Source: Eledone cirrhosa (lineage: Eukaryota). From it: a stretch of DNA of 64,000 nt. Shown in pieces: positions 1 to 64,000 of this stretch (positions are counted from its first letter, which is position 1; every line of letters begins with the position of its first letter). The DNA is taken from assembly GCA_964016885.1 (NCBI GenBank), contig OZ024744.1, positions 106,702,001-106,766,000 on the forward strand, written 5' to 3'. The position numbers were made by a program, and so were the translations under genes. The notes beneath the pieces are model-generated. The model made no database searches and was not told the DNA's origin. It saw only the letters and a list, made by a program, of their open reading frames with translations.

Positions 1-3000
1 GTTGATCATGTTGGTGTGTTGAATACCTTGGCCTTCCTTGATCCCTTGTTGTCTCTAGGGTTGTTCTTGTTGGTGTGGTGAATACCTTGGCCTTCATTGA
101 TCCCTAGTTATCTGTAGGGTTGTTCTTGTTGGTGTGGTGTATACCTTGGCCTTCCTTGATCCCTAGTTATCTGTAGAGTTGTTCATGTTGGTCTGGTGAA
201 TACCTTGACCCTCATTGATCCCTAGTTTTCTGTAGGGTTGTTCATGTTGGTGTGGTGAATACCTTGGCCTTCATTGATCCCTAGTTATCTGTACGGTTCT
301 TCATGTTGGTGTGGTGCATACCTTGGCCCTCATTGATCCCTAGTTAACTGTAGGGTTCTGCATGTTTGTGTGGTGAATACCTTGGCCATCCTTGATCCCT
401 AGTTATCGGTTGGGTTATTCATGTTGGTGTGGTGAATACCTTGGCCTTCCTTGATCCCTAGTTATCGGTAGGGTTGTTCCTGTTGGTGTGGTGAATACCT
501 TGGCCTTCATTGATCCCTAGTTATCTGTAGTGGTATTCATGTCTGTGGTGAATACCTTGACCCTCATTGTTCCCCAGTTATCTGTAGGGTTGTTCATTTT
601 GGTGTGGTGAATACCTTCGCTTTCCTTGATCCCTAGTTATCTTTAGGGTTGTTCTTGTTGGTGTGGTGTATACCTTGGCCTTCCTTGATCCCTAGTTATC
701 TGTAGTGTTGTTCATGTTGGTGTGGTGAATACCTTGGCCTTCCTTGATCCCTAGTTATCTGTAGGGTTGTTCTTGTTGGTGTGGTGAATACCTTGGCCTT
801 CATTGATCCCTAGTTTTCTGTAGGGTTGTTCTTGTTGATGTGGTGTATACCTTGGCCTTCAGTGATCCCTAGTTATCTCTAGGGTTCTTCATGTTGGTGT
901 GGTGAATACCTTGGCCTTCATTGATCCCTAGTTATCTGTAGGGTTGTTCTTGTTGGTGTGGTGTATACCTTGGCCTTCATTGATCCCTAGTTATCTGTAG
1001 GGTTGTTCATGTTGGTGTGGTGAATACCTTGACCCTCATTGATCCCTAGTTATCTGTAGGGTTGTTCATGTTGGTGTGGTGCATACCTTGACTCTCATTG
1101 ATCCCTAGTTATCTGTAGGGTTCTTCATGTTGGTGTGGTGAATACCTTGGCCTTCCTTGATTCCTAGTTATCGGTAGGGTTATTCATGTTGGTGTGGTGA
1201 ATACCTTGGCCTTCCTTGATCCCTAGTTATCGGTAGGGTTATTCATGTTGGTGTGGTGAATACCTCTGCCTTCATTGATCCCTAGTTATCTGTAGAGGTG
1301 TTCATGTTGGTTTGGTGAATACCTTGGCCCTCATTGTTCCCCAGTTATCTGTAGGGTTGTTCATTTTGGTGTGGTGAATACCTTGGCTTTCCTTGATCCC
1401 TAGTTATCTGTAGGGTTGTTCATGTTGGTGTGTTGAATACCTCGGCCTTCCTTGATCCCTAGTTATCTTTAGGGTTGTTCTTGTTGGTGTGGTGTATACC
1501 TTGGCCTTCCTTGTTCCCTAGTTATCTGTAGGGTTGTTCATGTTGGTGTGTTGAATACCTTGGCCTTCCTTGATTCCTAGATATCTGTAGGGTTGTTCCT
1601 CTTGGTGTGGTGAATACCTTGGCCCTCATTGTTCCCCATTATCTGTAGGGTTGTTCTTGTTGGTGTGGTGAACACCTTGGCCTTCCTTGATCCCTAGTTA
1701 TCTTTAGGGTTGTTCTTGTTGGTGTGGTGTATACCTTGGCCTTCCTTGATCCCTAGTTATCTCTAGGGTTGTTCTTGTTGGTGTGGTGAATACCTTGGCG
1801 TTCCTTGATCCTCAGTTATCTGTAGGTTTGTTCTTGTTGGTGTGGTGAATACCTTGGCCTTCCTTGATCCCTAGATATCTGTAGGGTTGTTCCTCTTGGT
1901 GTGGTGAATACCTTGGCCCTCATTGTTCCCCAGTTATCTGTAGGGTTGTTAATTTTGGTGTGGTGATTACCTTCGCTTTCCTTGATACCTAGTTATCTGT
2001 AGGGTTGTTCATGTTGGTGTGTTGAATACCTTGGCCTTCCTTGATCGTTAGTTATCTTTAGGGTTGTTCTTGTTGGTGTGGTGCATACCTTGACTCTCAT
2101 TGATCCCTAGTTATCTGTAGGGTTCTTCATGTTGGTGTGGTGAATACCTTGGCCTTCCTTGATTCCTAGTTATCTGTAGGGTTATTCATGTTGGTGTGGT
2201 GAATACCTTGGCCTTCCTTGATCCCTAGTTATCGGTAGGGTTATTCATGTTGGTGTGGTGAATACCTCTGCCTTCATTGATCCCTAGTTATCTGTACAGG
2301 TGTTCATGTTGGTTTGGTGAATACCTTGGCCCTCATTGTTCCCCAGTTATCTGTAGGGTTGTTCATTTTGGTGTGGTGAATACCTTGGCTTTCCTTGATC
2401 CCTAGTTATCTGTAGGGTTGTTCATGTTGGTGTGTTGAATACCTTGGCCTTCCTTGATCCCTAGTTATCTTTAGGGTTGTTCTTGTTGATGTGGTGTATA
2501 CCTTGGCCTTCCTTGTTCCCTAGTTATCTGTAGGGTTGTTCATGTTGGTGTGTTGAATACCTTGGCCTTCCTTGATCCCTAGTTATCTCTAGGGTTGTCC
2601 TTGTTGGTATGGTGAATACCTTGGCCTTCATTGATCCCTAGTTATCTGTAGGGTTGTTCTCGTTGGTGTGGTGAGTACCTTGGTCGTCATTGATCCCTAG
2701 TTATCTGTAGGGTTGTTTATGTTGGTGTGGTGAATACCTTGGCCTTCGTTGATCCCTAGTTATCTGTAGGGTTGTTCATGTTGGTCTGGTGAATACCTTG
2801 ACCCTCATTGATCCCTAGTTTTCTGTAGGGTTGTTCATGTTGGTGTGGTGAATACCTTGGCCTTCATTGATCCTAGTTATCTGTATGGGTGTTCATGTCG
2901 GTGTGGTGAATACCTTGGCCTTCCTTGATCCCTAGTTATCAGTAGGGTTATTCTTGTTGGTGTGGTGAATACCTTGGCCTTCATTGATCCCTACATATCT

Positions 3001-3660
3001 GTAGTATTGTTCATGTTGGTGTGGTTAATACCTTGGCCTTCATTGATCCCTACATATCTGTTGTATTGTTCATGTTGGCGTGGTGAATACCTTGGCCCTC
3101 ATTGATCCTTAGTTATCTGTAGGGTTGTACCTGTTGGTGTCGTGAATACCTTGGCCTTCATTGATCCCTAGTTATCTGTAGGGTTGTTCATGTTGGTGCG
3201 GTGAATACCTTGGCCTTCCTTGATCCCTAGTTATCTGTAGGGTTGTTCATGTTGGTGTGGTGAATACCTTGACTCTCTTTGATCCCTAGTTATCTGTAAG
3301 GTTGTTCATGTTGGTGTGGTGAATACCTTGGCCTTCATTGATCCCTAGTTATCTGCAGGGCTGTTCATGTTGGTGTGGTGAATACCTTGGCCCTCATTGA
3401 TCCCTAATTATCTGTAAGGTTGTTCATGTTGGTGTGGTGAAAACCTTGGCTTTCCTTGATCCCCAGATATCAGTAGTGTTGTTCTTGTTGGCGTGGTGAA
3501 TACCTTGTCCTTCCTTGATCCCTAGTTATCTGTAGGGTTTTTCTTGTTGGTGTGGTGAATACCTTGGCCCTCATTGATCCCTAGTTATCTGTAGGGTTGT
3601 TCATGTTGTTGTGGTGAATACCTTGGCCTTTATTGATCTCTAGTCATCTGTAGGGTTGTT
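1..3660. repeat. 59-bp tandem satellite, about 62 monomers visible, truncated by the window start
   Basis: Consensus GTTGTTCATGTTGGTGTGGTGAATACCTTGGCCTTCCTTGATCCCTAGTTATCTGTAGG (59 nt) repeats head-to-tail; the register shifts 1 nt per 60-nt line. Periodicity stops after ...TAGGGTTGTT at 3660. Confidence 0.98.
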
Positions 3661-3999
3661 GTAGTTCCCTAATTACTGAATTCCCATCTATTTCTATTGA
3701 GTTTGTGCTTGTCATTCTGCCTTTCTTCAATGTTACTATACAGCATTTTCCAGTCCAAATTCAATCCCCACATAATCGCTGAACACCTTAATTGTCTTCA
3801 ACAATCCTTCCAATTTGTTGTCATTTTTGGCATACAGCTTCCAGTCATCAATTAAAACAGATAATTTATTGTTTTACTGGCTATTTTGTAGCCATATTTT
3901 CTTTTGTTGAGTGTTAAAGACAACTGTGTGAGTGCAATGTAAAATATTGGAGGAGAAAACAAATCCCCCTAAAAAATATCACAGTTAATATTTATTATT
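3602..3999 (-). pseudogene. Decayed reverse transcriptase fragment of a non-LTR retrotransposon, R4/Dong-like (RLE-type)
   Basis: Manual minus-strand translation with two frameshifts: INCDIF*GDLFSPPIFYIALTQLSLTLNKRKYGYKIASKTINYLF / IDDWKLYAKNDNKLEGLLKTIKVFSDYVGIEFGLE / CCIVTLKKGRMTSTNSIEIDGNSVIRELQQPYR*LEINKGQGIHHNNM. Matches in order and spacing the motifs GIFQGDSLSP (*GD at 3971-3963), HLFYMDDLKLY (DD at 3849-3844), FSxDIGMEFGLDKC (about 3780-3743) and YKYLG, which are typical of R4/Dong-clade RTs. Clade call is from recalled motifs. Confidence 0.88.
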
Positions 4000-4470
4000 G
4001 GGGAGCCTCTCGGTGTTGACAAAAATCAATGAGACACTGTTTTCCAGAGGACTTCCGGTTCAGGGCCCATGGATAACTTCCAGAAATCCCTGACCTAGCA
4101 GTGCTACCTTGGAGCTTTGCCAGTTTGAGATAAACTCTACAGGCATGCAAATGCCATCAGTCTGAGGTGCACACAGGATAATGAAATCATCCTGCATGTA
4201 CTCTTCTAGTGTCCGAGTATTGCTGAATTGTATGTTTATGTGGAGCACCTGTTGTCACGTGTAGGACAGATCCAACTGTCAACTGGCAGTTTTTATCTGC
4301 CTTGTGGCCATGGCAAAAGTGGTGTGTGGTGGACGCATTTGAAAGGGTTGAAGACAACTACTTTCCTGTTCAGCGAAACACTGATTAACTTTTTCAGATT
4401 TCACTTGAAGAGGAAAATCAGGGTGGAGAGGGAAGAGCTGCCTTCCAACCAGTTTGTTGTAAGGTGGGTG
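4000..4470 (+). pseudogene. 5'-truncated, decayed C-terminus of an L1/Tx1-like LINE ORF2 (zf-RVT / CCHC knuckle region)
   Basis: One plus frame from 4000 reads GEPLGVDKNQ*DTVFQRTSGSGPMDNFQKSLT*QCYLGALPV*DKLYRHANAISLRCTQDNEIILHVLF*CPSIAELYVYVEHLLSRVGQIQLST...VWWTHLKGLKTTTFLFSETLINFFRFHLKRKIRVEREELPSNQFVVRWV. A neighbouring frame supplies AVFICLVAMAK. The pattern W..xxGALPV...C...ExxxHxxFxC...AKxxxW...ER...F..RW is the L1/Tx1 ORF2 end. Stops at 4096, 4126 and 4207 are one substitution from W, R and Q; the first knuckle Cys appears to be deleted. Confidence 0.8.
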
Positions 4471-7228
4471 AGAGGGAAGTGTTGCCTTCTAACCAGTTTG
4501 TTGTAAGAAGAGTGAGAGCGAAGTGCTGCCTTCCAACCAGTTTGTTGTAAAGTGGGTGAGAGGGAAGTGCTGCCTTCCAACCAGTTTGTTGTAAAGTGGG
4601 TGAGAGGGAAGTGCTGCCTTCCAACCAGTTTGTTGTAAAGTGGGTGAGAGGGAAGTGCTGCATTCCAACCAGTTTGTTGTAAGGTGGGTGAGAGGGAAGT
4701 GTTGCCTTCCGACCTGTTTGTTATAAGGTGGGCGAGAGGGAAGTGCTGCTTTCCAACCTGTTTGTTTAAGGTGGGTGAGAAGGAAGTGCTGCCTTCCAAC
4801 CAGTTTATTGTAAAGTGGGTGAGAGGGAAGTGCTGCCTTCCAACCAGTTTGTTGTAAAGTGGGTGAGAGGGAAGAGCTGCCTTCCAACCAGTTTGTTGTA
4901 AGGTGGGTGAGAGGGAAGTGCTGCCTTCCAACTAGTTTGTTGTAAGTTGGGTGAGAGGGAAGTGCTGTCTTTCAACCAGTTTATTGTAAGGTGGGTGAGA
5001 GGGAAGTGCTGCCTTCCAACCAGTTTGTTGTAAGGTGGGTGAGAGGGAAGTGCTGCCTTCCAACCAGTTTGTTGTAAAGTGGGTGAGAGGGAAGTGCTGC
5101 CTTCTAACCAGTTTATTGTAAGAAGAGTGAGAGCGAAGTGCTGCCTTCCAACCAGTTTATTGTAAGGTGGGTGAGAGGGAAGTGCTGCCTTCTAACCAGT
5201 TTGTTGTAAGAAGAGTGCGAGCGAAGTGCTGCCTTCCAACCAGTTTGTTGTAAACTGGGTGAGAGGGAAGTGCTGCCTTCCAACACGTTTGTTGTAAAGT
5301 GGGTGAGAGGGAAGTGCTGCCTTCCAACCAGTTTGTTGTAAAGTGGGTGAGAGGGAAGTGCTGCATTCCAACCAGTTTGTTGTAAGGTGGGTGAGAGGGA
5401 AGTGTTGCCTTCTAACCAGTTTGTTGTAAGAAGAGTGAGAGCGAAGTGCTGCCTTCCAACCAGTTTGTTGTAAAGTGGGTGAGAGGGAAGTGCTGCCTTC
5501 CAACCAGTTTGTTGTAAAGTGGGTGAGAGGGAAGTGCTGCCTTCCAACCAGTTTGTTGTAAAGTGGGTGAGAGGGAAGTGCTGCATTCCAACCAGTTTGT
5601 TGTAAGGTGGGTGAGAGGGAAGTGTTGCCTTCCGACCTGTTTGTTATAAGGTGGGCGAGAGGGAAGTGCTGCTTTCCAACCTGTTTGTTTAAGGTGGGTG
5701 AGAAGGAAGTGCTGCCTTCCAACCAGTTTATTGTAAAGTGGGTGAGAGGGAAGTGCTGCCTTCCAACCAGTTTGTTGTAAAGTGGGTGAGAGGGAAGAGC
5801 TGCCTTCCAACCAGTTTGTTGTAAGGTGGGTGAGAGGGAAGTGCTGCCTTCCAACTAGTTTGTTGTAAGTTGGGTGAGAGGGAAGTGCTGTCTTTCAACC
5901 AGTTTATTGTAAGGTGGGTGAGAGGGAAGTGCTGCCTTCCAACCAGTTTGTTGTAAGGTGGGTGAGAGGGAAGTGCTGCCTTCCAACCAGTTTGTTGTAA
6001 AGTGGGTGAGAGGGAAGTGCTGCCTTCTAACCAGTTTATTGTAAGAAGAGTGAGAGCGAAGTGCTGCCTTCCAACCAGTTTATTGTAAGGTGGGTGAGAG
6101 GGAAGTGCTGCCTTCTAACCAGTTTGTTGTAAGAAGAGTGCGAGCGAAGTGCTGCCTTCCAACCAGTTTGTTGTAAACTGGGTGAGAGGGAAGTGCTGCC
6201 TTCCAACACGTTTGTTGTAAAGTGGGTGAGAGGGAAGTGCTGCCTTCCAACCAGTTTGTTGTAAAGTGGGTGAGAGGGAAGTGCTGCATTCCAACCAGTT
6301 TGTTGTAAGGTGGGTGAGAGGGAAGTGTTGCCTTCCGACCTGTTTGTTATAAGGTGGGCGAGAGGGAAGTGCTGCTTTCCAACCTGTTTGTTTAAGGTGG
6401 GTGAGAAGGAAGTGCTGCCTTCTAACCAGTTTATTGTAAAGTGGGTGAGAGGGAAGTGCTGCCTTCCAACCAGTTTGTTGTAAAGTGGGTGAGAGGGAAG
6501 AGCTGCCTTCCAACCAGTTTGTTGTAAGGTGGGTGAGAGGGAAGTGCTGCCTTCCAACTAGTTTGTTGTAAGTTGGGTGAGAGGGAAGTGCTGCCTTTCA
6601 ACCAGTTTATTGTAAGGTGGGTGAGAGGGAAGTGCTGCCTTCCAACCAGTTTGTTGTAAGGTGGGTGAGAGGGAAGTGCTGCCTTCTAACCAGTTTGTTG
6701 TAAGGTGGGTGAGAGGGAAGTGCTGCCTTCCAACAAGTTTGTTGTAAGTTGGGTGAGAGGGAAGTGCTGCCTTTCAACCAGTTTATTGTAAGGTGGGTGA
6801 GAGGGAAGTGCTGCCTTCCAACCTGTTTGTTGTAAGCTGGGTGAGAAGGAATGCTGCCTTCCAGCCAGTTTGTTGTAAGATGGGTGAGAAGGAAGTGCTG
6901 CCTTCCAACCAGTTTGTTGTAAAGTGGGTGAGAGGGAAGTGCTGGCTTCCGACCAGTTTGTTGTAAAGTGGGTGAGAGGGAAGTGCTGACTTCCAACCAG
7001 CTTGTTGTAAAGTGGGTGAGAGGGAAGTTCTGCCTTCCAACCAGTTTGTTGTAATATGGGTGAGAGGGAAGTGCTGCATTCCAACCAGTTTGTTGTAAGG
7101 TGGGTGAGAGGGAAGTGCTGCAGTCCAACCTGTTTGTTGTAAGGTGGGTGAGAGGGAAGTGCTGCCTTCCGGCCTGTTTGTTATAAAGTGGGTGAGAGGG
7201 AAGTGCTGCCTTCCAACCAGTTTGTTGT
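4426..7228. repeat. 44-bp tandem satellite, left arm (about 64 monomers)
   Basis: Consensus GAGAGGGAAGTGCTGCCTTCCAACCAGTTTGTTGTAAGGTGGGT; the first two GAGAGGGAAG occurrences are at 4426 and 4470 (period 44). Confidence 0.98.
7225..7228 (+). other. 4-bp target-site duplication TTGT, left copy (right copy 12748-12751)
   Basis: CCAGTTTG[TTGT]-TGTAGTAAG...GCTAAA-[TTGT]AAAGTGGGTGAG. Removing the element and one TTGT restores a normal monomer. Confidence 0.9.
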
Positions 7229-7463
7229 TGTAGTAAGACGCCTCACGCTCCTTGATAGAACAACGCCGGTTGAGAACGCCAGAAAGAAAAGACAGACAGC
7301 CACTGGAAAGCCGACTGATCACACGCAAGAAATCAGCCTCTGTACAACACCATTGTTTGTGCTACAACAAAAAATAAACGTATATTTCATCTCTAATTTC
7401 TGCTGTTGAAATAATTATTATGTCACTCGTATCTCGATAACATCTATAACTAATGCTGCTAAA
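7229..7463 (+). repeat. 5' LTR (235 bp)
   Basis: TGTAGTAAGACG...TGCTGCTAAA; direct repeat of 12513-12747 with 7 mismatches by manual count and no net length difference; AATAAA at 7373-7378. Confidence 0.96.
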
Positions 7464-7464
7464 G

Positions 7465-7477
7465 TGGTGACCGACGT
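7465..7477 (+). promoter_or_regulatory. Primer-binding site, tRNA-Trp-like
   Basis: TGGTGACCGACGT lies 1 nt after the LTR. The canonical tRNA-Trp PBS is TGGTGACCCCGACGT, so this copy lacks two C. Confidence 0.8.
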
Positions 7478-8352
7478 AAGAATTTAACGCAGCCCTTCTT
7501 ATACATTCAGTTGAACTTTTATTACCACGTTGCCGGCCTTTTTTCGCAACTTGCAAAAATAAAAAATATTCCTTTTAAAATTATCGAAAAATTAGTAGTA
7601 TTTCAAAAACTTTTTGCTACACTCGACAACAACAACGACAGCAGCAGCAGCGACAACATTGTTTAACCACTGACCAAAAGAGGGAATAGTGAGTGGCAGC
7701 TTCATAGCCTTACCGACGCAAACCACCACACATCGGAAATATCAAAACGATTCATTCGTGTCGATAATTTAGAGCAACTTTTTTTTATTCACTTGAATAT
7801 TTCATTTCCGTTGCCAACTTTTTCGCAACTTACAGAAGAAAAAAGAAAAAAGTGTATTTTTCCAAGGTGGCGTTGCGTTCCTTCCCAGTTTTGTAACGGA
7901 CACATTTTTTGAATTGCGTGTGTGTTCCATGACTGGTCAAGAGAGAAGAGACTAAACTTTTTTTTGTGAACATAACTGCCCCGCATGGGGATATACATGC
8001 CTTACCTTTTTCTAAGGGATTTTTAGCCACTGGCTACCTTTGTTGATATCCAACGCAGATATATTTAAAAAAAACAAAAAAACATTTTTTTTCCTCCTTT
8101 CTTTTTTTTTACCTTATTTGATTTGGCTGGTTCGTTGAAGCAACGCGAGGGGACAGACGTTGAAGGAAAATTTTTTTTTAAAAGATATATATCTGTATTT
8201 TATGTATTTTTCATATTTCCTTATGTTTTGAATGTCTGTTTCTTTTTGCCCTTTAACTTTTTCTCAATATTGGCTGTTCTCTTTTCACTGTACAAGGGTA
8301 CACTAATTGCTGTTTAGATATATATGTATATATTTTTTTTATAAAAGTTGAC

Positions 8353-9133
8353 ATGAATGTGCCACATTTGCCCGCCTTTACTGGAAAACCTAAGATGTGG
8401 TTTGCCCAGTTACAGACGTATTTTACGGTCTGTAAGACCGAATCTGACCAGCGCCTCGCTGTACTGATTAGCGGCCTTCCCCCTAATCTAGCAGATTCGG
8501 TCCAAGACCTAATTACAGACCCCCCCCCCCTCTGACTTGACGTATGAGTTTTTGAAGGGCGAGATTTTGAGGAGGAATTGTAAGTCGGTAGAGAGTCGTT
8601 TTCGGTCATTGATCGAGGACGAACTATTAGGTGACAGGACCCCTACCGCTTTTCTCCGGGATTTGCGGGATTTGAGCGATTCCCAAGATCAGGATAGCCC
8701 TTTCCTGAAGCAATTGTTCTTCTCTCGCCTACCTCAAGAGGTACAGGCGATCCTAACCCATATTCTAGAGGTGAATACCCTGGATCACATTGCTGTCTCT
8801 GCTGACAAAATTGTAGAGGTGACGAAGAGGGACACTTCGAAGCCAAAGTACGTTGCTTCCTCTTCTCTTCCTCAATCACGCTCATCAGCGTCTGATGGCA
8901 ATTTAATCACCACAATGGAAGCCATGACTCGTCAAATGGCGGAGTTGTGCAAGGAATTCAGGTCCTTTGGACGGCAGAGGAGCCGCTCACGACGTTATTC
9001 AACTTCTCGCCACCGTAGCCCTTCCAACACACCAAGAACACCATATTGTTATTACCATGAAAGATATGGTAAAAAAGCCGCCCGTTGTAGGCCTCCTTGT
9101 GCTTACGAGGGAAAAGACGACCAGAGTCACTAA
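8353..9133 (+). pseudogene. gag: gag, interrupted by a +1 frameshift in a C11 run at 8520-8530
   Basis: ORF 8353-8535 (PHLPAF...MWFAQLQTYF) joins ORF 8537-9133 (YEFLKGEIL...LGDRTPTAFLR...FFSRLP...CYYHERYGKKAARCRPPC) if one C is removed, giving DPPPSDLTYEFLK. Confidence 0.92.
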
Positions 9134-9468
9134 CGGCGGATAGTGCGCTCTGCGAAACATCTAACCGCCACTTTTTCATTGAGGACCTGCTGTCAGGTAG
9201 AGCTTTTCTGGTTGACACAGGTGCAGCTTGTTCCGTATGGCCTGTGTGTTGTATGAAGGAGACTCCCCCTGAGACGCCTATTGAGTTGCAGGCAGTAAAT
9301 TGTTCGCCGATTCGAACTTTAGGACAAATCTCGTTACCCTTGCAGTTTCGTAATCTGCGGCGCGAGTTTAAATGGATATTTGCTGTCGCTGCCTTGCCGT
9401 ATCCGATTCTAGGCGCGGATTTTCTCCACCATTTTTCATTGACGGTGGACCTTCGTGGTAACGCCTAA
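9097..9468 (+). pseudogene. pol: Aspartic protease portion of pol, separated from RT by a 1-nt deletion near 9460
   Basis: FLVDTGAACSVWP and PILGADFL motifs. GGT AA CGC CTA ATT GAT would read GKRLID with one more A and continue in the RT frame. Confidence 0.9.
9109..9169 (+). promoter_or_regulatory. Programmed -1 ribosomal frameshift signal (slippery heptamer plus predicted H-type pseudoknot)
   Basis: G_GGA_AAA at 9109-9115 in the gag frame; 6-nt spacer; stem 1 9122-9132/9141-9152; loop GGCGG 9135-9139 complementary to CCGCC 9165-9169; the protease ORF is in the -1 frame. Confidence 0.85.
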
Positions 9469-12400
9469 TTGATGGCATCACGGGATTAACTGTTGTTGGC
9501 AAGGCGGCAGGAGTTCCAACGGTTAGCCCGACATTTTTTCTTGCTAACACCGGTGATCCTTTCCATGCGTTGTTGAACTCGTTCCCGCAACTGACTCGGG
9601 GAAATTTTCGATTTGATGAACCAACTCATACCACGGAGCACTTCATATCTACAACTGGTGCTCCCGTTTTCTCTCGTCCTCGTCGCTTGCCTCCGGACAA
9701 ACTCAAAGCAGCACGATCAGAGTTTGATCATATGCTGCAAATGGGGATTATTCGTCCGTCCACGAGCCCGTGGGCGTCCCCATTACACATGGTACCGAAA
9801 GCGAATGGCGCTTGGAGACCTACTGGAGATTATCGACGCCTGAATTCGATAACAGTACCGGACCGTTATCCTATCCCTCATCTGCAAGACTTTGCGTCTT
9901 CGTTGCAGGGATGCAAGATATTCTCCAAACTGGATTTAATTCGTGCGTACCATCAAATTCCTGTCCATAAAAATGACATTCCAAAAACGGCTATAGTTAC
10001 ACCATTTGGGTCTTTCGAGTTTTTGACTATGCCATTCGGATTAAGGAATGCCGCTAGTACTTTTCAGCGGTTTATGGATGAGGTTACTCGCGGCCTCGAT
10101 TTCGTCTATACCTATATTGACGATCTGCTCATTGCTAGTTCTTCTCCAGAGCAGCATACGCACCATTTGAATCTTCTTTTCCGCCGATTGAAGGCGTATA
10201 ACGTGCAGCTTAATGCACCCAAATGTGTTTTTGGCGCTGAGTCACTGACTTTCTTGGGTCACGTCATCGATGCTGACGGTATTCGACCCCGGCCTGAGCG
10301 AGTTAAGGTCATAGAGGATTTGCCTCCACCGACCTCACTACGTCAGTTACGCCAGTTCTTAGGTCTGGTTAACCTTTATAGGCGTTTCGTGCCAAATTGT
10401 GCAAAATTGCTTTTCTCCCTGACAGAAATTTTGAAAAATTGTCGGAGGAAGAACAAAGATATTTCTTTGACAGACACTCAACTTACTGATTTTCAGCACG
10501 CCAAAACCGTTTTGGCTAATGCTTCGTTACTGACTCTCCCGGTACCCGGTGCAAAGCTAACGCTTTGTGTTGATGCATCGGATATCGCTGTGGGCGCAGT
10601 ACTACAGCAAAACATCAATGGTTACCAGCAACCGCTGGAGTTTTTTTCCCAAAAGCTAAATCCTGCTGAGACGCGCTACAGCACCTTTGGAAGAGAGCTT
10701 TTAGCCATCTATTTGGCCGTGAAACATTTTTCACATGTGCTAGAGGGTAGACAATTTACTATCCTCACTGACCATAAACCATTGACTTTTGCTTTGAGAG
10801 CGAAGGCTGATAAATACTCGCCCAGAGAGACGAGACACCTTGATTTAATCTCGCAATATACGAGTGATATCCAGCACATTCCGGGTTCACTAAATACAGC
10901 GGCCGATGCTTTGTCCCGCTTACCCGTGACAGCGATCTCGTCATCCTCTGACATAGATCTGACTCGTTTGGCTGCGGATCAGCCTTCCCTTGAGTCATTG
11001 GATGTCACATCGCCCGAGTTTGCGAATTGCGAGATGAAATACTTGCCTCTGTCGACTGCAGTTGGCCAAATTCTCTGCGACGTCTCTTTGGACGTGCCTA
11101 GGCCCTTCGTTCCAGAGAATCATCGTCGGACCGTGTTTCTGGGATTACATTGTATCTCGCATCCAGGATCTTCTGCCACAGCAAAGCTCATATCAGCTAG
11201 ATTTTTCTGGCCAAATATGAGGCGTGAAATTGCTGCTTGGTGCCGTTCCTGCGTCGCTTGCCAGAGATCAAAGGTCCATCGACACGTCAAGGCTCCCCTG
11301 GGTACCTTTGCTAACCCAGATGCGCGTTTTTCACATATTCATATTGACATAGTGGGACCTTGGCCTGTCAGCGATGGTTTTTCTTATCTACTTACCGTCA
11401 TTGACCGTTTTTCGAGATGGCCTGAGGCCATCCCCTTGAAAAACATCACCGCGGAGACAACAGCACATGCTCTTGTGTCTGGATGGATCTCTCGTTATGG
11501 AGTTCCATCCACAATAACTACCGACCGTGGACGACAGTTCGAGTCGAGCCTTTTCCTCGAGCTGTCAAAATTAATTGGTGCTAAACGCATTAGAACTACC
11601 GCATACCATCCCGCTTCGAATGGTATGGTGGAGCGTTTTCACCGCCAACTGAAGGCCTCCTTAATGGCCTCAATGGACTCGGCGCATTGGAGCGAGTACC
11701 TCCCTATTGTGCTACTAGGGATTCGGTCAACGGTGAAGGTCGACTTTGGATTTTCACCGGCCGAAGTACTGTACGGTGCCCCTCTGACGTTGCCCGGGCA
11801 AATGCTTGCCCCTATCGATCTTGATGCCCAAGATCACGCTTCCTACGTGTCCCGTTTGCGCTCCTATTTCCAGGATTTGCCGCCAATGGACACTAGGAAA
11901 CAAACTGTCAAGACTGCTGTCCCGAGGGATATTGCCTCGTGGACGCATGTTTTTGTAAGGAATGATACGGTGAAGCCCCCGCTCACACAACCTTACACTG
12001 GACCTTACCGTGTCTTAGCGCGCTCGGCTAAGCATTTCACGTTAGATATTAAGGGGTCCAGGGAGACAGTTACATTAGACAGGCTTAAGCAGGCGCACCT
12101 TGACACGGACGCTGTGGTTCCTGATCCACGAACCCCTTCGTATTTGCCTGTTGAGCGAACGACTGTTCCTGAACCACCATCATCGCCTGTCCCTGCACCA
12201 CCACCATCGCCACGTTACAAGACCACGACCCATTCAGGTCGTAGGGTCCACTGGCCCAAAACATTTTGCAGCACCGTCTATATTGAGACTATGTTAGCTG
12301 CACCTTCTTTTTGCCTCTGTGTTTCTGCTTTTTCTTTGCCTTGTTTTTTTATGCATGCATGTCGTTTTTTTAAAAGCATTTTTCAAATCCTTATTCTGGA

Positions 12401-12470
12401 TTCAATTTTTGCTAGAGCGGATAGCTCCCCCTTGTTGCATTGTTCGCCATCTTACTCAACATGTGAGTAA
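9462..12470 (+). CDS. pol: pol: reverse transcriptase, RNase H and integrase (stop-free frame)
   Basis: RT: [39 protein letters not shown] at 10113-10124. RNase H: VDASD, RELLA, TDHKPL, ADALSR. Integrase: HCISHPG...[31 protein letters not shown] module, and the terminal SGRRVHWP motif. Confidence 0.96.
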
Positions 12471-12512
12471 TGACATCGATTTTCGATAATTTGAAAATCT
12501 GGCTCGAGGTAC

Positions 12513-12747
12513 TGTAGTAAGACGCCTCACGCTCCTTGATAGAACAACGCCGGTTGAGAACACCAGAAAGAAAAGACAGACAGCCACTGGAAAGCCGACT
12601 GATCACACGGCAGAAACCAGCCTCTGTACAACACCATTGTTTGTGCTACATCAAAAAATAAACGTATATTTCATCTCTAATTTCTGCTGTTGAAATAATT
12701 ATTATGTCACTCGTATCTCGATAACATTTATAACTAATACTGCTAAA
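12513..12747 (+). repeat. 3' LTR (235 bp)
   Basis: TGTAGTAAGACG...TACTGCTAAA, about 97% identical to the 5' LTR; AATAAA at 12657-12662. Confidence 0.96.
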
Positions 12748-15700
12748 TTGTAAAGTGGGTGAGAGGGAAGAGCTGCCTTCCAACCAGGTTCTTGTAAGGT
12801 GAGTGAGAGGGAAGTTCTGCCTTCCAACCAGTTTGTTGTAAGATGGGTGAGAGGGAAGTGCTGCCTTCCAACCTGTTTGTTGTAAAGTGGGTGAGAGGGA
12901 AGTGCTGCCTTCCAACCAGTTTGTTGTAAGGTGGGTGAGAGGCAAGTGCTGCCTTCCAACCAGTTTGTTGTAAGACGGGTGAGAGGGAAGTCCTGCCTTC
13001 CAACCTGTTTGTTGTAAAGTGGCTGAGAGGGAAGTGCTACCTTCCAACCTGTTTGATGTAAATGGGTGGTTGAGAGGGAAGTGCTGACTTCCAACCAGTT
13101 TGTTGTAAGGTGGGTGAGAGGGAAGTGCTGCCTTCCAACCAGTTTGTTGTGAAGTGGGTGAGAGGGAAGTCCTGCCTTCCAACCTGTTTGTTGGAAGGTG
13201 GGTGAGAGGTAAGTGCTGCCTTCTAACCAGTTTGTTATAAGGTGGGTGAGAGGAAAGTGCTGCCTTCCAACAAGTTTTTTGTAAAGTGGGTGAGAGGGAA
13301 GTGCTGCCTTCCAACCAGTTTGTTGTAAGATGGGTGAGAGGGAAGTGCTGTATTCCAAACTGTTTGTTGTAAAGTGGGTGAGAGGGAAGTGCTGCCTTCT
13401 AACCAGTTTGTTGTAAAGTGGGTGAGAGGGAAGAGATGCCTTCTAACCAGTTTCTTGTAAGGTGGGTGAGAGAGAAGTGCTGCCTTCCAACCAGTTTGTT
13501 GTGAAGTGGGTGAGAGGGAAGTCCTGCCTTCCAACCTGTTTGTTGTAAGGTGGGTGAGAGAGAAGTGCTACCTTCCAACCAGTTCGTTGTAAAGTGGGTG
13601 AGAGGGAAGTGCTGCATTCCAACCAGTTTGTTGTAAGGTGGGTGAGAGGGAAGTGCTGCCTTCCAACCAGTTTGTTGTAAGGTGCATGAGAGAGAAGTGC
13701 TCCCTTCCAACCAGTTTGTTGTAAGGTGGGTGAGAGGGAAGTGCTCCCTTCCAACCTGTTTGTTGTAAGGTGGGTGAGAGGGAAGTGCTCCCTTCCAACC
13801 TGTTTGTTGTAAGGTGGGTGAGAGGGAAGTGCTGCCTTCCAACCAGTTTTTGTAAAGTGGGTGAGAGGGAATGGCTCCCTTCCAACCAGTTTGTTGTAAA
13901 GTGGGTGAGAGGGAAGTGCTGCCTTCTAACCAGTTTGTTGTAAGTTGGGTGAGAGGGAATGCTGCCTTCCAACCAGTTTGTTGTAAGCTGGGTGAGAGGG
14001 CAGTGCTGCCTTCCAACCAATTTGTTGTAAGAAGGGTGAGAGGGAAGTGCTGCCTTCTAACCAGTTTGTTGTAAAGTGGGTGAGAGGGAAGTGGTGACTT
14101 CCAAACAGTATGTTGTAAAGTGGGTGAGAGGGAAGTGCTGGCTTTCAACCAGTTTGTTGTAAAGTGGGTGAGAGGGAAGTGCTGCCTTCCAACCTGTTTG
14201 TTGTAAGGTGGGTGAGAGGGAAGTGCTGCCTTCTAACCAGTTTGTTGTAAAGTGGGTGAGAGGGAAGTGCTGACTTTCAACCAGTTTATTGTAAAGTCGG
14301 TAAGAGGGAAGTGCTGCCTTCCAACTAGTTTGTTGTAAGGTGGGTAAGAGGGAAGTCCTGCCTTCTAACCAGTTTGTTGTAAAGTGGGTGAGAGGGAAGT
14401 GCTGCCTTCCAACCAGTTTGTTGTAAAGTGGGTGAGAGGAAAGAGCTGCCTTCCAACGAGTTTGTTGTAAGGTGAATGAGAGGGAAGTTCTGCCTTCCAA
14501 CCAGTTTGTTGTAAGATGGGTGAGAGGGAAGTGCTGCCTTCCAACCTGTTTCTTGTAAGGTGGGTGAGAGGGAAGTGCTGCCTTCCAACCAGTTTATTGT
14601 AAGGTGGGTGAGAGCGAAGTGCTGCCTTCCAACCAGTTTGTTGTAAGATGGGTGAGAGGGAAGTCCTGCCTTCCAACCTGTTTGTTGTAAAATAGCTAAG
14701 CGGGAAGTGCTGCCTTCCAACCTGTTTGTTGTAAAATGGGTGGGTGAGAGGGAAGTGCTGATTCCAACCAGTTTGTTGTAAAGTGGTTGAGAGGGAAGTG
14801 CTGACTTCCAACCATTTTGTTGTAAGGTGGGTGAGAGGGAAGTGCTGCCTTCTAACCAGTTTGTTGTGAAGTGGGTGAGAGGGAAGTCCTGCCTTCCAAC
14901 CTGTTTGTTGGAAGGTGGGTGAGAGGTAAGTGCTACCTTCTAACCAGTTTGTTATAAGGTGGGTGAGAGGAAAGTGCTGCCTTCCAACAAGTTTTTTGTA
15001 AAGTGGGTGAGAGGGAAGTGCTGCCTTCCAACCAGTTTGTTGTAAAGTGGGTGAGAGGGAAGTGCTGCCTTCTAACCAGTTTGTTGTAAAGTGGGTGAGA
15101 GGGAAGAGATGCCTTCCAACCAGTTTCTTGTAAGGTGGGTGAGAGAGAAGTGCTGCCTTCCAACCAGTTTGTTGTGAAGTGGGTGAGAGGGAAGTCCTGC
15201 CTTCCAACCTGTTTGTTGTAAGGTGGGTGAGAGAGAAGTGCTACCTACCAACCAGTTCGTTGTAAAGTGGGTGAGAGGGAAGTGCTGCATTCCAACCAGT
15301 TTGTTGTAAGGTGGGTGAGAGGGAAGTGCTGCCTTCCAACCAGTTTGTTGTAAGGTGCATGAGAGAGAAGTGCTCCCTTCCAACCAGTTTGTTGTAAGGT
15401 GGGTGAGAGGGAAGTGCTCCCTTCCAACCTGTTTCTTGTAAGGTGGGTGAGAGGGAATGGCTCCCTTCCAACCAGTTTGTTGTAAAGTGGGTGAGAGGGA
15501 AGTGCTGCCTTCTAACCAGTTTGTTGTAAGGTGGGTGAGAGGGAAGTGCTGCCTTCCAACCAGTTTGTTGTAAGTTGGGTGAGAGGGAATGCTGCCTTCC
15601 AACCAGTTTGTTGTAAGCTGGGTGAGAGGGCAGTGCTGCCTTCCAACCAATTTGTTGTAAGAAGGGTGAGAGGGAAGTGCTGCCTTCTAACCAGTTTGTT

Positions 15701-18700
15701 GTAAAGTGGGTGAGAGGGAAGTGGTGACTTCCAAACAGTATGTTGTAAAGTGGGTGAGAGGGAAGTGCTGGCTTTCAACCAGTTTGTTGTAAAGTGGGTG
15801 AGAGGGAAGTGCTGCCTTCCAACCTGTTTGTTGTAAGGTGGGTGAGAGGGAAGTGCTGCCTTCTAACCAGTTTGTTGTAAAGTGGGTGAGAGGGAAGTGC
15901 TGACTTTCAACCAGTTTATTGTAAAGTCGGTAAGAGGGAAGTGCTGCCTTCTAACCAGTTTGTTGTAAGGTGGGTGAGAGGGAAGTCCTGCCTTCTAACC
16001 AGATTGTTGTAAAGTGGGTGAGAGGGAAGTGCTGCCTTTAAACCTCTTTGTGGTAAGGTGGGTGAGAGGGAAGTGCTGCCTTCCAACCAGTTTGTTGTAA
16101 AGTGGGTGAGAGGAAAGAGCTGCCTTCCAACGAGTTTGTTGTAAGGTGAATGAGAGGGAAGTTCTGCCTTCCAACCAGTTTGTTGTAAGATGGGTGAGAG
16201 GGAAGTGCTGCCTTCCAACCTGTTTCTTGTAAGGTGGGTGAGAGGGAAGTGCTGCCTTCCAACCAGTTTATTGTAAGGTGGGTGAGAGCGAAGTGCTGCC
16301 TTCCAACCAGTTTGTTGTAAGATGGGTGAGAGGGAAGTCCTGCCTTCCAACCTGTTTGTTGTAAAATAGCTAAGCGGGAAGTGCTGCCTTCCAACCTGTT
16401 TGTTGTAAAATGGGTGGGTGAGAGGGAAGTGCTGACTTCCAACCAGTTTGTTGTAAAGTGGGTGAGAGTGAAGTTCTGCCTTCCAACCTGTTTGTTGTAA
16501 GGTGGGTGAGAGGGAAGTGCTGCCTTCCAACCTGTTTGTTGTAAGGTGGGTGAAAGGGAAGCGCTGCCTTCTAACCAGTTTGTTGTAAGGTGGGTGAGAG
16601 GGAAGTGCTGCAGTCCAACCAGTTTGTTGTAACGTGGGTGAGAGGGAAGTGCTGCATTCTAACCAGTTTGTTGTAAGGTGGGTTTGAGGGAAGTGCTGCA
16701 TTCCAACCAGTTTGTTGTAAGGTGGGTGAGAGAGAAGTGCTGCCTTCCAACCTGTTTGTTTTAAGGTGGGTGAGTGGGAAGTCCTGCCTTCCAAGCTGTT
16801 TGTTGTAAAGTGGCTGAGAGGGAAGTGCTGCCTTCCAACCTGTTTGTTCTAAAATGGGTGGGTGAGAGGGAAGTGCTGAGTTCCAACCAGTTTGTTGTAA
16901 GATGGGTGAGAGGGAAGTGCTGCCTTCCAACCTGTTTGTTGTAAGGTGGGTGAGAAGGAAGTGCTGCCTTCCAACCTGTTTGTTGTAAGGTGGGTGAGAG
17001 GGAAGTGCTGCCTTCCAACCAATTTGTTGTAAGAAGGGTGAGAGGGAAGTGCTGCCTTCCAACCAGTTTCTTGTAAAGAGGGTGAGAGGGAAGTGCTGCC
17101 TTCCAACCAGTTTGTTGTAAAGTGGCTTAGAGGGAAGAGCTGCCTTCCAACCAGTTTCTTGTAAGGTGAGTGAGAGGGAAGTGCTGCCTTCCAACCAGTT
17201 TGTCGTGAAGTGGGTGAGAGGAAAGTCCTGCCTTCCAACCTGTTTGTTGTAAGGTGGCTGAGAGAGAAGTACTACCTTCCAACCAGTTCGTTGTGAAGTG
17301 GGTGAGAGGGAAGTGCTGCATTCCAACCAGTTTGTTGTAACGTGGGTGAGAGGGAAGTGCTGCCTTCCAACCGGTTTGTTGTAAGGTGCGTGAGAGAGAA
17401 GTGCTCCCTTCCAACCAGTTTGTTGTAAGGTGGGTGAGAGGGAAGTGCTCTCTTCCAACCTGTTTGTTGTAAGTGGGTGAGAGGTAAGTGCTGCCTTCTA
17501 ACTAGTTTGTTATAAGGTGGGTGAGAGGGAAGTGCTGCCTTCCAAACAGTTTCTTGTAAAGTGGGCGAGAGGGAAGTGCTGCCTTCCAACCAGTTTGTTG
17601 TAAGGTGGGTGAGAGGGAAGTGCTGCCTTCCAACCAATTTGTTGTAAAGTGGGTGAGAGAAAAGTTCTGCCTTCTAAACAATATGTTGTAAAGTGGGTTA
17701 GAGGGAAGTGCTGGCTTCCAACCAGTTTGTTGTAAAGTGGGTGAGAGGGAAGTGCTGCCTTCCAACCTGTTTTTTGTAAGGTGGGTGAGAGGGAAGTGCT
17801 GCCTTCTAACCAGTTTGTTGTAAAGTGGGTGAGAGGGATGTGCTGACTTTCAACCAGTTTAATGAAAAGTGGGTTCGAGGGAAGTGCTGCCTTCTAACCA
17901 GTTTGTTGTAAGGTGGGTGAGAGGGAAGTCCTGCCTTCTAACCTGTTTATTGTAAAGGGTGTGAGAGGGAAGTGCTGCCTTCCAACCTGTTTGTTGTAAG
18001 ATGGGTGAGAGGGATGTGCTGCCTTCAAACCTGTTTGTTGTAAAGTGGGTGAGAGGGAAGTGCTGCCTTCCAACCAGTTTGTTGTAAGATGGGTGAGAGG
18101 GAAGTTCTGCCTTCCAACCTGTTTGTTGTAAAGTGGCTAAGCGGGAAGTGCTGCCTTCCATCCTGTTTGTTGTAAAATGGGTGGGTGAGAGGGAAGTGCT
18201 GACTTCCAACCAGGTTGTTGTAAGGTGGGTGAGAGTGAAGTGCTGCCTTCCAACCTGTTTGTTGTAAGGTGGGTGAGAGAGAAGTGCTGCCTTCCAACCT
18301 GTTTGTTGTAAGGTGGGTGAGAGGGAAGTGCTGCCTTCTAACCAGTTTGTTGTAAGAAGAGTGAGAGGGAAGTGCTGCCTTCCAACCACTTTGTTGTAAA
18401 GTGGGTGAGAGGGAAGTGCGGCTTTCCAACCAGTTTGTTGTAAGGTGGGTGAGAGAAAGTGCTGACTTCCAACCGGTTTGTTGTAAAGTGGGTGAGACGG
18501 AAAAAGCTGCCTTCTAACCAGTTTGTTATAAGCTGGGTGAGAGGGAAATGCTGCCTTCCAACCTGTTTGTTGTAAGGTGGGTGACAGGGAAGTGCTGCCT
18601 TCCAACCAGTTTGTTTTTAAATGGGTGGGTGAGAGGGAAGTGCTTCCTTCCAATCTGTTTGTTGTAAAGTGGGTGAGTGGGAACTGCTGCCTTCCAACCA

Positions 18701-21700
18701 GTTTGTTGTAAGGTGGGTGAGAGGGAAGTGCTGCCTTCCAACCAGTTTGTTGTAAAGTGGGTGAGTGGGAACTGCTGCCTTCCAACCAGTTTGTTGTAAG
18801 GTGGGTGAGAGGGCAGTGCTGCCTTCCAACCAGTTTGTTGTAAGATGGTTGAGAGGGAAGTCCTGACTTCCAACCAATTTGTTGTAAAGTGGCTGAGAGG
18901 AAAGCGCTGCCTTCCAACCAGTTTGTTTTAAAATGGGTGGGTGAGAGGGAAGTGCTGCCTTCTAGCAAGTTTGTTGTAAAGTGGTTGAGAGGGAGTGCTG
19001 CCTTCCAACCTGTTAGTTGTAACGTGGTTGAGAGGGAAGTGCTGCATTCCAACCAGTTTCTTGTAAGGTGGGCGAGAGGGAAGTGCTGCTTTCCAACCAG
19101 TTTGTTGTAAAGTGAGTGAGTGGTAAGTGCTCCATTCAAACCAATTTGTTGTAAGGTGGGTGAGAGGGAAGTGCTGCCTTCCAACCAGTGTGTTGTAAGA
19201 TGGGTGAGAGGGAAGTCCTGCCTTCCAGCCAGTCTGTTGTAAAGTGGCTGAGAGGTAAGTGCTGCCTTCCAACCTGTTTGTTGTAAAATGGGTGGGTAAG
19301 AGGGAAGTGCTGACTTCCAACCATTTTGATGCAAGCTGGGTGAGAGGGAAGTTCTGCCTTCTAACCAGTTTGTCGTAAAGTGGGTGAGAGGGAAGTGCTG
19401 CCTTCCAAACAGTTTGTTGTAAGGTGGGTGAGAGGGAAGTGCTGCCTTCCAACCAGTTTGTTGTAAGGTGGGTGAGAGGGAAGAGCTGCCTTCCAACCAT
19501 TTTGTTGTAAGCTGGGTGAGAGGGAAGTGCTGCATTCCAACCAGTTTGTTGTAAGATGGGTGAGTGGGAAGTGCTGCCTTCTAACCAGTTTGTTGTAAAG
19601 TGGGTGAGAGGGAAGTGCTGCCTTCCAACCAGTTTGTTGTAAGGTGGGTGAGAGGGAAGTGCTGCCTTCCAACCAGTTTGTTGTGAGATGGTTGAGAGGG
19701 AAGTCCTGACTTCCAACCAGTTTGTTGTAAGATGGGTGAGAGGGAAATGCTGCCTTCCAACCAGTTTGTTGTGAGATGGTTGAGAGGGAAGTCCTGACTT
19801 CCAACCAGTTTGTTGCAAAGTGGCTGAGAGGAAAGCGCTGCCTTCCAACCTGTTTGTTGTAAAATGGGCGGGTGAGAGGGAAGTGCTGCCTTCCAACCAG
19901 ATTCTTGTAAGGTGGGTGAGAGAGAAGTGCTGCCTTCCAACCAGATTGTTGTGAAGTGGGTGAGAGGGAAGTCCTGCCTTCCAACCAGTTCGTTGTAAGC
20001 TGGGTGAGAGGGAAGGGCTGCCTTCCAACCTGTTTGTTGTAAGGTGGGTGAGAGGTAAGTGCTGCCTTCTAACCTGTTTGTTGTAAGGTGGGTGAGAGGG
20101 AAGTGCTGCCTTCCAACCTGTTTGTTGTAAGGTGGGTGAGAGGGAAGTGCTGCATTCCAACCAGTTTGTTGTAAGATGGGTGAGAGGGAAGTGCTGCCTA
20201 CCAACCAGTTTGTTGTAAAGTAGGTGAGAGGGAAGTGCTGCCTTCCAACCTGTTTGTTGTAAGGTGGGTGAGAGGGAAGTGCTGCATTCCAACCAGTTTG
20301 TTGTAAGATGGGTGAGAGGGAAGTGCTGCCTACCAACCACTTTGTTGTAAAGTAGGTGAGAGGGAAGTGCTGCCTTCCACCCAGTTTGTTGTAAGGTGGG
20401 TGAGGGGAAGTGCTGCCTTCCAACCAGTTTATGTAAAGTGGGTCAGAGGGAAGTGCTGCGTTCCAACCAGTTTGTTGTAAGATGGGTGAGAGGGAAGTCC
20501 TGCCTTCCAACCAGTTCGTTGTAAAGTGGCTGAGAGGGAAGTGCTGCCTTCCAACCTGTTTGTTGTAAAACGGGTGGGTAAGAGGGAAGTGCTGACTTCC
20601 AAACAGTTTGTTGTAAGGTGGGTGAGAGGGATGTGCTGCCTTCTAGCCAGTTTGTTGTAAAGTGGGTGAGAGGGAGTGCTGCCTTCCAACCAGTTTGTTG
20701 TAAGATGGGTGAGAGGGAGTGCTGCCTTCCAACCAGTTTGTTGTAAAGTGGGTGAGAGGGAAGTGCTGCCTTCCAAGCTGTTAGTTGTAACGTGGGTGAG
20801 AGAGAAGTGTTGCATTCCAACCAGTTTCTTGAAAGGTGGGTGAGAGGGATGTGCTGCCTTCTAGCCAGTTTGTTGTAAGATGGGTAAGAGGGAAGTGCTG
20901 CCTTCCAACCAGTTTGTTGTAAGGTGGGTCAGAGGGAACTGCTGCCTTCCAACCAGTTTGTTGTAAGATGGTGAGAGGGAAGTGCTGCCTTCCAACCAGT
21001 TTGTTGTAAGGTGGGTCAGAGGGAAGTACTGCGTTCCAACCAGTTTGTTGTAAGATGGGTGAGAGGGAAGTCCTGCCTTCCAACCAGTTTGTTGTAAAAT
21101 GGCTGAGAGGGAAGTGCTGCCTTCCAACCTGTTTGTTGTAAAACGGGTGGTTAAGAGGGAAGTGCTGACTTCCAAACAGTTGTTGTAAGGTGGGTGAGCG
21201 GGAAGTCCTTCGTTCCAACCTGTTTGACGTAAGGTGTGTGAGATGGAAATGCTACCTTCCAACCTGTTTGTTGTAAGGTGGGTGAGAAGGAAGTGCTGCC
21301 TTCTAACCAGTTTGTTGTAAAGTGGAGGAGAGGGAAGAGCTGCCTTCCAACCTGTTTTTTGTAACGGGGGTGAGAGGGAAGTGCTGCCTTCCAACCATTT
21401 TGATGTAAGTTGGGTGAGAGGGAAGTTCTGCCTTCTAACCAGTTTGTTGTAAAGTGGGTGAGAGTGAAATGCCGCCTTCCAACGAGATTCTTGTAAAGTG
21501 GGTGAGAGGAAAGTGCTGACTTTCAACCAGTTTATTGTAAGCTGGGTGAGAGGGAAGTGCTGCATTCCAGCCAGTTTGTTGTAAGGTGGGTGAGAGCGAA
21601 GTGCTGCCTTCTAACCAGTTTGTTGTAAGAAGAGTGAGAGGGAAGTGGTGCCATCCTACCTGTTTGTTGTAAGGTGGGTGAGAGGGAAGTGCTGCCTTCC

Positions 21701-22789
21701 AACCAGTTTGTTGTAAGGTGGGTGAGAGGGAAGTGCTGCCTTCCAACCTGTTTGTTGTAAGTTGGGTGAGAGGGAAGTGCTGCCTTCCAACCAGTTTGTT
21801 GTAAAGTGGTTGAGAGAAAAGTTCTGCCTTCTTACCAATTTGTTGTAAAGTGGGTGAGAGGGAAGTGCGTCCTTCCAACCAGTTTGTTGTAAGGTGGGTG
21901 AGAGAGAAGTTCTTCCTTCCAACCAGTTTGTTGTAAAGTGGGTGAGAGAAAAGTGCTGCATTCCAACCATTTTGTTGTAAAATGGGTGAGAGGGAAGTGC
22001 TGCATTCCAACCAGTTTGTCGTAAGGTGGGTGAGAGGGAAGTGCTGTCTTCCAACCAGTTTGTTGTAAGCTGGGTGAGAGGGAAGTGCTGCCTTCCAACC
22101 TTTTTGTTGTAAGTTGGGTGAGAGGGAAGTGCTGCCTTCCAACCTCTTTGTTGTAAGGTGGGTGAGAGGGAAGTGCTGCCTTCTAACCAGTTTGTTGTGA
22201 AATGAGTGAGAGGGCAGTGCTGCTTTCCTACCAGTTTGTTGTAAGCTGGGTGAGAGGGAAGTGCTGCCTTCCAACCAGTTTGTTGTAAGGTGGGTGAGAG
22301 GGAAGGGCTGCCTTCCAATCTGTTTATTGTAAGGTGGGTGAGAGGGAATTGCTGCCTTCTAACCAATTTGTTGTAAGATGGGTGAGAGGGAAGTGCTGCC
22401 TTTCAAACAGTTTGTTGTAAGGTGAATGAGAGGGAATTTCAGCCTTCCAACCAGTCTGTTGTAAGATTGGTGAGAGGGAATTGCTGCCTTCCAACCTGTT
22501 TGTTTTAAAATGGGTGGGTGAGAGGGAAGTGCTGACTTCCAACCAGTTTGTTGTAAGTTGGGTGAGAGGTAAGTACTGTTTTCAACCTGTTTGTTGTGAG
22601 GTGGGTGAGAGGGAAGTGCTGCCTTCCAACCAGATTCTTGTAAGGTGGGTGAGAGAGAAGTGCTGCCTTCCAACCTGTTTGTTGTGAAGTGGGTGAGAGG
22701 GAAGTCCTGCCTTCCAACCTGTTTGTTGTAAGGTGGGTGAGAACGAAGTGCTACCTTCCAACCAGTTTGTTGTAAAGTGGGTTAGAGGG

Positions 22790-25700
22790 AAGTGCTGCAT
22801 TCCAACCAGTTTGTTGTAAGGTGCGTGAGAGAGAAGTGCTCCCTTCCAACCAGTTTGTTGTAAGGTGGGTGAGAGGGAAGTGCTCCCTTCCAACCTGTTT
22901 GTTGTAAGGTGGGTGAGAGGTAAGTGCTGCCTTCTAACCAGATTGTTTTAAAGAGGGTGACAGGGAAGTGCTGCCTTCCAACCAGTTTGTTATAAGGTGG
23001 GTGAGAGGGAAGTGCTTCCTTCCAACCAGTTTCTTGTAAAGTGGGTGAGAGGGAAGTGCTGCCTTCCAACCTATTTGTTGTAAAGTGGGTGAGAGGGAAG
23101 TGCTGGCTTCCAACCAGTTTGTTGTAAAGTGGGTGAGAGGGAAGTGCTGCCTTCTAACCAGTTTGTTGTAAGAAGAGTGAGGGCGAAATGCTTCCTTCCA
23201 ACCAGTTTGTTGTAAAGTGGGTGAAAGAGAAGTGCTGCCTTCCAAACTCTTTGTTATAAGATGGGTGAGAGGGAAGTCCTGCCTTCCAACCAGTTTGTTG
23301 TAAAGTGGCTGAGAGGGAAGTGCTGCCTTCCAACCTGTTTGTTGTAAGATGGGTGGGTAAGAGGGAAGTGCTGCCTTCCAAACAGTTTGTTGTAAGGTGG
23401 GTGAGAGGGAAGTGCTGCCTACCAACCAGTTTGTTGTAAGGTGGGTGAGAGGGAAGAGCTGCCTTCCAACCAGTTTGTTGTAAGCTGGGTGAGAGGGAAG
23501 TGCTGCATTCCAAACACTTGGTTGTAAGATGGTTGAGAGGGAAGTGCTGCCTTCTAACCAGTTTGTTGTAAAGTGGGTGAGAGGGAAGTGCTGCCTTCCA
23601 ACCTGTTTGTTGTAAGTTGGGTGAGAGGGAAGTTCTGCCTTCTAACCAGTTTGTTGTAAGGAGGGTGAGAGGGAAGAGCTGCATTCCAACCAGTTTGTTG
23701 TAAGGTGGGTGAGAGGGAAATGCTGCCTTCCAACCAGTTTGTTGTAAGCTGGATGAGAGGGAAGTGCTGCATTCCAACCAGTTTGTTGTAAGTTGGGTGA
23801 GAGGGAAGTGCTGCCTTCCAACCAGTTTGTTGTGAGATGGTTGAGAGGGAAGTCCTGACTTCCAACCAGTTTGTTGTAAAGTGGCTGAGAGGAAAGCGCT
23901 GCCTTCCAACCTGTTTGTTGTAAAATGGATGGGTGAGAGGGAAGTGCTGCATTCCAACCAGTTCGTTGTAAGCTGGGTGAGAGTAAAGGGCTGCCTTCCA
24001 ACCTGTTTGTTGTAAGGTGGGTGAGAGGGAAGTGCTGCCTTCCAACCTGTTTGTTGTAAGGTGGGTGAGAGGGAAGTGCAGCCTTCTATCCAGTTTGTTG
24101 TAAAGTGGGTGAGAGAGAGTGCTGCATTCCAACCAGTTTGTTGTAAGATGGGTGAGAGGGAAGTGCTGCCTTCCAACCAGTTTGTTGTAAGGTGGGTGAG
24201 AGGGAAGAGCTGCCTTCCAACCCGTTTGTTGTAAGCTGGGTGAGAGGGAAGTGCTGCATTCCAACCACTTGGTTGTAAGATGGGTGAGAGGGAAGTGCTG
24301 CCTTCTAACCAGTTTGTTGTAAAGTGGGTGAGAGGGAAGTGCTGCCTTCCAACCTGTTTGTTGTAAGGTGGGTGAGAGGGAAGCGCTGCCTTCCAACCAG
24401 TTTGATGTAAGTTGGGTGAGAGGGAAGTTCTGCCTTCTAACCAGTTTGTTGTAAGGAGGGTGAGAGGGAAGTGCTGCATTCCAACCAGTTTGTTGTAAGG
24501 TGGGTGAGAGGGAAATGCTGCCTTCCAACCAGTTTGTTGTAAGCTGGGTGAGAGGGAAGTGCTGCATTCCAACCAGTTTGTTGTAAGGTGGGTGAGAGGG
24601 AAGTGCTGCCTTCTAACAAGTTTGTTGTAAGGTGGGTGAGAGGGAAGTGCTCCCTTCCAACCAGTTTGTTGTGAGATGGTTGAGTGGGAAGTCCTGACTT
24701 CCAACCAGTTTGTTGTAAAGTGGCTGAGAGGAAAGCGCTGCCTTCCAACCTCTTTGTTGTAAAATGGATGGGTGAGAGGGAAGTGCTGCATTCCAACCAG
24801 TTCGTTGTAAGCTGGGTGAGAGGGAAGGGCTGCCTTCCAACCTGTTTGTTGTAAGGTGGGTGAGAGGGAAGTGCTGCCTTCCAACCTGTTTGTTGTAAGG
24901 TGGGTGAGAGGGAAGTGCAGCCTTCTAGCCAGTTTGTTGTAAAGTGGGTGAGAAAAAGTGCTGCATTCCAACCAGTTTGTTGTAAGATGGGTGAGAGGGA
25001 AGTGCTGCCTTCTAACCAGTTTGTTGTAAAGTGGGTGAGAGGGAAGTGCTGCCTTCCAACCTCTTTGTTGTAAGGTGGGTGAGAGGGAAGTGCTGCATTC
25101 CAACCAGTTTGTTGTAAGATGGGTGAGAGGGAAGTGCTGCCTTCCAACCAGTTTGTTGTAAAGTAGGTGAGAGGGAAGTGCTGCCTTCCACCCTGTTTGT
25201 TGTAAGGTGGGTGAGGGGAAGTGCTGCCTTCCAACCAGTTTGTTGTAAAGTGGGTGAGAGGGAACTGCTGCCTTCCAACCAGTTTGTTCTAAGGTGGGTG
25301 AGAGGGAAGTGCTGCCTTCCAACCAGTTTGTTGTAAGATGGTTGAGAGGGAAGTCCTGTCTTCCAACCAGTTTGTTGTAAAGTGGCTGAGAGGAAAGCGC
25401 TGCCTTCCAAATTGTTTGTTGTAAAATGGGTGGGTGAGAGGGAAGTGCTGCATTCCAACCAGTTCGTTGTAAGCTGGGAGAGAGGGAAGGGCTGCCTTCC
25501 AACCTGTTTGTTGTAAGGTGGGTGAGAGGGAAGTGCTGCATTCCAACCAGTTTCTTGTAAGGTGCGTGAGAGAGAAGTGCTCCCTTCCAACCAGTTTGTT
25601 GTAAGGTGGGTGAGAGGGAAGTGCTCCCTTCCAACCTGTTTGTTGTAAGGTGGGTGAGAGGTAAGTGCTGCCTTCTAACCAGATTGTTTTAAAGAGGGTG

Positions 25701-28280
25701 ACAGGGAAGTGCTGCCTTCCAACCAGTTTGTTATAAGGTGGGTGAGAGGGAAGTGCTTCCTTCCAACCAGTTTCTTGTAAAGTGGGTGAGAGGGAAGTGC
25801 TGCCTTCCAACCTATTTGTTGTAAAGTGGGTGAGAGGGAAGTGCTGGCTTCCAACCAGTTTGTTGTAAAGTGGGTGAGAGGGAAGTGCTGCCTTCTAACC
25901 AGTTTGTTGTAAGAAGAGTGAGGGCGAAATGCTTCCTTCCAACCAGTTTGTTGTAAAGTGGGTGAAAGAGAAGTGCTGCCTTCCAAACTCTTTGTTATAA
26001 GATGGGTGAGAGGGAAGTCCTGCCTTCCAATCAGTTTGTTGTAAAGTGGCTGAGAGGGAAGTGCTGCCTTCCAACCTGTTTGTTGTAAGATGGGTGGGTA
26101 AGAGGGAAGTGCTGCCTTCCAAACAGTTTGTTGTAAGGTGGGTGAGAGGGAAGTGCTGCCTACCAACCAGTTTGTTGTAAGGTGGGTGAGAGGGAAGAGC
26201 TGCCTTCCAACCAGTTTGTTGTAAGCTGGGTGAGAGGGAAGTGCTGCATTCCAAACACTTGGTTGTAAGATGGTTGAGAGGGAAGTGCTGCCTTCTAACC
26301 AGTTTGTTGTAAAGTGGGTGAGAGGGAAGTGCTGCCTTCCAACCTGTTTGTTGTAAGTTGGGTGAGAGGGAAGTTCTGCCTTCTAACCAGTTTGTTGTAA
26401 GGAGGGTGAGAGGGAAGAGCTGCATTCCAACCAGTTTGTTGTAAGGTGGGTGAGAGGGAAATGCTGCCTTCCAACCAGTTTGTTGTAAGCTGGATGAGAG
26501 GGAAGTGCTGCATTCCAACCAGTTTGTTGTAAGTTGGGTGAGAGGGAAGTGCTGCCTTCCAACCAGTTTGTTGTGAGATGGTTGAGAGGGAAGTCCTGAC
26601 TTCCAACCAGTTTGTTGTAAAGTGGCTGAGAGGAAAGCGCTGCCTTCCAACCTGTTTGTTGTAAAATGGATGGGTGAGAGGGAAGTGCTGCATTCCAACC
26701 AGTTCGTTGTAAGCTGGGTGAGAGTAAAGGGCTGCCTTCCAACCTGTTTGTTGTAAGGTGGGTGAGAGGGAAGTGCTGCCTTCCAACCTGTTTGTTGTAA
26801 GGTGGGTGAGAGGGAAGTGCAGCCTTCTATCCAGTTTGTTGTAAAGTGGGTGAGAGAGAGTGCTGCATTCCAACCAGTTTGTTGTAAGATGGGTGAGAGG
26901 GAAGTGCTGCCTTCCAACCAGTTTGTTGTAAGGTGGGTGAGAGGGAAGAGCTGCCTTCCAACCCGTTTGTTGTAAGCTGGGTGAGAGGGAAGTGCTGCAT
27001 TCCAACCACTTGGTTGTAAGATGGGTGAGAGGGAAGTGCTGCCTTCTAACCAGTTTGTTGTAAAGTGGGTGAGAGGGAAGTGCTGCCTTCCAACCTGTTT
27101 GTTGTAAGGTGGGTGAGAGGGAAGCGCTGCCTTCCAACCAGTTTGATGAAAGTTGGGTGAGAGGGAAGTTCTGCCTTCTAACCAGTTTGTTGTAAGGAGG
27201 GTGAGAGGGAAGTGCTGCATTCCAACCAGTTTGTTGTAAGGTGGGTGAGAGGGAAATGCTGCCTTCCAACCAGTTTGTTGTAAGCTGGGTGAGAGGGAAG
27301 TGCTGCATTCCAACCAGTTTGTTGTAAGGTGGGTGAGAGGGAAGTGCTGCCTTCTAACAAGTTTGTTGTAAGGTGGGTGAGAGGGAAGTGCTCCCTTCCA
27401 ACCAGTTTGTTGTGAGATGGTTGAGTGGGAAGTCCTGACTTCCAACCAGTTTGTTGTAAAGTGGCTGAGAGGAAAGCGCTGCCTTCCAACCTCTTTGTTG
27501 TAAAATGGATGGGTGAGAGGGAAGTGCTGCATTCCAACCAGTTCGTTGCAAGCTGGGTGAGAGGGAAGGGCTGCCTTCCAACCTGTTTGTTGTAAGGTGG
27601 GTGAGAGGGAAGTGCTGCCTTCCAACCTGTTTGTTGTAAGGTGGGTGAGAGGGAAGTGCAGCCTTCTAGCCAGTTTGTTGTAAAGTGGGTGAGAAAAAGT
27701 GCTGCATTCCAACCAGTTTGTTGTAAGATGGGTGAGAGGGAAGTGCTGCCTTCTAACCAGTTTGTTGTAAAGTGGGTGAGAGGGAAGTGCTGCCTTCCAA
27801 CCTCTTTGTTGTAAGGTGGGTGAGAGGGAAGTGCTGCATTCCAACCAGTTTGTTGTAAGATGGGTGAGAGGGAAGTGCTGCCTTCCAACCAGTTTGTTGT
27901 AAAGTAGGTGAGAGGGAAGTGCTGCCTTCCACCCTGTTTGTTGTAAGGTGGGTGAGGGGAAGTGCTGCCTTCCAACCAGTTTGTTGTAAAGTGGGTGAGA
28001 GGGAACTGCTGCCTTCCAACCAGTTTGTTCTAAGGTGGGTGAGAGGGAAGTGCTGCCTTCCAACCAGTTTGTTGTAAGATGGTTGAGAGGGAAGTCCTGA
28101 CTTCCAACCAGTTTGTTGTAAAGTGGCTGAGAGGAAAGCGCTGCCTTCCAAATTGTTTGTTGTAAAATGGGTGGGTGAGAGGGAAGTGCTGCATTCCAAC
28201 CAGTTCGTTGTAAGCTGGGAGAGAGGGAAGGGCTGCCTTCCAACCTGTTTGTTGTAAGGTGGGTGAGAGGGAAGTGCTGC
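22790..28280. repeat. Near-identical tandem duplication, period 2741 bp, inside the 44-bp array (boundaries approximate)
   Basis: Marker GTGCGTGAG at 22821 and 25562. ORF-track pairs 22934/25675, 23554/26295 and 24437/27178 are all offset by 2741 with almost identical translations. Confidence 0.92.
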
Positions 28281-31200
28281 CTTCCAACCTGTTTGTTGTA
28301 AGGTGGGTGAGAGGGAAGTGCTGCCTTCTAGCCAGTTTGTTGTAAAGTGCGTGAGAGGGAGTGCTGCCTTCCAACCAGTTTGTTGTAAGATGGGTGAGAG
28401 GGATTGCTGCCTTCCAACCAGTTTGTTGTAAAGTGGGTGAGAGGGAGTGCTGACTTCCAACCAGTTTGTTGTAAAGTGTGTGAGAGGGAAGTGCTGCCTT
28501 CCAACCTGTTATTTGTAACGTGGGTGAGAGAGAAGTGTTGCATTCCAACCAGTTTCTTGTAAGGTGGGTGAGAGGGAAGTGTTCCATTCAAACCAGTTTG
28601 TTGTAAGATGGGTCAGAGGGAAGTGCTGCGTTCCAACCAGTTTGTTGTAAGATGGGTGAGAGGGAAGTCCTGCCTTCCAACCAGTTTGTTGTAAAGTGGT
28701 TGAGAGGGAAGTGCTGCCTTCCAACCAGTTTGTTGTAAGGTGGGTGAGAGGGAAGTGCTGCCTTCCAACCAGTTTGTTGTAAAGTGGGTGAGAGGGAACT
28801 GCTGCCTTCCAATCAGTTTGTTGTTAGATGTGTGAGAGGGAAGTGCTGCCTTCCAACCAGTTTGTTGTAAGATGGTTGAGAGGGAAGTCCTGACTTCCAA
28901 CCAGTTTGTTGTAAAGTGGCTGAGAGGAATGCGCTGCCTTCCAACCTGTTGTTGTAAAATGGGTGGGTGAGAGGGAAGTGCTGCATTCCAACCAGTTCGT
29001 TGTAAGCTGGGAGAGAGGGAAGGGCTGCCTTCCAACCTGTTTGTTGTAAGGTGGGTGAGAGGGAAGTGCTGCCTTCCAACCTCTTTGTTGTAAGGTGTGT
29101 GAGAGGGAAGTGCTGCCTTCTAGCCAGTTTGTTCTAAAGTGGGTGAGATGGAGTGCTGCCTCCCAACCAGTTTGTTGTAAGATGGGTGAGAGGGTGTGCT
29201 GCCTTCCGACCAGTTCGTTGTAAAGTGGGTGAGCGGGAGTGCTGCCTTCCAACCAGTTTGTTGTAAAGTGGGTGAGAGGGAAGTGCTGCCTTCCAACCTG
29301 TTAGTTGTAACGTGGGTGAGAGAGAAGTGTTGCATTCCAACCAGTTTCTTGTAAGGTGGGTGAGAGGGAAGTGCTCCATTCAAACCAGTTTGTTGTAAGG
29401 TGGGTCAGAGGGAAGTGCTGCGTTCCAACCAGTTTGTTGTAAGATGGGTGAGAGGGAAGTCCTGCCTTCCAACCAGTTTGTTGTAAAGTGGTTGAGAGGG
29501 AAGTGCTGCCTTCCAACATGTTTGTTGTAAGGTGGGTGAGAGGGAAGTGCTGCCTTCCAACCAGTTTGTTGTAAAGTGGGTGAGAGGGAACTGCTGCCTT
29601 CCAACCAGTTTGTTGTAAGATGGTGAGAGGGAAGTGCCGCCTTCCAACCAGTTTGTTGTAAGATGGTTGAGAGGGAAGTCCTGACTTCCAACCAGTTTGT
29701 TGTAAAGTGACTGAGAGGAATGCGCTGCCTTCCAACCTGTTTGTTGTAAAATGGGTGGGTGAGAGGGAAGTGCTGCATTCCAACCTGTTTGTTGTAAGGT
29801 GGGTGAGCGGGAAGTGCTGCCTTCCAACCTCTTTGTTGTAAGGTGTGTGAGAGGGAAGTGCTGCCTTCTAGCCAATTTGTTCTAAGGTGGGTGAGAGGGA
29901 AGTGCTGCCTTCCAACCAGTTTGTTGTAAGATGGTTGAGAGGGAAGTCCTGACTTCCAACCAGTTTGTTGTAAAGTGGCTGAGAGGAAAGCGCTGCCTTC
30001 CAACTTGTTTGTTGTAAAATGGGTGGGTGAGAGGTAAGTGCTGCATTCCAACCAGTTCGTTGTAAGCTGGGAGAGAGGGAAGAGCTGCCTTCCAACCTGT
30101 TTGTTGTAAGGTGGGTGAGAGGGAAGTGCTGCCTTCCAACCTGTTTGTTGTAAAGTGGGTGAGAGAGAAGTGTTGCATTCCAACCAGTTTCTTGTAAGGT
30201 GGGTGAGAGGGAAGTGCTCCATTCAAACCAGTTTGTTGTAAGGTGGGTCAGAGGGAAGTGCTGCGTTCCAACCAGTTTGTTGTAAGATGGGTGAGAGGGA
30301 AGTCCTGCCTTCCAACCAGTTTGTTGTAAAGTGGTTTAGAGGGAAGTGCTGCCTTCCAACCAGTTTGTTGTAAGGTGGGTGAGAGGGAAGTGCTGCCTTC
30401 CAACCAGTTTGTTGTAAAGTGGGTGAGAGGGAACTGCTGCCTTCCAATCAGTTTGTTGTTAGATGTGTGAGAGGGAAGTGCTGCCTTCCAACCAGTTTGT
30501 TGTAAGATGGTTGAGAGGGAAGTCCTGACTTCCAACCAGTTTGTTGTAAAGTGGCTGAGAGGAATGCGCTGCCTTCCAACCTGTTTGTTGTAAAATGGGT
30601 GGGTGAGAGGGAAGTGCTGCATTCCAACCAGTTCGTTGTAAGCTGGGTGAGAGGGAAGGGCTGCCTTCCAACCTGTTTGTTGTAAGGTGGGTGAGAGGGA
30701 AGTGCTGCCTTCCAACCTCTTTGTTGTAAGGTGTGTGAGAGGGAAGTGCTGCCTTCTAGCCAGTTTGTTCTAAAGTGGGTGAGATGGAGTGCTGCCTTCC
30801 AACCAGTTTGTTGTAAGATGGGTGAGAGGGAGTGCTGCCTTCCGACCAGTTTGTTGTAAAGTGGGTGAGCGGGAGTGCTGCCTTCCAACCAGTTCGTTGT
30901 AAAGTGGGTGAGAGGGAAGTGCTGCCTTCCAACCTGTTAGTTGTAACGTGGGTGAGAGAGAAGTGTTGCATTCCAACCAGTTTCTTGTAAGGTGGGTGAG
31001 AGGGAAGTGCTGCCTTCCAACCAGTTTGTTGTAAAGTGAGTGAGAGGGAAGTGCTCCATTCAAACCAGTTTGTTGTAAGGTTGGTCAGAGGGAAGTGCTG
31101 CGTTCCAACCAGTTTGTTGTAAGATGGGTGAGAGGATAGTCCTGCCTTCCAACCAGTTTGTTGCAAAGTGGCTGAGAGGGAAGTGCTGCCTTCCAGCCTG

Positions 31201-34200
31201 TTTGTTGTAAAACGGGTGGGTAACAGGGAGGTGCTGACTTACAAAAACAGTTTGTTGTAAGGTGGGTGAGAGGGAAGTGCTTCGTTCCAACCTGTTTGTT
31301 GTAAGGTGGGTGAGAGGGAAGTGCTGCCTTCCAACCTGTTTGTTGTAAGGTGGGTGAGAAGGAAGTGCTGCCTTCTAACCAGTTTGTTGTAAAGTGGGGG
31401 AGAGGGAAGTGCTGCCTTCCAACCTGTTTGTTGTAACGTGGGTGAGTGGGAAGTGGTGCCTTCCAACCATTTTGATGTAAGTTGGGTGAGAGGGAAGTCC
31501 TGCCTTCTAACCAGTTTGTTGTAAAGTGGGTGAGAGGGAAGTGCTGCCTTCCAACCAGTTTGTTGTAAAGTGGGTGAGAGGGAAATGCTGCCTTCCAACC
31601 AGTTTCTTGTAAAGTGGGTGAGAGGAAAGTGCTGACTTTCAACCAGTTTATTGTAAGCTGGGTGAGAGGGAAGTGCTGCCTTCCAACCAGTTTGTTGTAA
31701 AGTGGGTGAGAGCGAAGTGCTGCCTTCCAACCAGTTTGTTGTAAGGTGGTTGAGAGCGAAGTGCTGCCTTCTAACCAGTTTGTTGTAAGAAGAGTGAGAG
31801 AGAAGTGCTGCCTTCCAACCAGTTTGTTGTAAGTTGGGTGAGAGGGAAGTGCTGACTTCCAACCAGTTTGTTCTAAGGTGGGTGAGAGGGAAGTGCTGCC
31901 TTCCAACCTGTTTGTTGTAAGGTGGGTGAGAGGGAAGTGCTGCCTTCCAACCTGTTTGTTGTAAGGTGGGTGAGAGGGAAGTGCAGCCTTCTAGCCAGTT
32001 TGTTGTAAAGTGGGCGAGAGAGATTGCTGCATTCCAACCAGTTTGTTGTAAGATGGGTGAGAGGGAAGTGCTGCCTTCCACCCTGTTTGTTGTAAGGTGG
32101 GTGAGGGGAAGTGCTGCCTTCCAACCAGTTTGTTGTAAAGTGGGTGAGAGGGAACTGCTGCCTTCCAACCAGTTTGTTCTAAGGTGGGTGAGAGCGAAGT
32201 GCTGCCTTCCAACCAGTTTGTTGTAAGATGGTTGAGAAGGAAGTCCTGACTTCCAACCAGTTTGTTGTAAAGTGGCTGAGAGGAAAGCGCTGCCTTCCAA
32301 CTTGTTTGTTGTAAAATGGGTGGGTGAGAGGGAAGTGCTGCATTCCAACCAGTTCGTTGTAAGCTGGGAGAGAGGGAAGAGCTGCCTTCCAACCTGTTTG
32401 TTGTAAGGTGGGTGAGAGGGAAGTGCTGCCTTCCAACCTGTTTGTTGTAAGGTGGGTGAGAGGGAAGTGCTGCCTTCCAACCAGTTTGTTGTAAAGTGGG
32501 TGAGAGGGAACTGCTGCCTTCCAACCAGTTTGTTGTAAGATGGTGAGAGGGAAGTGCTGCCTTCCAACCAGTTTGTTGTAAGATGGTTGAGAGGGAAGTC
32601 CTGACTTCCAACCAGTTTGTTGTAAAGTGACTGAGAGGAATGCGCTGCCTTCCAACCTGTTTGTTGTAAAATGGGTGGGTGAGAGGGAAGTGCTGCATTC
32701 CAACCTGTTTGTTGTAAGGTGGGTGAGCGGGAAGTGCTGCCTTCCAACCTCATTGTTGTAAGGTGTGTGAGAGGGAAGTGCTGCCTTCTAGCCAGTTTGT
32801 TCTAAGGTGGGTGAGAGGGAAGTGCTGCCTTCCAACCAGTTTGTTGTAAGATGGTTGAGAGGGAAGTCCTGACTTCCAACCAGTTTGTTGTAAAGTGGCT
32901 GAGAGGAAAGCGCTGCCTTCCAACTTGTTTGTTGTAAAATGGGTGGGTGAGAGGGAAGTGCTGCATTCCAACCAGTTCGTTGCCAGCTGGCAGAGAGGGA
33001 AGAGCTGCCTTCCAACCTGTTTGTTGTAAGGTGGGTGAGAGGGATGTGCTGCCTTCCAACCTGTTTGTTGTAAGGTGGGTGAGAGGGAAGTGCTGCCTTC
33101 TAGCCAGTTTGTTGTAAAGTGAGTGAGAGGGAGTGCTGCCTTCCAACCAGTTTGTTGTAAGATGGGTGAGAGGGAGTGCTGCCTTCCAACCAGTTTGTTG
33201 TAAAGTGGGTGAGAGGGAGTGCTGCCTTCCAACCAGTTTGTTGTAAAGTGTGTGAGAGGGAACTGCTGCATTCCAACCTGTTAGTTGTAACGTGGGTGAG
33301 AGAGAAGTGTTGCATTCCAACCAGTTTCTTGTAAGGTGGGTGAGAGGGAAGTGCTCCATTCAAACCAGTTTGTTGTAAGGTGGGTGAGAGGGAAGTGCTG
33401 CCTACCAACCAGTTTGTTGTAAGATGGGTGAGAGGGAAGTCCTGCCTTCCAACCAGTTTGTTGTAAAGTGGTTGAGAGGGAAGTGCTGCCTTCCAACATG
33501 TTTGTTGTAAGGTGGGTGAGAGGTAAGTGCTGCCTTCCAACCAGTTTGTTGTAAAGTGGGTGAGAGGGAACTGCTGCCTTCCAACCAGTTTGTTGTAAGA
33601 TGGTGAGAGGGAAGTGCTGCCTTCCAACCAGTTTGTTGTAAGATGGTTGAGAGGGAAGTCCTGACTTCCAACCAGTTTGTTGTAAAGTGGCTGAGAGGAA
33701 AGCGCTGCCTTCCAACTTGTTTGTTGTAAAATGGGTGGGTGAGAGGGAAGTGCTGCATTCCAACCAGTTCGTTGCAAGCTGGGAGAGAGGGAAGAGCTGC
33801 CTTCCAACCTGTTTGTTGTAAGGTGGGTGAGAGGGAAGTGCTGCCTTCCAACCTGTTTGTTGTAAGGTGGGTGAGAGGGAAGTGCTGCCTTCTAGCCAGT
33901 TTGTTGTAAAGTGGGTGAGAGGGAGTGCTGCCTTCCAACCAGTTTGTTGTAAGATGGGTGAGAGGGAGTGCTGCCTTCCAACCAGTTTGTTGTAAAGTGG
34001 GTGAGAGGGAGTGCTGCCTTCCAACCAGTTTGTTGTAAAGTGTGTGAGAGGGAAGTGCTGCCTTCCAACCTGATAGTTGTAACGTGGGTGAGAGAGAAGT
34101 GTTGCATTCCAACCAGTTTCTTGTAAGGTGGGTGAGAGGGAAGTGCTCCATTCAAACCAGTTTGTTGTAAGGTGGGTCAGAGGAATGCGCTGCCTTCCAA

Positions 34201-37200
34201 CCTGTTTGTTGTAAAATGGGTGGGTGAGAGGGAAGTGCTGCATTCCAACCTGTTTGTTGTAAGGTGGGTGAGCGGGAAGTGCTGCCTTCCAACCTCTTTG
34301 TTGTAAGGTGTGTGAGAGGGAAGTGCTGCCTTCTAGCCAGTTTGTTCTAAAGTGGGTGAGAGGGAGTGCTGCCTTCCAACCAGTTTGTTGTAAGATGGGT
34401 GAGAGGGAGTGCTGCCTTCCAACCAGTTTGTTGTAAAGTGGGTGATAGGGAGTGCTGCCTTCCAACCAGTTTGTTGTAAAGTGGGTGAGAGGGAAGTGCT
34501 GCCTTCCAACCTGTTAGTTGTAACGTGGGTGAGAGAGAAGTGTTGCATTCCAACCAGTTTCTTGTAAGGTGGGTGAGAGGGAAGTGCTGTCTTCCAACCA
34601 GTTTGTTGTAAAGTGAGTGAGAGGGAAGTGCTCCATTCAAACCAGTTTGTTGTAAGGTTGGTCAGAGGGAAGTGCTGCGTTCCAACCAGATTGTTGTAAG
34701 ATGGGTGAGAGGGTAGTCCTGCCTTCCAACCTGTTTGTTGCAAAGTGGCTGAGAGGGAAGTGCTGCCTTCCAACCTGTTTGTTGTAAAACGGGTGGGTAA
34801 GAGGGAAGTGCTGACTTCCAAACAGTTTGTTGTAAGGTTGGTGAGAAGGAAGTGCTGCCTTCCAATCTGTTTGTTGTAACGTGGGTGAGTGGGAAGTGCT
34901 GATTTCCAACCATTTTGATGTAAGTTGGGTGAGAGGGAAGTCCTGCCTTCTAACCAGTTTGTTGTAAAGTGGGTGAGAGGGAAGTGCTGCCTTCCAACCA
35001 GTTTGTTGTAAAGTGGGTGAGAGGGAAATGCTGCCTTCCAACCAGTTTCTTGTAAAGTGGGTGAGAGGAAAGTGCTGCCTTCCAACCAGTTTGTTGTAAA
35101 GTGGGTGAGAGCGAAGTGCTGCCTTCCAACCATTTTGATGTAAGTTGGGTGAGAGTGAAGTCCTGCCTTCTAACCAGTTTGTTGTAATGTGGGTGAGAGG
35201 GAAGCGCTGCCTTCCAACCAGTTTGTTGTAAAGTGGGTGAGAGGGAAATGCTGCCTTCCAACCAGTTTCTTGTAAAGTGGGTGAGAGGAAAGTGCTGACT
35301 TTCAACCAGTTTATTGTTAGCTGGGTGAGAGGGAAGTGCTGCCTTCCAACCAGTTTTTTGTAAGGTGGGTGAAAGGGAAGTCCTGCCTTCCAAACTGTTT
35401 GTTGTAAGGTGGGTGAGAGAGAAGTGCTACCTTCCAACCCGTTTGTTGTAAAGTGGGTTAGAGGGAAGTGCTGCATACCAACCAGTTTGTTGTAAGGTGC
35501 GTGAGAGGGAAGTGCGTCCTTCCAACCAGTTTGTTGTAAGGTGGGTGAGAGAGAAGTTCTGCCTTCCAACCAGTTTGTTGTAAAGTGGGTGAGAGAGAAG
35601 TGCTGCCTTCCTACCAGTTTGTTGTAAGCTGGGTGAGAGGGAAGTGCTGCCTTCCAACCAGTTTGTTGTAAGGTGGGTGAGAGGGAAGGGCTGCCTTCCA
35701 ATCTGTTTATTGTAAGGTGGGGGAGAGGGAAGTGCTGCCTTCCAACCAATTTGTTGTAAGAAGGGTGAGAGGGAAGTGCTGCCTTTCAAACAGTTTGTTG
35801 TAAGGTGAATGAGAGGGAAGTTCAGCCTTCCAACCAGTTTGTTGTAAGATTGGTGAGAGGGAAGTGCTGCCTTCCAACCTGTTGGTTGTAAAGTGGCTGA
35901 GAGGGAAGTGCTGCCTTCCAACCAGTTTGTTGTAAGGTGGGTGAGAGGGAAGTGCTGCCTTCCAACCAGTTTGTTGTAAGGTGCGTGAGAGGGAAGTGCT
36001 GCCTTTCAAACAGTTTGTTGTAAGGTGAATGAGAGGTAAGTTCAGCCTTCCAACCAGTTTGTTGTAAGATTGGTGAGAGGGAAGTGCTGCCTTTCAACCT
36101 GTTGGTTGTAAGGTGGGTGAGAGGTAAGTGCTGCCTTCTAACCAATTTGTTTTAAAGAGGGTGAGAGGGAAGTGCTGCCTTCCAACCAGTTTGTTATAAG
36201 GTGGGTGAGAGGGAAGTGCTGCCTTCCAACCAGATGTTGTAAAGTGGGTGAGATGAAAGTGCTGCCTTCCAACCAGTTTGTTGTAAGCTGGGTGAGAGGG
36301 AAGTGCTGCCTTCCAAACTGTTTGTTGTAAGGTGGGTGAGAGGGAAGTGCTTCCTTCTAACCAGATATTTTTAAAGAGGGTGAGAGGTAAGAGCTGCCTT
36401 CCAACCAGTTTGTTATAAGGTGGGTGAGAGGGAAGTGCTTCCTTCCAAACAGTTTGTTGTAAGGTGGGTGAGAGGGAAGTGCTGCCTTCCAACCAGTTTG
36501 TTGTAAGGTGGGTGAGAGGGAAGTGCTGCCTTCCAACCAGTTTGTTGTAAGATTGGAGAGAGGGAAGTGCTGCCTTCCAACCTGTTGGTTGTAAAGTGAC
36601 TGAGAGGGAAGTGCTGCCTTCCCACCTGTTTGTTGTAAAATGGGTGGGTGAGAGGGAAGTGCTGACTTCCAACCAGTTTGTTGTAAGTTGGGTGAAAGGG
36701 AAGTGCTTCCTTCCAACCTGTTTGTTGTAAGGTGGGTGAGAGGGAAGTGGTGCATTCCAACCAGTTTCTTGTAAGGTGGGTGAGAGAGAAGTGCTGCCTT
36801 CCAAACATTTTGTTGTGAAGTGGGTGAAAGGGAAGTCCTGCATTCCAACCAGTTTGTTGTAAGGTGCGTGAGAGAGAAGTGCTCCCTTCATATCAGTTTG
36901 TTGTAAGGTGGGTGAGAGGGAAGTGCTCCCTTCCAACCTGTTTGTTGTAAGGTGGGTGAGAGGTAAGTGCTTCCTTCTAACCAGATATTTTTAAAGAGGG
37001 TGAGAGGGAAGTGCTGCCTTCCAACCAGTTTGTTATAAGGTGGGTGAGATAGAAGTGCTTCCTTCCAACCAGTTTCTTGTAAAGTGGGGGAGAGGGAAGT
37101 GCTGGCTTCCAACCAATTTGTTGTAAAGTGGGTGAGAGGGAAGTGCTGCCTTCCAACCAGTTTGTTGTAAGGTGGGTGAGAGGGAAGTGCTGCCTTCCAA

Positions 37201-40200
37201 CCAGTTTGTTGTAAAGTGGGTGGGAGAGAAGTGCTGACTTCCAACCAGTTTGTTGTAAAGTGGGTGAGATGGAAGTGCTGCCTTCCAACCAATTTGTTGT
37301 AGAGTGGGTGAGAGGGAAGTGCTGCCTTCCAACCAGTTTGTTGTAAGGTGGGTGAGAGGGAAGTGCTGCCTTCCAACCAGTTTGTTGTAAAGTGGGTGAG
37401 AGGGAAGTACTGGCTTCCAACCAGTTTGTTGTAAAGTGAGTGAGAGGGATGTGCTGCCTTCCAACCAGTTTGTTGTAAGGTGGGTGAGAGGGAAGTGCTG
37501 GCTTCTAACCAGTTTGTTGTAAAGTGGGTGAGAGGGAAATGCTGACTTTCAACCAGTTTATTGTAAAGTGGGTGAGAGGGAAGTGCTGCCTTCCAAACAG
37601 TTTGTTGTAAGGTGGGTAAGAGGGAAGTGCTGCCTTCTAACCAGTTTGATTTAAGAAGAGTGAGAGCGAAATGCTGCCTTCCATCCAGTTTGTTGTAAGG
37701 TGGGTGAGAGGGAAGTGCTGACTTCCAACCTGTTTGTTGTAAAGTGGGTGAGATGGAAGTGCTGCCTTCCAACCAATTTGTTGTAGAGTGGGTGAGAGGG
37801 AAGTGCTGCCTTCCAACCTGTTTGTTATAAGGTGGGTGAGAGGGAAGTGCTGCCTTCCAACCAGTTTGTTGTAAAATGGGTGAGAGGGAAGAGCTGCCTT
37901 CCAACCAGTTTGTTGTAAGGTGAATGAGAGGGAAGTTCTGTCTTCCAAGCAGATTGTTGTAAGATGGGTGAGAGGGAAGTGCTGCCTTCCAACCAGTTTG
38001 TTGTAAAGTGGGTAAGAGGGAACTGCTGGCTTCCAACCAGTTTGTTGTAAGGTGGGTGAGAGGGAAGTGCTGCCTTCCAACCAGTTTGTTGTAAAGTGGC
38101 TGAGAGGACCGCGCTGCCTTCCAACCTGTTTGTTGTAAAATGGGTGGGTGAGAGGGAAGTGCTGCATTCCAACCTGTTTGTTGTAAGGTGGGTGAGAGGG
38201 AAGTGCTGCCTTCTAGCCAGTTTGTTGTAAAGTGGGTGAGAGGGAGTGCTGCCTTCCAACCAGTTTGTTGTAAGATGGGTGAGAGGGAGTGCTGCCTTCC
38301 AACCAGTTTGTTGTAAAGTGGGTGAGAGGGAAGTGCTGCCTTCTAACCAGTTTGTTGTAAGGAGGGTGAGAGGGAGTGCTGCCTTCCAACCAGTTTGTTG
38401 TAAAGTGGGTGAGAGGGAGTGCTGCCTTCCAACCAGTTTGTTTGTAAAGTGGGTGAGAGGGAAGTGCTGCCTTCCAACCTGTTAGTTGTAACGTGGGTGA
38501 GAGAGAAGTGTTGCATTCCAACCAGTTTCTTGTAAGGTGGGTGAGAGGGAAGTGCTGCCTTCCAACCAGTTTGTTGTAAAGTGAGTGAGAGGGGAGTGCT
38601 CCATTCAAACCACTTTGTTGTAAGGTGGGTCAGAGGGAAGTGCTGCGTTCCAACCAGTTTGTTGTAAGATGGGTGCGAGGGAAGTCCTTCCTTCCAACCA
38701 GTTTGTTGCAAAGTGGCTGAGAGGGAAGTGTCGCCTTCCAACCTGTTTGTTGTAAGCTGGATGAGAGGGAAGTGCTGCCTTCCAACCAGTTTGTTGTAAG
38801 GTGGGTGAGAGGGAAGTGCTGCCTTCCAACCTGTTTGTTTAAGGTGGGTGAGAAGGAAGTGCTGCCTTCTAACCAGTTTGTTGTAAAGTGGGGAGAGGGA
38901 AGTGCTGCCTTCCAACCTGTTTGTTGTAACGTGGGTGAGAGTGAAGTCCTGCCTTCTAAACAGCTTGTTGTAAAGTGGGTGAGAGGGAAGTGCTGCTTTC
39001 CAACATGTTTGTTGTAAGGTGGGTGAGAGGGAAGTGCTGCCTTCCAACCTCTTTGTTGTAAGGTGGGTGAGAGGGAAGGACTGCCTTCCAATCTGTTTGT
39101 TGTAAAGTGGGTGAGAGGGAAGTGCTGCCTTCCAACCAGTTTGTTGTAAAGTGGGTGAGAGGGAAGGACTGCCTTCCAACCAGTTTGATGTAACGTGGGT
39201 GAGAGGTAAGTGCTGCCTTCCAACCTGTTGTTTGTAAGGTGGGAAGAGGGAAGTGCTGCCTTCCAACCTTTTTGTTGTAAAGTGGGTGAGAGGGAAGTGC
39301 TGCCTTCCAATCTGTTTGTTGTAAAGTGGCTGAGAGGGAAGTGCTGCCTTCCCACCTGTTTGTTGTAAAATGGGTGGGTGAGAGGGAAGTGCTGCCCTCC
39401 AACCAGTTTGTTGTAAGTTGGGTGAGAGGGAAGTGCTGCCTTCCAACCTGTTTGTTGTAAGGTGGGTGAGAGGGAAGTGCTGCCTTTCAACCAGTTTCTT
39501 GTAAGGTGGGTGAGAGAGAAGTGCTGCCTTCCAACCAGTTTATTGTGAAGTGGGTGAGAGGGAAGTCCTGCCTTCCAACCTGTTTGTTGTAAGGTGGGTG
39601 AGAGAGAAGTGCTACCTTCCAACACGTTTGTTGTAAAGTGGGTTAGAGGGAAGTGCTGCATTCCAACCAGTTTGTTGTAAGGTGCGTGAGAGAGAAGAGC
39701 TCCCTTCCAACCAGTTTGTTGTAAGCTGGGTGAGAGGGAAGTGCTGCCTTCCAACCTGTTTGTTGTAAGGTGTGTGAGAGGGAAGTGCTGCCTTCCAACC
39801 AGTTTGTTGTAAGATGGGTGAGAGGGAAGTCCTGCCTTCCAACCAGTTTGTTGCAAAGTGGCTGAGAGGGAAGTGCTGCATTCCAACCATTTTATTGTAA
39901 GGTGGGTGAGAGGGAAGTGCTGCATTCCAACCAGTTTGTTGTATGGTCGGTGAGAGGGAAGTGCTGCCTTCCAACCAGTTTGTTGTAAGGTGGGTGAGAG
40001 GGAAGTGCTGCCTTCCAACCAGTTTGTTGTAAGCTGGGTGAGAGGGAAGTGCTGCCTTCCAACCTGTTTGTTGTAAGGTGTGTGAGAGGGAAGTGCTGCC
40101 TTCCAAACTCTTTGTTGTAAGGTGAGTGAGAGGGAAGTGCTGCCTTCTAACCAGTTTGTTGTAAAATGAGTGAGAGGGAAGTGCTGCCTTCCTACCAGTT

Positions 40201-40654
40201 TTTTGTAAGCTGGGTGAGAGGGAAGTGCTGCCTTCCAACCAGTTTGTTGTAAGGTGGGTGAGATGGAAGGGCTGCCTTCCAATCTGTTTATTGTAAAGTG
40301 GCTGAGAGGGAAGTGCTGCCTTCCCACCTGTTTGTTGTAAAATGGGTGGGTGAGAGGGAAGTGCTGACTTCCAACCAGTTTGTTGTAAGTTGGGTGAGAG
40401 GGAAGTGCTTCCTTCCAACCTGTTTGTTGTAAGGTGGCTGAGAGGGAAGTGCTGCCTTCCAACCAGTTTCTTGTAAGGTGTGTGAGAGAGAAGTGATGCA
40501 TTCCAACCAGTTTGTTGTGAAGTGGGTGAGAGGGAAGTCCTGCCTTCCAACCTGTTTGTTGTAAGGTGGGTGAGAGAGAAGTGCTACCTTCCAACCTGTT
40601 TGTTGTAAGGTGGGTGAGAGGGAAGTGCTGCCTTCCAACCTGTTTGTTGTAAGG

Positions 40655-43600
40655 TGGGTGAGAGGGAAGTGCTGCCTTCTAGCCAGTTTGTTGTAAAGTG
40701 GGTGAGAGGGAGTGCTGCCTTCCAACCAGTTTATTGTAAGATGGGTGAGAGGGAGTGCTGCCTTCCAACCAGTTTGTTGTAAAGTGGGTTAGAGGGAGTG
40801 CTGCCTTCCAACCAGTTTGTTTGTAAAGTGGGTGAGAGGGAAGTGCTGCCTTCCAACCTGTTAGTTGTAACGTGGGTGAGAGAGAAGTGTTGCATTCCAA
40901 CCAGTTTCTTTTAAGGTGGGTGAGAGGGAAGTGCTGCCTTCCAACCAGTTTGTTGTAAAGTGAGTGAGAGGGAAGTGCTCCATTCAAACCAGTTTGTTGT
41001 AAGGTGGGTCAGAGGGAAGTGCTGCGTTCCAACCAGTTTGTTGTAAGATGGGTGAGAGGGAAGTCCTGCCTTCCAACCAGTTTGTTGCAAAGTGGCTGAG
41101 AGGGAAGTGCTGCATTCCAACCATTTTGTTGTAAGGTGGGTGAGAGGGAAGTGCTGCATTCCAACCAGTTTGTTGTAAGGTGGGTGAGAGGGAAGTGCTG
41201 CCATCCAACCAGTTTGTTGTAAAGTGGGTGAGAGGGAAGTGCTGACTTCCAACCAGTTTTATTGTAAGCTGGGTGAGAGGGAAGTGCTGCCTTCCAACCT
41301 GTTTCTTGTAAGGTGGGTAAGAGGGAAGTGCTGCCTTCCAACCTCTTTGTTGTAAGGTGGGTGAGAGGGAAGTGCTGCCTTCTAACCAGTTTGTCGTAAA
41401 ATGAGTGAGAGGGAAGTGCTGCCTTCCTACCAGTTTGTTGTAAGCTGGGTGAGTGGGAAGTGCTGCCTTCCAACCAATTTGTTGTAAGAAGGGTCAGAGG
41501 GAAGTGCTGCCTTTCAAACAGTTTGTTGTAATGTGAATGAGAGGGAAGTTCAGCCTTCCAACCAGTTTGTTGTAAGATTGGTGAGAGGGAAGTGCTGCCT
41601 TCCAACCTGTTTGTTGTAAAGTGTCTGAGAGGGAAATTCTGCCTTCCCACCTGTTTGTTGTAAAATGGGTGGGTGAGAGGGAAGTGCTGACTTCCAACCA
41701 GTTTATTTGTAAGTTGGGTGAGAGGGAAGTGCTTCCTTCCAACCTGTTTGTTGTAAGGTGGGTGAGAGGGAAGTGCTGCCTTCCAACCAGTTTCTTGTAA
41801 GGTGGGTGAGAGAGAAGTGCTGCCTTCCAACCAGTTTGTTGTGAAGTGGGTGAGAGGGAAGTCCTGCCTTCCAACCTGTTTGTTGTAAGGTGGGTGAGAG
41901 AGAAGTGCTACCTTCCAACCCGTTTGTTGTAAAGTGGGTTAGAGGGAAGTGCTGCATTCCAACCAGTTTGTTGTAAGGTGCGTGAGAGAGAAGTGCTCCC
42001 TTCCAACCAGTTTGTTGTAAGGTGGGTGAGAGGGAAATGCTCCCTTCCAACCTGTTTGTTGTAAGGTGGGTGAGAGGTAAGTGATGCCTTCTAACCAGAT
42101 TGTTTTAAAGAGGGTAAGATGGAAGTGCTGCCTTCCAACCAGTTTGTTATAAAGTGGTTGAGAGGGAAGTGCTTCCTTCCAACCAGTTTCTTGTAAAGTG
42201 GGTGAGAGGGAAGAGCTGCCTTCCAACCAATTTGTTGTAAAGTGGGTGACAGGGAAGTTCTGCCTTCCAACCAGTTTGTTGTAAGGTGGGTGAGAGGGAA
42301 ATGCTGCCTTCCAACTAGTTTGTTGTAAGCTGGGTGAGAGGGAAGTGCTGCCTTCCAACCTATTTGTTGTAAGGTGGGTGAGAGGGAAGTGCTGCCTTCC
42401 AACCTCTTTGTTGTAAGGTGGGTGAGAGGGAAGTGCTGCCTTCTAAACATTTTGTTGTAAAATGAGTGAGAGGGAAGTGCTGCCTTCCTACCAGTTTGTT
42501 GTAAGCTGGGTGAGAGGTAAGTGCTGCCTTCCAACCAGTTTGTTGTAAGGTGGGTGAGAGGGAAGGGCTGCCTTCCAATCTGTTTATTGTAAGGTGGGTG
42601 AGAGGGAAGTGCTGCCTTCCAACCAATTTGTTGTAAGAAGGGTGAGAGGGAAGTGCTGCCTTTCAAACAGTTTGTTGTAATGTGAATGAGAGGGAAGTTC
42701 AGCCTTCCAACCAGTTTGTAGTAAGATTGGTGAGAGGGAAGTGCTGCCTTCCAAACAGTTTGTTGTAAGGTGGGTGAGAGGGAAGTGCTGCCTTCTAACC
42801 AGTTTGTTGTAAAGTGGGTGAGAGGGAAGTGCTGACTTTCAACCAGTTTATTGTAAAGTGGGTGAGAGGGAAGTGCTGCCTTCCAACCAGTTTGTTGTAA
42901 GATGGGTAAGAGGGAAGTGCTGCCTTCTAACCAGCTTGATGTAAGAAGAGTGAGAGCGAAATGCTGCCTTCCAACCAGTTTGTTGTAAATTGGGTGAGAG
43001 GGAAGTGCTGCCTTCTAGCCAGTTTGTTGTAAAGTGGGTGAGAGGGAGTGCTGCCTTCCAACCAGTTTATTGTAAGATGGGTGAGAGGGAGTGCTGCCTT
43101 CCAACCAGTTTGTTGTAAAGTGGGTGAGAGGGAGTGCTGCCTTCCAACCAGTTTGTTTGTAAAGTGGGTGAGAGGGAAGTGCTGCCTTCCAACCTGTTAG
43201 TTGTAACGTGGGTGAGAGAGAAGTGTTGCATTCCAACCAGTTTCTTTTAAGGTGGGTGAGAGGGAAGTGCTGCCTTCCAACCAGTTTGTTGTAAAGTGAG
43301 TGAGAGGGAAGTGCTCCATTCAAACCAGTTTGTTGTAAGGTGGGTCAGAGGGAAGTGCTGCGTTCCAACCAGTTTGTTGTAAGATGGGTGAGAGGGAAGT
43401 CCTGCCTTCCAACCAGTTTGTTGCAAAGTGGCTGAGAGGGAAGTGCTGCATTCCAACCATTTTGTTGTAAGGTGGGTGAGAGGGAAGTGCTGCATTCCAA
43501 CCAGTTTGTTGTAAGGTGGGTGAGAGGGAAGTGCTGCCATCCAACCAGTTTGTTGTAAAGTGGGTGAGAGGGAAGTGCTGACTTCCAACCAGTTTTATTG

Positions 43601-45350
43601 TAAGCTGGGTGAGAGGGAAGTGCTGCCTTCCAACCTGTTTCTTGTAAGGTGGGTAAGAGGGAAGTGCTGCCTTCCAACCTCTTTGTTGTAAGGTGGGTGA
43701 GAGGGAAGTGCTGCCTTCTAACCAGTTTGTCGTAAAATGAGTGAGAGGGAAGTGCTGCCTTCCTACCAGTTTGTTGTAAGCTGGGTGAGTGGGAAGTGCT
43801 GCCTTCCAACCAATTTGTTGTAAGAAGGCTCAGAGGGAAGTGCTGCCTTTCAAACAGTTTGTTGTAATGTGAATGAGAGGGAAGTTCAGCCTTCCAACCA
43901 GTTTGTTGTAAGATTGGTGAGAGGGAAGTGCTGCCTTCCAACCTGTTTGTTGTAAAGTGTCTGAGAGGGAAATGCTGCCTTCCCACCTGTTTGTTTTAAA
44001 ATGGGTGGGTGAGAGGGAAGTGCTGACTTCCAACCAGTTTATTTGTAATTTGGGTGAGAGGGAAGTGCTTCCTTCCAACCTGTTTGTTGTAAGGTGGGTG
44101 AGAGGGAAGTGCTGCCTTCCAACCAGTTTCTTGTAAGGTGGGTGAGAGAGAAGTGCTGCCTTCCAACCAGTTTGTTGTGAAGTGGGTGAGAGGGAAGTCC
44201 TGCCTTCCAACCTGTTTGTTGTAAGGTGGGTGAGAGAGAAGTGCTACCTTCCAACCCGTTTGTTGTAAAGTGGGTTAGAGGGAAGTGCTGCATTCCAACC
44301 AGTTTGTTGTAAGGTGCGTGAGAGAGAAGTGCTCCCTTCCAACCAGTTTGTTGTAAGGTGGGTGAGAGGGAAATGCTCCCTTCCAACCTGTTTGTTGTAA
44401 GGTGGGTGAGAGGTAAGTGATGCCTTCTAACCAGATTGTTTTAAAGAGGGTAAGATGGAAGTGCTGCCTTCCAACCAGTTTGTTATAAAGTGGTTGAGAG
44501 GGAAGTGCTTCCTTCCAACCAGTTTCTTGTAAAGTGGGTGAGAGGGAAGAGCTGCCTTCCAACCAATTTGTTGTAAAGTGGGTGACAGGGAAGTTCTGCC
44601 TTCCAACCAGTTTGTTGTCAGGTGGGTGAGAGGGAAATGCTGCCTTCCAACTAGTTTGTTGTAAGCTGGGTGAGAGGGAAGTGCTGCCTTCCAACCTGTT
44701 TGTTGTAATGTAGGTGAGAGGGAAGTGCTGCCTTCCAACCTCTTTGTTGTAAGGTGGGTGAGAGGGAAGTGCTGCCTTCTAAACATTTTGTTGTAAAATG
44801 AGTGAGAGGGAAGTGCTGCCTTCCTACCAGTTTGTTGTAAGCTGGGTGAGAGGTAAGTGCTGCCTTCCAACCAGTTTGTTGTAAGGTGGGTGAGAGGGAA
44901 GGGCTGCCTTCCAATCTGTTTATTGTAAGGTGGGTGAGAGGGAAGTGCTGCCTTCCAACCAATTTGTTGTAAGAAGGGTGAGAGGTAAGTGCTGCCTTTC
45001 AAACAGTTTGTTGTAATGTGAATGAGAGGGAAGTTCAGCCTTCCAACCAGTTTGTAGTAAGATTGGTGAGAGGGAAGTGCTGCCTTCCAAACAGTTTGTT
45101 GTAAGGTGGGTGAGAGGGAAGTGCTGCCTTCTAACCAGTTTGTTGTAAAGTGGGTGAGAGGGAAGTGCTGACTTTCAACCAGTTTATTGTAAAGTGGGTG
45201 AGAGGGAAGTGCTGCCTTCCAACCAGTTTGTTGTAAGATGGGTAAGAGGGAAGTGCTGCCTTCTAACCAGCTTGATGTAAGAAGAGTGAGAGCGAAATGC
45301 TGCCTTCCAACCAGTTTGTTGTAAATTGGGTGAGAGGGAAGTGCTGCCTT
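40655..45350. repeat. Near-identical tandem duplication, period 2336 bp, inside the 44-bp array (boundaries approximate)
   Basis: ORF-track pairs 40679/43015, 40911/43247, 41703/44039 and 42091/44427 are all offset by 2336. Confidence 0.92.
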
Positions 45351-48300
45351 CCAACCTGTTTGTTATAAGGTGGGTGAGAGGGAAGTGCTGCCTTCCAACC
45401 AGTTTGTTGTAAAATGGGTGAGAGAGAAGAGCTGCCTTCCAACCAGTTTGTTGTAAAGTGAATGAGAGGGAAGTTCTGTCTTCCAACCAGATTGTTGTAA
45501 GATGGGTGAGAGGGAAGTGCTGCCTTCCAACCAGTTTGTTGTAAAGTGGGTGAGAGGGAACTGCTGCCTTCCAACCAGTTTGTTGTAAGATGGTTGAGAG
45601 GGAAGTCCTGACTTCCAACCAGTTTGTTGTAAAGTGGCTGAGAGGAACGCGCTGCCTTCCAACCTGTTTGTTGTAAAATGGGTGGGTGAGAGGGAAGTGC
45701 TGCCTTCCAACCTGTTTGTTGTAAGGTGGGTGAGAGGGAAGTGCTGCCTTCCAACCTGTTTGTTGTAAGGTGGGTGAGAGGGAAGTGCTGCCTTCTAGCC
45801 AGTTTGTTGTAAAGTGGGTGAGAGGGAGTGCTGCCTTCCAACCAGTTTGTTGTAAGATGGGTGAGAGGGAGTGCTGCCGTCCAACCAGTTTCTTGTAAAG
45901 TGGGTGAGAGGGAGTGCTGCCTTCCAACCAGTTTGTTGTAAAGTGGGTGAGAGGGAAGTGCTGCCTTCCAACCTGTTAGTTGTAACGTGGGTGAGAGAGA
46001 ATTGTTGCATTCCAACCAGTTTCTTGTAAGGTGGGTGAGAGGGAAGTCCCGCCTTCCAACCAGTTTGTTGCAAAGTGGCTGAGAGGGAAGTGCTGCCTTC
46101 CAACCTGTTTGTTGTAAAACGGGTGGGTATGAGGGAAATGCTGACTTCCAAACAGTTTGTTGTAAGGTGGGTGAGAGGGAAGTGCTTCGTTCCAATCAGT
46201 TTGTTGTAAGGTGGGTGAGAGGGAAGTGCTGCCTTCCAGCCTGTTAGTTGTAACGTGGGTGAGAGGGAAGTGCTGCCTTCCAACCAGTTTGTCGTAAAGT
46301 GAATGAGAGGGAAGTGCTCCATTCAAACCAGTTTGTTGTAAGGTGGGTCAGAGGGAAGTGCTGCGTTCCAACCAGTTTGTTGTAAGATGGGTGAGAGGGA
46401 AGTCCCGCCTTCCAACCAGTTTGTTGCAAAGTGGCTGAGAGGGAAGTGCTGCCTTCCAACCTGTTTGTTGTAAAACGGGTGGGTATGAGGGAAATGCTGA
46501 CTTCCAAACAGTTTGTTGTAAGGTGGGTGAGAGGGAAGTGCTTCGTTCCAATCTGTTTGTTGTAAGGTGGGTGAGAGGGAAGTGCTGCCTTCCAGCCTGT
46601 TTGTTGTAAGGTGGGTGAGAAGGGAGTGCTGCCTTCTAACCAGTTTGTTGGAAAGTGGGGGAGAGGGAATTGCTTACCTTCCAACCAGTTTTCTGTAACG
46701 TGGGTGAGAGGGAAGTGCTGCCTTCCAACCATTTTGATGTAAGTTGGGTGAGAGGGAAGTTCTGCCTTCTAACTAGTTTGTTGTAAAGTGGGTGAGAGGA
46801 AAGTGCTGACTTTCAACCAGTTTATTGTAAGCTGGGTGAGAGGGAAGTGCTGCCTTCCAACCAGTTTCTTGTAAAGTGGGTGAGAGGGAAGTGCTGCATT
46901 CCAACCAGTTTATTGTAAAGTGGGTGAGAGGGAAGTGCTGCATTCCAACCAGTTTATTGTAAAGTGGGTGAGAGGGAAGTGCTGCCTTCTAACCAATTTG
47001 TTGTAAAGTGGGTGAGAGGATAGTGCGTCCTTCCAACCAGTTTGTTGTAAGGTGGGTGAGAGAGAAGTTTTGCCTTCTAACCAGTTTTTTATAAGGTGGG
47101 TGAGAGGGAAGTGCTTCCTTACAACCAGTTTCTTGTAAGGTGGGTGAGAGGGAAGTGCTGCCTTCCAACCAGTTTGTTGTAAAATGGGTGAGAGGGAAGT
47201 TCTGTCTTCCAACCAGTTTGTTGTAAGATGGGTGAGAGGGAAGTGCTGCCTTCCAACCAGTTTGTTGTAAGGTGTGTGAGAGGTAAGTGCTGCCTTCCAA
47301 ACAGTTTCTTGTAAGGTGGGTGAGAGAGAAGTGCTGCCTTCCAACCAGTTTATTGTAAAGTGGGTGAGAGAGAAGTGCTGCCTTCCAACCAGTTTGTTGT
47401 AAGGTGGGTGAGAGGGAAGTGCTGCCTTCCAACCAGTTTGTTGTAAAGTGGGTGAGAGGGAAGTGCTGCCTTCCAACCACTTTGTTGTAAGGTGGGTGTG
47501 AGGGAAGTGCTGACTTCCAACCAGTTTGATGTAAAGTGGGTGAGCGGGAAGTGCTGGCTTCCAACCAGTTTTTTGTAAAGTGAGTGAGAGGGAAGTGCTG
47601 ACTTCCAACCAGTTTGTTGTAAAGTGGGTGAGAGGGAAGTGCAGCCTTCCAACCAGTTTGTTGTAAGGTGGGTGAGAGGGAAGTGCTTCCTTCTAACCAG
47701 TTTGTTGTAAAGTGGGTGAGAGGGAAGTGCTAACTTTCAACCAGTTTATTGTAAAGTGGGTGAGAGGGAAGTGCTGCCTTCCAACCAGTTTGTTGTAAGG
47801 TGGGTAAGAGGGAAGTGCTGCCTTCTAACCAGTTTGATGTAAGAAGAGTGAGAGCGAAATGCTGCCTTCCAACCAGTTTGTTGTAAAGGGGGTGTGAGAG
47901 GAGTGCTGCCTTCCAACCTGTTTGTTATAAGGTGGGTGAGAGGGAAGTGCTGCCTTCCAACCAGTTTGTTGTAAAATGGGTGAGAGGGAAGAGCTGCCTT
48001 CCAACCAGTTTGTTGTAAGGTGAATGAGAGGGAAGTTCTGTCTTCCAACCAGTTTGTTGTAAGATGAGTGAGTGGGAAGTGCTGCCTTCCAACCAGTTTA
48101 TTGTAAAGTGGGTGAGAGAGAAGTGCTGCCTTCCAACCAGTTTGTTGTAAGGTGGGTGAGAGGGAAGTGCTTCATTCCAACCAGTTTCTTGTAAAGTGGG
48201 TGAGAGGGAAGTGCTGCTTTCTAACCAGATTGTTGTAAGAAGAGTGAGAGGGAAGTGCTGCCTTCCAACCAGTTTGTTGTAAGGTTGGGGAGAGGGAAGT

Positions 48301-51300
48301 GCTGCCTTCCAACCTGTTTGTTGTAAGGTGGGTGAGAGGGAAGTGCTGCCTTCCAACCAGTTTGTTGTAAAGTGGGTGAGAGAAAAGTTCTGCCTTCTAA
48401 CCAATTTGTTGTAAAGTGGGTGAGAGAGAAGTGCTGCATTCCAACCATTTTGTTGTAAGGTGGATGAGAGGGAAGTGCTGCATTCCAACCAGTTTGTCGT
48501 AAAATGAGTGAGAGGGAAGTGCTGCCTTCCTACCAGTTTGTTGTAAGGTCGGGGAGAGGGAAGTGCTGCCTTCCAACCTGTTTGTTGTAAGGTGGGTGAG
48601 AGGGAAGTGCTGCCTTCCAACCAGTTTGTTGTAAGGTGGGTGAGAGGGAAGGGCTGCCTTCCAACCAGTTTGTTGTAAGCTGGGTGAGAGGGAAGTGCTG
48701 CCTTCCAACCTGTTTGTTGTAAGGTGGGTGAGAGGGAAGTGCTGCCTTCCAACCTCTTTGTTGTAATGTGGATGAGAGGGAAGTGCTGCTTTCTAACCAG
48801 TTTGTTGTAAAATGAGTGAGAGGGAAGTGCTGCCTTCCTACCAGTTTGTTGTAAGCTGGGTGAGAGGGAAGTGCTGCCTTCCAACCAGTTTGTTGTAAGG
48901 TGGGTGAGAGAGAAGGGCTGCCTTCCAATCTGTTTATTGTAAGGTGGGTGAGAGGGAAGTGCTGCCTTCCAACCAATTTGTTGTAAGAAGGGTGAGAGGG
49001 AAGTGCTGCCTTTCAAACAGTTTGTTGTAAGGTGAATGAGAGGGAGGTGCTGCCTTCCAACCAATTTGTTGTAAGAAAGGTGAGAGGGACGTGCTGACTT
49101 CCAACCAGTTTGTTGTAAATTGGGTGAGAGGGAAGTGCTGCCTTCCAATTTTTTTGTTGTAAGGTGGGTGAGAGAGAAGTGCTGCCTTCCAACCAGTTTA
49201 TTGTAAAGTGGGTGAGAGAGAAGTGCTGCCTTCCACCAGTTTGTTGTAAGGTGGGTGAGAGGGAAGTGCTGCCTTCTAACCAGTTTGTTGTAAGAAGAGT
49301 GAGAGGGAAGTGCTGCCTTCCAACCAGTTTGTTGTAAGGTCGGTGAGAGGGAAGTGCTGCCTTCCAACCAGTTTGTTGTAAGGTCGGTGAGAGGGAAGTG
49401 CTGCCTTCCAACCTGTTTGTTGTAAGGTGGGTGAGAGGGAAGTGCTGCCTTCCAACCAGTTTGTTGTAAAGTGGGTGAGAGAAAAGTTCTGCCTTCTAAC
49501 CAATTTGTTGTAAAGTGGTTGAGAGAGAAGTGCTGCATTCCAACCATTTTGTTGTAAGGTGGATGAGGGGGAAGTGCTGCATTCCAACCAGTTCGTTGGA
49601 AGGTGGGTGAGAGGGAAGTGCTGCCTTCCAACCAGTTTGTTGTAAGGTGGGTGAGAGGGAAGGGCTGCCTTCCAACCAGTTTGTTGTAAGCTGGGTGAGA
49701 GGGAAGTGCTGCCTTCCAACCTGTTTGTTGTAAGGTGGGTGAGAGGGAAGTGCTGCCTTCTAACCTCTTTGTTGTAAGGTGGATGAGAGGGAAGTGCTGC
49801 TTTGTAACCAGTTTGTTGTAAAATGAGTGAGAGGAAAGTGCTGCCTTCCTACCAGTTTGTTGTAAGCTGGGTGAGAGGGATGTGCTGCCTTCCAACCAGT
49901 TTGTTGTAAGGTGGGTGAGAGAGAAGGGCTGCCTTCCAATCTGTTTATTGTAAGGTGGGTGAGAGGGAAGTGCTGCCTTCCAACCAATTTGTTGTAAGAA
50001 GGGTGAGAGGGAAGTGCTGCCTTTCAAACAGTTTGTTGTAAGGTGAATGAGAGGGAAGTGCTGCCTTCCAACCAATTTGTTGTAAGAAGGGTGAGAGGGA
50101 CGTGCTGACTTCCAACCAGTTTGTTGTAAGTTGGGTGAGAGGGAAGTGCTGCCTTCCAACCATTTTTGTTGTAAGGTGGGTGAGAGGGAAGTGCTGCCTT
50201 CCAACCAGTTTCTTGTAAGGTGGGTGAGAGAGAAGTGCTACCTTCCAACCAGTTTGTTGTAAAGTGGGTTAGAGGGAAGAGCTGCCTTCTAACCAGATTG
50301 TTTTAAAGAGGGTGAGAGGGAAGTGCTGCCTTCCAACCATTTTTGTTGTAAGGTGGGTGAGAGGGAAGTGCTGCCTTCCAACCAGTTTCTTGTAAGGTGG
50401 GTTAGAGGGAAGTGCTGCCTTCTAACCAGATTGTTTTAAAGAGGGTGAGAGGGAAGTGCTGCCTTCCAACCAGTTTGTTATAAGGTGGGTGAGAGGGAAG
50501 TGCTTCCTTCAAACCAGTTTCTTGTAAAGTGGGTGAGAGGGAAGTGCTGCCTTCCAACCAATTTGTTGTAAAGTGGGTGAGAGGGAAGTGCTGCCTTCCA
50601 ACCAGTTTGTTGTAAGATGAGTGAGAGGGAAGTGCTGCCTTCCAACCAGTTTGTTGTAAAGTGGGTGAGAGGGAATTGCTGCCTTCCAACCAGTTTGTTG
50701 TAAAGTGAGTGAGAGGGAAGTGCTGACTTCCAACCAGTTTGATGTAAAGTGGGTGAGCGGGAAGTGCTGGCTTCCAACCAGTTTGTTGTAAAGTGGGTGA
50801 GAGGGAATTGCTGCCTTCCAACCAGTTTGTTGTAAAGTGGGTGAGAGGGAATTGCTGCCTTCCAACCTGTTTGTTGTAAGATGAGTGAGAGGGAAGTGCT
50901 GACTTCCAACCAGTTTGTTGTAAAGTGGGTGAGAGGGAATTGCTGCCTTCCAACCAGTTTGTTGTAAAGTGAGTGAGAGGGAAGTGCTGCCTTCCAACCT
51001 GTTTGTTGTAAGATGAGTGAGAGGGAAGTGCTGACTTCCAACCAGTTTGATGTAAAGTGGGTGAGCGGGAAGTGCTGGCTTCCAACCAGTTTGTTGTAAA
51101 GTGAGTGAGAGGGAAGTCCTGCCTTACAACCAGTTTGTGGTAAAGTGGGTGAGAGGGAAGTGCAGCCTTCCAACCAGTTTGATGTAAGAAGAGTGAGAGC
51201 GAAATGCTGCCTTCCAACCAGTTTGTTGTAAAGGGGGTGAGAGAGGAGTGCTGCCTTCCAACCTGTTTGTTATAAGGTGGGTGAGAGTTAAGTGCTGCCT

Positions 51301-54300
51301 TCCAACCAGTTTGTTGTAAAATGGGTGAGAGGGAAGAGCTGCCTTCCAACCAGTTTGTTGTAAGGTGAATGAGAGGGAAGTTCTGTCTTCCAACCAGTTT
51401 GTTGTAAGATGAGTGAGTGGGAAGTGCTGCCTTCCAACCAGTTTATTGTAAAGTGGGTGAGAGGGAAGTGCTGCCTTCCAACCAGTTTGTTGTAAGTTGG
51501 GTGAGAGGGAAGTGCTGCATTTAAACCAGTTTGTTGTAAGGTGGGCGAGAGGGAAGTGCTGCATTCCAACCAGTTTGTTGTAAAGTGGGTGAGAGGGAAG
51601 TACTGCCTTCCAACCAGTTTATTGTAAAGTGGGTGAGAGGGAAGTGCTGCATTCCAACCAGTTTGTTGTAAAGTGGGTGAGAGGGAAGTGCTGCATTCCA
51701 ACCAGTTTGTTGTAAGGTGGGTGAGAGGGAAGTGCTGCCTTCCAACCAGTTTGTTGTAAGGTGGGTGAGAGGGAAGTGCTGCCTTCCAACCTTTTTGTTG
51801 TAAGGTGGGTGAGAGGGAAATGCTGCCTTCTAAACAGTTTGTTGAAAGGTGGGTGAGAGGGAAGTGCTGCCTTCTAACCAGTTTGTTTTAAATAGGGTGA
51901 GAGGGAAGTGCTGCCTTCCAACCAGTTTGTTATAAAGTGGGTGAGGGGGAAGTGCTGCCTTCCAACCTGTTTGTTGTAAGGTGGGTGACAGGGAAGGGCT
52001 GCCTTCCAACCAGTTTGTTGTAAGGTGGGTGAGAGGGAAGTGCTGCCGTCCAACCAGTTTGTTGTAAAGTGGCTGAGATGGAAGTGCTGCCTTCCAACCA
52101 GTTTGTTGTAAAATGGGTGAGTGAGAGGGAAGTGCTGCCATCCAACCTGTTTGTTGTAAGGTGGGTGAGAGGGAAGTGCTTCCTTCCAACCTGTTAGTTG
52201 TAACGTGGGGAGAGGGAAGTGCTGCCTTCCAAACAGTTTGTTGTAAGGTGGGTGAGAGGGAAGTGTTGCATTCCAACCAGTTTGTTGTAAGATGGTTGAG
52301 AGGGAAGTGCTGCCTTCCAACCTGTTTGTTGTAAGGTGGGTGAGAGGGAAGTGCTGCCTTCCAAGCTGTTTGTTGTAAGGTGGGTGAGAGGGAAGTGCTG
52401 CCTTCTAACCAGTTTCTTGTAAGTTGTTTGAGAGGGAAGTGCTGCCTTCCAACCAGTTTGTTGTAAGATGAGTGAGAGGGAAGTGCTGCCTTCCAACCAG
52501 TTTATTGTAAAGTGGTTGAGAGGGAAGTGTTGCATTCCAACCAGTTTGTTGTAAGATGGTTGAGAGGGAAGTGCTGCCTTCCAACCTGTTTGTTGTAAGG
52601 TGGGTGAGAGGGAAGTGCTGCCTTCCAAGCTGTTTGTTGTAAGGTGGGTGAGAGGGAAGTGCTGCCTTCTAACCAGTTTCTTGTAAGTTGTTTGAGAGGG
52701 AAGTGCTGCCTTCCAACCAGTTTGTTGTAAGATGAGTGAGAGGGAAGTGCTGCCTTCCAACCAGTTTATTGTAAAGTGGGTGAGAGGGAAGTGCTGCCTT
52801 CCAACCAGTTTCTTGTAAGGTGGGTGAGAGGGAAGTGCTGCCCTCGAACCTGTTTGTTGTAAGGTGGGTGAGAGGGAAGTGCTTCCTTCCAACCTGTTGG
52901 TTGTAACGTGGATTAGAGGGAAGTGCTGCATTCCAACTAGTTTATTGTAACGTGGGTGAGAGGGAAGTGCTGCCTTCAAACCATTTTGTTGTAAGGTGGG
53001 GGAGAGGGAAGTGCTGCCTTCTAACCAGTTTGTTGTAAGCTGGGTGAGAGGGAAGTGCTGCCCTCCAACCAGTTTGTTGTAAGCTGGGTGAGAGGGAAGT
53101 GCTGCCTTCCAACCAGTTTGTTATAAGAAGGGTGAGAGGGAAGTGCTGCCTTCCAACCAGTTTGTTGTAAAGTGGGTGAGAGGGAAATGCTGCCTTCCAA
53201 CCAGTTTGATGTAAAGTGGTGGAGAGGAAAGTGCAGACTTTCAACCAGTTTATTGTAAAGTGGGTGAGAGGGAAGTGCTGCCTTCCAACCAGTTTGTTGT
53301 AAGGTGGGTGGGAGCGAAGTGCTGCCTTCTAACCAGTCTGTTGTAAGGTGGGTGAGAGGGAAGTGCTGCCTTCCAACCTGTTTGTTGTAAGGTGGGTGAG
53401 ATGGAAGTGCTGTCTTCCAGCCAGTTTGTTGTAAGGTGGGTGAGATGGAAGTGCTGCCTTCCAACCAGTTCGTTTTAAAGTGGGTGAGAGGGAGGTGTTG
53501 CGTTCCAAACTGTTTGTTGTAAGCTGGCTGAGAGAGAAGTGCTGCATTCCGACTAGTTTGTTGTAAGTTGGGTGAGAGGGAAGTGCTGCCTTCAAACCAG
53601 TTTATTGTTAAGTGGGTGAGAGAGAAGTGCTGCCTTCTAACCAGTTTGTTGCAAGGTGGGTGAGAGGGAAGTGCTGCCTTCCAACCAGTTTGTTGTAAGA
53701 TGGGTGAGAGGGCAGTCCTGCTTTCCAACCAGTTTGTTGTAAAGTGGGTGAGAGAAAAGTTCTGCCTTCTAACCAATTTGTTGTAAAGTGGGTGAGAAAG
53801 AAGTGCTGCATTCCAACCATTTTGTTGTAAGGTGGATGAGAGGGAAGTGTTGCATTCCAACCAGTTTGTTGTAAGGTGGGTGAGAGGGAAGTGCTGCCTT
53901 CCAACCAGTTTGTTGTAAGGTGGCTGAGAGGGAAGGGCTGCCTTCCAACTAGTTTGTTGTAAGGTGGGTGAGAGGGAAGTGCTGCCTTCCAACCTCTTTG
54001 TTGTAAGGTGGGTGAGAGGGAAGTGCTGCCTTCTAGCCAGTTTGTTGTAAAGTGGGTGAGAGGGAGTGCTGCCTTCAAACCAGTTTGTTGTAAGATGGGT
54101 GAGAGGGAGTACTGCCTTCCAACCAGTTTGTTGTAAAGTGGGTGTGAGGGAGTGCTGCCTTCCAACCAGTTTGTTGTAAAGTGGGTGAGAGGGAAGTGCT
54201 GCCTTCCAACCTGTTAGTTGTAACGTTGGTGAGAGAGAAGTGTTGCATTCCCACCAGTTTCTTGTAAGGTGGGTGAGAGGGAAGTGCTGCCTTCCAACCA

Positions 54301-57300
54301 GTTTGTTGTAGAGTGAATGAGAGGGAATTGCTCCATTCAAACCAGTTTGTTGTAAGGTGGGTCAGCGGGAAGTGCTGCGTTCCAACCAGTTTGTTGTAAG
54401 ATGGGTGAGAGGGAAGTGCTGCCTTCTAACCAGTTTGTTGTAAAGTGGTTGAGACGGAAGTGCTGCCTTCCAACCAGTTTGTTGTAAGATGGGTGAGAGG
54501 GCAGTCCTGCTTTCCAACCAGTTTGTTGTAAAGTGGCTGAGAGGGAAGTGCTGCCTTCCAACCTGTTTGTTGTTAAATGGGTGGGTTAGAGCGAAGTGCT
54601 GACTTCCAACCAGATTCTTGTAAGGTGGGTGAGAGGGAAGTGCTGCCTTCCAATCTGTTTGTTGTAAGGTGGGTGAGAGCGAAGTGCTGCCTTCCAACCT
54701 GTTTGTTGTAAGGTGGGTGAGAGTAAGTGCTGCCTTCTAACCAGTTTGTTGTAAAGTGGGTGAGAGGGAAGTGCTGCCTTCAAACCAGTTTGATGTAAGG
54801 TGGGTGAGAGGGAAGTTCTGCCTTCTAACCAATTTGTTGTAAAGTAGGTGAGAGGGAAGTGCTGCCTTCCAAACAGTTTCTTGTACGGTAGGTGAGAGGG
54901 AAGTGCTGCCTTCCAACCAGTTTGTTGTAAAGTGGGTGAGAGGGAAGTGCTGCCTTCCAACCAGTTTGTTGTAAAGTGAATGAGAGGGAAGTGCTCCATT
55001 CAAACCAGTTTGTTGTAAGGTGGGTCAGAGGGAAGTGCTGCGTTCCAACCAGTTTGTTGTAAGATGGGTGAGAGGGAAGTCCTGCCTTCCAACCAGTTTG
55101 TTGCAAAGTGGCTGAGAGGGAAGTGCTGCCTTCCAACCTGTTTGTTGTAAAACGGGTGGGTAAGAGGGAAATGCTGACTTCCAAACAGTTTGTAATAAGG
55201 TGGGTGAGAGGGGAGTGCTTCGTTCCAATCTGTTTGTTGTAAGGTGGGTGAGAGGGAAGTGCTGCCTTCGAACCTGTTTGTTGTAAAGTGGGTGAGAGGG
55301 AAGTGCGGCATTCCAACCAGTTTGTTGTAAGGTGGGTGAGAGGGAAGTGCTGCCTTCCAACCAGTTTGTTGTAAGGTGGGTGAGAGGGAAGTGCTGCCTT
55401 CCAACCTTTTTGTTGTAAGGTGGGTGAGAGGGAAATGCTGCCTTCTAAACAGTTTGTTGAAAGGTGGGTGAGAGGGAAGTGCTGCCTTCTAACCAGTTTG
55501 TTTTAAAGAGGGTGAGAGGGAAGTGCTGCCTTCCAACCAGTTTGTTATAAAGTAGGTGAGGGGGAAGTGCTGCCTTCCAACCTGTTTGTTGTAAGGTGGG
55601 TGACAGGGAAGGGCTGCCTTCCAACCAGTTTGTTGTAAGGTGGGTGAGAGGGAAGTGCTGCCTTCCAACCTGTTTGTTGTAAGGTGGGTGAGAGGGAAGT
55701 GCTGCCTTCTAACCAGTTTGTTGTAAAGTGGCTGAGATGGAAGTGCTGCCTTCAGCCAGTTTGTTGTAAAATGGGTGAGTGAGACGGAAGTACTGACTTC
55801 CAACCAGTTCATTGTAAGGTGGGTGAGAGGGAAGTGCGCCTTCTAACCTGTTTGTTGTAAGGTGGGTGAGAGGGAAGTGCGGCCCTCCAACCTGTTTGTT
55901 GTGAGGTGGGTGAGAGGGAAGTGCTTCCTTCCAACCTGTTAGTTGTAACGTGGGGGAGAGGGAAGTGCTGCCTTCCAAACAGTTTGTTGTAAGGTGGGTG
56001 AGAGGGAAGTGCTGCCTTCTAACCAGTTTGTTGTAAAGTGGTTGAGAGGGAAGTGCTGCATTCCAACCAGTTTGTTGTAAGATGGGTGAGAGGGAAGTGC
56101 TGCCTTCCAAACTGTTTGTTGTAAGGTGGGTGAGAAGGAAGTGCTGCCTTCCAAGCTGTTTGTTGTAAGGTGGGTGAGAGGGAAGTGCTGCCTTCTAACC
56201 AGTTTGTTGTAAGTTGGGTGAGAGGGAAGTGCTGCATTCCAACCTGTTTGTTGTAAGGTGGGTGAGAGGGAAGTGCTGCCTTCCAACCAGTTTGTTATAA
56301 AGTGAGTGAGAGGGAAGTGCTGCATTCCAACCAGTTCGTTGTAAGCTGGGTGAGAGGGGAGGGCTGCCTTCCAACCTGTTTGTTGTAAGGTGGGTGAGAG
56401 GGAAGTGCTGCCTTGCAACCTGTTTGTTGTAAGGTGGGTGAGAGGGAAGTGCTTCCTTCTAGGCAGTTTCTTGTAAAGTGGGTGAGAGGGAGTGCTGCCT
56501 TCCAACCAGTTTGTTGTAAGATGGGTGAGAAGGAGCGCTGCCTTCCAACCAGTTTGTTGTAAAGTGGGTGAGAGTGAGTGCTGCCTTCCAACCAGTTTGT
56601 TGTAAAGTGGGTGAGAGGGAAGTGCTGCCTTCGAACCTGTTAGTTGTAACGTGGGTGAGAGAGAAGTGTTGCATTCCAACCAGTTTCTTGTAAGGTGGGT
56701 GAGAGGGAAGTGCTGCCTTCCAACCAGTTTGTTGTAAAGTGAATGAGAGGGAAGTGCTCCATTCAAACCAGTTTGTTGTAAGGTGGGTCAGAGGGAAGTG
56801 CTGCGTTCCAACCAGTTTGTTGTAAGATGGGTGAGAGGGAAGTCCTGCCTTCCAACCAGTTTGTTGCAAAGTGGCTGAGAGGGAAGTGCTGCCTTCCAAC
56901 CTGTTTGTTGTAAAACAGGTGGGTAAGAGGGAAATGCTGACTTCCAAACAGTTTGTAATAAGGTGGGTGAGAGGGGAGTGCTTCGTTCCAATCTGTTTGT
57001 TGTAAGGTGGGTGAGAGGGAAGTGCTGCCTTCCAACCTGTTTGTTGTAAGGTGGGTTAGAAGGAAGTGCTGCCTTCTAACCAGTTTGTTGTAAAGTGGGG
57101 GAGAGGGAATTGCTGCCTTCCAACCAGTTTTTTGTAACGTGGGTGAGAGGGAAGTGCTTCCTTCCAACCATTTTGATGTAAGTTGGGTGAGAAGGAAGTT
57201 CTGCCTTCTAACTAGTTTATTGTAAAGTGGGTGAGAGGAAAGTGCTGACTTTCAACCAGTTTATTGTAAGCTGTGTGAGTGGGAAGTGCTGCCTTCCAAC

Positions 57301-60300
57301 CAGTTTGTTGTAATGTCGGTGAGAGCGAAGTGCTGCCTTCCAACCAGTTCGTTGTAAGGTGGGTGATAGCGAAGTGCTGCCTTCTAACCAGTTTGTTGTA
57401 AGAAGAGTGAGAGGGAAGTGCTGCCTTCCAACCAGTTTGTTGTAAGGTGGGTGAGAGGGAAGTGCTGCCTTCCAACCAGTTTGTTGTAAGGGTGGTGAGA
57501 GGGCAGTGCTGCCTTCCAACCTGTTTGTTGTAAGGTGGGTGAGAGGTAAGTGCTGCCTTCCAACCAGTTTGTTGTAAAGTGGGTGAGAGAAAAGTTCTGC
57601 CTTCTAACCAATTTGTTGTAAAGTGGGTGAGAGGGTAGTGCGTCCTTCCAACCAGTTTGTTGTAATGTGGGTGAGAGAGAAGTTCTGCCTTCCAACCAGT
57701 TTGTTATAAGGTGGGTGAGAGGGAAGTGCTTCCTTCCAACCAGTTTGTTGTAAAGTGGTTGAGAGGGAAGTGCTGCCTTCCAACCAGTTTGTTGTAAAAT
57801 GGGTGAGAGGGAAGAGCTGCCTTCCAACCAGATTGTTGTAAGGTCAATGAGGGGGAAGTTCTGTCTTCCAACCAGTTTGTTGTAAGATGGGTGAGAGGGA
57901 AGTGCTGCCTTCCAACCAGTTTGTTGTAAGATGTGTGAGAGGTAAGTGCTGCCTTCCAAACAGTTTCTTGTAAGGTGGGTGAGAGAGAAGTGCTGCCTTC
58001 CAACCAGTTTATTGTAAAGTGAGTGAGAGAGAAGTGCTGTCTTCCAACCAGTTTGTTGTAAGGTGGGTGAGAGGGAAGTGCTGCATTCCAACCAGTTTCT
58101 TGTAAAGTGGGTGAGAGGGAAGTGCTGCCTTCTAACCAGTTTGTTGTAAGAAGAGTGAGAGGGAAGTGCTGCCTTCCAACCAGTTTGATGTAAGGTCGGT
58201 GAGAGGGAAGTGCTGCCTTCCAACCTGTTTGTTGTAAGGTGGGTGAGAGGGAAGTGCTGCCTTCCAACCAGTTTGTAAAGTGGGTGAGAGAAAAGTTCTG
58301 CCTTCTAACCAATTTGTTGTAAAGTGTGTGAGAGAGAAGTGCTGCATTCCAACCATTTTGTTGTAAGGTGGATGAGAGGGAAGTGCTGCATTCCAACCAG
58401 TTTGTTGTAAGGTGGGTGAGAGGGAAGGGCTGCCTTCCAACCAGTTTGTTGTAAGCTGGGTGAGAGGGAAGAGCTGCCTTCCAACCAGTTTGTTGTAGGG
58501 TCAATGAGAGGGAAGTTCTGCCTTCCAACCAGTTTGTTGTAAGGTGGATGAGAGGGAAGTGCTGCATTCCAACCTGTTTGTTGTAAAGTGGGTGAGAGGG
58601 ATGTGCTGCTTTCTAACCAGTTTGTTGTAAAATGAATGAGAGGGAAGTGCTGCCTTCCAACCAGTTTGTTGTAAGCTGGGTGAGAGGGAAGTGCTGCCGT
58701 CCAACCAGTTTTTTGTAAGGTGGGTGAGAGAGAAGGGCTGCCTTCCAACCTGTTTATTGTAAGGTGGGTGAGAGGGAAGTGCTGCCTTCCAACCAATTTG
58801 TTGTAAGAAAGGTGAGAGGGAAGTGCTGCCTTTCAAACAGTTTGTTGTAAGGTGACTGAGAAAGAAGTGCTGCCTTGCAACCAATTTGTTGTAAGAAGGG
58901 TGAGAGGGACGTGCTGACTTCCAACCAGTTTGTTGTAAGTTGGGTGAGAGGGAAGTGCTGCCTTCCAACCAGTTTGTCGTAAGGTGGGTGAGAGGGAAGT
59001 GCTGCATTCCAACCAGTTTATTGTCAAGTGGGTGAGAGGGAAGTGCTGCCTTCTAACCAGTTTGTTGTAAGAAGGGTGAGAGAGAAGTGCTGCCTTCCAA
59101 CCAGTTTCTTGTAAGGTGGGTGAGAGAGAAGTGCTGCCTTCCAAGCAGTTTGTTGTGAAGTGGTTGAGAGGGAAGTCCTGCCTTCCAAACTGTTTGTTGT
59201 AAGGAGGGTGAGAGAGAAGTACTACCTTCCAACCAGTTTGTTGTAAAGTGGGTTAGAGCGAAGAGCTGCATTCCTACCAGTTTGTTGTAAGGTGCGTGAG
59301 AGAGAAGTGCTCCTTTCCAACCAGTTTGTTGTAAGGTGGGTGAGAGGGAAGTGCTGCCTTCCAACCAGTTTGTTGTAAGGTGGGTGAGAGGGAAGTGCTT
59401 CCTTCCAACCAGTTTGTTGTAAAGTGGGTGAGCGGGAAGTGCTGGCTTCCAACCAGTTTGTTGTAAAGTGGGTGAGAGGGAAGTGCTGACTTCCAACCAG
59501 TTTGTTGTAAAGTGGGTGAGAGGGAAGTGCTGCCTTCCAACCAATTTGTTGTAAAGTGGGTGAGAGGGAAGTGCTGCCTTCCAACCAGTTTGTTGTAAAG
59601 TGGGTGAGAGGTAAGCGCTGCCTTCCAACCAGTTTGTTGTAAGGTGAGTGAGAGGGAAGTGCTGCATTCCAACCAGTTTGTTGTAAGGTGTGTGAGAGGG
59701 AATTGCTGCATTCCAACCAGTTTGTTGTAACGTGGGTGAGAGGGAAGTGCTACCTTCCAACCAGTTTGTTGTAAGATAGGTGAGAGAGAAGTGCTGCCTT
59801 CCAACCAGTTTGTTGTAAGGTGGGTGAGAGGGAAGTGCTGCCTTCTAACCAGTTTGTTGTAAAGTGAGTGAGATGGAAGTGCTGCCTTCCAACTAGTTTG
59901 TTGTAAGGTGTGTGAGAGGGAAGTGCTGCCTTCCAATCTGTTTGTTGTAAGGTGGGTGAGAGGGAAGTGCTGCATTCCAACCTGTTTGTTGTCAGGTGGG
60001 TGAGAGGGAAGCGCTGCGTTCCAACCTGTTTGTTGTAAGGTGGGTGAGAAGGAAGTGCTGACTTCCAACCTGTTTGTTGTAAGGTGGGTGAGAGGGAAGT
60101 GCTGCATGCTTACCACTTTTTTGTAAAGTGGGTGAGAGGGAAGTCCTGCCTTCCAACCAGTTTGTTGTAAAGTGGGTGAGATAGAAGTGCTGCCTTCCAA
60201 CCTGTTTCTTGTAAAGTGGGTGAGAGGGAAATTCTGCCTTCCAACCAGTTTGTTGTAAAGTGGTTAAGAGGGAAGTGCTGCATTCCAACCTGTTTGTTGT

Positions 60301-63300
60301 AAGGTTGGTGAGAGGGAGTTGCTGCCTTCCAACCATTTTGTTGTAAGGTGGGTGAGAGGGAAGTGCTGCCTTTCAAACTGTTTGTTGTAAAGTGTGTGAG
60401 AGGGAAGTGCTGCCTTCCAAACAGTTTGATGTAACGTGGGTGAGATGTAAGTGCTGCATTCCAACCTGTTTGTTATAAGGAGGGTAAGAAGGAAGTGCTG
60501 CCTTCCAACCAGTTTGTTGTAACTTGGGTGAGAGGCAAGTCCTGCCTTCCAACCAGTTTGTTGTAACTTGAGTAAGAGGGAAGTGCTGCCTTCCAACCTG
60601 TTTGTTGTAAAGTGGGTGAGAGGGAAGTGCTGCCTTCTAACCAGTTTGTTGTAAAGTGGGTGAGAGGGAAGTGCTGCCTTCCAACCTGTTTGTTGTAAAG
60701 TGGGTGAGAGGGAAGTGCTGCCTTCCAACCTGTTTGTTGTAAAGTGGGTGAGAGGGAAGTGCTGCCTTCCAACCAGTTTGTTGTAAGGTGGGTGTGAGGG
60801 AAGTGCTGCCTTCCAACCTGTTTGTTGTAATGTGGGTGAGAGGGAATTGCTGCCTTCCAACAAGTTTGTTGTAGGGTGGGTGAGAGGGAAGTGCTGCCTT
60901 CCAACCTGTTTGTTGTAAATTGGGTGAGAGGGAATTCCTGCCTTCCAACCAGTTTGATGTAACGTGGGTGAGAGGTAAGTGCTGCCCCCCAACCTGTTTG
61001 TTGTAAGGTGGGAAGAGGGAAGTGCTGCCTTCAAACCTGTTTGTTGTAAAGTGAGTGAGAGGGAACAGCTGCCTTCCAACCAGTTTGTTGTAAGGTGAGT
61101 GAGAGGGAATTTCTGCCTTCCAACCTGTTTGTTGTAAGATGGGTGAGAGGTAAGTCCTGCCTTCCAACCAATTTGTTGTAAAGTGGCTGAGAGGGAAGTG
61201 CTGCCTTCCAACCAGATTCTTGTAAAGTGGGTGAGAGGGAAGTGCTGCCTTCCAAACAGTTTGTTGTAAGGTGGGTGAGAGGGATGTGCTGCATTCCAAC
61301 CAGTTTATTGTAAGGTGTGTGAGAGGGAATTGCTGCATTCCAACCAGTTTGTTGTAAGATGGGTGAGAGGGAATTGGTGCTTTCCAACCAGTTTGTTGTA
61401 AGATAGCTGAGAGGGAAGTGCTGCCTTCCAACCAGTTTGTTGTAAGTTGGGTGAGAGGGAAGTGCTGCCATCTAACCAATTTGTTGTAAAGTGAGTGAGA
61501 TGGAAGTGCTGCCTTCCAGCCAGTTTGTTGTAAGGTGGGTGAGAGGGAAGTGCTGCCTTCCAACCAGTTTCTTGTGAAGTGGGTGAGAGGGAAGTGCTGC
61601 CTTCCAGCCAGTTTCTTGTAAGGTGGGTGAGAGGGAAGTGCTGCCTTCCAATCTGTTTGTTGTAAGGTGGGTGAGAGGTAAGTGCTGCCTTCCAACCTGT
61701 TTGTTGTAAGGTGGGTAATAGGGAAGCGCTGCCTTCCAACTAGTTTGTTGTAACTTGGGTGAGAGGCAAGTCCTGCCTTCCAACCAGTTTTTTGTAACAT
61801 GAGTGAGGGGGAAGTGCTGCCTTCCAACCAGTTTATTGTAAAGTGGGTGAGAGGGATGTGCTGTCTTCCAACCTGTTTGTTGTAAAGTGGGTGAGAGGGA
61901 AAGGCTGCCTTCCAACCAGTTTATTGTAAAGTGGGTGAGAGGGAAGAGCTGCCTTCCAACCAGTTTGTTGTAACGTGGGTAAGAGGGAAGTGTTGCCTTC
62001 CAACCAGTTTGCTGTAAAGTGGGTGAGAGGAAAGTGCTGCCTTCCAACCAGTTTGTTGTAAAGTGGGTGAGAGGGAAGTGCTTCATTCCAACCTGTTTGT
62101 TGTAAGGTGAGTGAGTGGGAAGTTCTGCCTTCCAACCAGTTTGTTGTAAGATGGGTGAGAGAGAAGTGCTGCCTTCCAACCAATTTATTGTAAGGTGGGT
62201 GAGAGGGATGTGCTGCCTTTCAACCAGTTTGTTGTAAGATGGGTAAGAGGGAAATGCTGCCTTCCAACCAGTTTTTTGTAAGATGGGTGAGAGGGAAGTC
62301 CTGCCTTCCAACCAGTTTGTTGTAAAGTGGCTGAGGGTGAATTTCTACCTTCCAACCTGTTTGTTGTAAAATGGGTGGGTGAGAGGGAAGTGTTGCCTTA
62401 CAACCAGTTTGTTGTAAGGTGGGTGAAAGGGAAGTGCTGCCTTCCAACTAGTTTGTTGTAAGGTGGGTGAGAGGTAAGTGCTGCCTTCCAACCAGTTTGT
62501 TGTAACTTGGGTGAGAGGGAATTGCTGCCTTCCAACCAGTTTGTGGAACTTGGGTGAGAGGGAAGTCCTGCCTTCCAACCAGTTTGTTGTAAAGTGGGTG
62601 AGAGGGAAGTGCTGCCTTCCAACCAGTTTGTTGTAAGGTGGGTGAGAGGGAAGTGCTGCCTTCCAACCTATTTGTTGTAAAGTGGGTGGGTGAGAAGGAA
62701 TTGCTGCCTTCCAACCTGTTTGTTGTAAGATGGGTGAGAGGGAAGTGCTGCCTTCCAACATATTTATTGTAAAGTGGGTGGTTGAGAGGAAGTGCTGCCC
62801 TCCAACCTGTTTGTTGTAAAGTGGGTGAGAGGGAAGTGCTGCCTTCCAACCAGTTTGTTGTAAGATGGGTTAGAGGGAAGTGTTGCCTTCCAACCAGTTT
62901 GTTGTAGAGTGGGTGAGAGGGAAGTGCTGCCTACCAACCAGTTTATCGTAAGGTGGGTGAGAGGGAACTGCTGCGTTCCAACCAATTTGTTGTAAGGTGG
63001 GTGAGAGGGAAGTGCTGCTTTGTAACCAGTTTGTTGTATAGTGGGTGAGAGGGAATTGCTGCCTTCCAACCAGTTTGTTGTAAGGTTAGTGAGAGGGAAG
63101 TGCTGCCTTCCAACCTATTTGTTGTAAAGTGGGTGAGAGGGAATTGCTGCCTTCCAACCAGTTTGATGTAACGTGGGTGAGAGGGAAGTGCTGCTTTCCA
63201 ACATGTTTGTTGTAAGGTGGGTGAGACGGAAGTGCTGCCTTCCAACCTGTTTGTTGTAAGGTGAGTGAGAGGGAAGTGCTGCCTTTTTACCAGTTTGTTG

Positions 63301-64000
63301 TAAAGTGGGTGAGAGGGAAGTGCTGCCTTCCAAACAGTTCGTTGTAAGGTGGGTGAGAGGTAATTGCTGCTTTCCAACCAGTTTGTTGTAAAGTGGTTGC
63401 GAGGGAAGCGCTGCATTCCAACCAGTTTGTTGTAAGGTGGGTGAGAGGGAAGTGCTGCCTTCCAACCTGTTTGTTTAAAATGGGTGAGAGGGAATTGCTG
63501 CCTTCCAACCAGTTTGTTGTAAGGTGAGTGAGAGGGAAGTGCTGCCTTCCAACCTGTTTGTTGTAAAGTGAGTGAGAGGGAATTGCTGCCTTCCAACCAG
63601 TTTGATGTAACGTGGGTGAGAGGTAAGTGCTGCCTTCCAACCTGTTTGTTGTAAGGTGGGAAGAGGGAAGTGCTGCCTTCCAACCTGTTTGTTGTAAAGT
63701 GAGTGAGAGGGAACAGCTGCTTTCCAACCAGTTTGTTGTAAGGTGAGTGAGAGGGAATTTCTGCCTTCCAACCAGTTTGTTGTAAGATGGGTGAGAGGGA
63801 AGTCCTGCCTTCCAACCAATTTGTTGTGAATTGGGTGGGTGAGAAGCAAGTGCTGCCTAACAACCATTTTGTTATAAGGTGGGTGACAGGGAAGTGCTGC
63901 CTTCCAACCTCTTTGATTTAAGTTGGGTGAGAGGGAAGTGCTGCCTTCCAACCTGTTTGTTGTAAAGTGGGTGAGAGGGAAGAGCTGCCTTCCAACCTGT

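Follow-up and report, generated by a model that had tools for sequence, protein, structure and literature searches.

The window analysed here, a stretch of 64,000 nucleotides from Eledone cirrhosa, contains two different satellites on either side of a short spacer, which raises the question of where the two arrays came from and why they lie so close together. TRF calls a 59-bp array (satA) at 1-3660 and a 44-bp array (satB) at 4421-7228 and 12748-63997. Aligned to dispersed copies, the spacer between them is LINE throughout. The original prediction had seen in it a minus-strand reverse transcriptase (RT) fragment abutting a plus-strand C-terminal ORF2 fragment, and alignments together with tblastn confirm both pieces: an R2-like/R4-type LINE at 3661-3995 on the minus strand, and the zf-RVT region of an L1/Tx1-like LINE at 3998-4425 on the plus strand, the latter interrupted by four stops and shortened by two internal deletions. 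As the alignments to dispersed copies let the minus fragment end at 3995 and the plus fragment start at 3998, the two LINE pieces are two bases apart (3996-3997). The arrays had also been described as extending in opposite directions away from these fragments. There are indeed two arrays, but each LINE continues at the far side of its array, and satA and satB each lie inside one decayed LINE copy with both halves flanking.

For satA (minus strand), only the last 3,660 bases fall into the window; the whole array starts 43.3 kb upstream of it and comprises 786 monomers in 47,006 bp. Its unit equals a LINE segment coding for about QPYRYLGINEGQGIHHTNM. Beyond the far end (scaffold ~106,657,580-106,658,654), the R2-like/R4-type LINE resumes in register for ~1.1 kb, with 80-82% identity to the three best dispersed LINE copies. 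By tblastn, the piece near the junction corresponds to residues 673-806 and the far flank to residues 800-1206 of the RT-bearing protein P0003, i.e. the protein coordinates of the element continue across satA. Window positions 3601-3995 are 82-85% identical to dispersed copies at 9/9 loci (near-identical copies left out), and these alignments extend through the first satA monomer. The unit is present once in all 11 displayed dispersed copies of the family, and the monomers are on average 86% identical to one such copy. Concerning its class, the minus fragment alone has no Pfam family above the cut-off (RVT_1 E 0.025), but its homologs carry RVT_1 in 120 of the 120 listed, zf-RVT also in three and an APE family in none, and of five solved-structure matches, three are named R2 proteins and two are entries described as reverse transcriptase-like. 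P0003 and the satA far flank show C-terminal motifs, degenerate in the flank, which are presumably a zinc knuckle and a restriction-like endonuclease region. An RT without APE, followed by these two, places the element in the R2 group, where it probably belongs to the R4/Dong clade.

satB amounts to 84 kb plus an LTR insertion, with ~1,880 monomers on the plus strand. Its proximal block (4426-7228, 63 monomers) holds a duplicated 923-bp unit (99.5% identity), and its main block (12748-64000) runs on for 29.6 kb beyond the window end, to scaffold position 106,795,645. Directly past this point (106,795,646-106,795,955) lies the rest of the Tx1-like LINE: the last ORF2 codons, the stop, the 3' UTR and an (ATT)n tail. 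Window positions 3998-4474 align with gaps at 73-78% identity to dispersed copies at 11/11 loci drawn from the best 40 candidates, again through the first satB monomer. In tblastn, the plus piece aligns with an intact ORF2 of 1152 aa encoded in this genome, at residues 957-1136, and the ORF2 coordinates continue across satB. Mean monomer identity to one dispersed copy is 88%. The unit occurs once in the 11 displayed dispersed copies of this family, one of which has it partly deleted, and it is not tandem in the five closest Tx1-like copies; a second match in one of these sits 1.4 kb off. The plus fragment alone also lacks a Pfam match, so the LINE identity of both window fragments rests on their intact relatives, which do carry LINE domains. 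L140, ~81% identical to the window piece, has Exo_endo_phos, RVT_1 and zf-RVT all above the cut-off and, upstream of ORF2, a 499-aa frame with no Pfam family above the cut-off. Its best solved-structure match is LINE-1 ORF2p (E 1e-50). The combination of APE endonuclease, RT and C-terminal zinc domain is read from L140 rather than from the fragment, and the element is probably a member of the Tx1 clade.

Within satB, an LTR retrotransposon (7229-12747, plus strand) with the domain order RT, RNase H, integrase is bounded by a 4-bp target duplication; we take it to be Ty3/Gypsy-like. Its LTRs are 96.6% identical, and this divergence of 3.4% would make it about as old as the duplication of satA described below.

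Each unit is thus single-copy in dispersed LINEs, and the claim that two separate satellites arose from non-repetitive LINE coding sequence, each still attached to its source copy, holds. The same applies to the reading of the monomers as the next expected LINE segment, since they are in register with both the dispersed copies and the protein coordinates. The frames were also thought to read straight into the first monomers. This survives in so far as the alignments cross them, but the minus frame has two frameshifts, with only its last ~49 codons running into a satA monomer, and the plus frame is interrupted by its four stops. Because each LINE resumes in register past the far array end, satA and satB are internal expansions, and the LINE halves still flanking each block indicate that each array likely grew in place. 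For both arrays, dispersed copies align to the near and the far flank and overlap on the unit. In a separate both-sides test, whose two queries each contain the monomer, only L125 continues clearly to either side. Rolling-circle reinsertion, offered earlier as one route, is unnecessary for the origin with both LINE halves flanking each array in register.

The unit boundaries suggest how the arrays began. The satB unit has an exact direct repeat of 5 bases (GAGAG) at its boundaries, while random points 44 bases apart share at least 5 bases in 0.5% of 3,372 positions. For satA, the ends match at 7/8 bases if the source state is inferred, a value reached by 0/1,017 random points. This inferred state is needed because the exact match in the flank of this copy is 3 bases, which 5.5% of random points reach; position 4 of the array carries letters of both repeat arms. 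Slippage or a template switch between such direct repeats may have produced the tandem duplication of 59 or 44 bases, and unequal exchange or gene conversion may then have driven growth and homogenisation. Similarity to the LINE is no higher in the first and last ten monomers than on average over the array, and a lag scan, which is weakened by indels, detected no array-wide higher-order periods. We put the probability at roughly 0.78 that each array arose in its LINE from a microhomology-guided duplication expanded in place, and that a deletion in this array-rich region joined the two LINEs afterwards. Neither array would be expected to have a function.

A further reading, in which the monomers originated in satellites at other sites or in tandem repeats of a LINE master and then landed in homologous LINE copies, is largely refuted and has next to no probability. 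satA did move together with its flank at least twice. Yet the dispersed copies carry one unit, the satB junction pattern is absent elsewhere in the genome (313/313 matches at this locus), and the three loci that hold all 17/17 genome matches of the satA pattern descend from one LINE copy. The two other loci, on the same scaffold, repeat the 59-bp array with its flank, one array being 39 kb long, and have neither the 44-bp array nor a second LINE such as the Tx1-like 3' piece alongside. Their flanks are 94.6-97% identical and have 25 derived states in common.

In both of these paralogous cassettes the R4-type LINE continues past 3995. As they lack the second LINE, the junction at 3996-3997, compared with one paralog (L002) and six Tx1-like copies, is probably a later deletion, which would have brought the two LINE copies within 770 bases. 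From its sequence, the Tx1-like copy looks older than the cassette duplication, so the present spacing is probably secondary. satB may have arisen before or after the deletion; in the latter case it would have been born 430 bases from the satA cassette. The R4-type continuation, which a clean insertion with target duplication would have left beyond satB, has no copy near the window locus, and its only matches on the scaffold are the two paralogous loci. For the DNA after the (ATT)n tail, only short repeat matches and no paralog were found. Apparent inverted copies of satA (near 112.43-112.46 Mb) and of satB (106.87 Mb) were rejected as short words in common with unrelated arrays of 13-bp and 49-bp units.

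Alternatively, the Tx1-like LINE could have inserted in 5'-truncated form at 3995 with deletion of the target, satB following later; adjacency would then be primary, via (ATT)n-like targeting. The join resembles a short ATT remnant, the element ends in (ATT)n, and the two LINE families often adjoin, on opposite strands in 9/9 pairs. ATT/AAT runs of at least 6 units lie between them in five of the nine, and such neighbourhood likely arises through common (AAT)n targets. ATT runs border both ends in 2/2 full-length Tx1-like copies examined, a small sample in which the tail itself is (ATT)n; the 3' end of the minus-strand copy shows no clear ATT/AAT run. Microsatellite targets are described for the non-LTR elements Dong (TAA), Kibi (TC) and Koshi (TTC) (PMC3812793), and Dong is placed in the R4 lineage (PMC3774820). 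Both families here appear to resemble them in lying at (AAT)n/(ATT)n runs. What would set our case apart from those in the relevant passages of these two papers is a putative Tx1-like family associated with (ATT)n that has its sites in common with a putatively Dong-like one. For the junction itself, however, primary insertion seems improbable. The cassette paralogs without the insertion are 94.6-97% identical, the Tx1-like copy has a closest identity of only about 89% among the best 40 candidates scored in the genome searches, by which a closer sibling could be missed, and the R4-type LINE is not taken up again beyond the tail.

An assembly mis-join, or a flank swap mediated by the arrays between the satA loci at 106.7 and 112.5 Mb, would mean that the junction, or the way in which the far ends are paired, is not real. 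Both arrays measure tens of kb, the 112.5-Mb cassette has a Tx1-like 5' piece directly on its left (at 112.48 Mb), and no outside read or contig bridges 3995/3998: among the contigs listed from two public runs, none spans the spacer or this junction, and run X1, with a small share, gives no evidence. Still, the junction lies in non-periodic DNA with zero N in 184 kb, the variant profile of each array is distinct from end to end, and a contig in run X2 is identical to the window over 3729-3831, a segment with 4 and 8 differences in the paralogs. The 112.48-Mb piece and the 3' piece in the window were rejected as halves of one element because they represent different subfamilies; relatives of the former match the window piece at 70-75% in 9/12 cases, with three lacking a match, and do not match the 3' UTR of the window save for one 58-base match. 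We therefore regard an artefact of this kind as very unlikely. Run X2 may come from the very sample that was assembled. The idea of a long segmental duplication linking the 106.7-Mb and 112.5-Mb regions was also rejected, as only the cassette is clearly common; further matches of 1.4 kb and 0.5 kb could be dispersed repeats.

The original prediction had interpreted two births within about 800 bp as a local hotspot. In such a scenario the junction predates satB, whose duplication and expansion a few hundred bases away would have been triggered by the unstable satA array, or by the LINE junction, through fork stalling and re-replication. satB occurs only beside satA, both arrays are very large, and array density per 10 kb of non-array DNA is 1.7 locally, whereas the scaffold gives 0.45 and the four largest scaffolds 0.13. 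Nevertheless, the claim is not supported at a scale of 800 bp. The other two satA arrays stand without satB, and close pairs are routine nearby: the surrounding 334 kb hold 23 arrays, 6/22 neighbour gaps are at most 1 kb, and other pairs lie 88, 251, 267 and 919 bases apart. The satB monomers are as diverged as those of satA (6-8% versus 5-8%), and satB already held the LTR element at about the age of the satA duplication. The births are not closer than local density predicts, nor do the seeds appear to have been adjacent at birth, so that a hotspot of this kind is unlikely; the closeness of satA and satB is ordinary amid a region crowded with arrays. Since local density is about four times the scaffold average, some regional effect exists, and a weaker form of the idea survives, with a few hundred kb around the locus being richer in arrays than the scaffold.

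Origins of satellites are usually erased. At this locus the source copies, the breakpoints, the later cassette duplication and a datable insertion survive, so that seed, growth and spread can all be followed at one place, and the locus is well suited to teaching and as a test case. The larger lead lies at the scale of the genome. The share of probes occupied by arrays with complex units is 44% for this scaffold, 22% for the four largest scaffolds and 10% for smaller ones. The survey for sources next to arrays elsewhere covered a 0.56-Mb library of loci gathered here and under-detects. Tentatively, the octopod genome may be a satellite nursery, in which duplications bounded by microhomology, at any site and also within LINE coding sequence, would run away to tens of kb and stay at their birthplace, make up 10-44% of sampled DNA and in many cases probably retain readable sources, with a large array raising the rate of births nearby and satB as a secondary birth. 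If so, divergence of host elements and nested insertions would date the arrays, providing a very large natural series of satellite birth and growth.

Our literature search, with thin coverage of subscription journals, found no paper on TE-derived satellites in cephalopods. Elsewhere, satellites from LINE ORF2 are known, as PROsat (Phodopus) and Pvc 20 (seal) from L1 ORF2 and the chicken HinfI/SCR1 satellite from partial ORF2 plus 3' UTR of CR1, and the review describing them concludes that a tandem repeat can be seeded by any part of an element (PMC9659126). satA and satB are like these in their homology to LINE coding sequence. As far as the cases are described there, ours differ in that a single uninterrupted LINE segment makes up the entire monomer, with the source in place on both sides and readable breakpoints, and in the R2-like and Tx1-like sources from a mollusc. 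The SINE-derived satellites of squamates (sSat) have many independent origins and up to 1000 units per locus; their units also stem from part of a retroelement, the remainder of which is attached at one end and sometimes at both (PMC10702118). In contrast to the SINE sources of that account, LINE ORFs gave rise here to arrays of up to ~790 units for satA, which is confined to three loci, and of ~1,880 units for satB, which is confined to one. In human, 23% of mini/satellites are TE-derived, 601 being linked to L1, and short direct repeats flank Alu-derived arrays (Jurka and Gentles, cited in PMC3389668). These minisatellites have in common with our arrays an origin by local duplication and expansion within a TE copy, with direct repeats at the ends, although the total given there, 1.05 Mb for 7,276 repeats, means that they are far shorter than the 47 and 84 kb found here (PMC3389668). 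Seen against these systems, satA and satB cleanly exemplify a known process rather than a new mechanism.

Two arrays face each other in the 3.0-Gb assembly (window, C28:106,702,001-106,766,000), satA with a 59-bp unit ending at 3660 and satB with a 44-bp unit starting near 4426. As originally predicted, the spacer consists of two LINE pieces, minus then plus: 3661-3995 on the minus strand, 84-88% identical (gap-free) to nine dispersed copies of its family, and 3998-4424 on the plus strand, 79-85% identical to eleven. The minus-piece frame holds two frameshifts and the plus-piece frame four stops. Since dispersed-copy alignments pass through the first monomer on both sides, the claim that the first monomer of each array carries the next part of its LINE also holds. 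The decisive new evidence lies beyond the window, at the far ends of the arrays. Past satA, which spans 47,006 bp in total, the minus-strand LINE picks up again for about 1.1 kb (homolog residues 800-1206), and past satB (89,220 bp, a 5.5-kb LTR element included) comes the rest of the plus-strand LINE: its final codons, the 3' UTR and an (ATT)n tail. Dispersed copies that align to one side of an array align to the other as well, with overlap on the unit; therefore, each array is an internal expansion of a single LINE copy. There is no sign of function for this LINE-born pair.

An intact relative of the plus element encodes a 1152-aa ORF2 with APE, RT and zf-RVT, whose best match is LINE-1 ORF2p. 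The only named homolog of this family comes from Argonauta hians (64% identical), which makes an octopod host likely. A relative of the minus element has an RT with R2 proteins as its best solved matches, and the APE family is absent from the 120 minus-element homologs listed. Because of this domain content, the solved matches and the lack of APE among the listed homologs, we assign the plus element to the L1 group and the minus element to the R2 group on sequence grounds; the finer labels would probably be Tx1 and R4/Dong, respectively. Besides, a young Tx1-like subfamily includes two copies (L140, L141) that are 97.9% identical over 6 kb, and many of its copies keep the full 1152-aa ORF2.

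All 313 genome matches to a satB junction pattern fall at the window locus, and all 17 matches to one satA pattern fall within three loci on the same scaffold: the window locus, a 1.4-kb array at 106.09 Mb (L046:8583-L047:470) and one of 39 kb at 112.48-112.52 Mb. The right flanks of the latter two are 97.0% and 94.6% identical to that of the window, and the three have 25 derived states in common, with 9, 0 and 6 private ones. SatA therefore had a single birth, and copies of the cassette of array and flank were made afterwards. The 106.09-Mb copy, which accounts for the 0 private states (the others have 9 and 6), is flanked on the right only, for about 490 bases. Near the third locus, a CA-rich array with a 13-bp unit extends over about 30 kb (L054-L057, 112.434-112.465 Mb). 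An insert of 1.3 kb interrupts it and has a 91% match at the window locus, 2.5 kb to the left of satA there. One array of five 73-bp copies occurs together with its flank at both L142:7865-8393 (112.537 Mb) and L151:8643-9171 (106.915 Mb; 90%), either as a mobile element that contains a repeat or as a remnant of common ancestry.

The unit is single in all 11 displayed copies of each LINE family. An exact GAGAG repeat borders the satB unit (null 0.5% of 3,372 positions), and a 7/8 match borders the satA unit, given a source with the end state of the dispersed copies (null 0 of 1,017 positions); position 4 has both letters in the satA array. The case is weaker for satA, because this copy's own flank matches exactly at 3 bases only (null 5.5%). 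Microhomology-guided duplication thus likely seeded each array, and growth would have followed through unequal exchange or conversion. Monomers diverge by 5-8% from the array majority with no gradient towards the LINE source. In proximal satB (4509-6354), a 923-bp block of 21 monomers is duplicated at 99.5%, which indicates recent turnover. An LTR retrotransposon inserted in satB at 7229-12747 with a 4-bp target duplication has LTRs of about 235 bp (96.6% identical), a pol frame that stays open for 976 codons and covers RT, RNase H and integrase, and broken gag and protease regions; both LTRs terminate in AA, not CA. No public contig was found to bridge the junction. A mis-join in the assembly is unlikely: the 184 kb examined contain no N, each satA array holds its own variant profile along its whole length, and at 3729-3831, where the satA paralogs differ, one public contig is an exact match, although it may stem from the sample behind the assembly itself.

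A local amplification hotspot at sub-kilobase scale, as originally proposed, is not borne out in view of the paralogs, the array density and the common back-to-back layout of the two families; there is no special hotspot of this kind. Counting arrays of at least 5 copies and 300 bases, with units that reach 20 bases and 15 distinct triplets, in 59 evenly spaced 10-kb probes (L071-L129), we found array cover of 44% on C28 (20 probes) versus 22% on the four largest scaffolds, C1-C4 (20), and 10% on smaller ones (19), and 12 of the 59 were array throughout. The units mostly differ from array to array; big scaffolds carry long arrays, small scaffolds many short ones. Within the 334 kb that surround the locus there are 23 arrays, with 6 of 22 neighbour gaps at most 1 kb, one of which joins two variants of one unit. 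From these densities, a hand estimate puts the expected share of array edges with a second array within 766 bases at about 12% for this region and 5% for the whole genome. Arrays are, however, packed about four times as densely here as on the scaffold on average, which counts against a no-hotspot reading. Several other arrays also have a retroelement seed. Units of 47-61 bases at many loci match a single dispersed short repeat, presumably a SINE; its 47-49- and 61-base arrays (L072, L077, L080, L115, L119, L126, L128, L058, L069, L070) seem to have arisen again and again from one segment. Another array, with a 73-bp unit and 24 kb past satB, continues out of a dispersed repeat. Of the sets sampled, C28 (136.5 Mb) is the richest in arrays. 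Scaffolds far smaller than C28 come before it in the numbering, and as a guess from numbering alone it may be a sex chromosome.

The plus family is present in 6 of 16 minus-family loci, picked by similarity and not at random, versus 4 of 59 larger background probes (Fisher p 0.005; 0.012 with 11 all-array probes dropped), and an RTE-like control in 0 of 16 versus 10 of 59. All nine neighbour pairs passing a 45% identity filter lie on opposite strands, six of them back-to-back, as do L010 and L139, which passed a 42% filter only; in five of the nine, the families are separated by an ATT/AAT run at least six units long. Opposite-strand Tx1-like and R4-type neighbours were seen at L009, L010, L012, L015, L022, L027, L029, L140, L152 and L161. 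This neighbouring is likely due to common microsatellite targets, TAA repeats being described as targets of Dong elements (PMC3812793). In both satA paralogs the minus LINE runs on past 3995, and neither the Tx1-like piece nor satB follows it. Among the best 40 of 1,921 candidates scored, the five closest relatives of the window Tx1-like copy are about 89% identical to it and 88-93% to each other. Set against 94.6-97.0% for the cassette flanks, these values suggest that the Tx1-like copy predates the cassette duplication, and the 3995/3998 join probably arose through a later deletion. Monomer divergence and the LTR insertion (by its LTR identity) suggest that satB is not much younger than that duplication.

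The pair is real and unusually well preserved, and the process is already known. Satellites derived from LINE ORF2 are already catalogued in PMC9659126. Reptile SINE arrays, according to PMC10702118, are joined to their source element at one or both ends, as the arrays here are to their LINE flanks. For local expansions within human TEs, PMC3389668 reports flanking direct repeats, comparable to the short repeats that border the satA and satB units.

What the first reader, a model, noticed from the sequence alone, without database searches (positions are those of the whole stretch)
4380..4520. The >50-kb 44-bp satellite is the amplified last codons of an L1/Tx1-like ORF2
Seen: FHLKRKIRV runs in frame into EREELPSNQFVVRWV, and the array starts exactly there. 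Unique AGGGTG-GAGAG resembles the monomer junction GGGT-GAGAG, a plausible microhomology for the first duplication. In the consensus monomer this frame is stop-free, whereas the other plus-strand phases meet TAA or TGA. Established: Tx1/L1 ORF2 proteins often end with ER...F..RW. Inference: a single 44-nt coding segment expanded more than 1000-fold.
Basis: partly seen in the sequence, partly recalled or inferred. Interest (0 to 1): 0.82.

Follow-up and report, generated by a model that had tools for sequence, protein, structure and literature searches.

The report
Giant satellite grown inside one LINE
A 44-letter piece of a dead jumping gene's protein-coding region has been repeated about 1,900 times in place, pushing the two halves of that gene copy 89,000 letters apart; it is an unusually clean case of a known way that repetitive DNA is born, and it likely has no job.

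Summary
Confirmed. The 44-bp unit is a single-copy segment of an L1/Tx1-group LINE ORF2: 27 of 29 dispersed copies align through the whole first unit, one (L018) equals the array's majority monomer, none is tandem. The array (1,894 units, 89.2 kb with a 5.5-kb Ty3/Gypsy insertion) ends 29.6 kb beyond the window, where the same LINE resumes in register: 16 codons, stop, 3' UTR, AATAAA, (ATT)n. All 313 genome-wide exact junction 27-mers lie in this one array. The junction sits in a 5-nt GAGAG repeat (background 0.9%). Corrections: the unit lies 16 codons before the stop; only one of the other two plus phases has stops; the array is interrupted. Likely route: microhomology-seeded duplication soon after insertion, then multi-kb block duplications; no sign of function. 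The neighbouring 59-bp array (47 kb) grew likewise inside another LINE, and about half of sampled contig C28 DNA is long arrays of mostly unrelated units (12% elsewhere). TE-derived minisatellites are well known, and this scan already noted several LINE- or SINE-born arrays elsewhere in this genome. New member of a known kind.

The parts
1..3660 (-). 59-bp tandem array (47 kb in all, starts at G000:C28:106658655), grown inside the RT-coding region of a different LINE relic; neighbour and parallel case
   Evidence: TRF; flanks lie 66-96 bp apart in 10 of 14 related loci and 47,021 bp apart here; translation
3661..3995 (-). RT relic of the second LINE family (R4/Dong-like; label recalled), upstream part of the element that hosts the 59-bp array
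   Evidence: 81-97% identity to 14 loci
3992..3999 (+). short ATT-type remnant at the 5' junction of the host LINE, likely target-site remains; no clear TSD
   Evidence: (ATT)n at the 5' junction of 4 of 4 full-length copies
3998..4430 (+). host LINE, 5'-truncated, ORF2 3' part (zf-RVT region to KRKIRVER), dead: stops, frame breaks, about 60 nt missing near 4285
   Evidence: (477 window bases over 537 columns)
4426..4430 (+). 5-nt exact microhomology GAGAG (second copy 4470-4474), inside a gapped 9-of-10 match
   Evidence: short-read contigs give the same joint with 5 letters fitting both sides
4431..4474 (+). first 44-bp unit = the single-copy LINE segment (14 codons + 2 nt)
4431..7228 (+). 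proximal array, 64 units, with young 21-unit (923-bp) block duplications
   Evidence: block 4431 vs 5354: 0.5% different
7229..12747 (+). Ty3/Gypsy-type LTR element inserted in the array; 235-bp LTRs at 7229-7463 and 12513-12747 (7 of 235 differ); 4-bp TSD TTGT at 7225-7228 and 12748-12751; gag/protease part interrupted
   Evidence: (RVT_1, RT_RNaseH, Integrase_H2C2, rve)
12748..64000 (+). main array; continues beyond the window to extended coordinate 93646 (G000:C28:106795646), where the host LINE resumes: 16 codons, TAG, 3' UTR, AATAAA, (ATT)n

Best explanation
The array is one internal 44-bp segment of a dead, 5'-truncated L1/Tx1-group LINE copy repeated about 1,900 times between the two halves of that same copy; it likely began with a duplication between two GAGAG microhomologies and likely grew by repeated unequal exchange of multi-kb blocks, with no function. 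Shown: LINE origin, in-register flanks at both ends, single locus, the 5-nt microhomology, nested block duplications of many sizes, a later LTR insertion. Inferred: that the first duplication was slippage or microhomology-mediated repair soon after the LINE inserted (the majority monomer is still the unmutated LINE unit, and monomer divergence, 7.0%, is about half the 10.5-14.5% between the host flanks and their nearest sampled relatives); that growth went by unequal crossing-over, gene conversion or break-induced replication and went on until recently; that the size reflects a permissive, array-rich chromosome region and not a property of this LINE.
For: 27 of 29 dispersed loci align through the unit and 27 of 29 match the distal flank; L002 aligns to extended coordinates 3998-4474 and again 93594-93951. 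Majority monomer differs by 0, 1 and 2 nt from the units of L018, L004 and L006. No 44-bp tandem in L002-L030. 313 of 313 exact junction 27-mers and 692 of 694 17-mers lie in this array; one of the other two is unrelated low-complexity DNA. Exact microhomology of 5 nt or more in 18 of 29 LINE units; background in a full-length copy 0.86% at offset 44. Joint 'goes back 44, both = 5' in contigs of runs X1-X3. Nearest-neighbour 10-unit blocks differ by 0.2-8.0% (10th-90th percentile), median lag 90 units; no regular higher-order period over the array. Same anatomy in the adjacent 59-bp array, with 7, 24, at least 27 and about 800 units at related loci. 52% of sampled C28 DNA is in long arrays.
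Against: A 5-nt repeat is common: a 6-kb copy holds 692 exact repeats of 5 nt or more at offsets 20-100, so microhomology explains the junction but not why this site grew. The exact repeat is missing in 11 of 29 units, including L018 and L004, the units closest to the monomer, and the host's distal flank no longer shows it exactly. The dating is rough: only 40 of 4,850 candidates were scored, so closer relatives of the host may exist, and arrays may mutate at another rate. X1-X3 are one sample and may be the assembly's source; X4 showed no such joint. Copy number was not measured in reads; the youngest near-identical blocks could be assembly errors. One reverse-strand 17-mer match was not listed and not inspected. 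The recombination pathway cannot be read from one haplotype.
Confidence: 0.85

Rival explanations
1. The first tandem copies were made during retrotransposition itself, by slippage or template jumping of the LINE reverse transcriptase at GAGAG, and recombination only enlarged an array that arrived with the insertion.
For: The majority monomer equals an unmutated LINE unit and the array seems about as old as the host copy. L006 and L017 hold two 3' ends close together.
Against: 0 of 29 other loci has the 44-bp unit in tandem and no second array was found genome-wide by exact junction words. The data fit this seed step about as well as post-insertion slippage; it changes only step one.
Confidence: 0.2
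2. The bulk of the array came from rolling-circle amplification of an excised circle that re-entered the locus by homology.
For: Single locus and head-to-tail orientation throughout.
Against: Rolling circles should leave long runs of one period; instead block sizes vary (about 18 to over 400 units) and block ages are spread from 0 to about 10% difference.
Confidence: 0.1
3. The array has been kept or enlarged by selection, as centromeric or heterochromatin-organising DNA or as a repeat-protein template on the minus strand.
For: Chicken centromeric satellites from CR1 LINEs are listed in a review table (PMC6947457). The majority monomer is stop-free on the minus strand, with open stretches up to 844 codons.
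Against: Single locus, 12.3% pairwise divergence, no regular higher-order repeat; surrounded by many unrelated arrays; tolerates an LTR insertion; flanking ORFs that could be recognised look like TE relics (by eye). Mean minus-strand open length is only 106 codons.
Confidence: 0.07
4. The array merely abuts a LINE fragment, or is an assembly artefact.
For: No read-level test of the full length was possible.
Against: Both flanks rejoin in register; 1,011 distinct units among 1,894; the tandem joint is in short-read contigs; an LTR element with a TSD sits inside.
Confidence: 0.02

Closest known systems
TE-derived minisatellites by the Haber-Louis route (Alu, B1, LTR minisatellites; passages of PMC6947457, and PMC3389668; the primary papers were not read)
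   Same: A unit bounded by 5-10 bp direct repeats inside a transposable element is duplicated, then amplified by slippage, conversion or unequal crossing-over; single locus; element parts on both sides.
   Different: Those arrays are described as up to about 100 units; this one has about 1,900 units over 89 kb and comes from ORF2 coding sequence.
SINE-derived satellites (sSat) of squamate reptiles (PMC10702118; abstract, outline and passages)
   Same: Tandem arrays from part of a retroposon, locus-specific variants, incomplete homogenisation, likely subtelomeric; loci up to about 950 units.
   Different: They come from SINEs and recur at many loci from the same segment; here a LINE ORF2 segment, one locus only, about twice the longest unit count quoted.
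Satellites with LINE ORF2 or 3' similarity: Phodopus PROsat, chicken HinfI (CR1), seal Pvc20, common cetacean satellite (passages and table of PMC9659126)
   Same: LINE sequence, in some cases ORF2, turned into tandem DNA.
   Different: In the passages read these are similarities between a satellite family and a LINE; the parent copy with both flanks still attached in register is not described there.
Microsatellite-targeting Tx1-clade LINEs Kibi, Koshi and crocodilian Tx1 (passages of PMC4494074), for the host element
   Same: APE + RT + zf-RVT ORF2, simple repeats at both ends of full-length copies.
   Different: Here the repeat is (ATT)n, not (TC)n, (TTC)n or (TTCC)n; clade placement not tested by a tree.

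Membership tests
L1/Tx1-group non-LTR retrotransposon (host family) | ORF2 with N-terminal APE endonuclease, RT and C-terminal zinc-binding domain | tested here: met
   PF03372, PF00078, PF13966 in three consecutive frames of L057; the window's own 98-aa frame gave no Pfam hit
L1/Tx1-group non-LTR retrotransposon (host family) | about 6-kb two-ORF element, no LTRs, poly(A) signal and simple-repeat tail, 5'-truncated copies | tested here: met
   L056-L059 share about 6 kb; tails
L1/Tx1-group non-LTR retrotransposon (host family) | RT closer to L1 ORF2p than to R2-type RTs | tested here: met
   P0001 (80% identical to the L057 C-terminal frame): L1 ORF2p E 1e-49 to 3e-50, R2 E 4e-24 or weaker
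Tx1 clade in the strict sense | RT tree placement with named Tx1 references | not tested
   no labelled Tx1 sequence came back among 120 listed homologues; no tree built
Tx1 clade in the strict sense | target preference for a microsatellite | tested here: inconclusive
   (ATT)n at the 5' junction of 4 of 4 full-length copies, but at only a minority of 26 alignment starts of other copies, many of which are not true junctions; ATT is also the tail
TE-derived minisatellite (Haber-Louis type) | unit is a single-copy part of the dispersed element | tested here: met
TE-derived minisatellite (Haber-Louis type) | unit bounded by a 5-10 bp direct repeat | tested here: met
   5 nt exact or more in 18 of 29 units, background 0.86%; at the lower edge of the range
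TE-derived minisatellite (Haber-Louis type) | both parts of the element flank the array in register | tested here: met
TE-derived minisatellite (Haber-Louis type) | length polymorphism among individuals (VNTR) | not testable with these tools
   only short-read contigs were offered
Classical satellite family (multi-locus, homogenised, often centromeric) | present at several loci or chromosomes | tested here: not met
   313 of 313 and 692 of 694 exact junction words in one array; diverged arrays could be missed
Classical satellite family (multi-locus, homogenised, often centromeric) | array-wide homogenisation or regular higher-order repeat | tested here: not met
   12.3% pairwise difference, only local block periods
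Classical satellite family (multi-locus, homogenised, often centromeric) | CENP-A or heterochromatin association | not testable with these tools
   needs ChIP or FISH

The most novel reading that the evidence does not exclude
This array is one legible specimen of a chromosome-wide runaway process: on the 136-Mb contig C28 almost any stretch of DNA, LINE coding sequence included, can be seeded at a microhomology and blown up into its own single-locus array of tens of kb, so that about half the chromosome consists of unrelated giant minisatellites. That would be a mode of genome growth distinct from both transposition and satellite-family spread, with parent copies still attached so that every birth can be dated.
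Probability: 0.3. Interest if true: 0.65.

Novelty: new member of a known kind. Interest (0 to 1): 0.4.

Why it matters
The origin of most satellites is erased; here the parent element, both junctions, the unmutated ancestral unit and an internal LTR clock are all preserved across 89 kb, so the birth and growth of a long array can be followed step by step. It shows that a minisatellite-type seed can reach satellite size without spreading to other loci. The wider pattern on C28 (about half of sampled DNA in mostly unrelated long arrays) matters more than this locus: if real and not a scaffolding effect, it offers thousands of dated natural experiments on tandem-array growth.

Tried and rejected
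Empty-site search: the two C28 paralogues of the left flank (L104, L105) continue the second LINE past 3995 and do not join the distal flank, so no TSD for the host LINE could be fixed. In-situ bridging test on 17 neighbouring arrays against 616 kb of fetched DNA: bridging hits for only 1 of 17; the database is small, so TE origin of the others is neither shown nor excluded. Independent second origin of the 44-bp array: the C8 17-mer match is unrelated G-rich DNA; one reverse match was not listed. First protein search gave 1 unnamed hit; second gave no Tx1-labelled name; ESM Atlas gave zf-RVT clusters only, recognition below its threshold. Sequencing runs: no RNA holder listed; all holders had under half of the words; contigs did not span the stretch. 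Literature: 8 searches showed no listing on LINE-born giant arrays or array-dominated chromosomes in cephalopods; the library lacks most subscription papers, and no supplementary files were opened.

Full report
What is in the window. TRF gives a 59-bp array at 1-3660 and a 44-bp array in two parts, 4421-7228 and 12748-63997. Between the parts lies a 5,519-bp Ty3/Gypsy-type LTR element (Pfam RVT_1, RT_RNaseH, Integrase_H2C2, rve) with 235-bp LTRs that differ at 7 of 235 sites and a 4-bp TSD, TTGT (one other element of the family shows a 4-bp TSD, another a near match). The window is G000:C28:106702001-106766000 of a 3.0-Gb genome. The organism is not established by my calls; earlier scan notes call it a likely octopus.

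The observation. Upstream in the same frame are remains of a Cys/His zinc-binding region with several stops, so this is a dead ORF. A search of the genome with 3960-4460 scored 40 of 4,850 candidates and returned 53 matches; I took the best 30 loci, one being the window. Of the 29 others, 27 align without a break from about 3998 to 4472-4477, through the whole first unit; L012 and L022 stop earlier because of a deletion and an insertion inside the unit. They then run on into 16 more codons, a stop, a 3' UTR, AATAAA and (ATT)n (output partly cut). None has the 44-bp unit in tandem. So the unit is a single-copy LINE segment near, not at, the ORF2 end. In homologous ORF2 proteins a loose version of the motif lies a median 19 residues from the end (36 of 121, control 5%). 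The phase argument is half wrong: TAA and TGA fall in one phase and the third phase is open.

The decisive test. I fetched the next 37 kb. The array ends at extended coordinate 93,646 and the LINE resumes in register: 16 codons, TAG, 3' UTR, AATAAA, (ATT)n. L002 aligns to 3998-4474 and again to 93,594-93,951; 27 of 29 loci match this distal flank. The array therefore grew between the two halves of one 5'-truncated LINE copy, which are now 89.2 kb apart. All 313 genome-wide exact matches to a 27-nt dimer junction are in this array; of 694 matches to a 17-nt junction 692 are, one is unrelated low-complexity DNA and one was not listed. Exact words can miss diverged arrays.

The host family. Four copies share about 6 kb with two ORFs. 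ORF2 has APE, RT and zf-RVT. A close homologue matches human L1 ORF2p far better than R2. All 4 full-length copies have (ATT)n at the 5' junction as well as the tail, which resembles the microsatellite-targeting Tx1 families described in PMC4494074 (passages). No tree with named references was built, so 'L1/Tx1 group' is shown and 'Tx1 clade' is likely.

The seed. Every ordinary monomer ends with the 3' version of the flanking repeat and starts with what follows the 5' version, which places the crossover in GAGAG (4426-4430 and 4470-4474). An exact repeat of 5 nt or more is present in 18 of 29 LINE units; the background at offset 44 in a full-length copy is 0.86%. Short-read contigs of one sample (X1-X3) show the same joint, 44 back with 5 letters fitting both sides; X4 does not. 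Against over-reading: a 6-kb copy has 692 such repeats at offsets 20-100, and 11 of 29 units have lost the exact repeat, among them L018 and L004.

Growth and age. Segmentation gives 1,894 units, 1,667 of 44 nt, 1,011 distinct, on average 7.0% from the majority and 12.3% from each other. The majority equals the unit of dispersed copy L018 and differs by 1-2 nt from L004 and L006, by 7-8 from the young subfamily. The host flanks differ from their nearest sampled relatives by 14.5% (left) and about 10.5-11.4% (right, long alignments), or 5-7% per lineage. Inference: amplification began soon after insertion, before the unit picked up private fixed changes. Ten-unit blocks have nearest neighbours 0.2-8.0% different (10th-90th percentile), median lag 90 units; local periods of 21, 53, 62 and 107 units appear, none array-wide. 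That points to repeated multi-kb block duplications up to recent times. The LTR element (3.0% between LTRs) is a late arrival and is present once.

Context. The 59-bp array spans C28:106,658,655-106,705,660 and sits inside the RT region of a second LINE family (R4/Dong-like, label recalled): its flanks are 66-96 bp apart in 10 of 14 related loci, 450 and 700 bp in two, not both captured in two, and 47,021 bp apart here. Related loci carry 7, 24 and at least 27 units, two of them 94-97% identical C28 paralogues. Long arrays (unit 15 bp or more, 500 bp or longer) cover 54.8% of the 180 kb downstream (18 of 18 pieces), 52.2% of 20 pieces spread along C28 (13 of 20) and 12.3% of 20 pieces from other contigs (4 of 20, the two full ones at the ends of C1). 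Among 31 units compared only 6 pairs were related. But only 1 of 17 neighbouring arrays could be bridged to a dispersed element with the 616 kb at hand, and C28 may be a scaffold that gathers repeat-rich contigs.

Known kinds. Reviews describe minisatellites born inside TEs between 5-10 bp repeats and enlarged by slippage, conversion or unequal crossing-over (PMC6947457, passages; PMC3389668, passages), satellites similar to LINE ORF2 (PMC9659126, passages and table) and SINE-derived arrays of up to about 950 units in reptiles (PMC10702118, abstract and passages). The O. vulgaris repeat paper (PMC13282606, first third and word search) lists active L1-Tx1 and Dong-R4 families and does not discuss such arrays in its main text; its supplement was not opened. 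Eight searches gave no listing on this in cephalopods. The scan itself had noted several LINE- or SINE-born arrays elsewhere in this genome; my reading was fixed before that look-up.

Verdict. It is a new, unusually complete member of a known kind, most likely without function. Interest 0.4; the chromosome-wide pattern is the part worth following.

Noticed in passing
window 1-3995 and G000:C28:106658655-106705660; L104, L105, L116: The 59-bp array is a second in-situ expansion, inside the RT region of another LINE family; related loci hold 7, 24, at least 27 and about 800 units. Its monomers vary (A 30, T 14, C 1) at one position inside an imperfect 8-nt junction repeat.
   Followed up: partly
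G000:C28, 20 samples of 10 kb (L118-L137) and 106803001-106983000: About half of sampled C28 DNA lies in long tandem arrays with mostly unrelated units, against 12% on other contigs, where the full cases are at the ends of C1.
   Followed up: partly
window 7229-12747; L158-L167: The Ty3/Gypsy-type family has 235-bp LTRs that begin TG and end AA rather than CA in all 10 loci printed; 12 of the 40 best LTR matches are on C28.
   Followed up: no
L056-L059: Full-length copies of the host LINE family have (ATT)n on both sides, which suggests an ATT-targeting family; young copies are 94-98% identical.
   Followed up: partly
window 12748-64000 and beyond, minus strand: The majority monomer has no stop on the minus strand (44-aa period); open stretches reach 844 codons, mean 106. 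Probably incidental.
   Followed up: no
L124, L132 and arrays at C28:106864360, 106867088, 106918136: Five arrays with 48-61 bp units are related to each other and one bridges to a dispersed repeat; likely separate expansions from one SINE region (SINE label recalled).
   Followed up: no
L006 and L017: Each holds two 3' ends of the host LINE family within 1 kb, stacked at an ATT tail.
   Followed up: no
extended coordinates about 95,500-100,400 (L053-L054): A second Ty3/Gypsy-like element and an RTE-like RT relic lie just past the host LINE tail (labels by eye).
   Followed up: no
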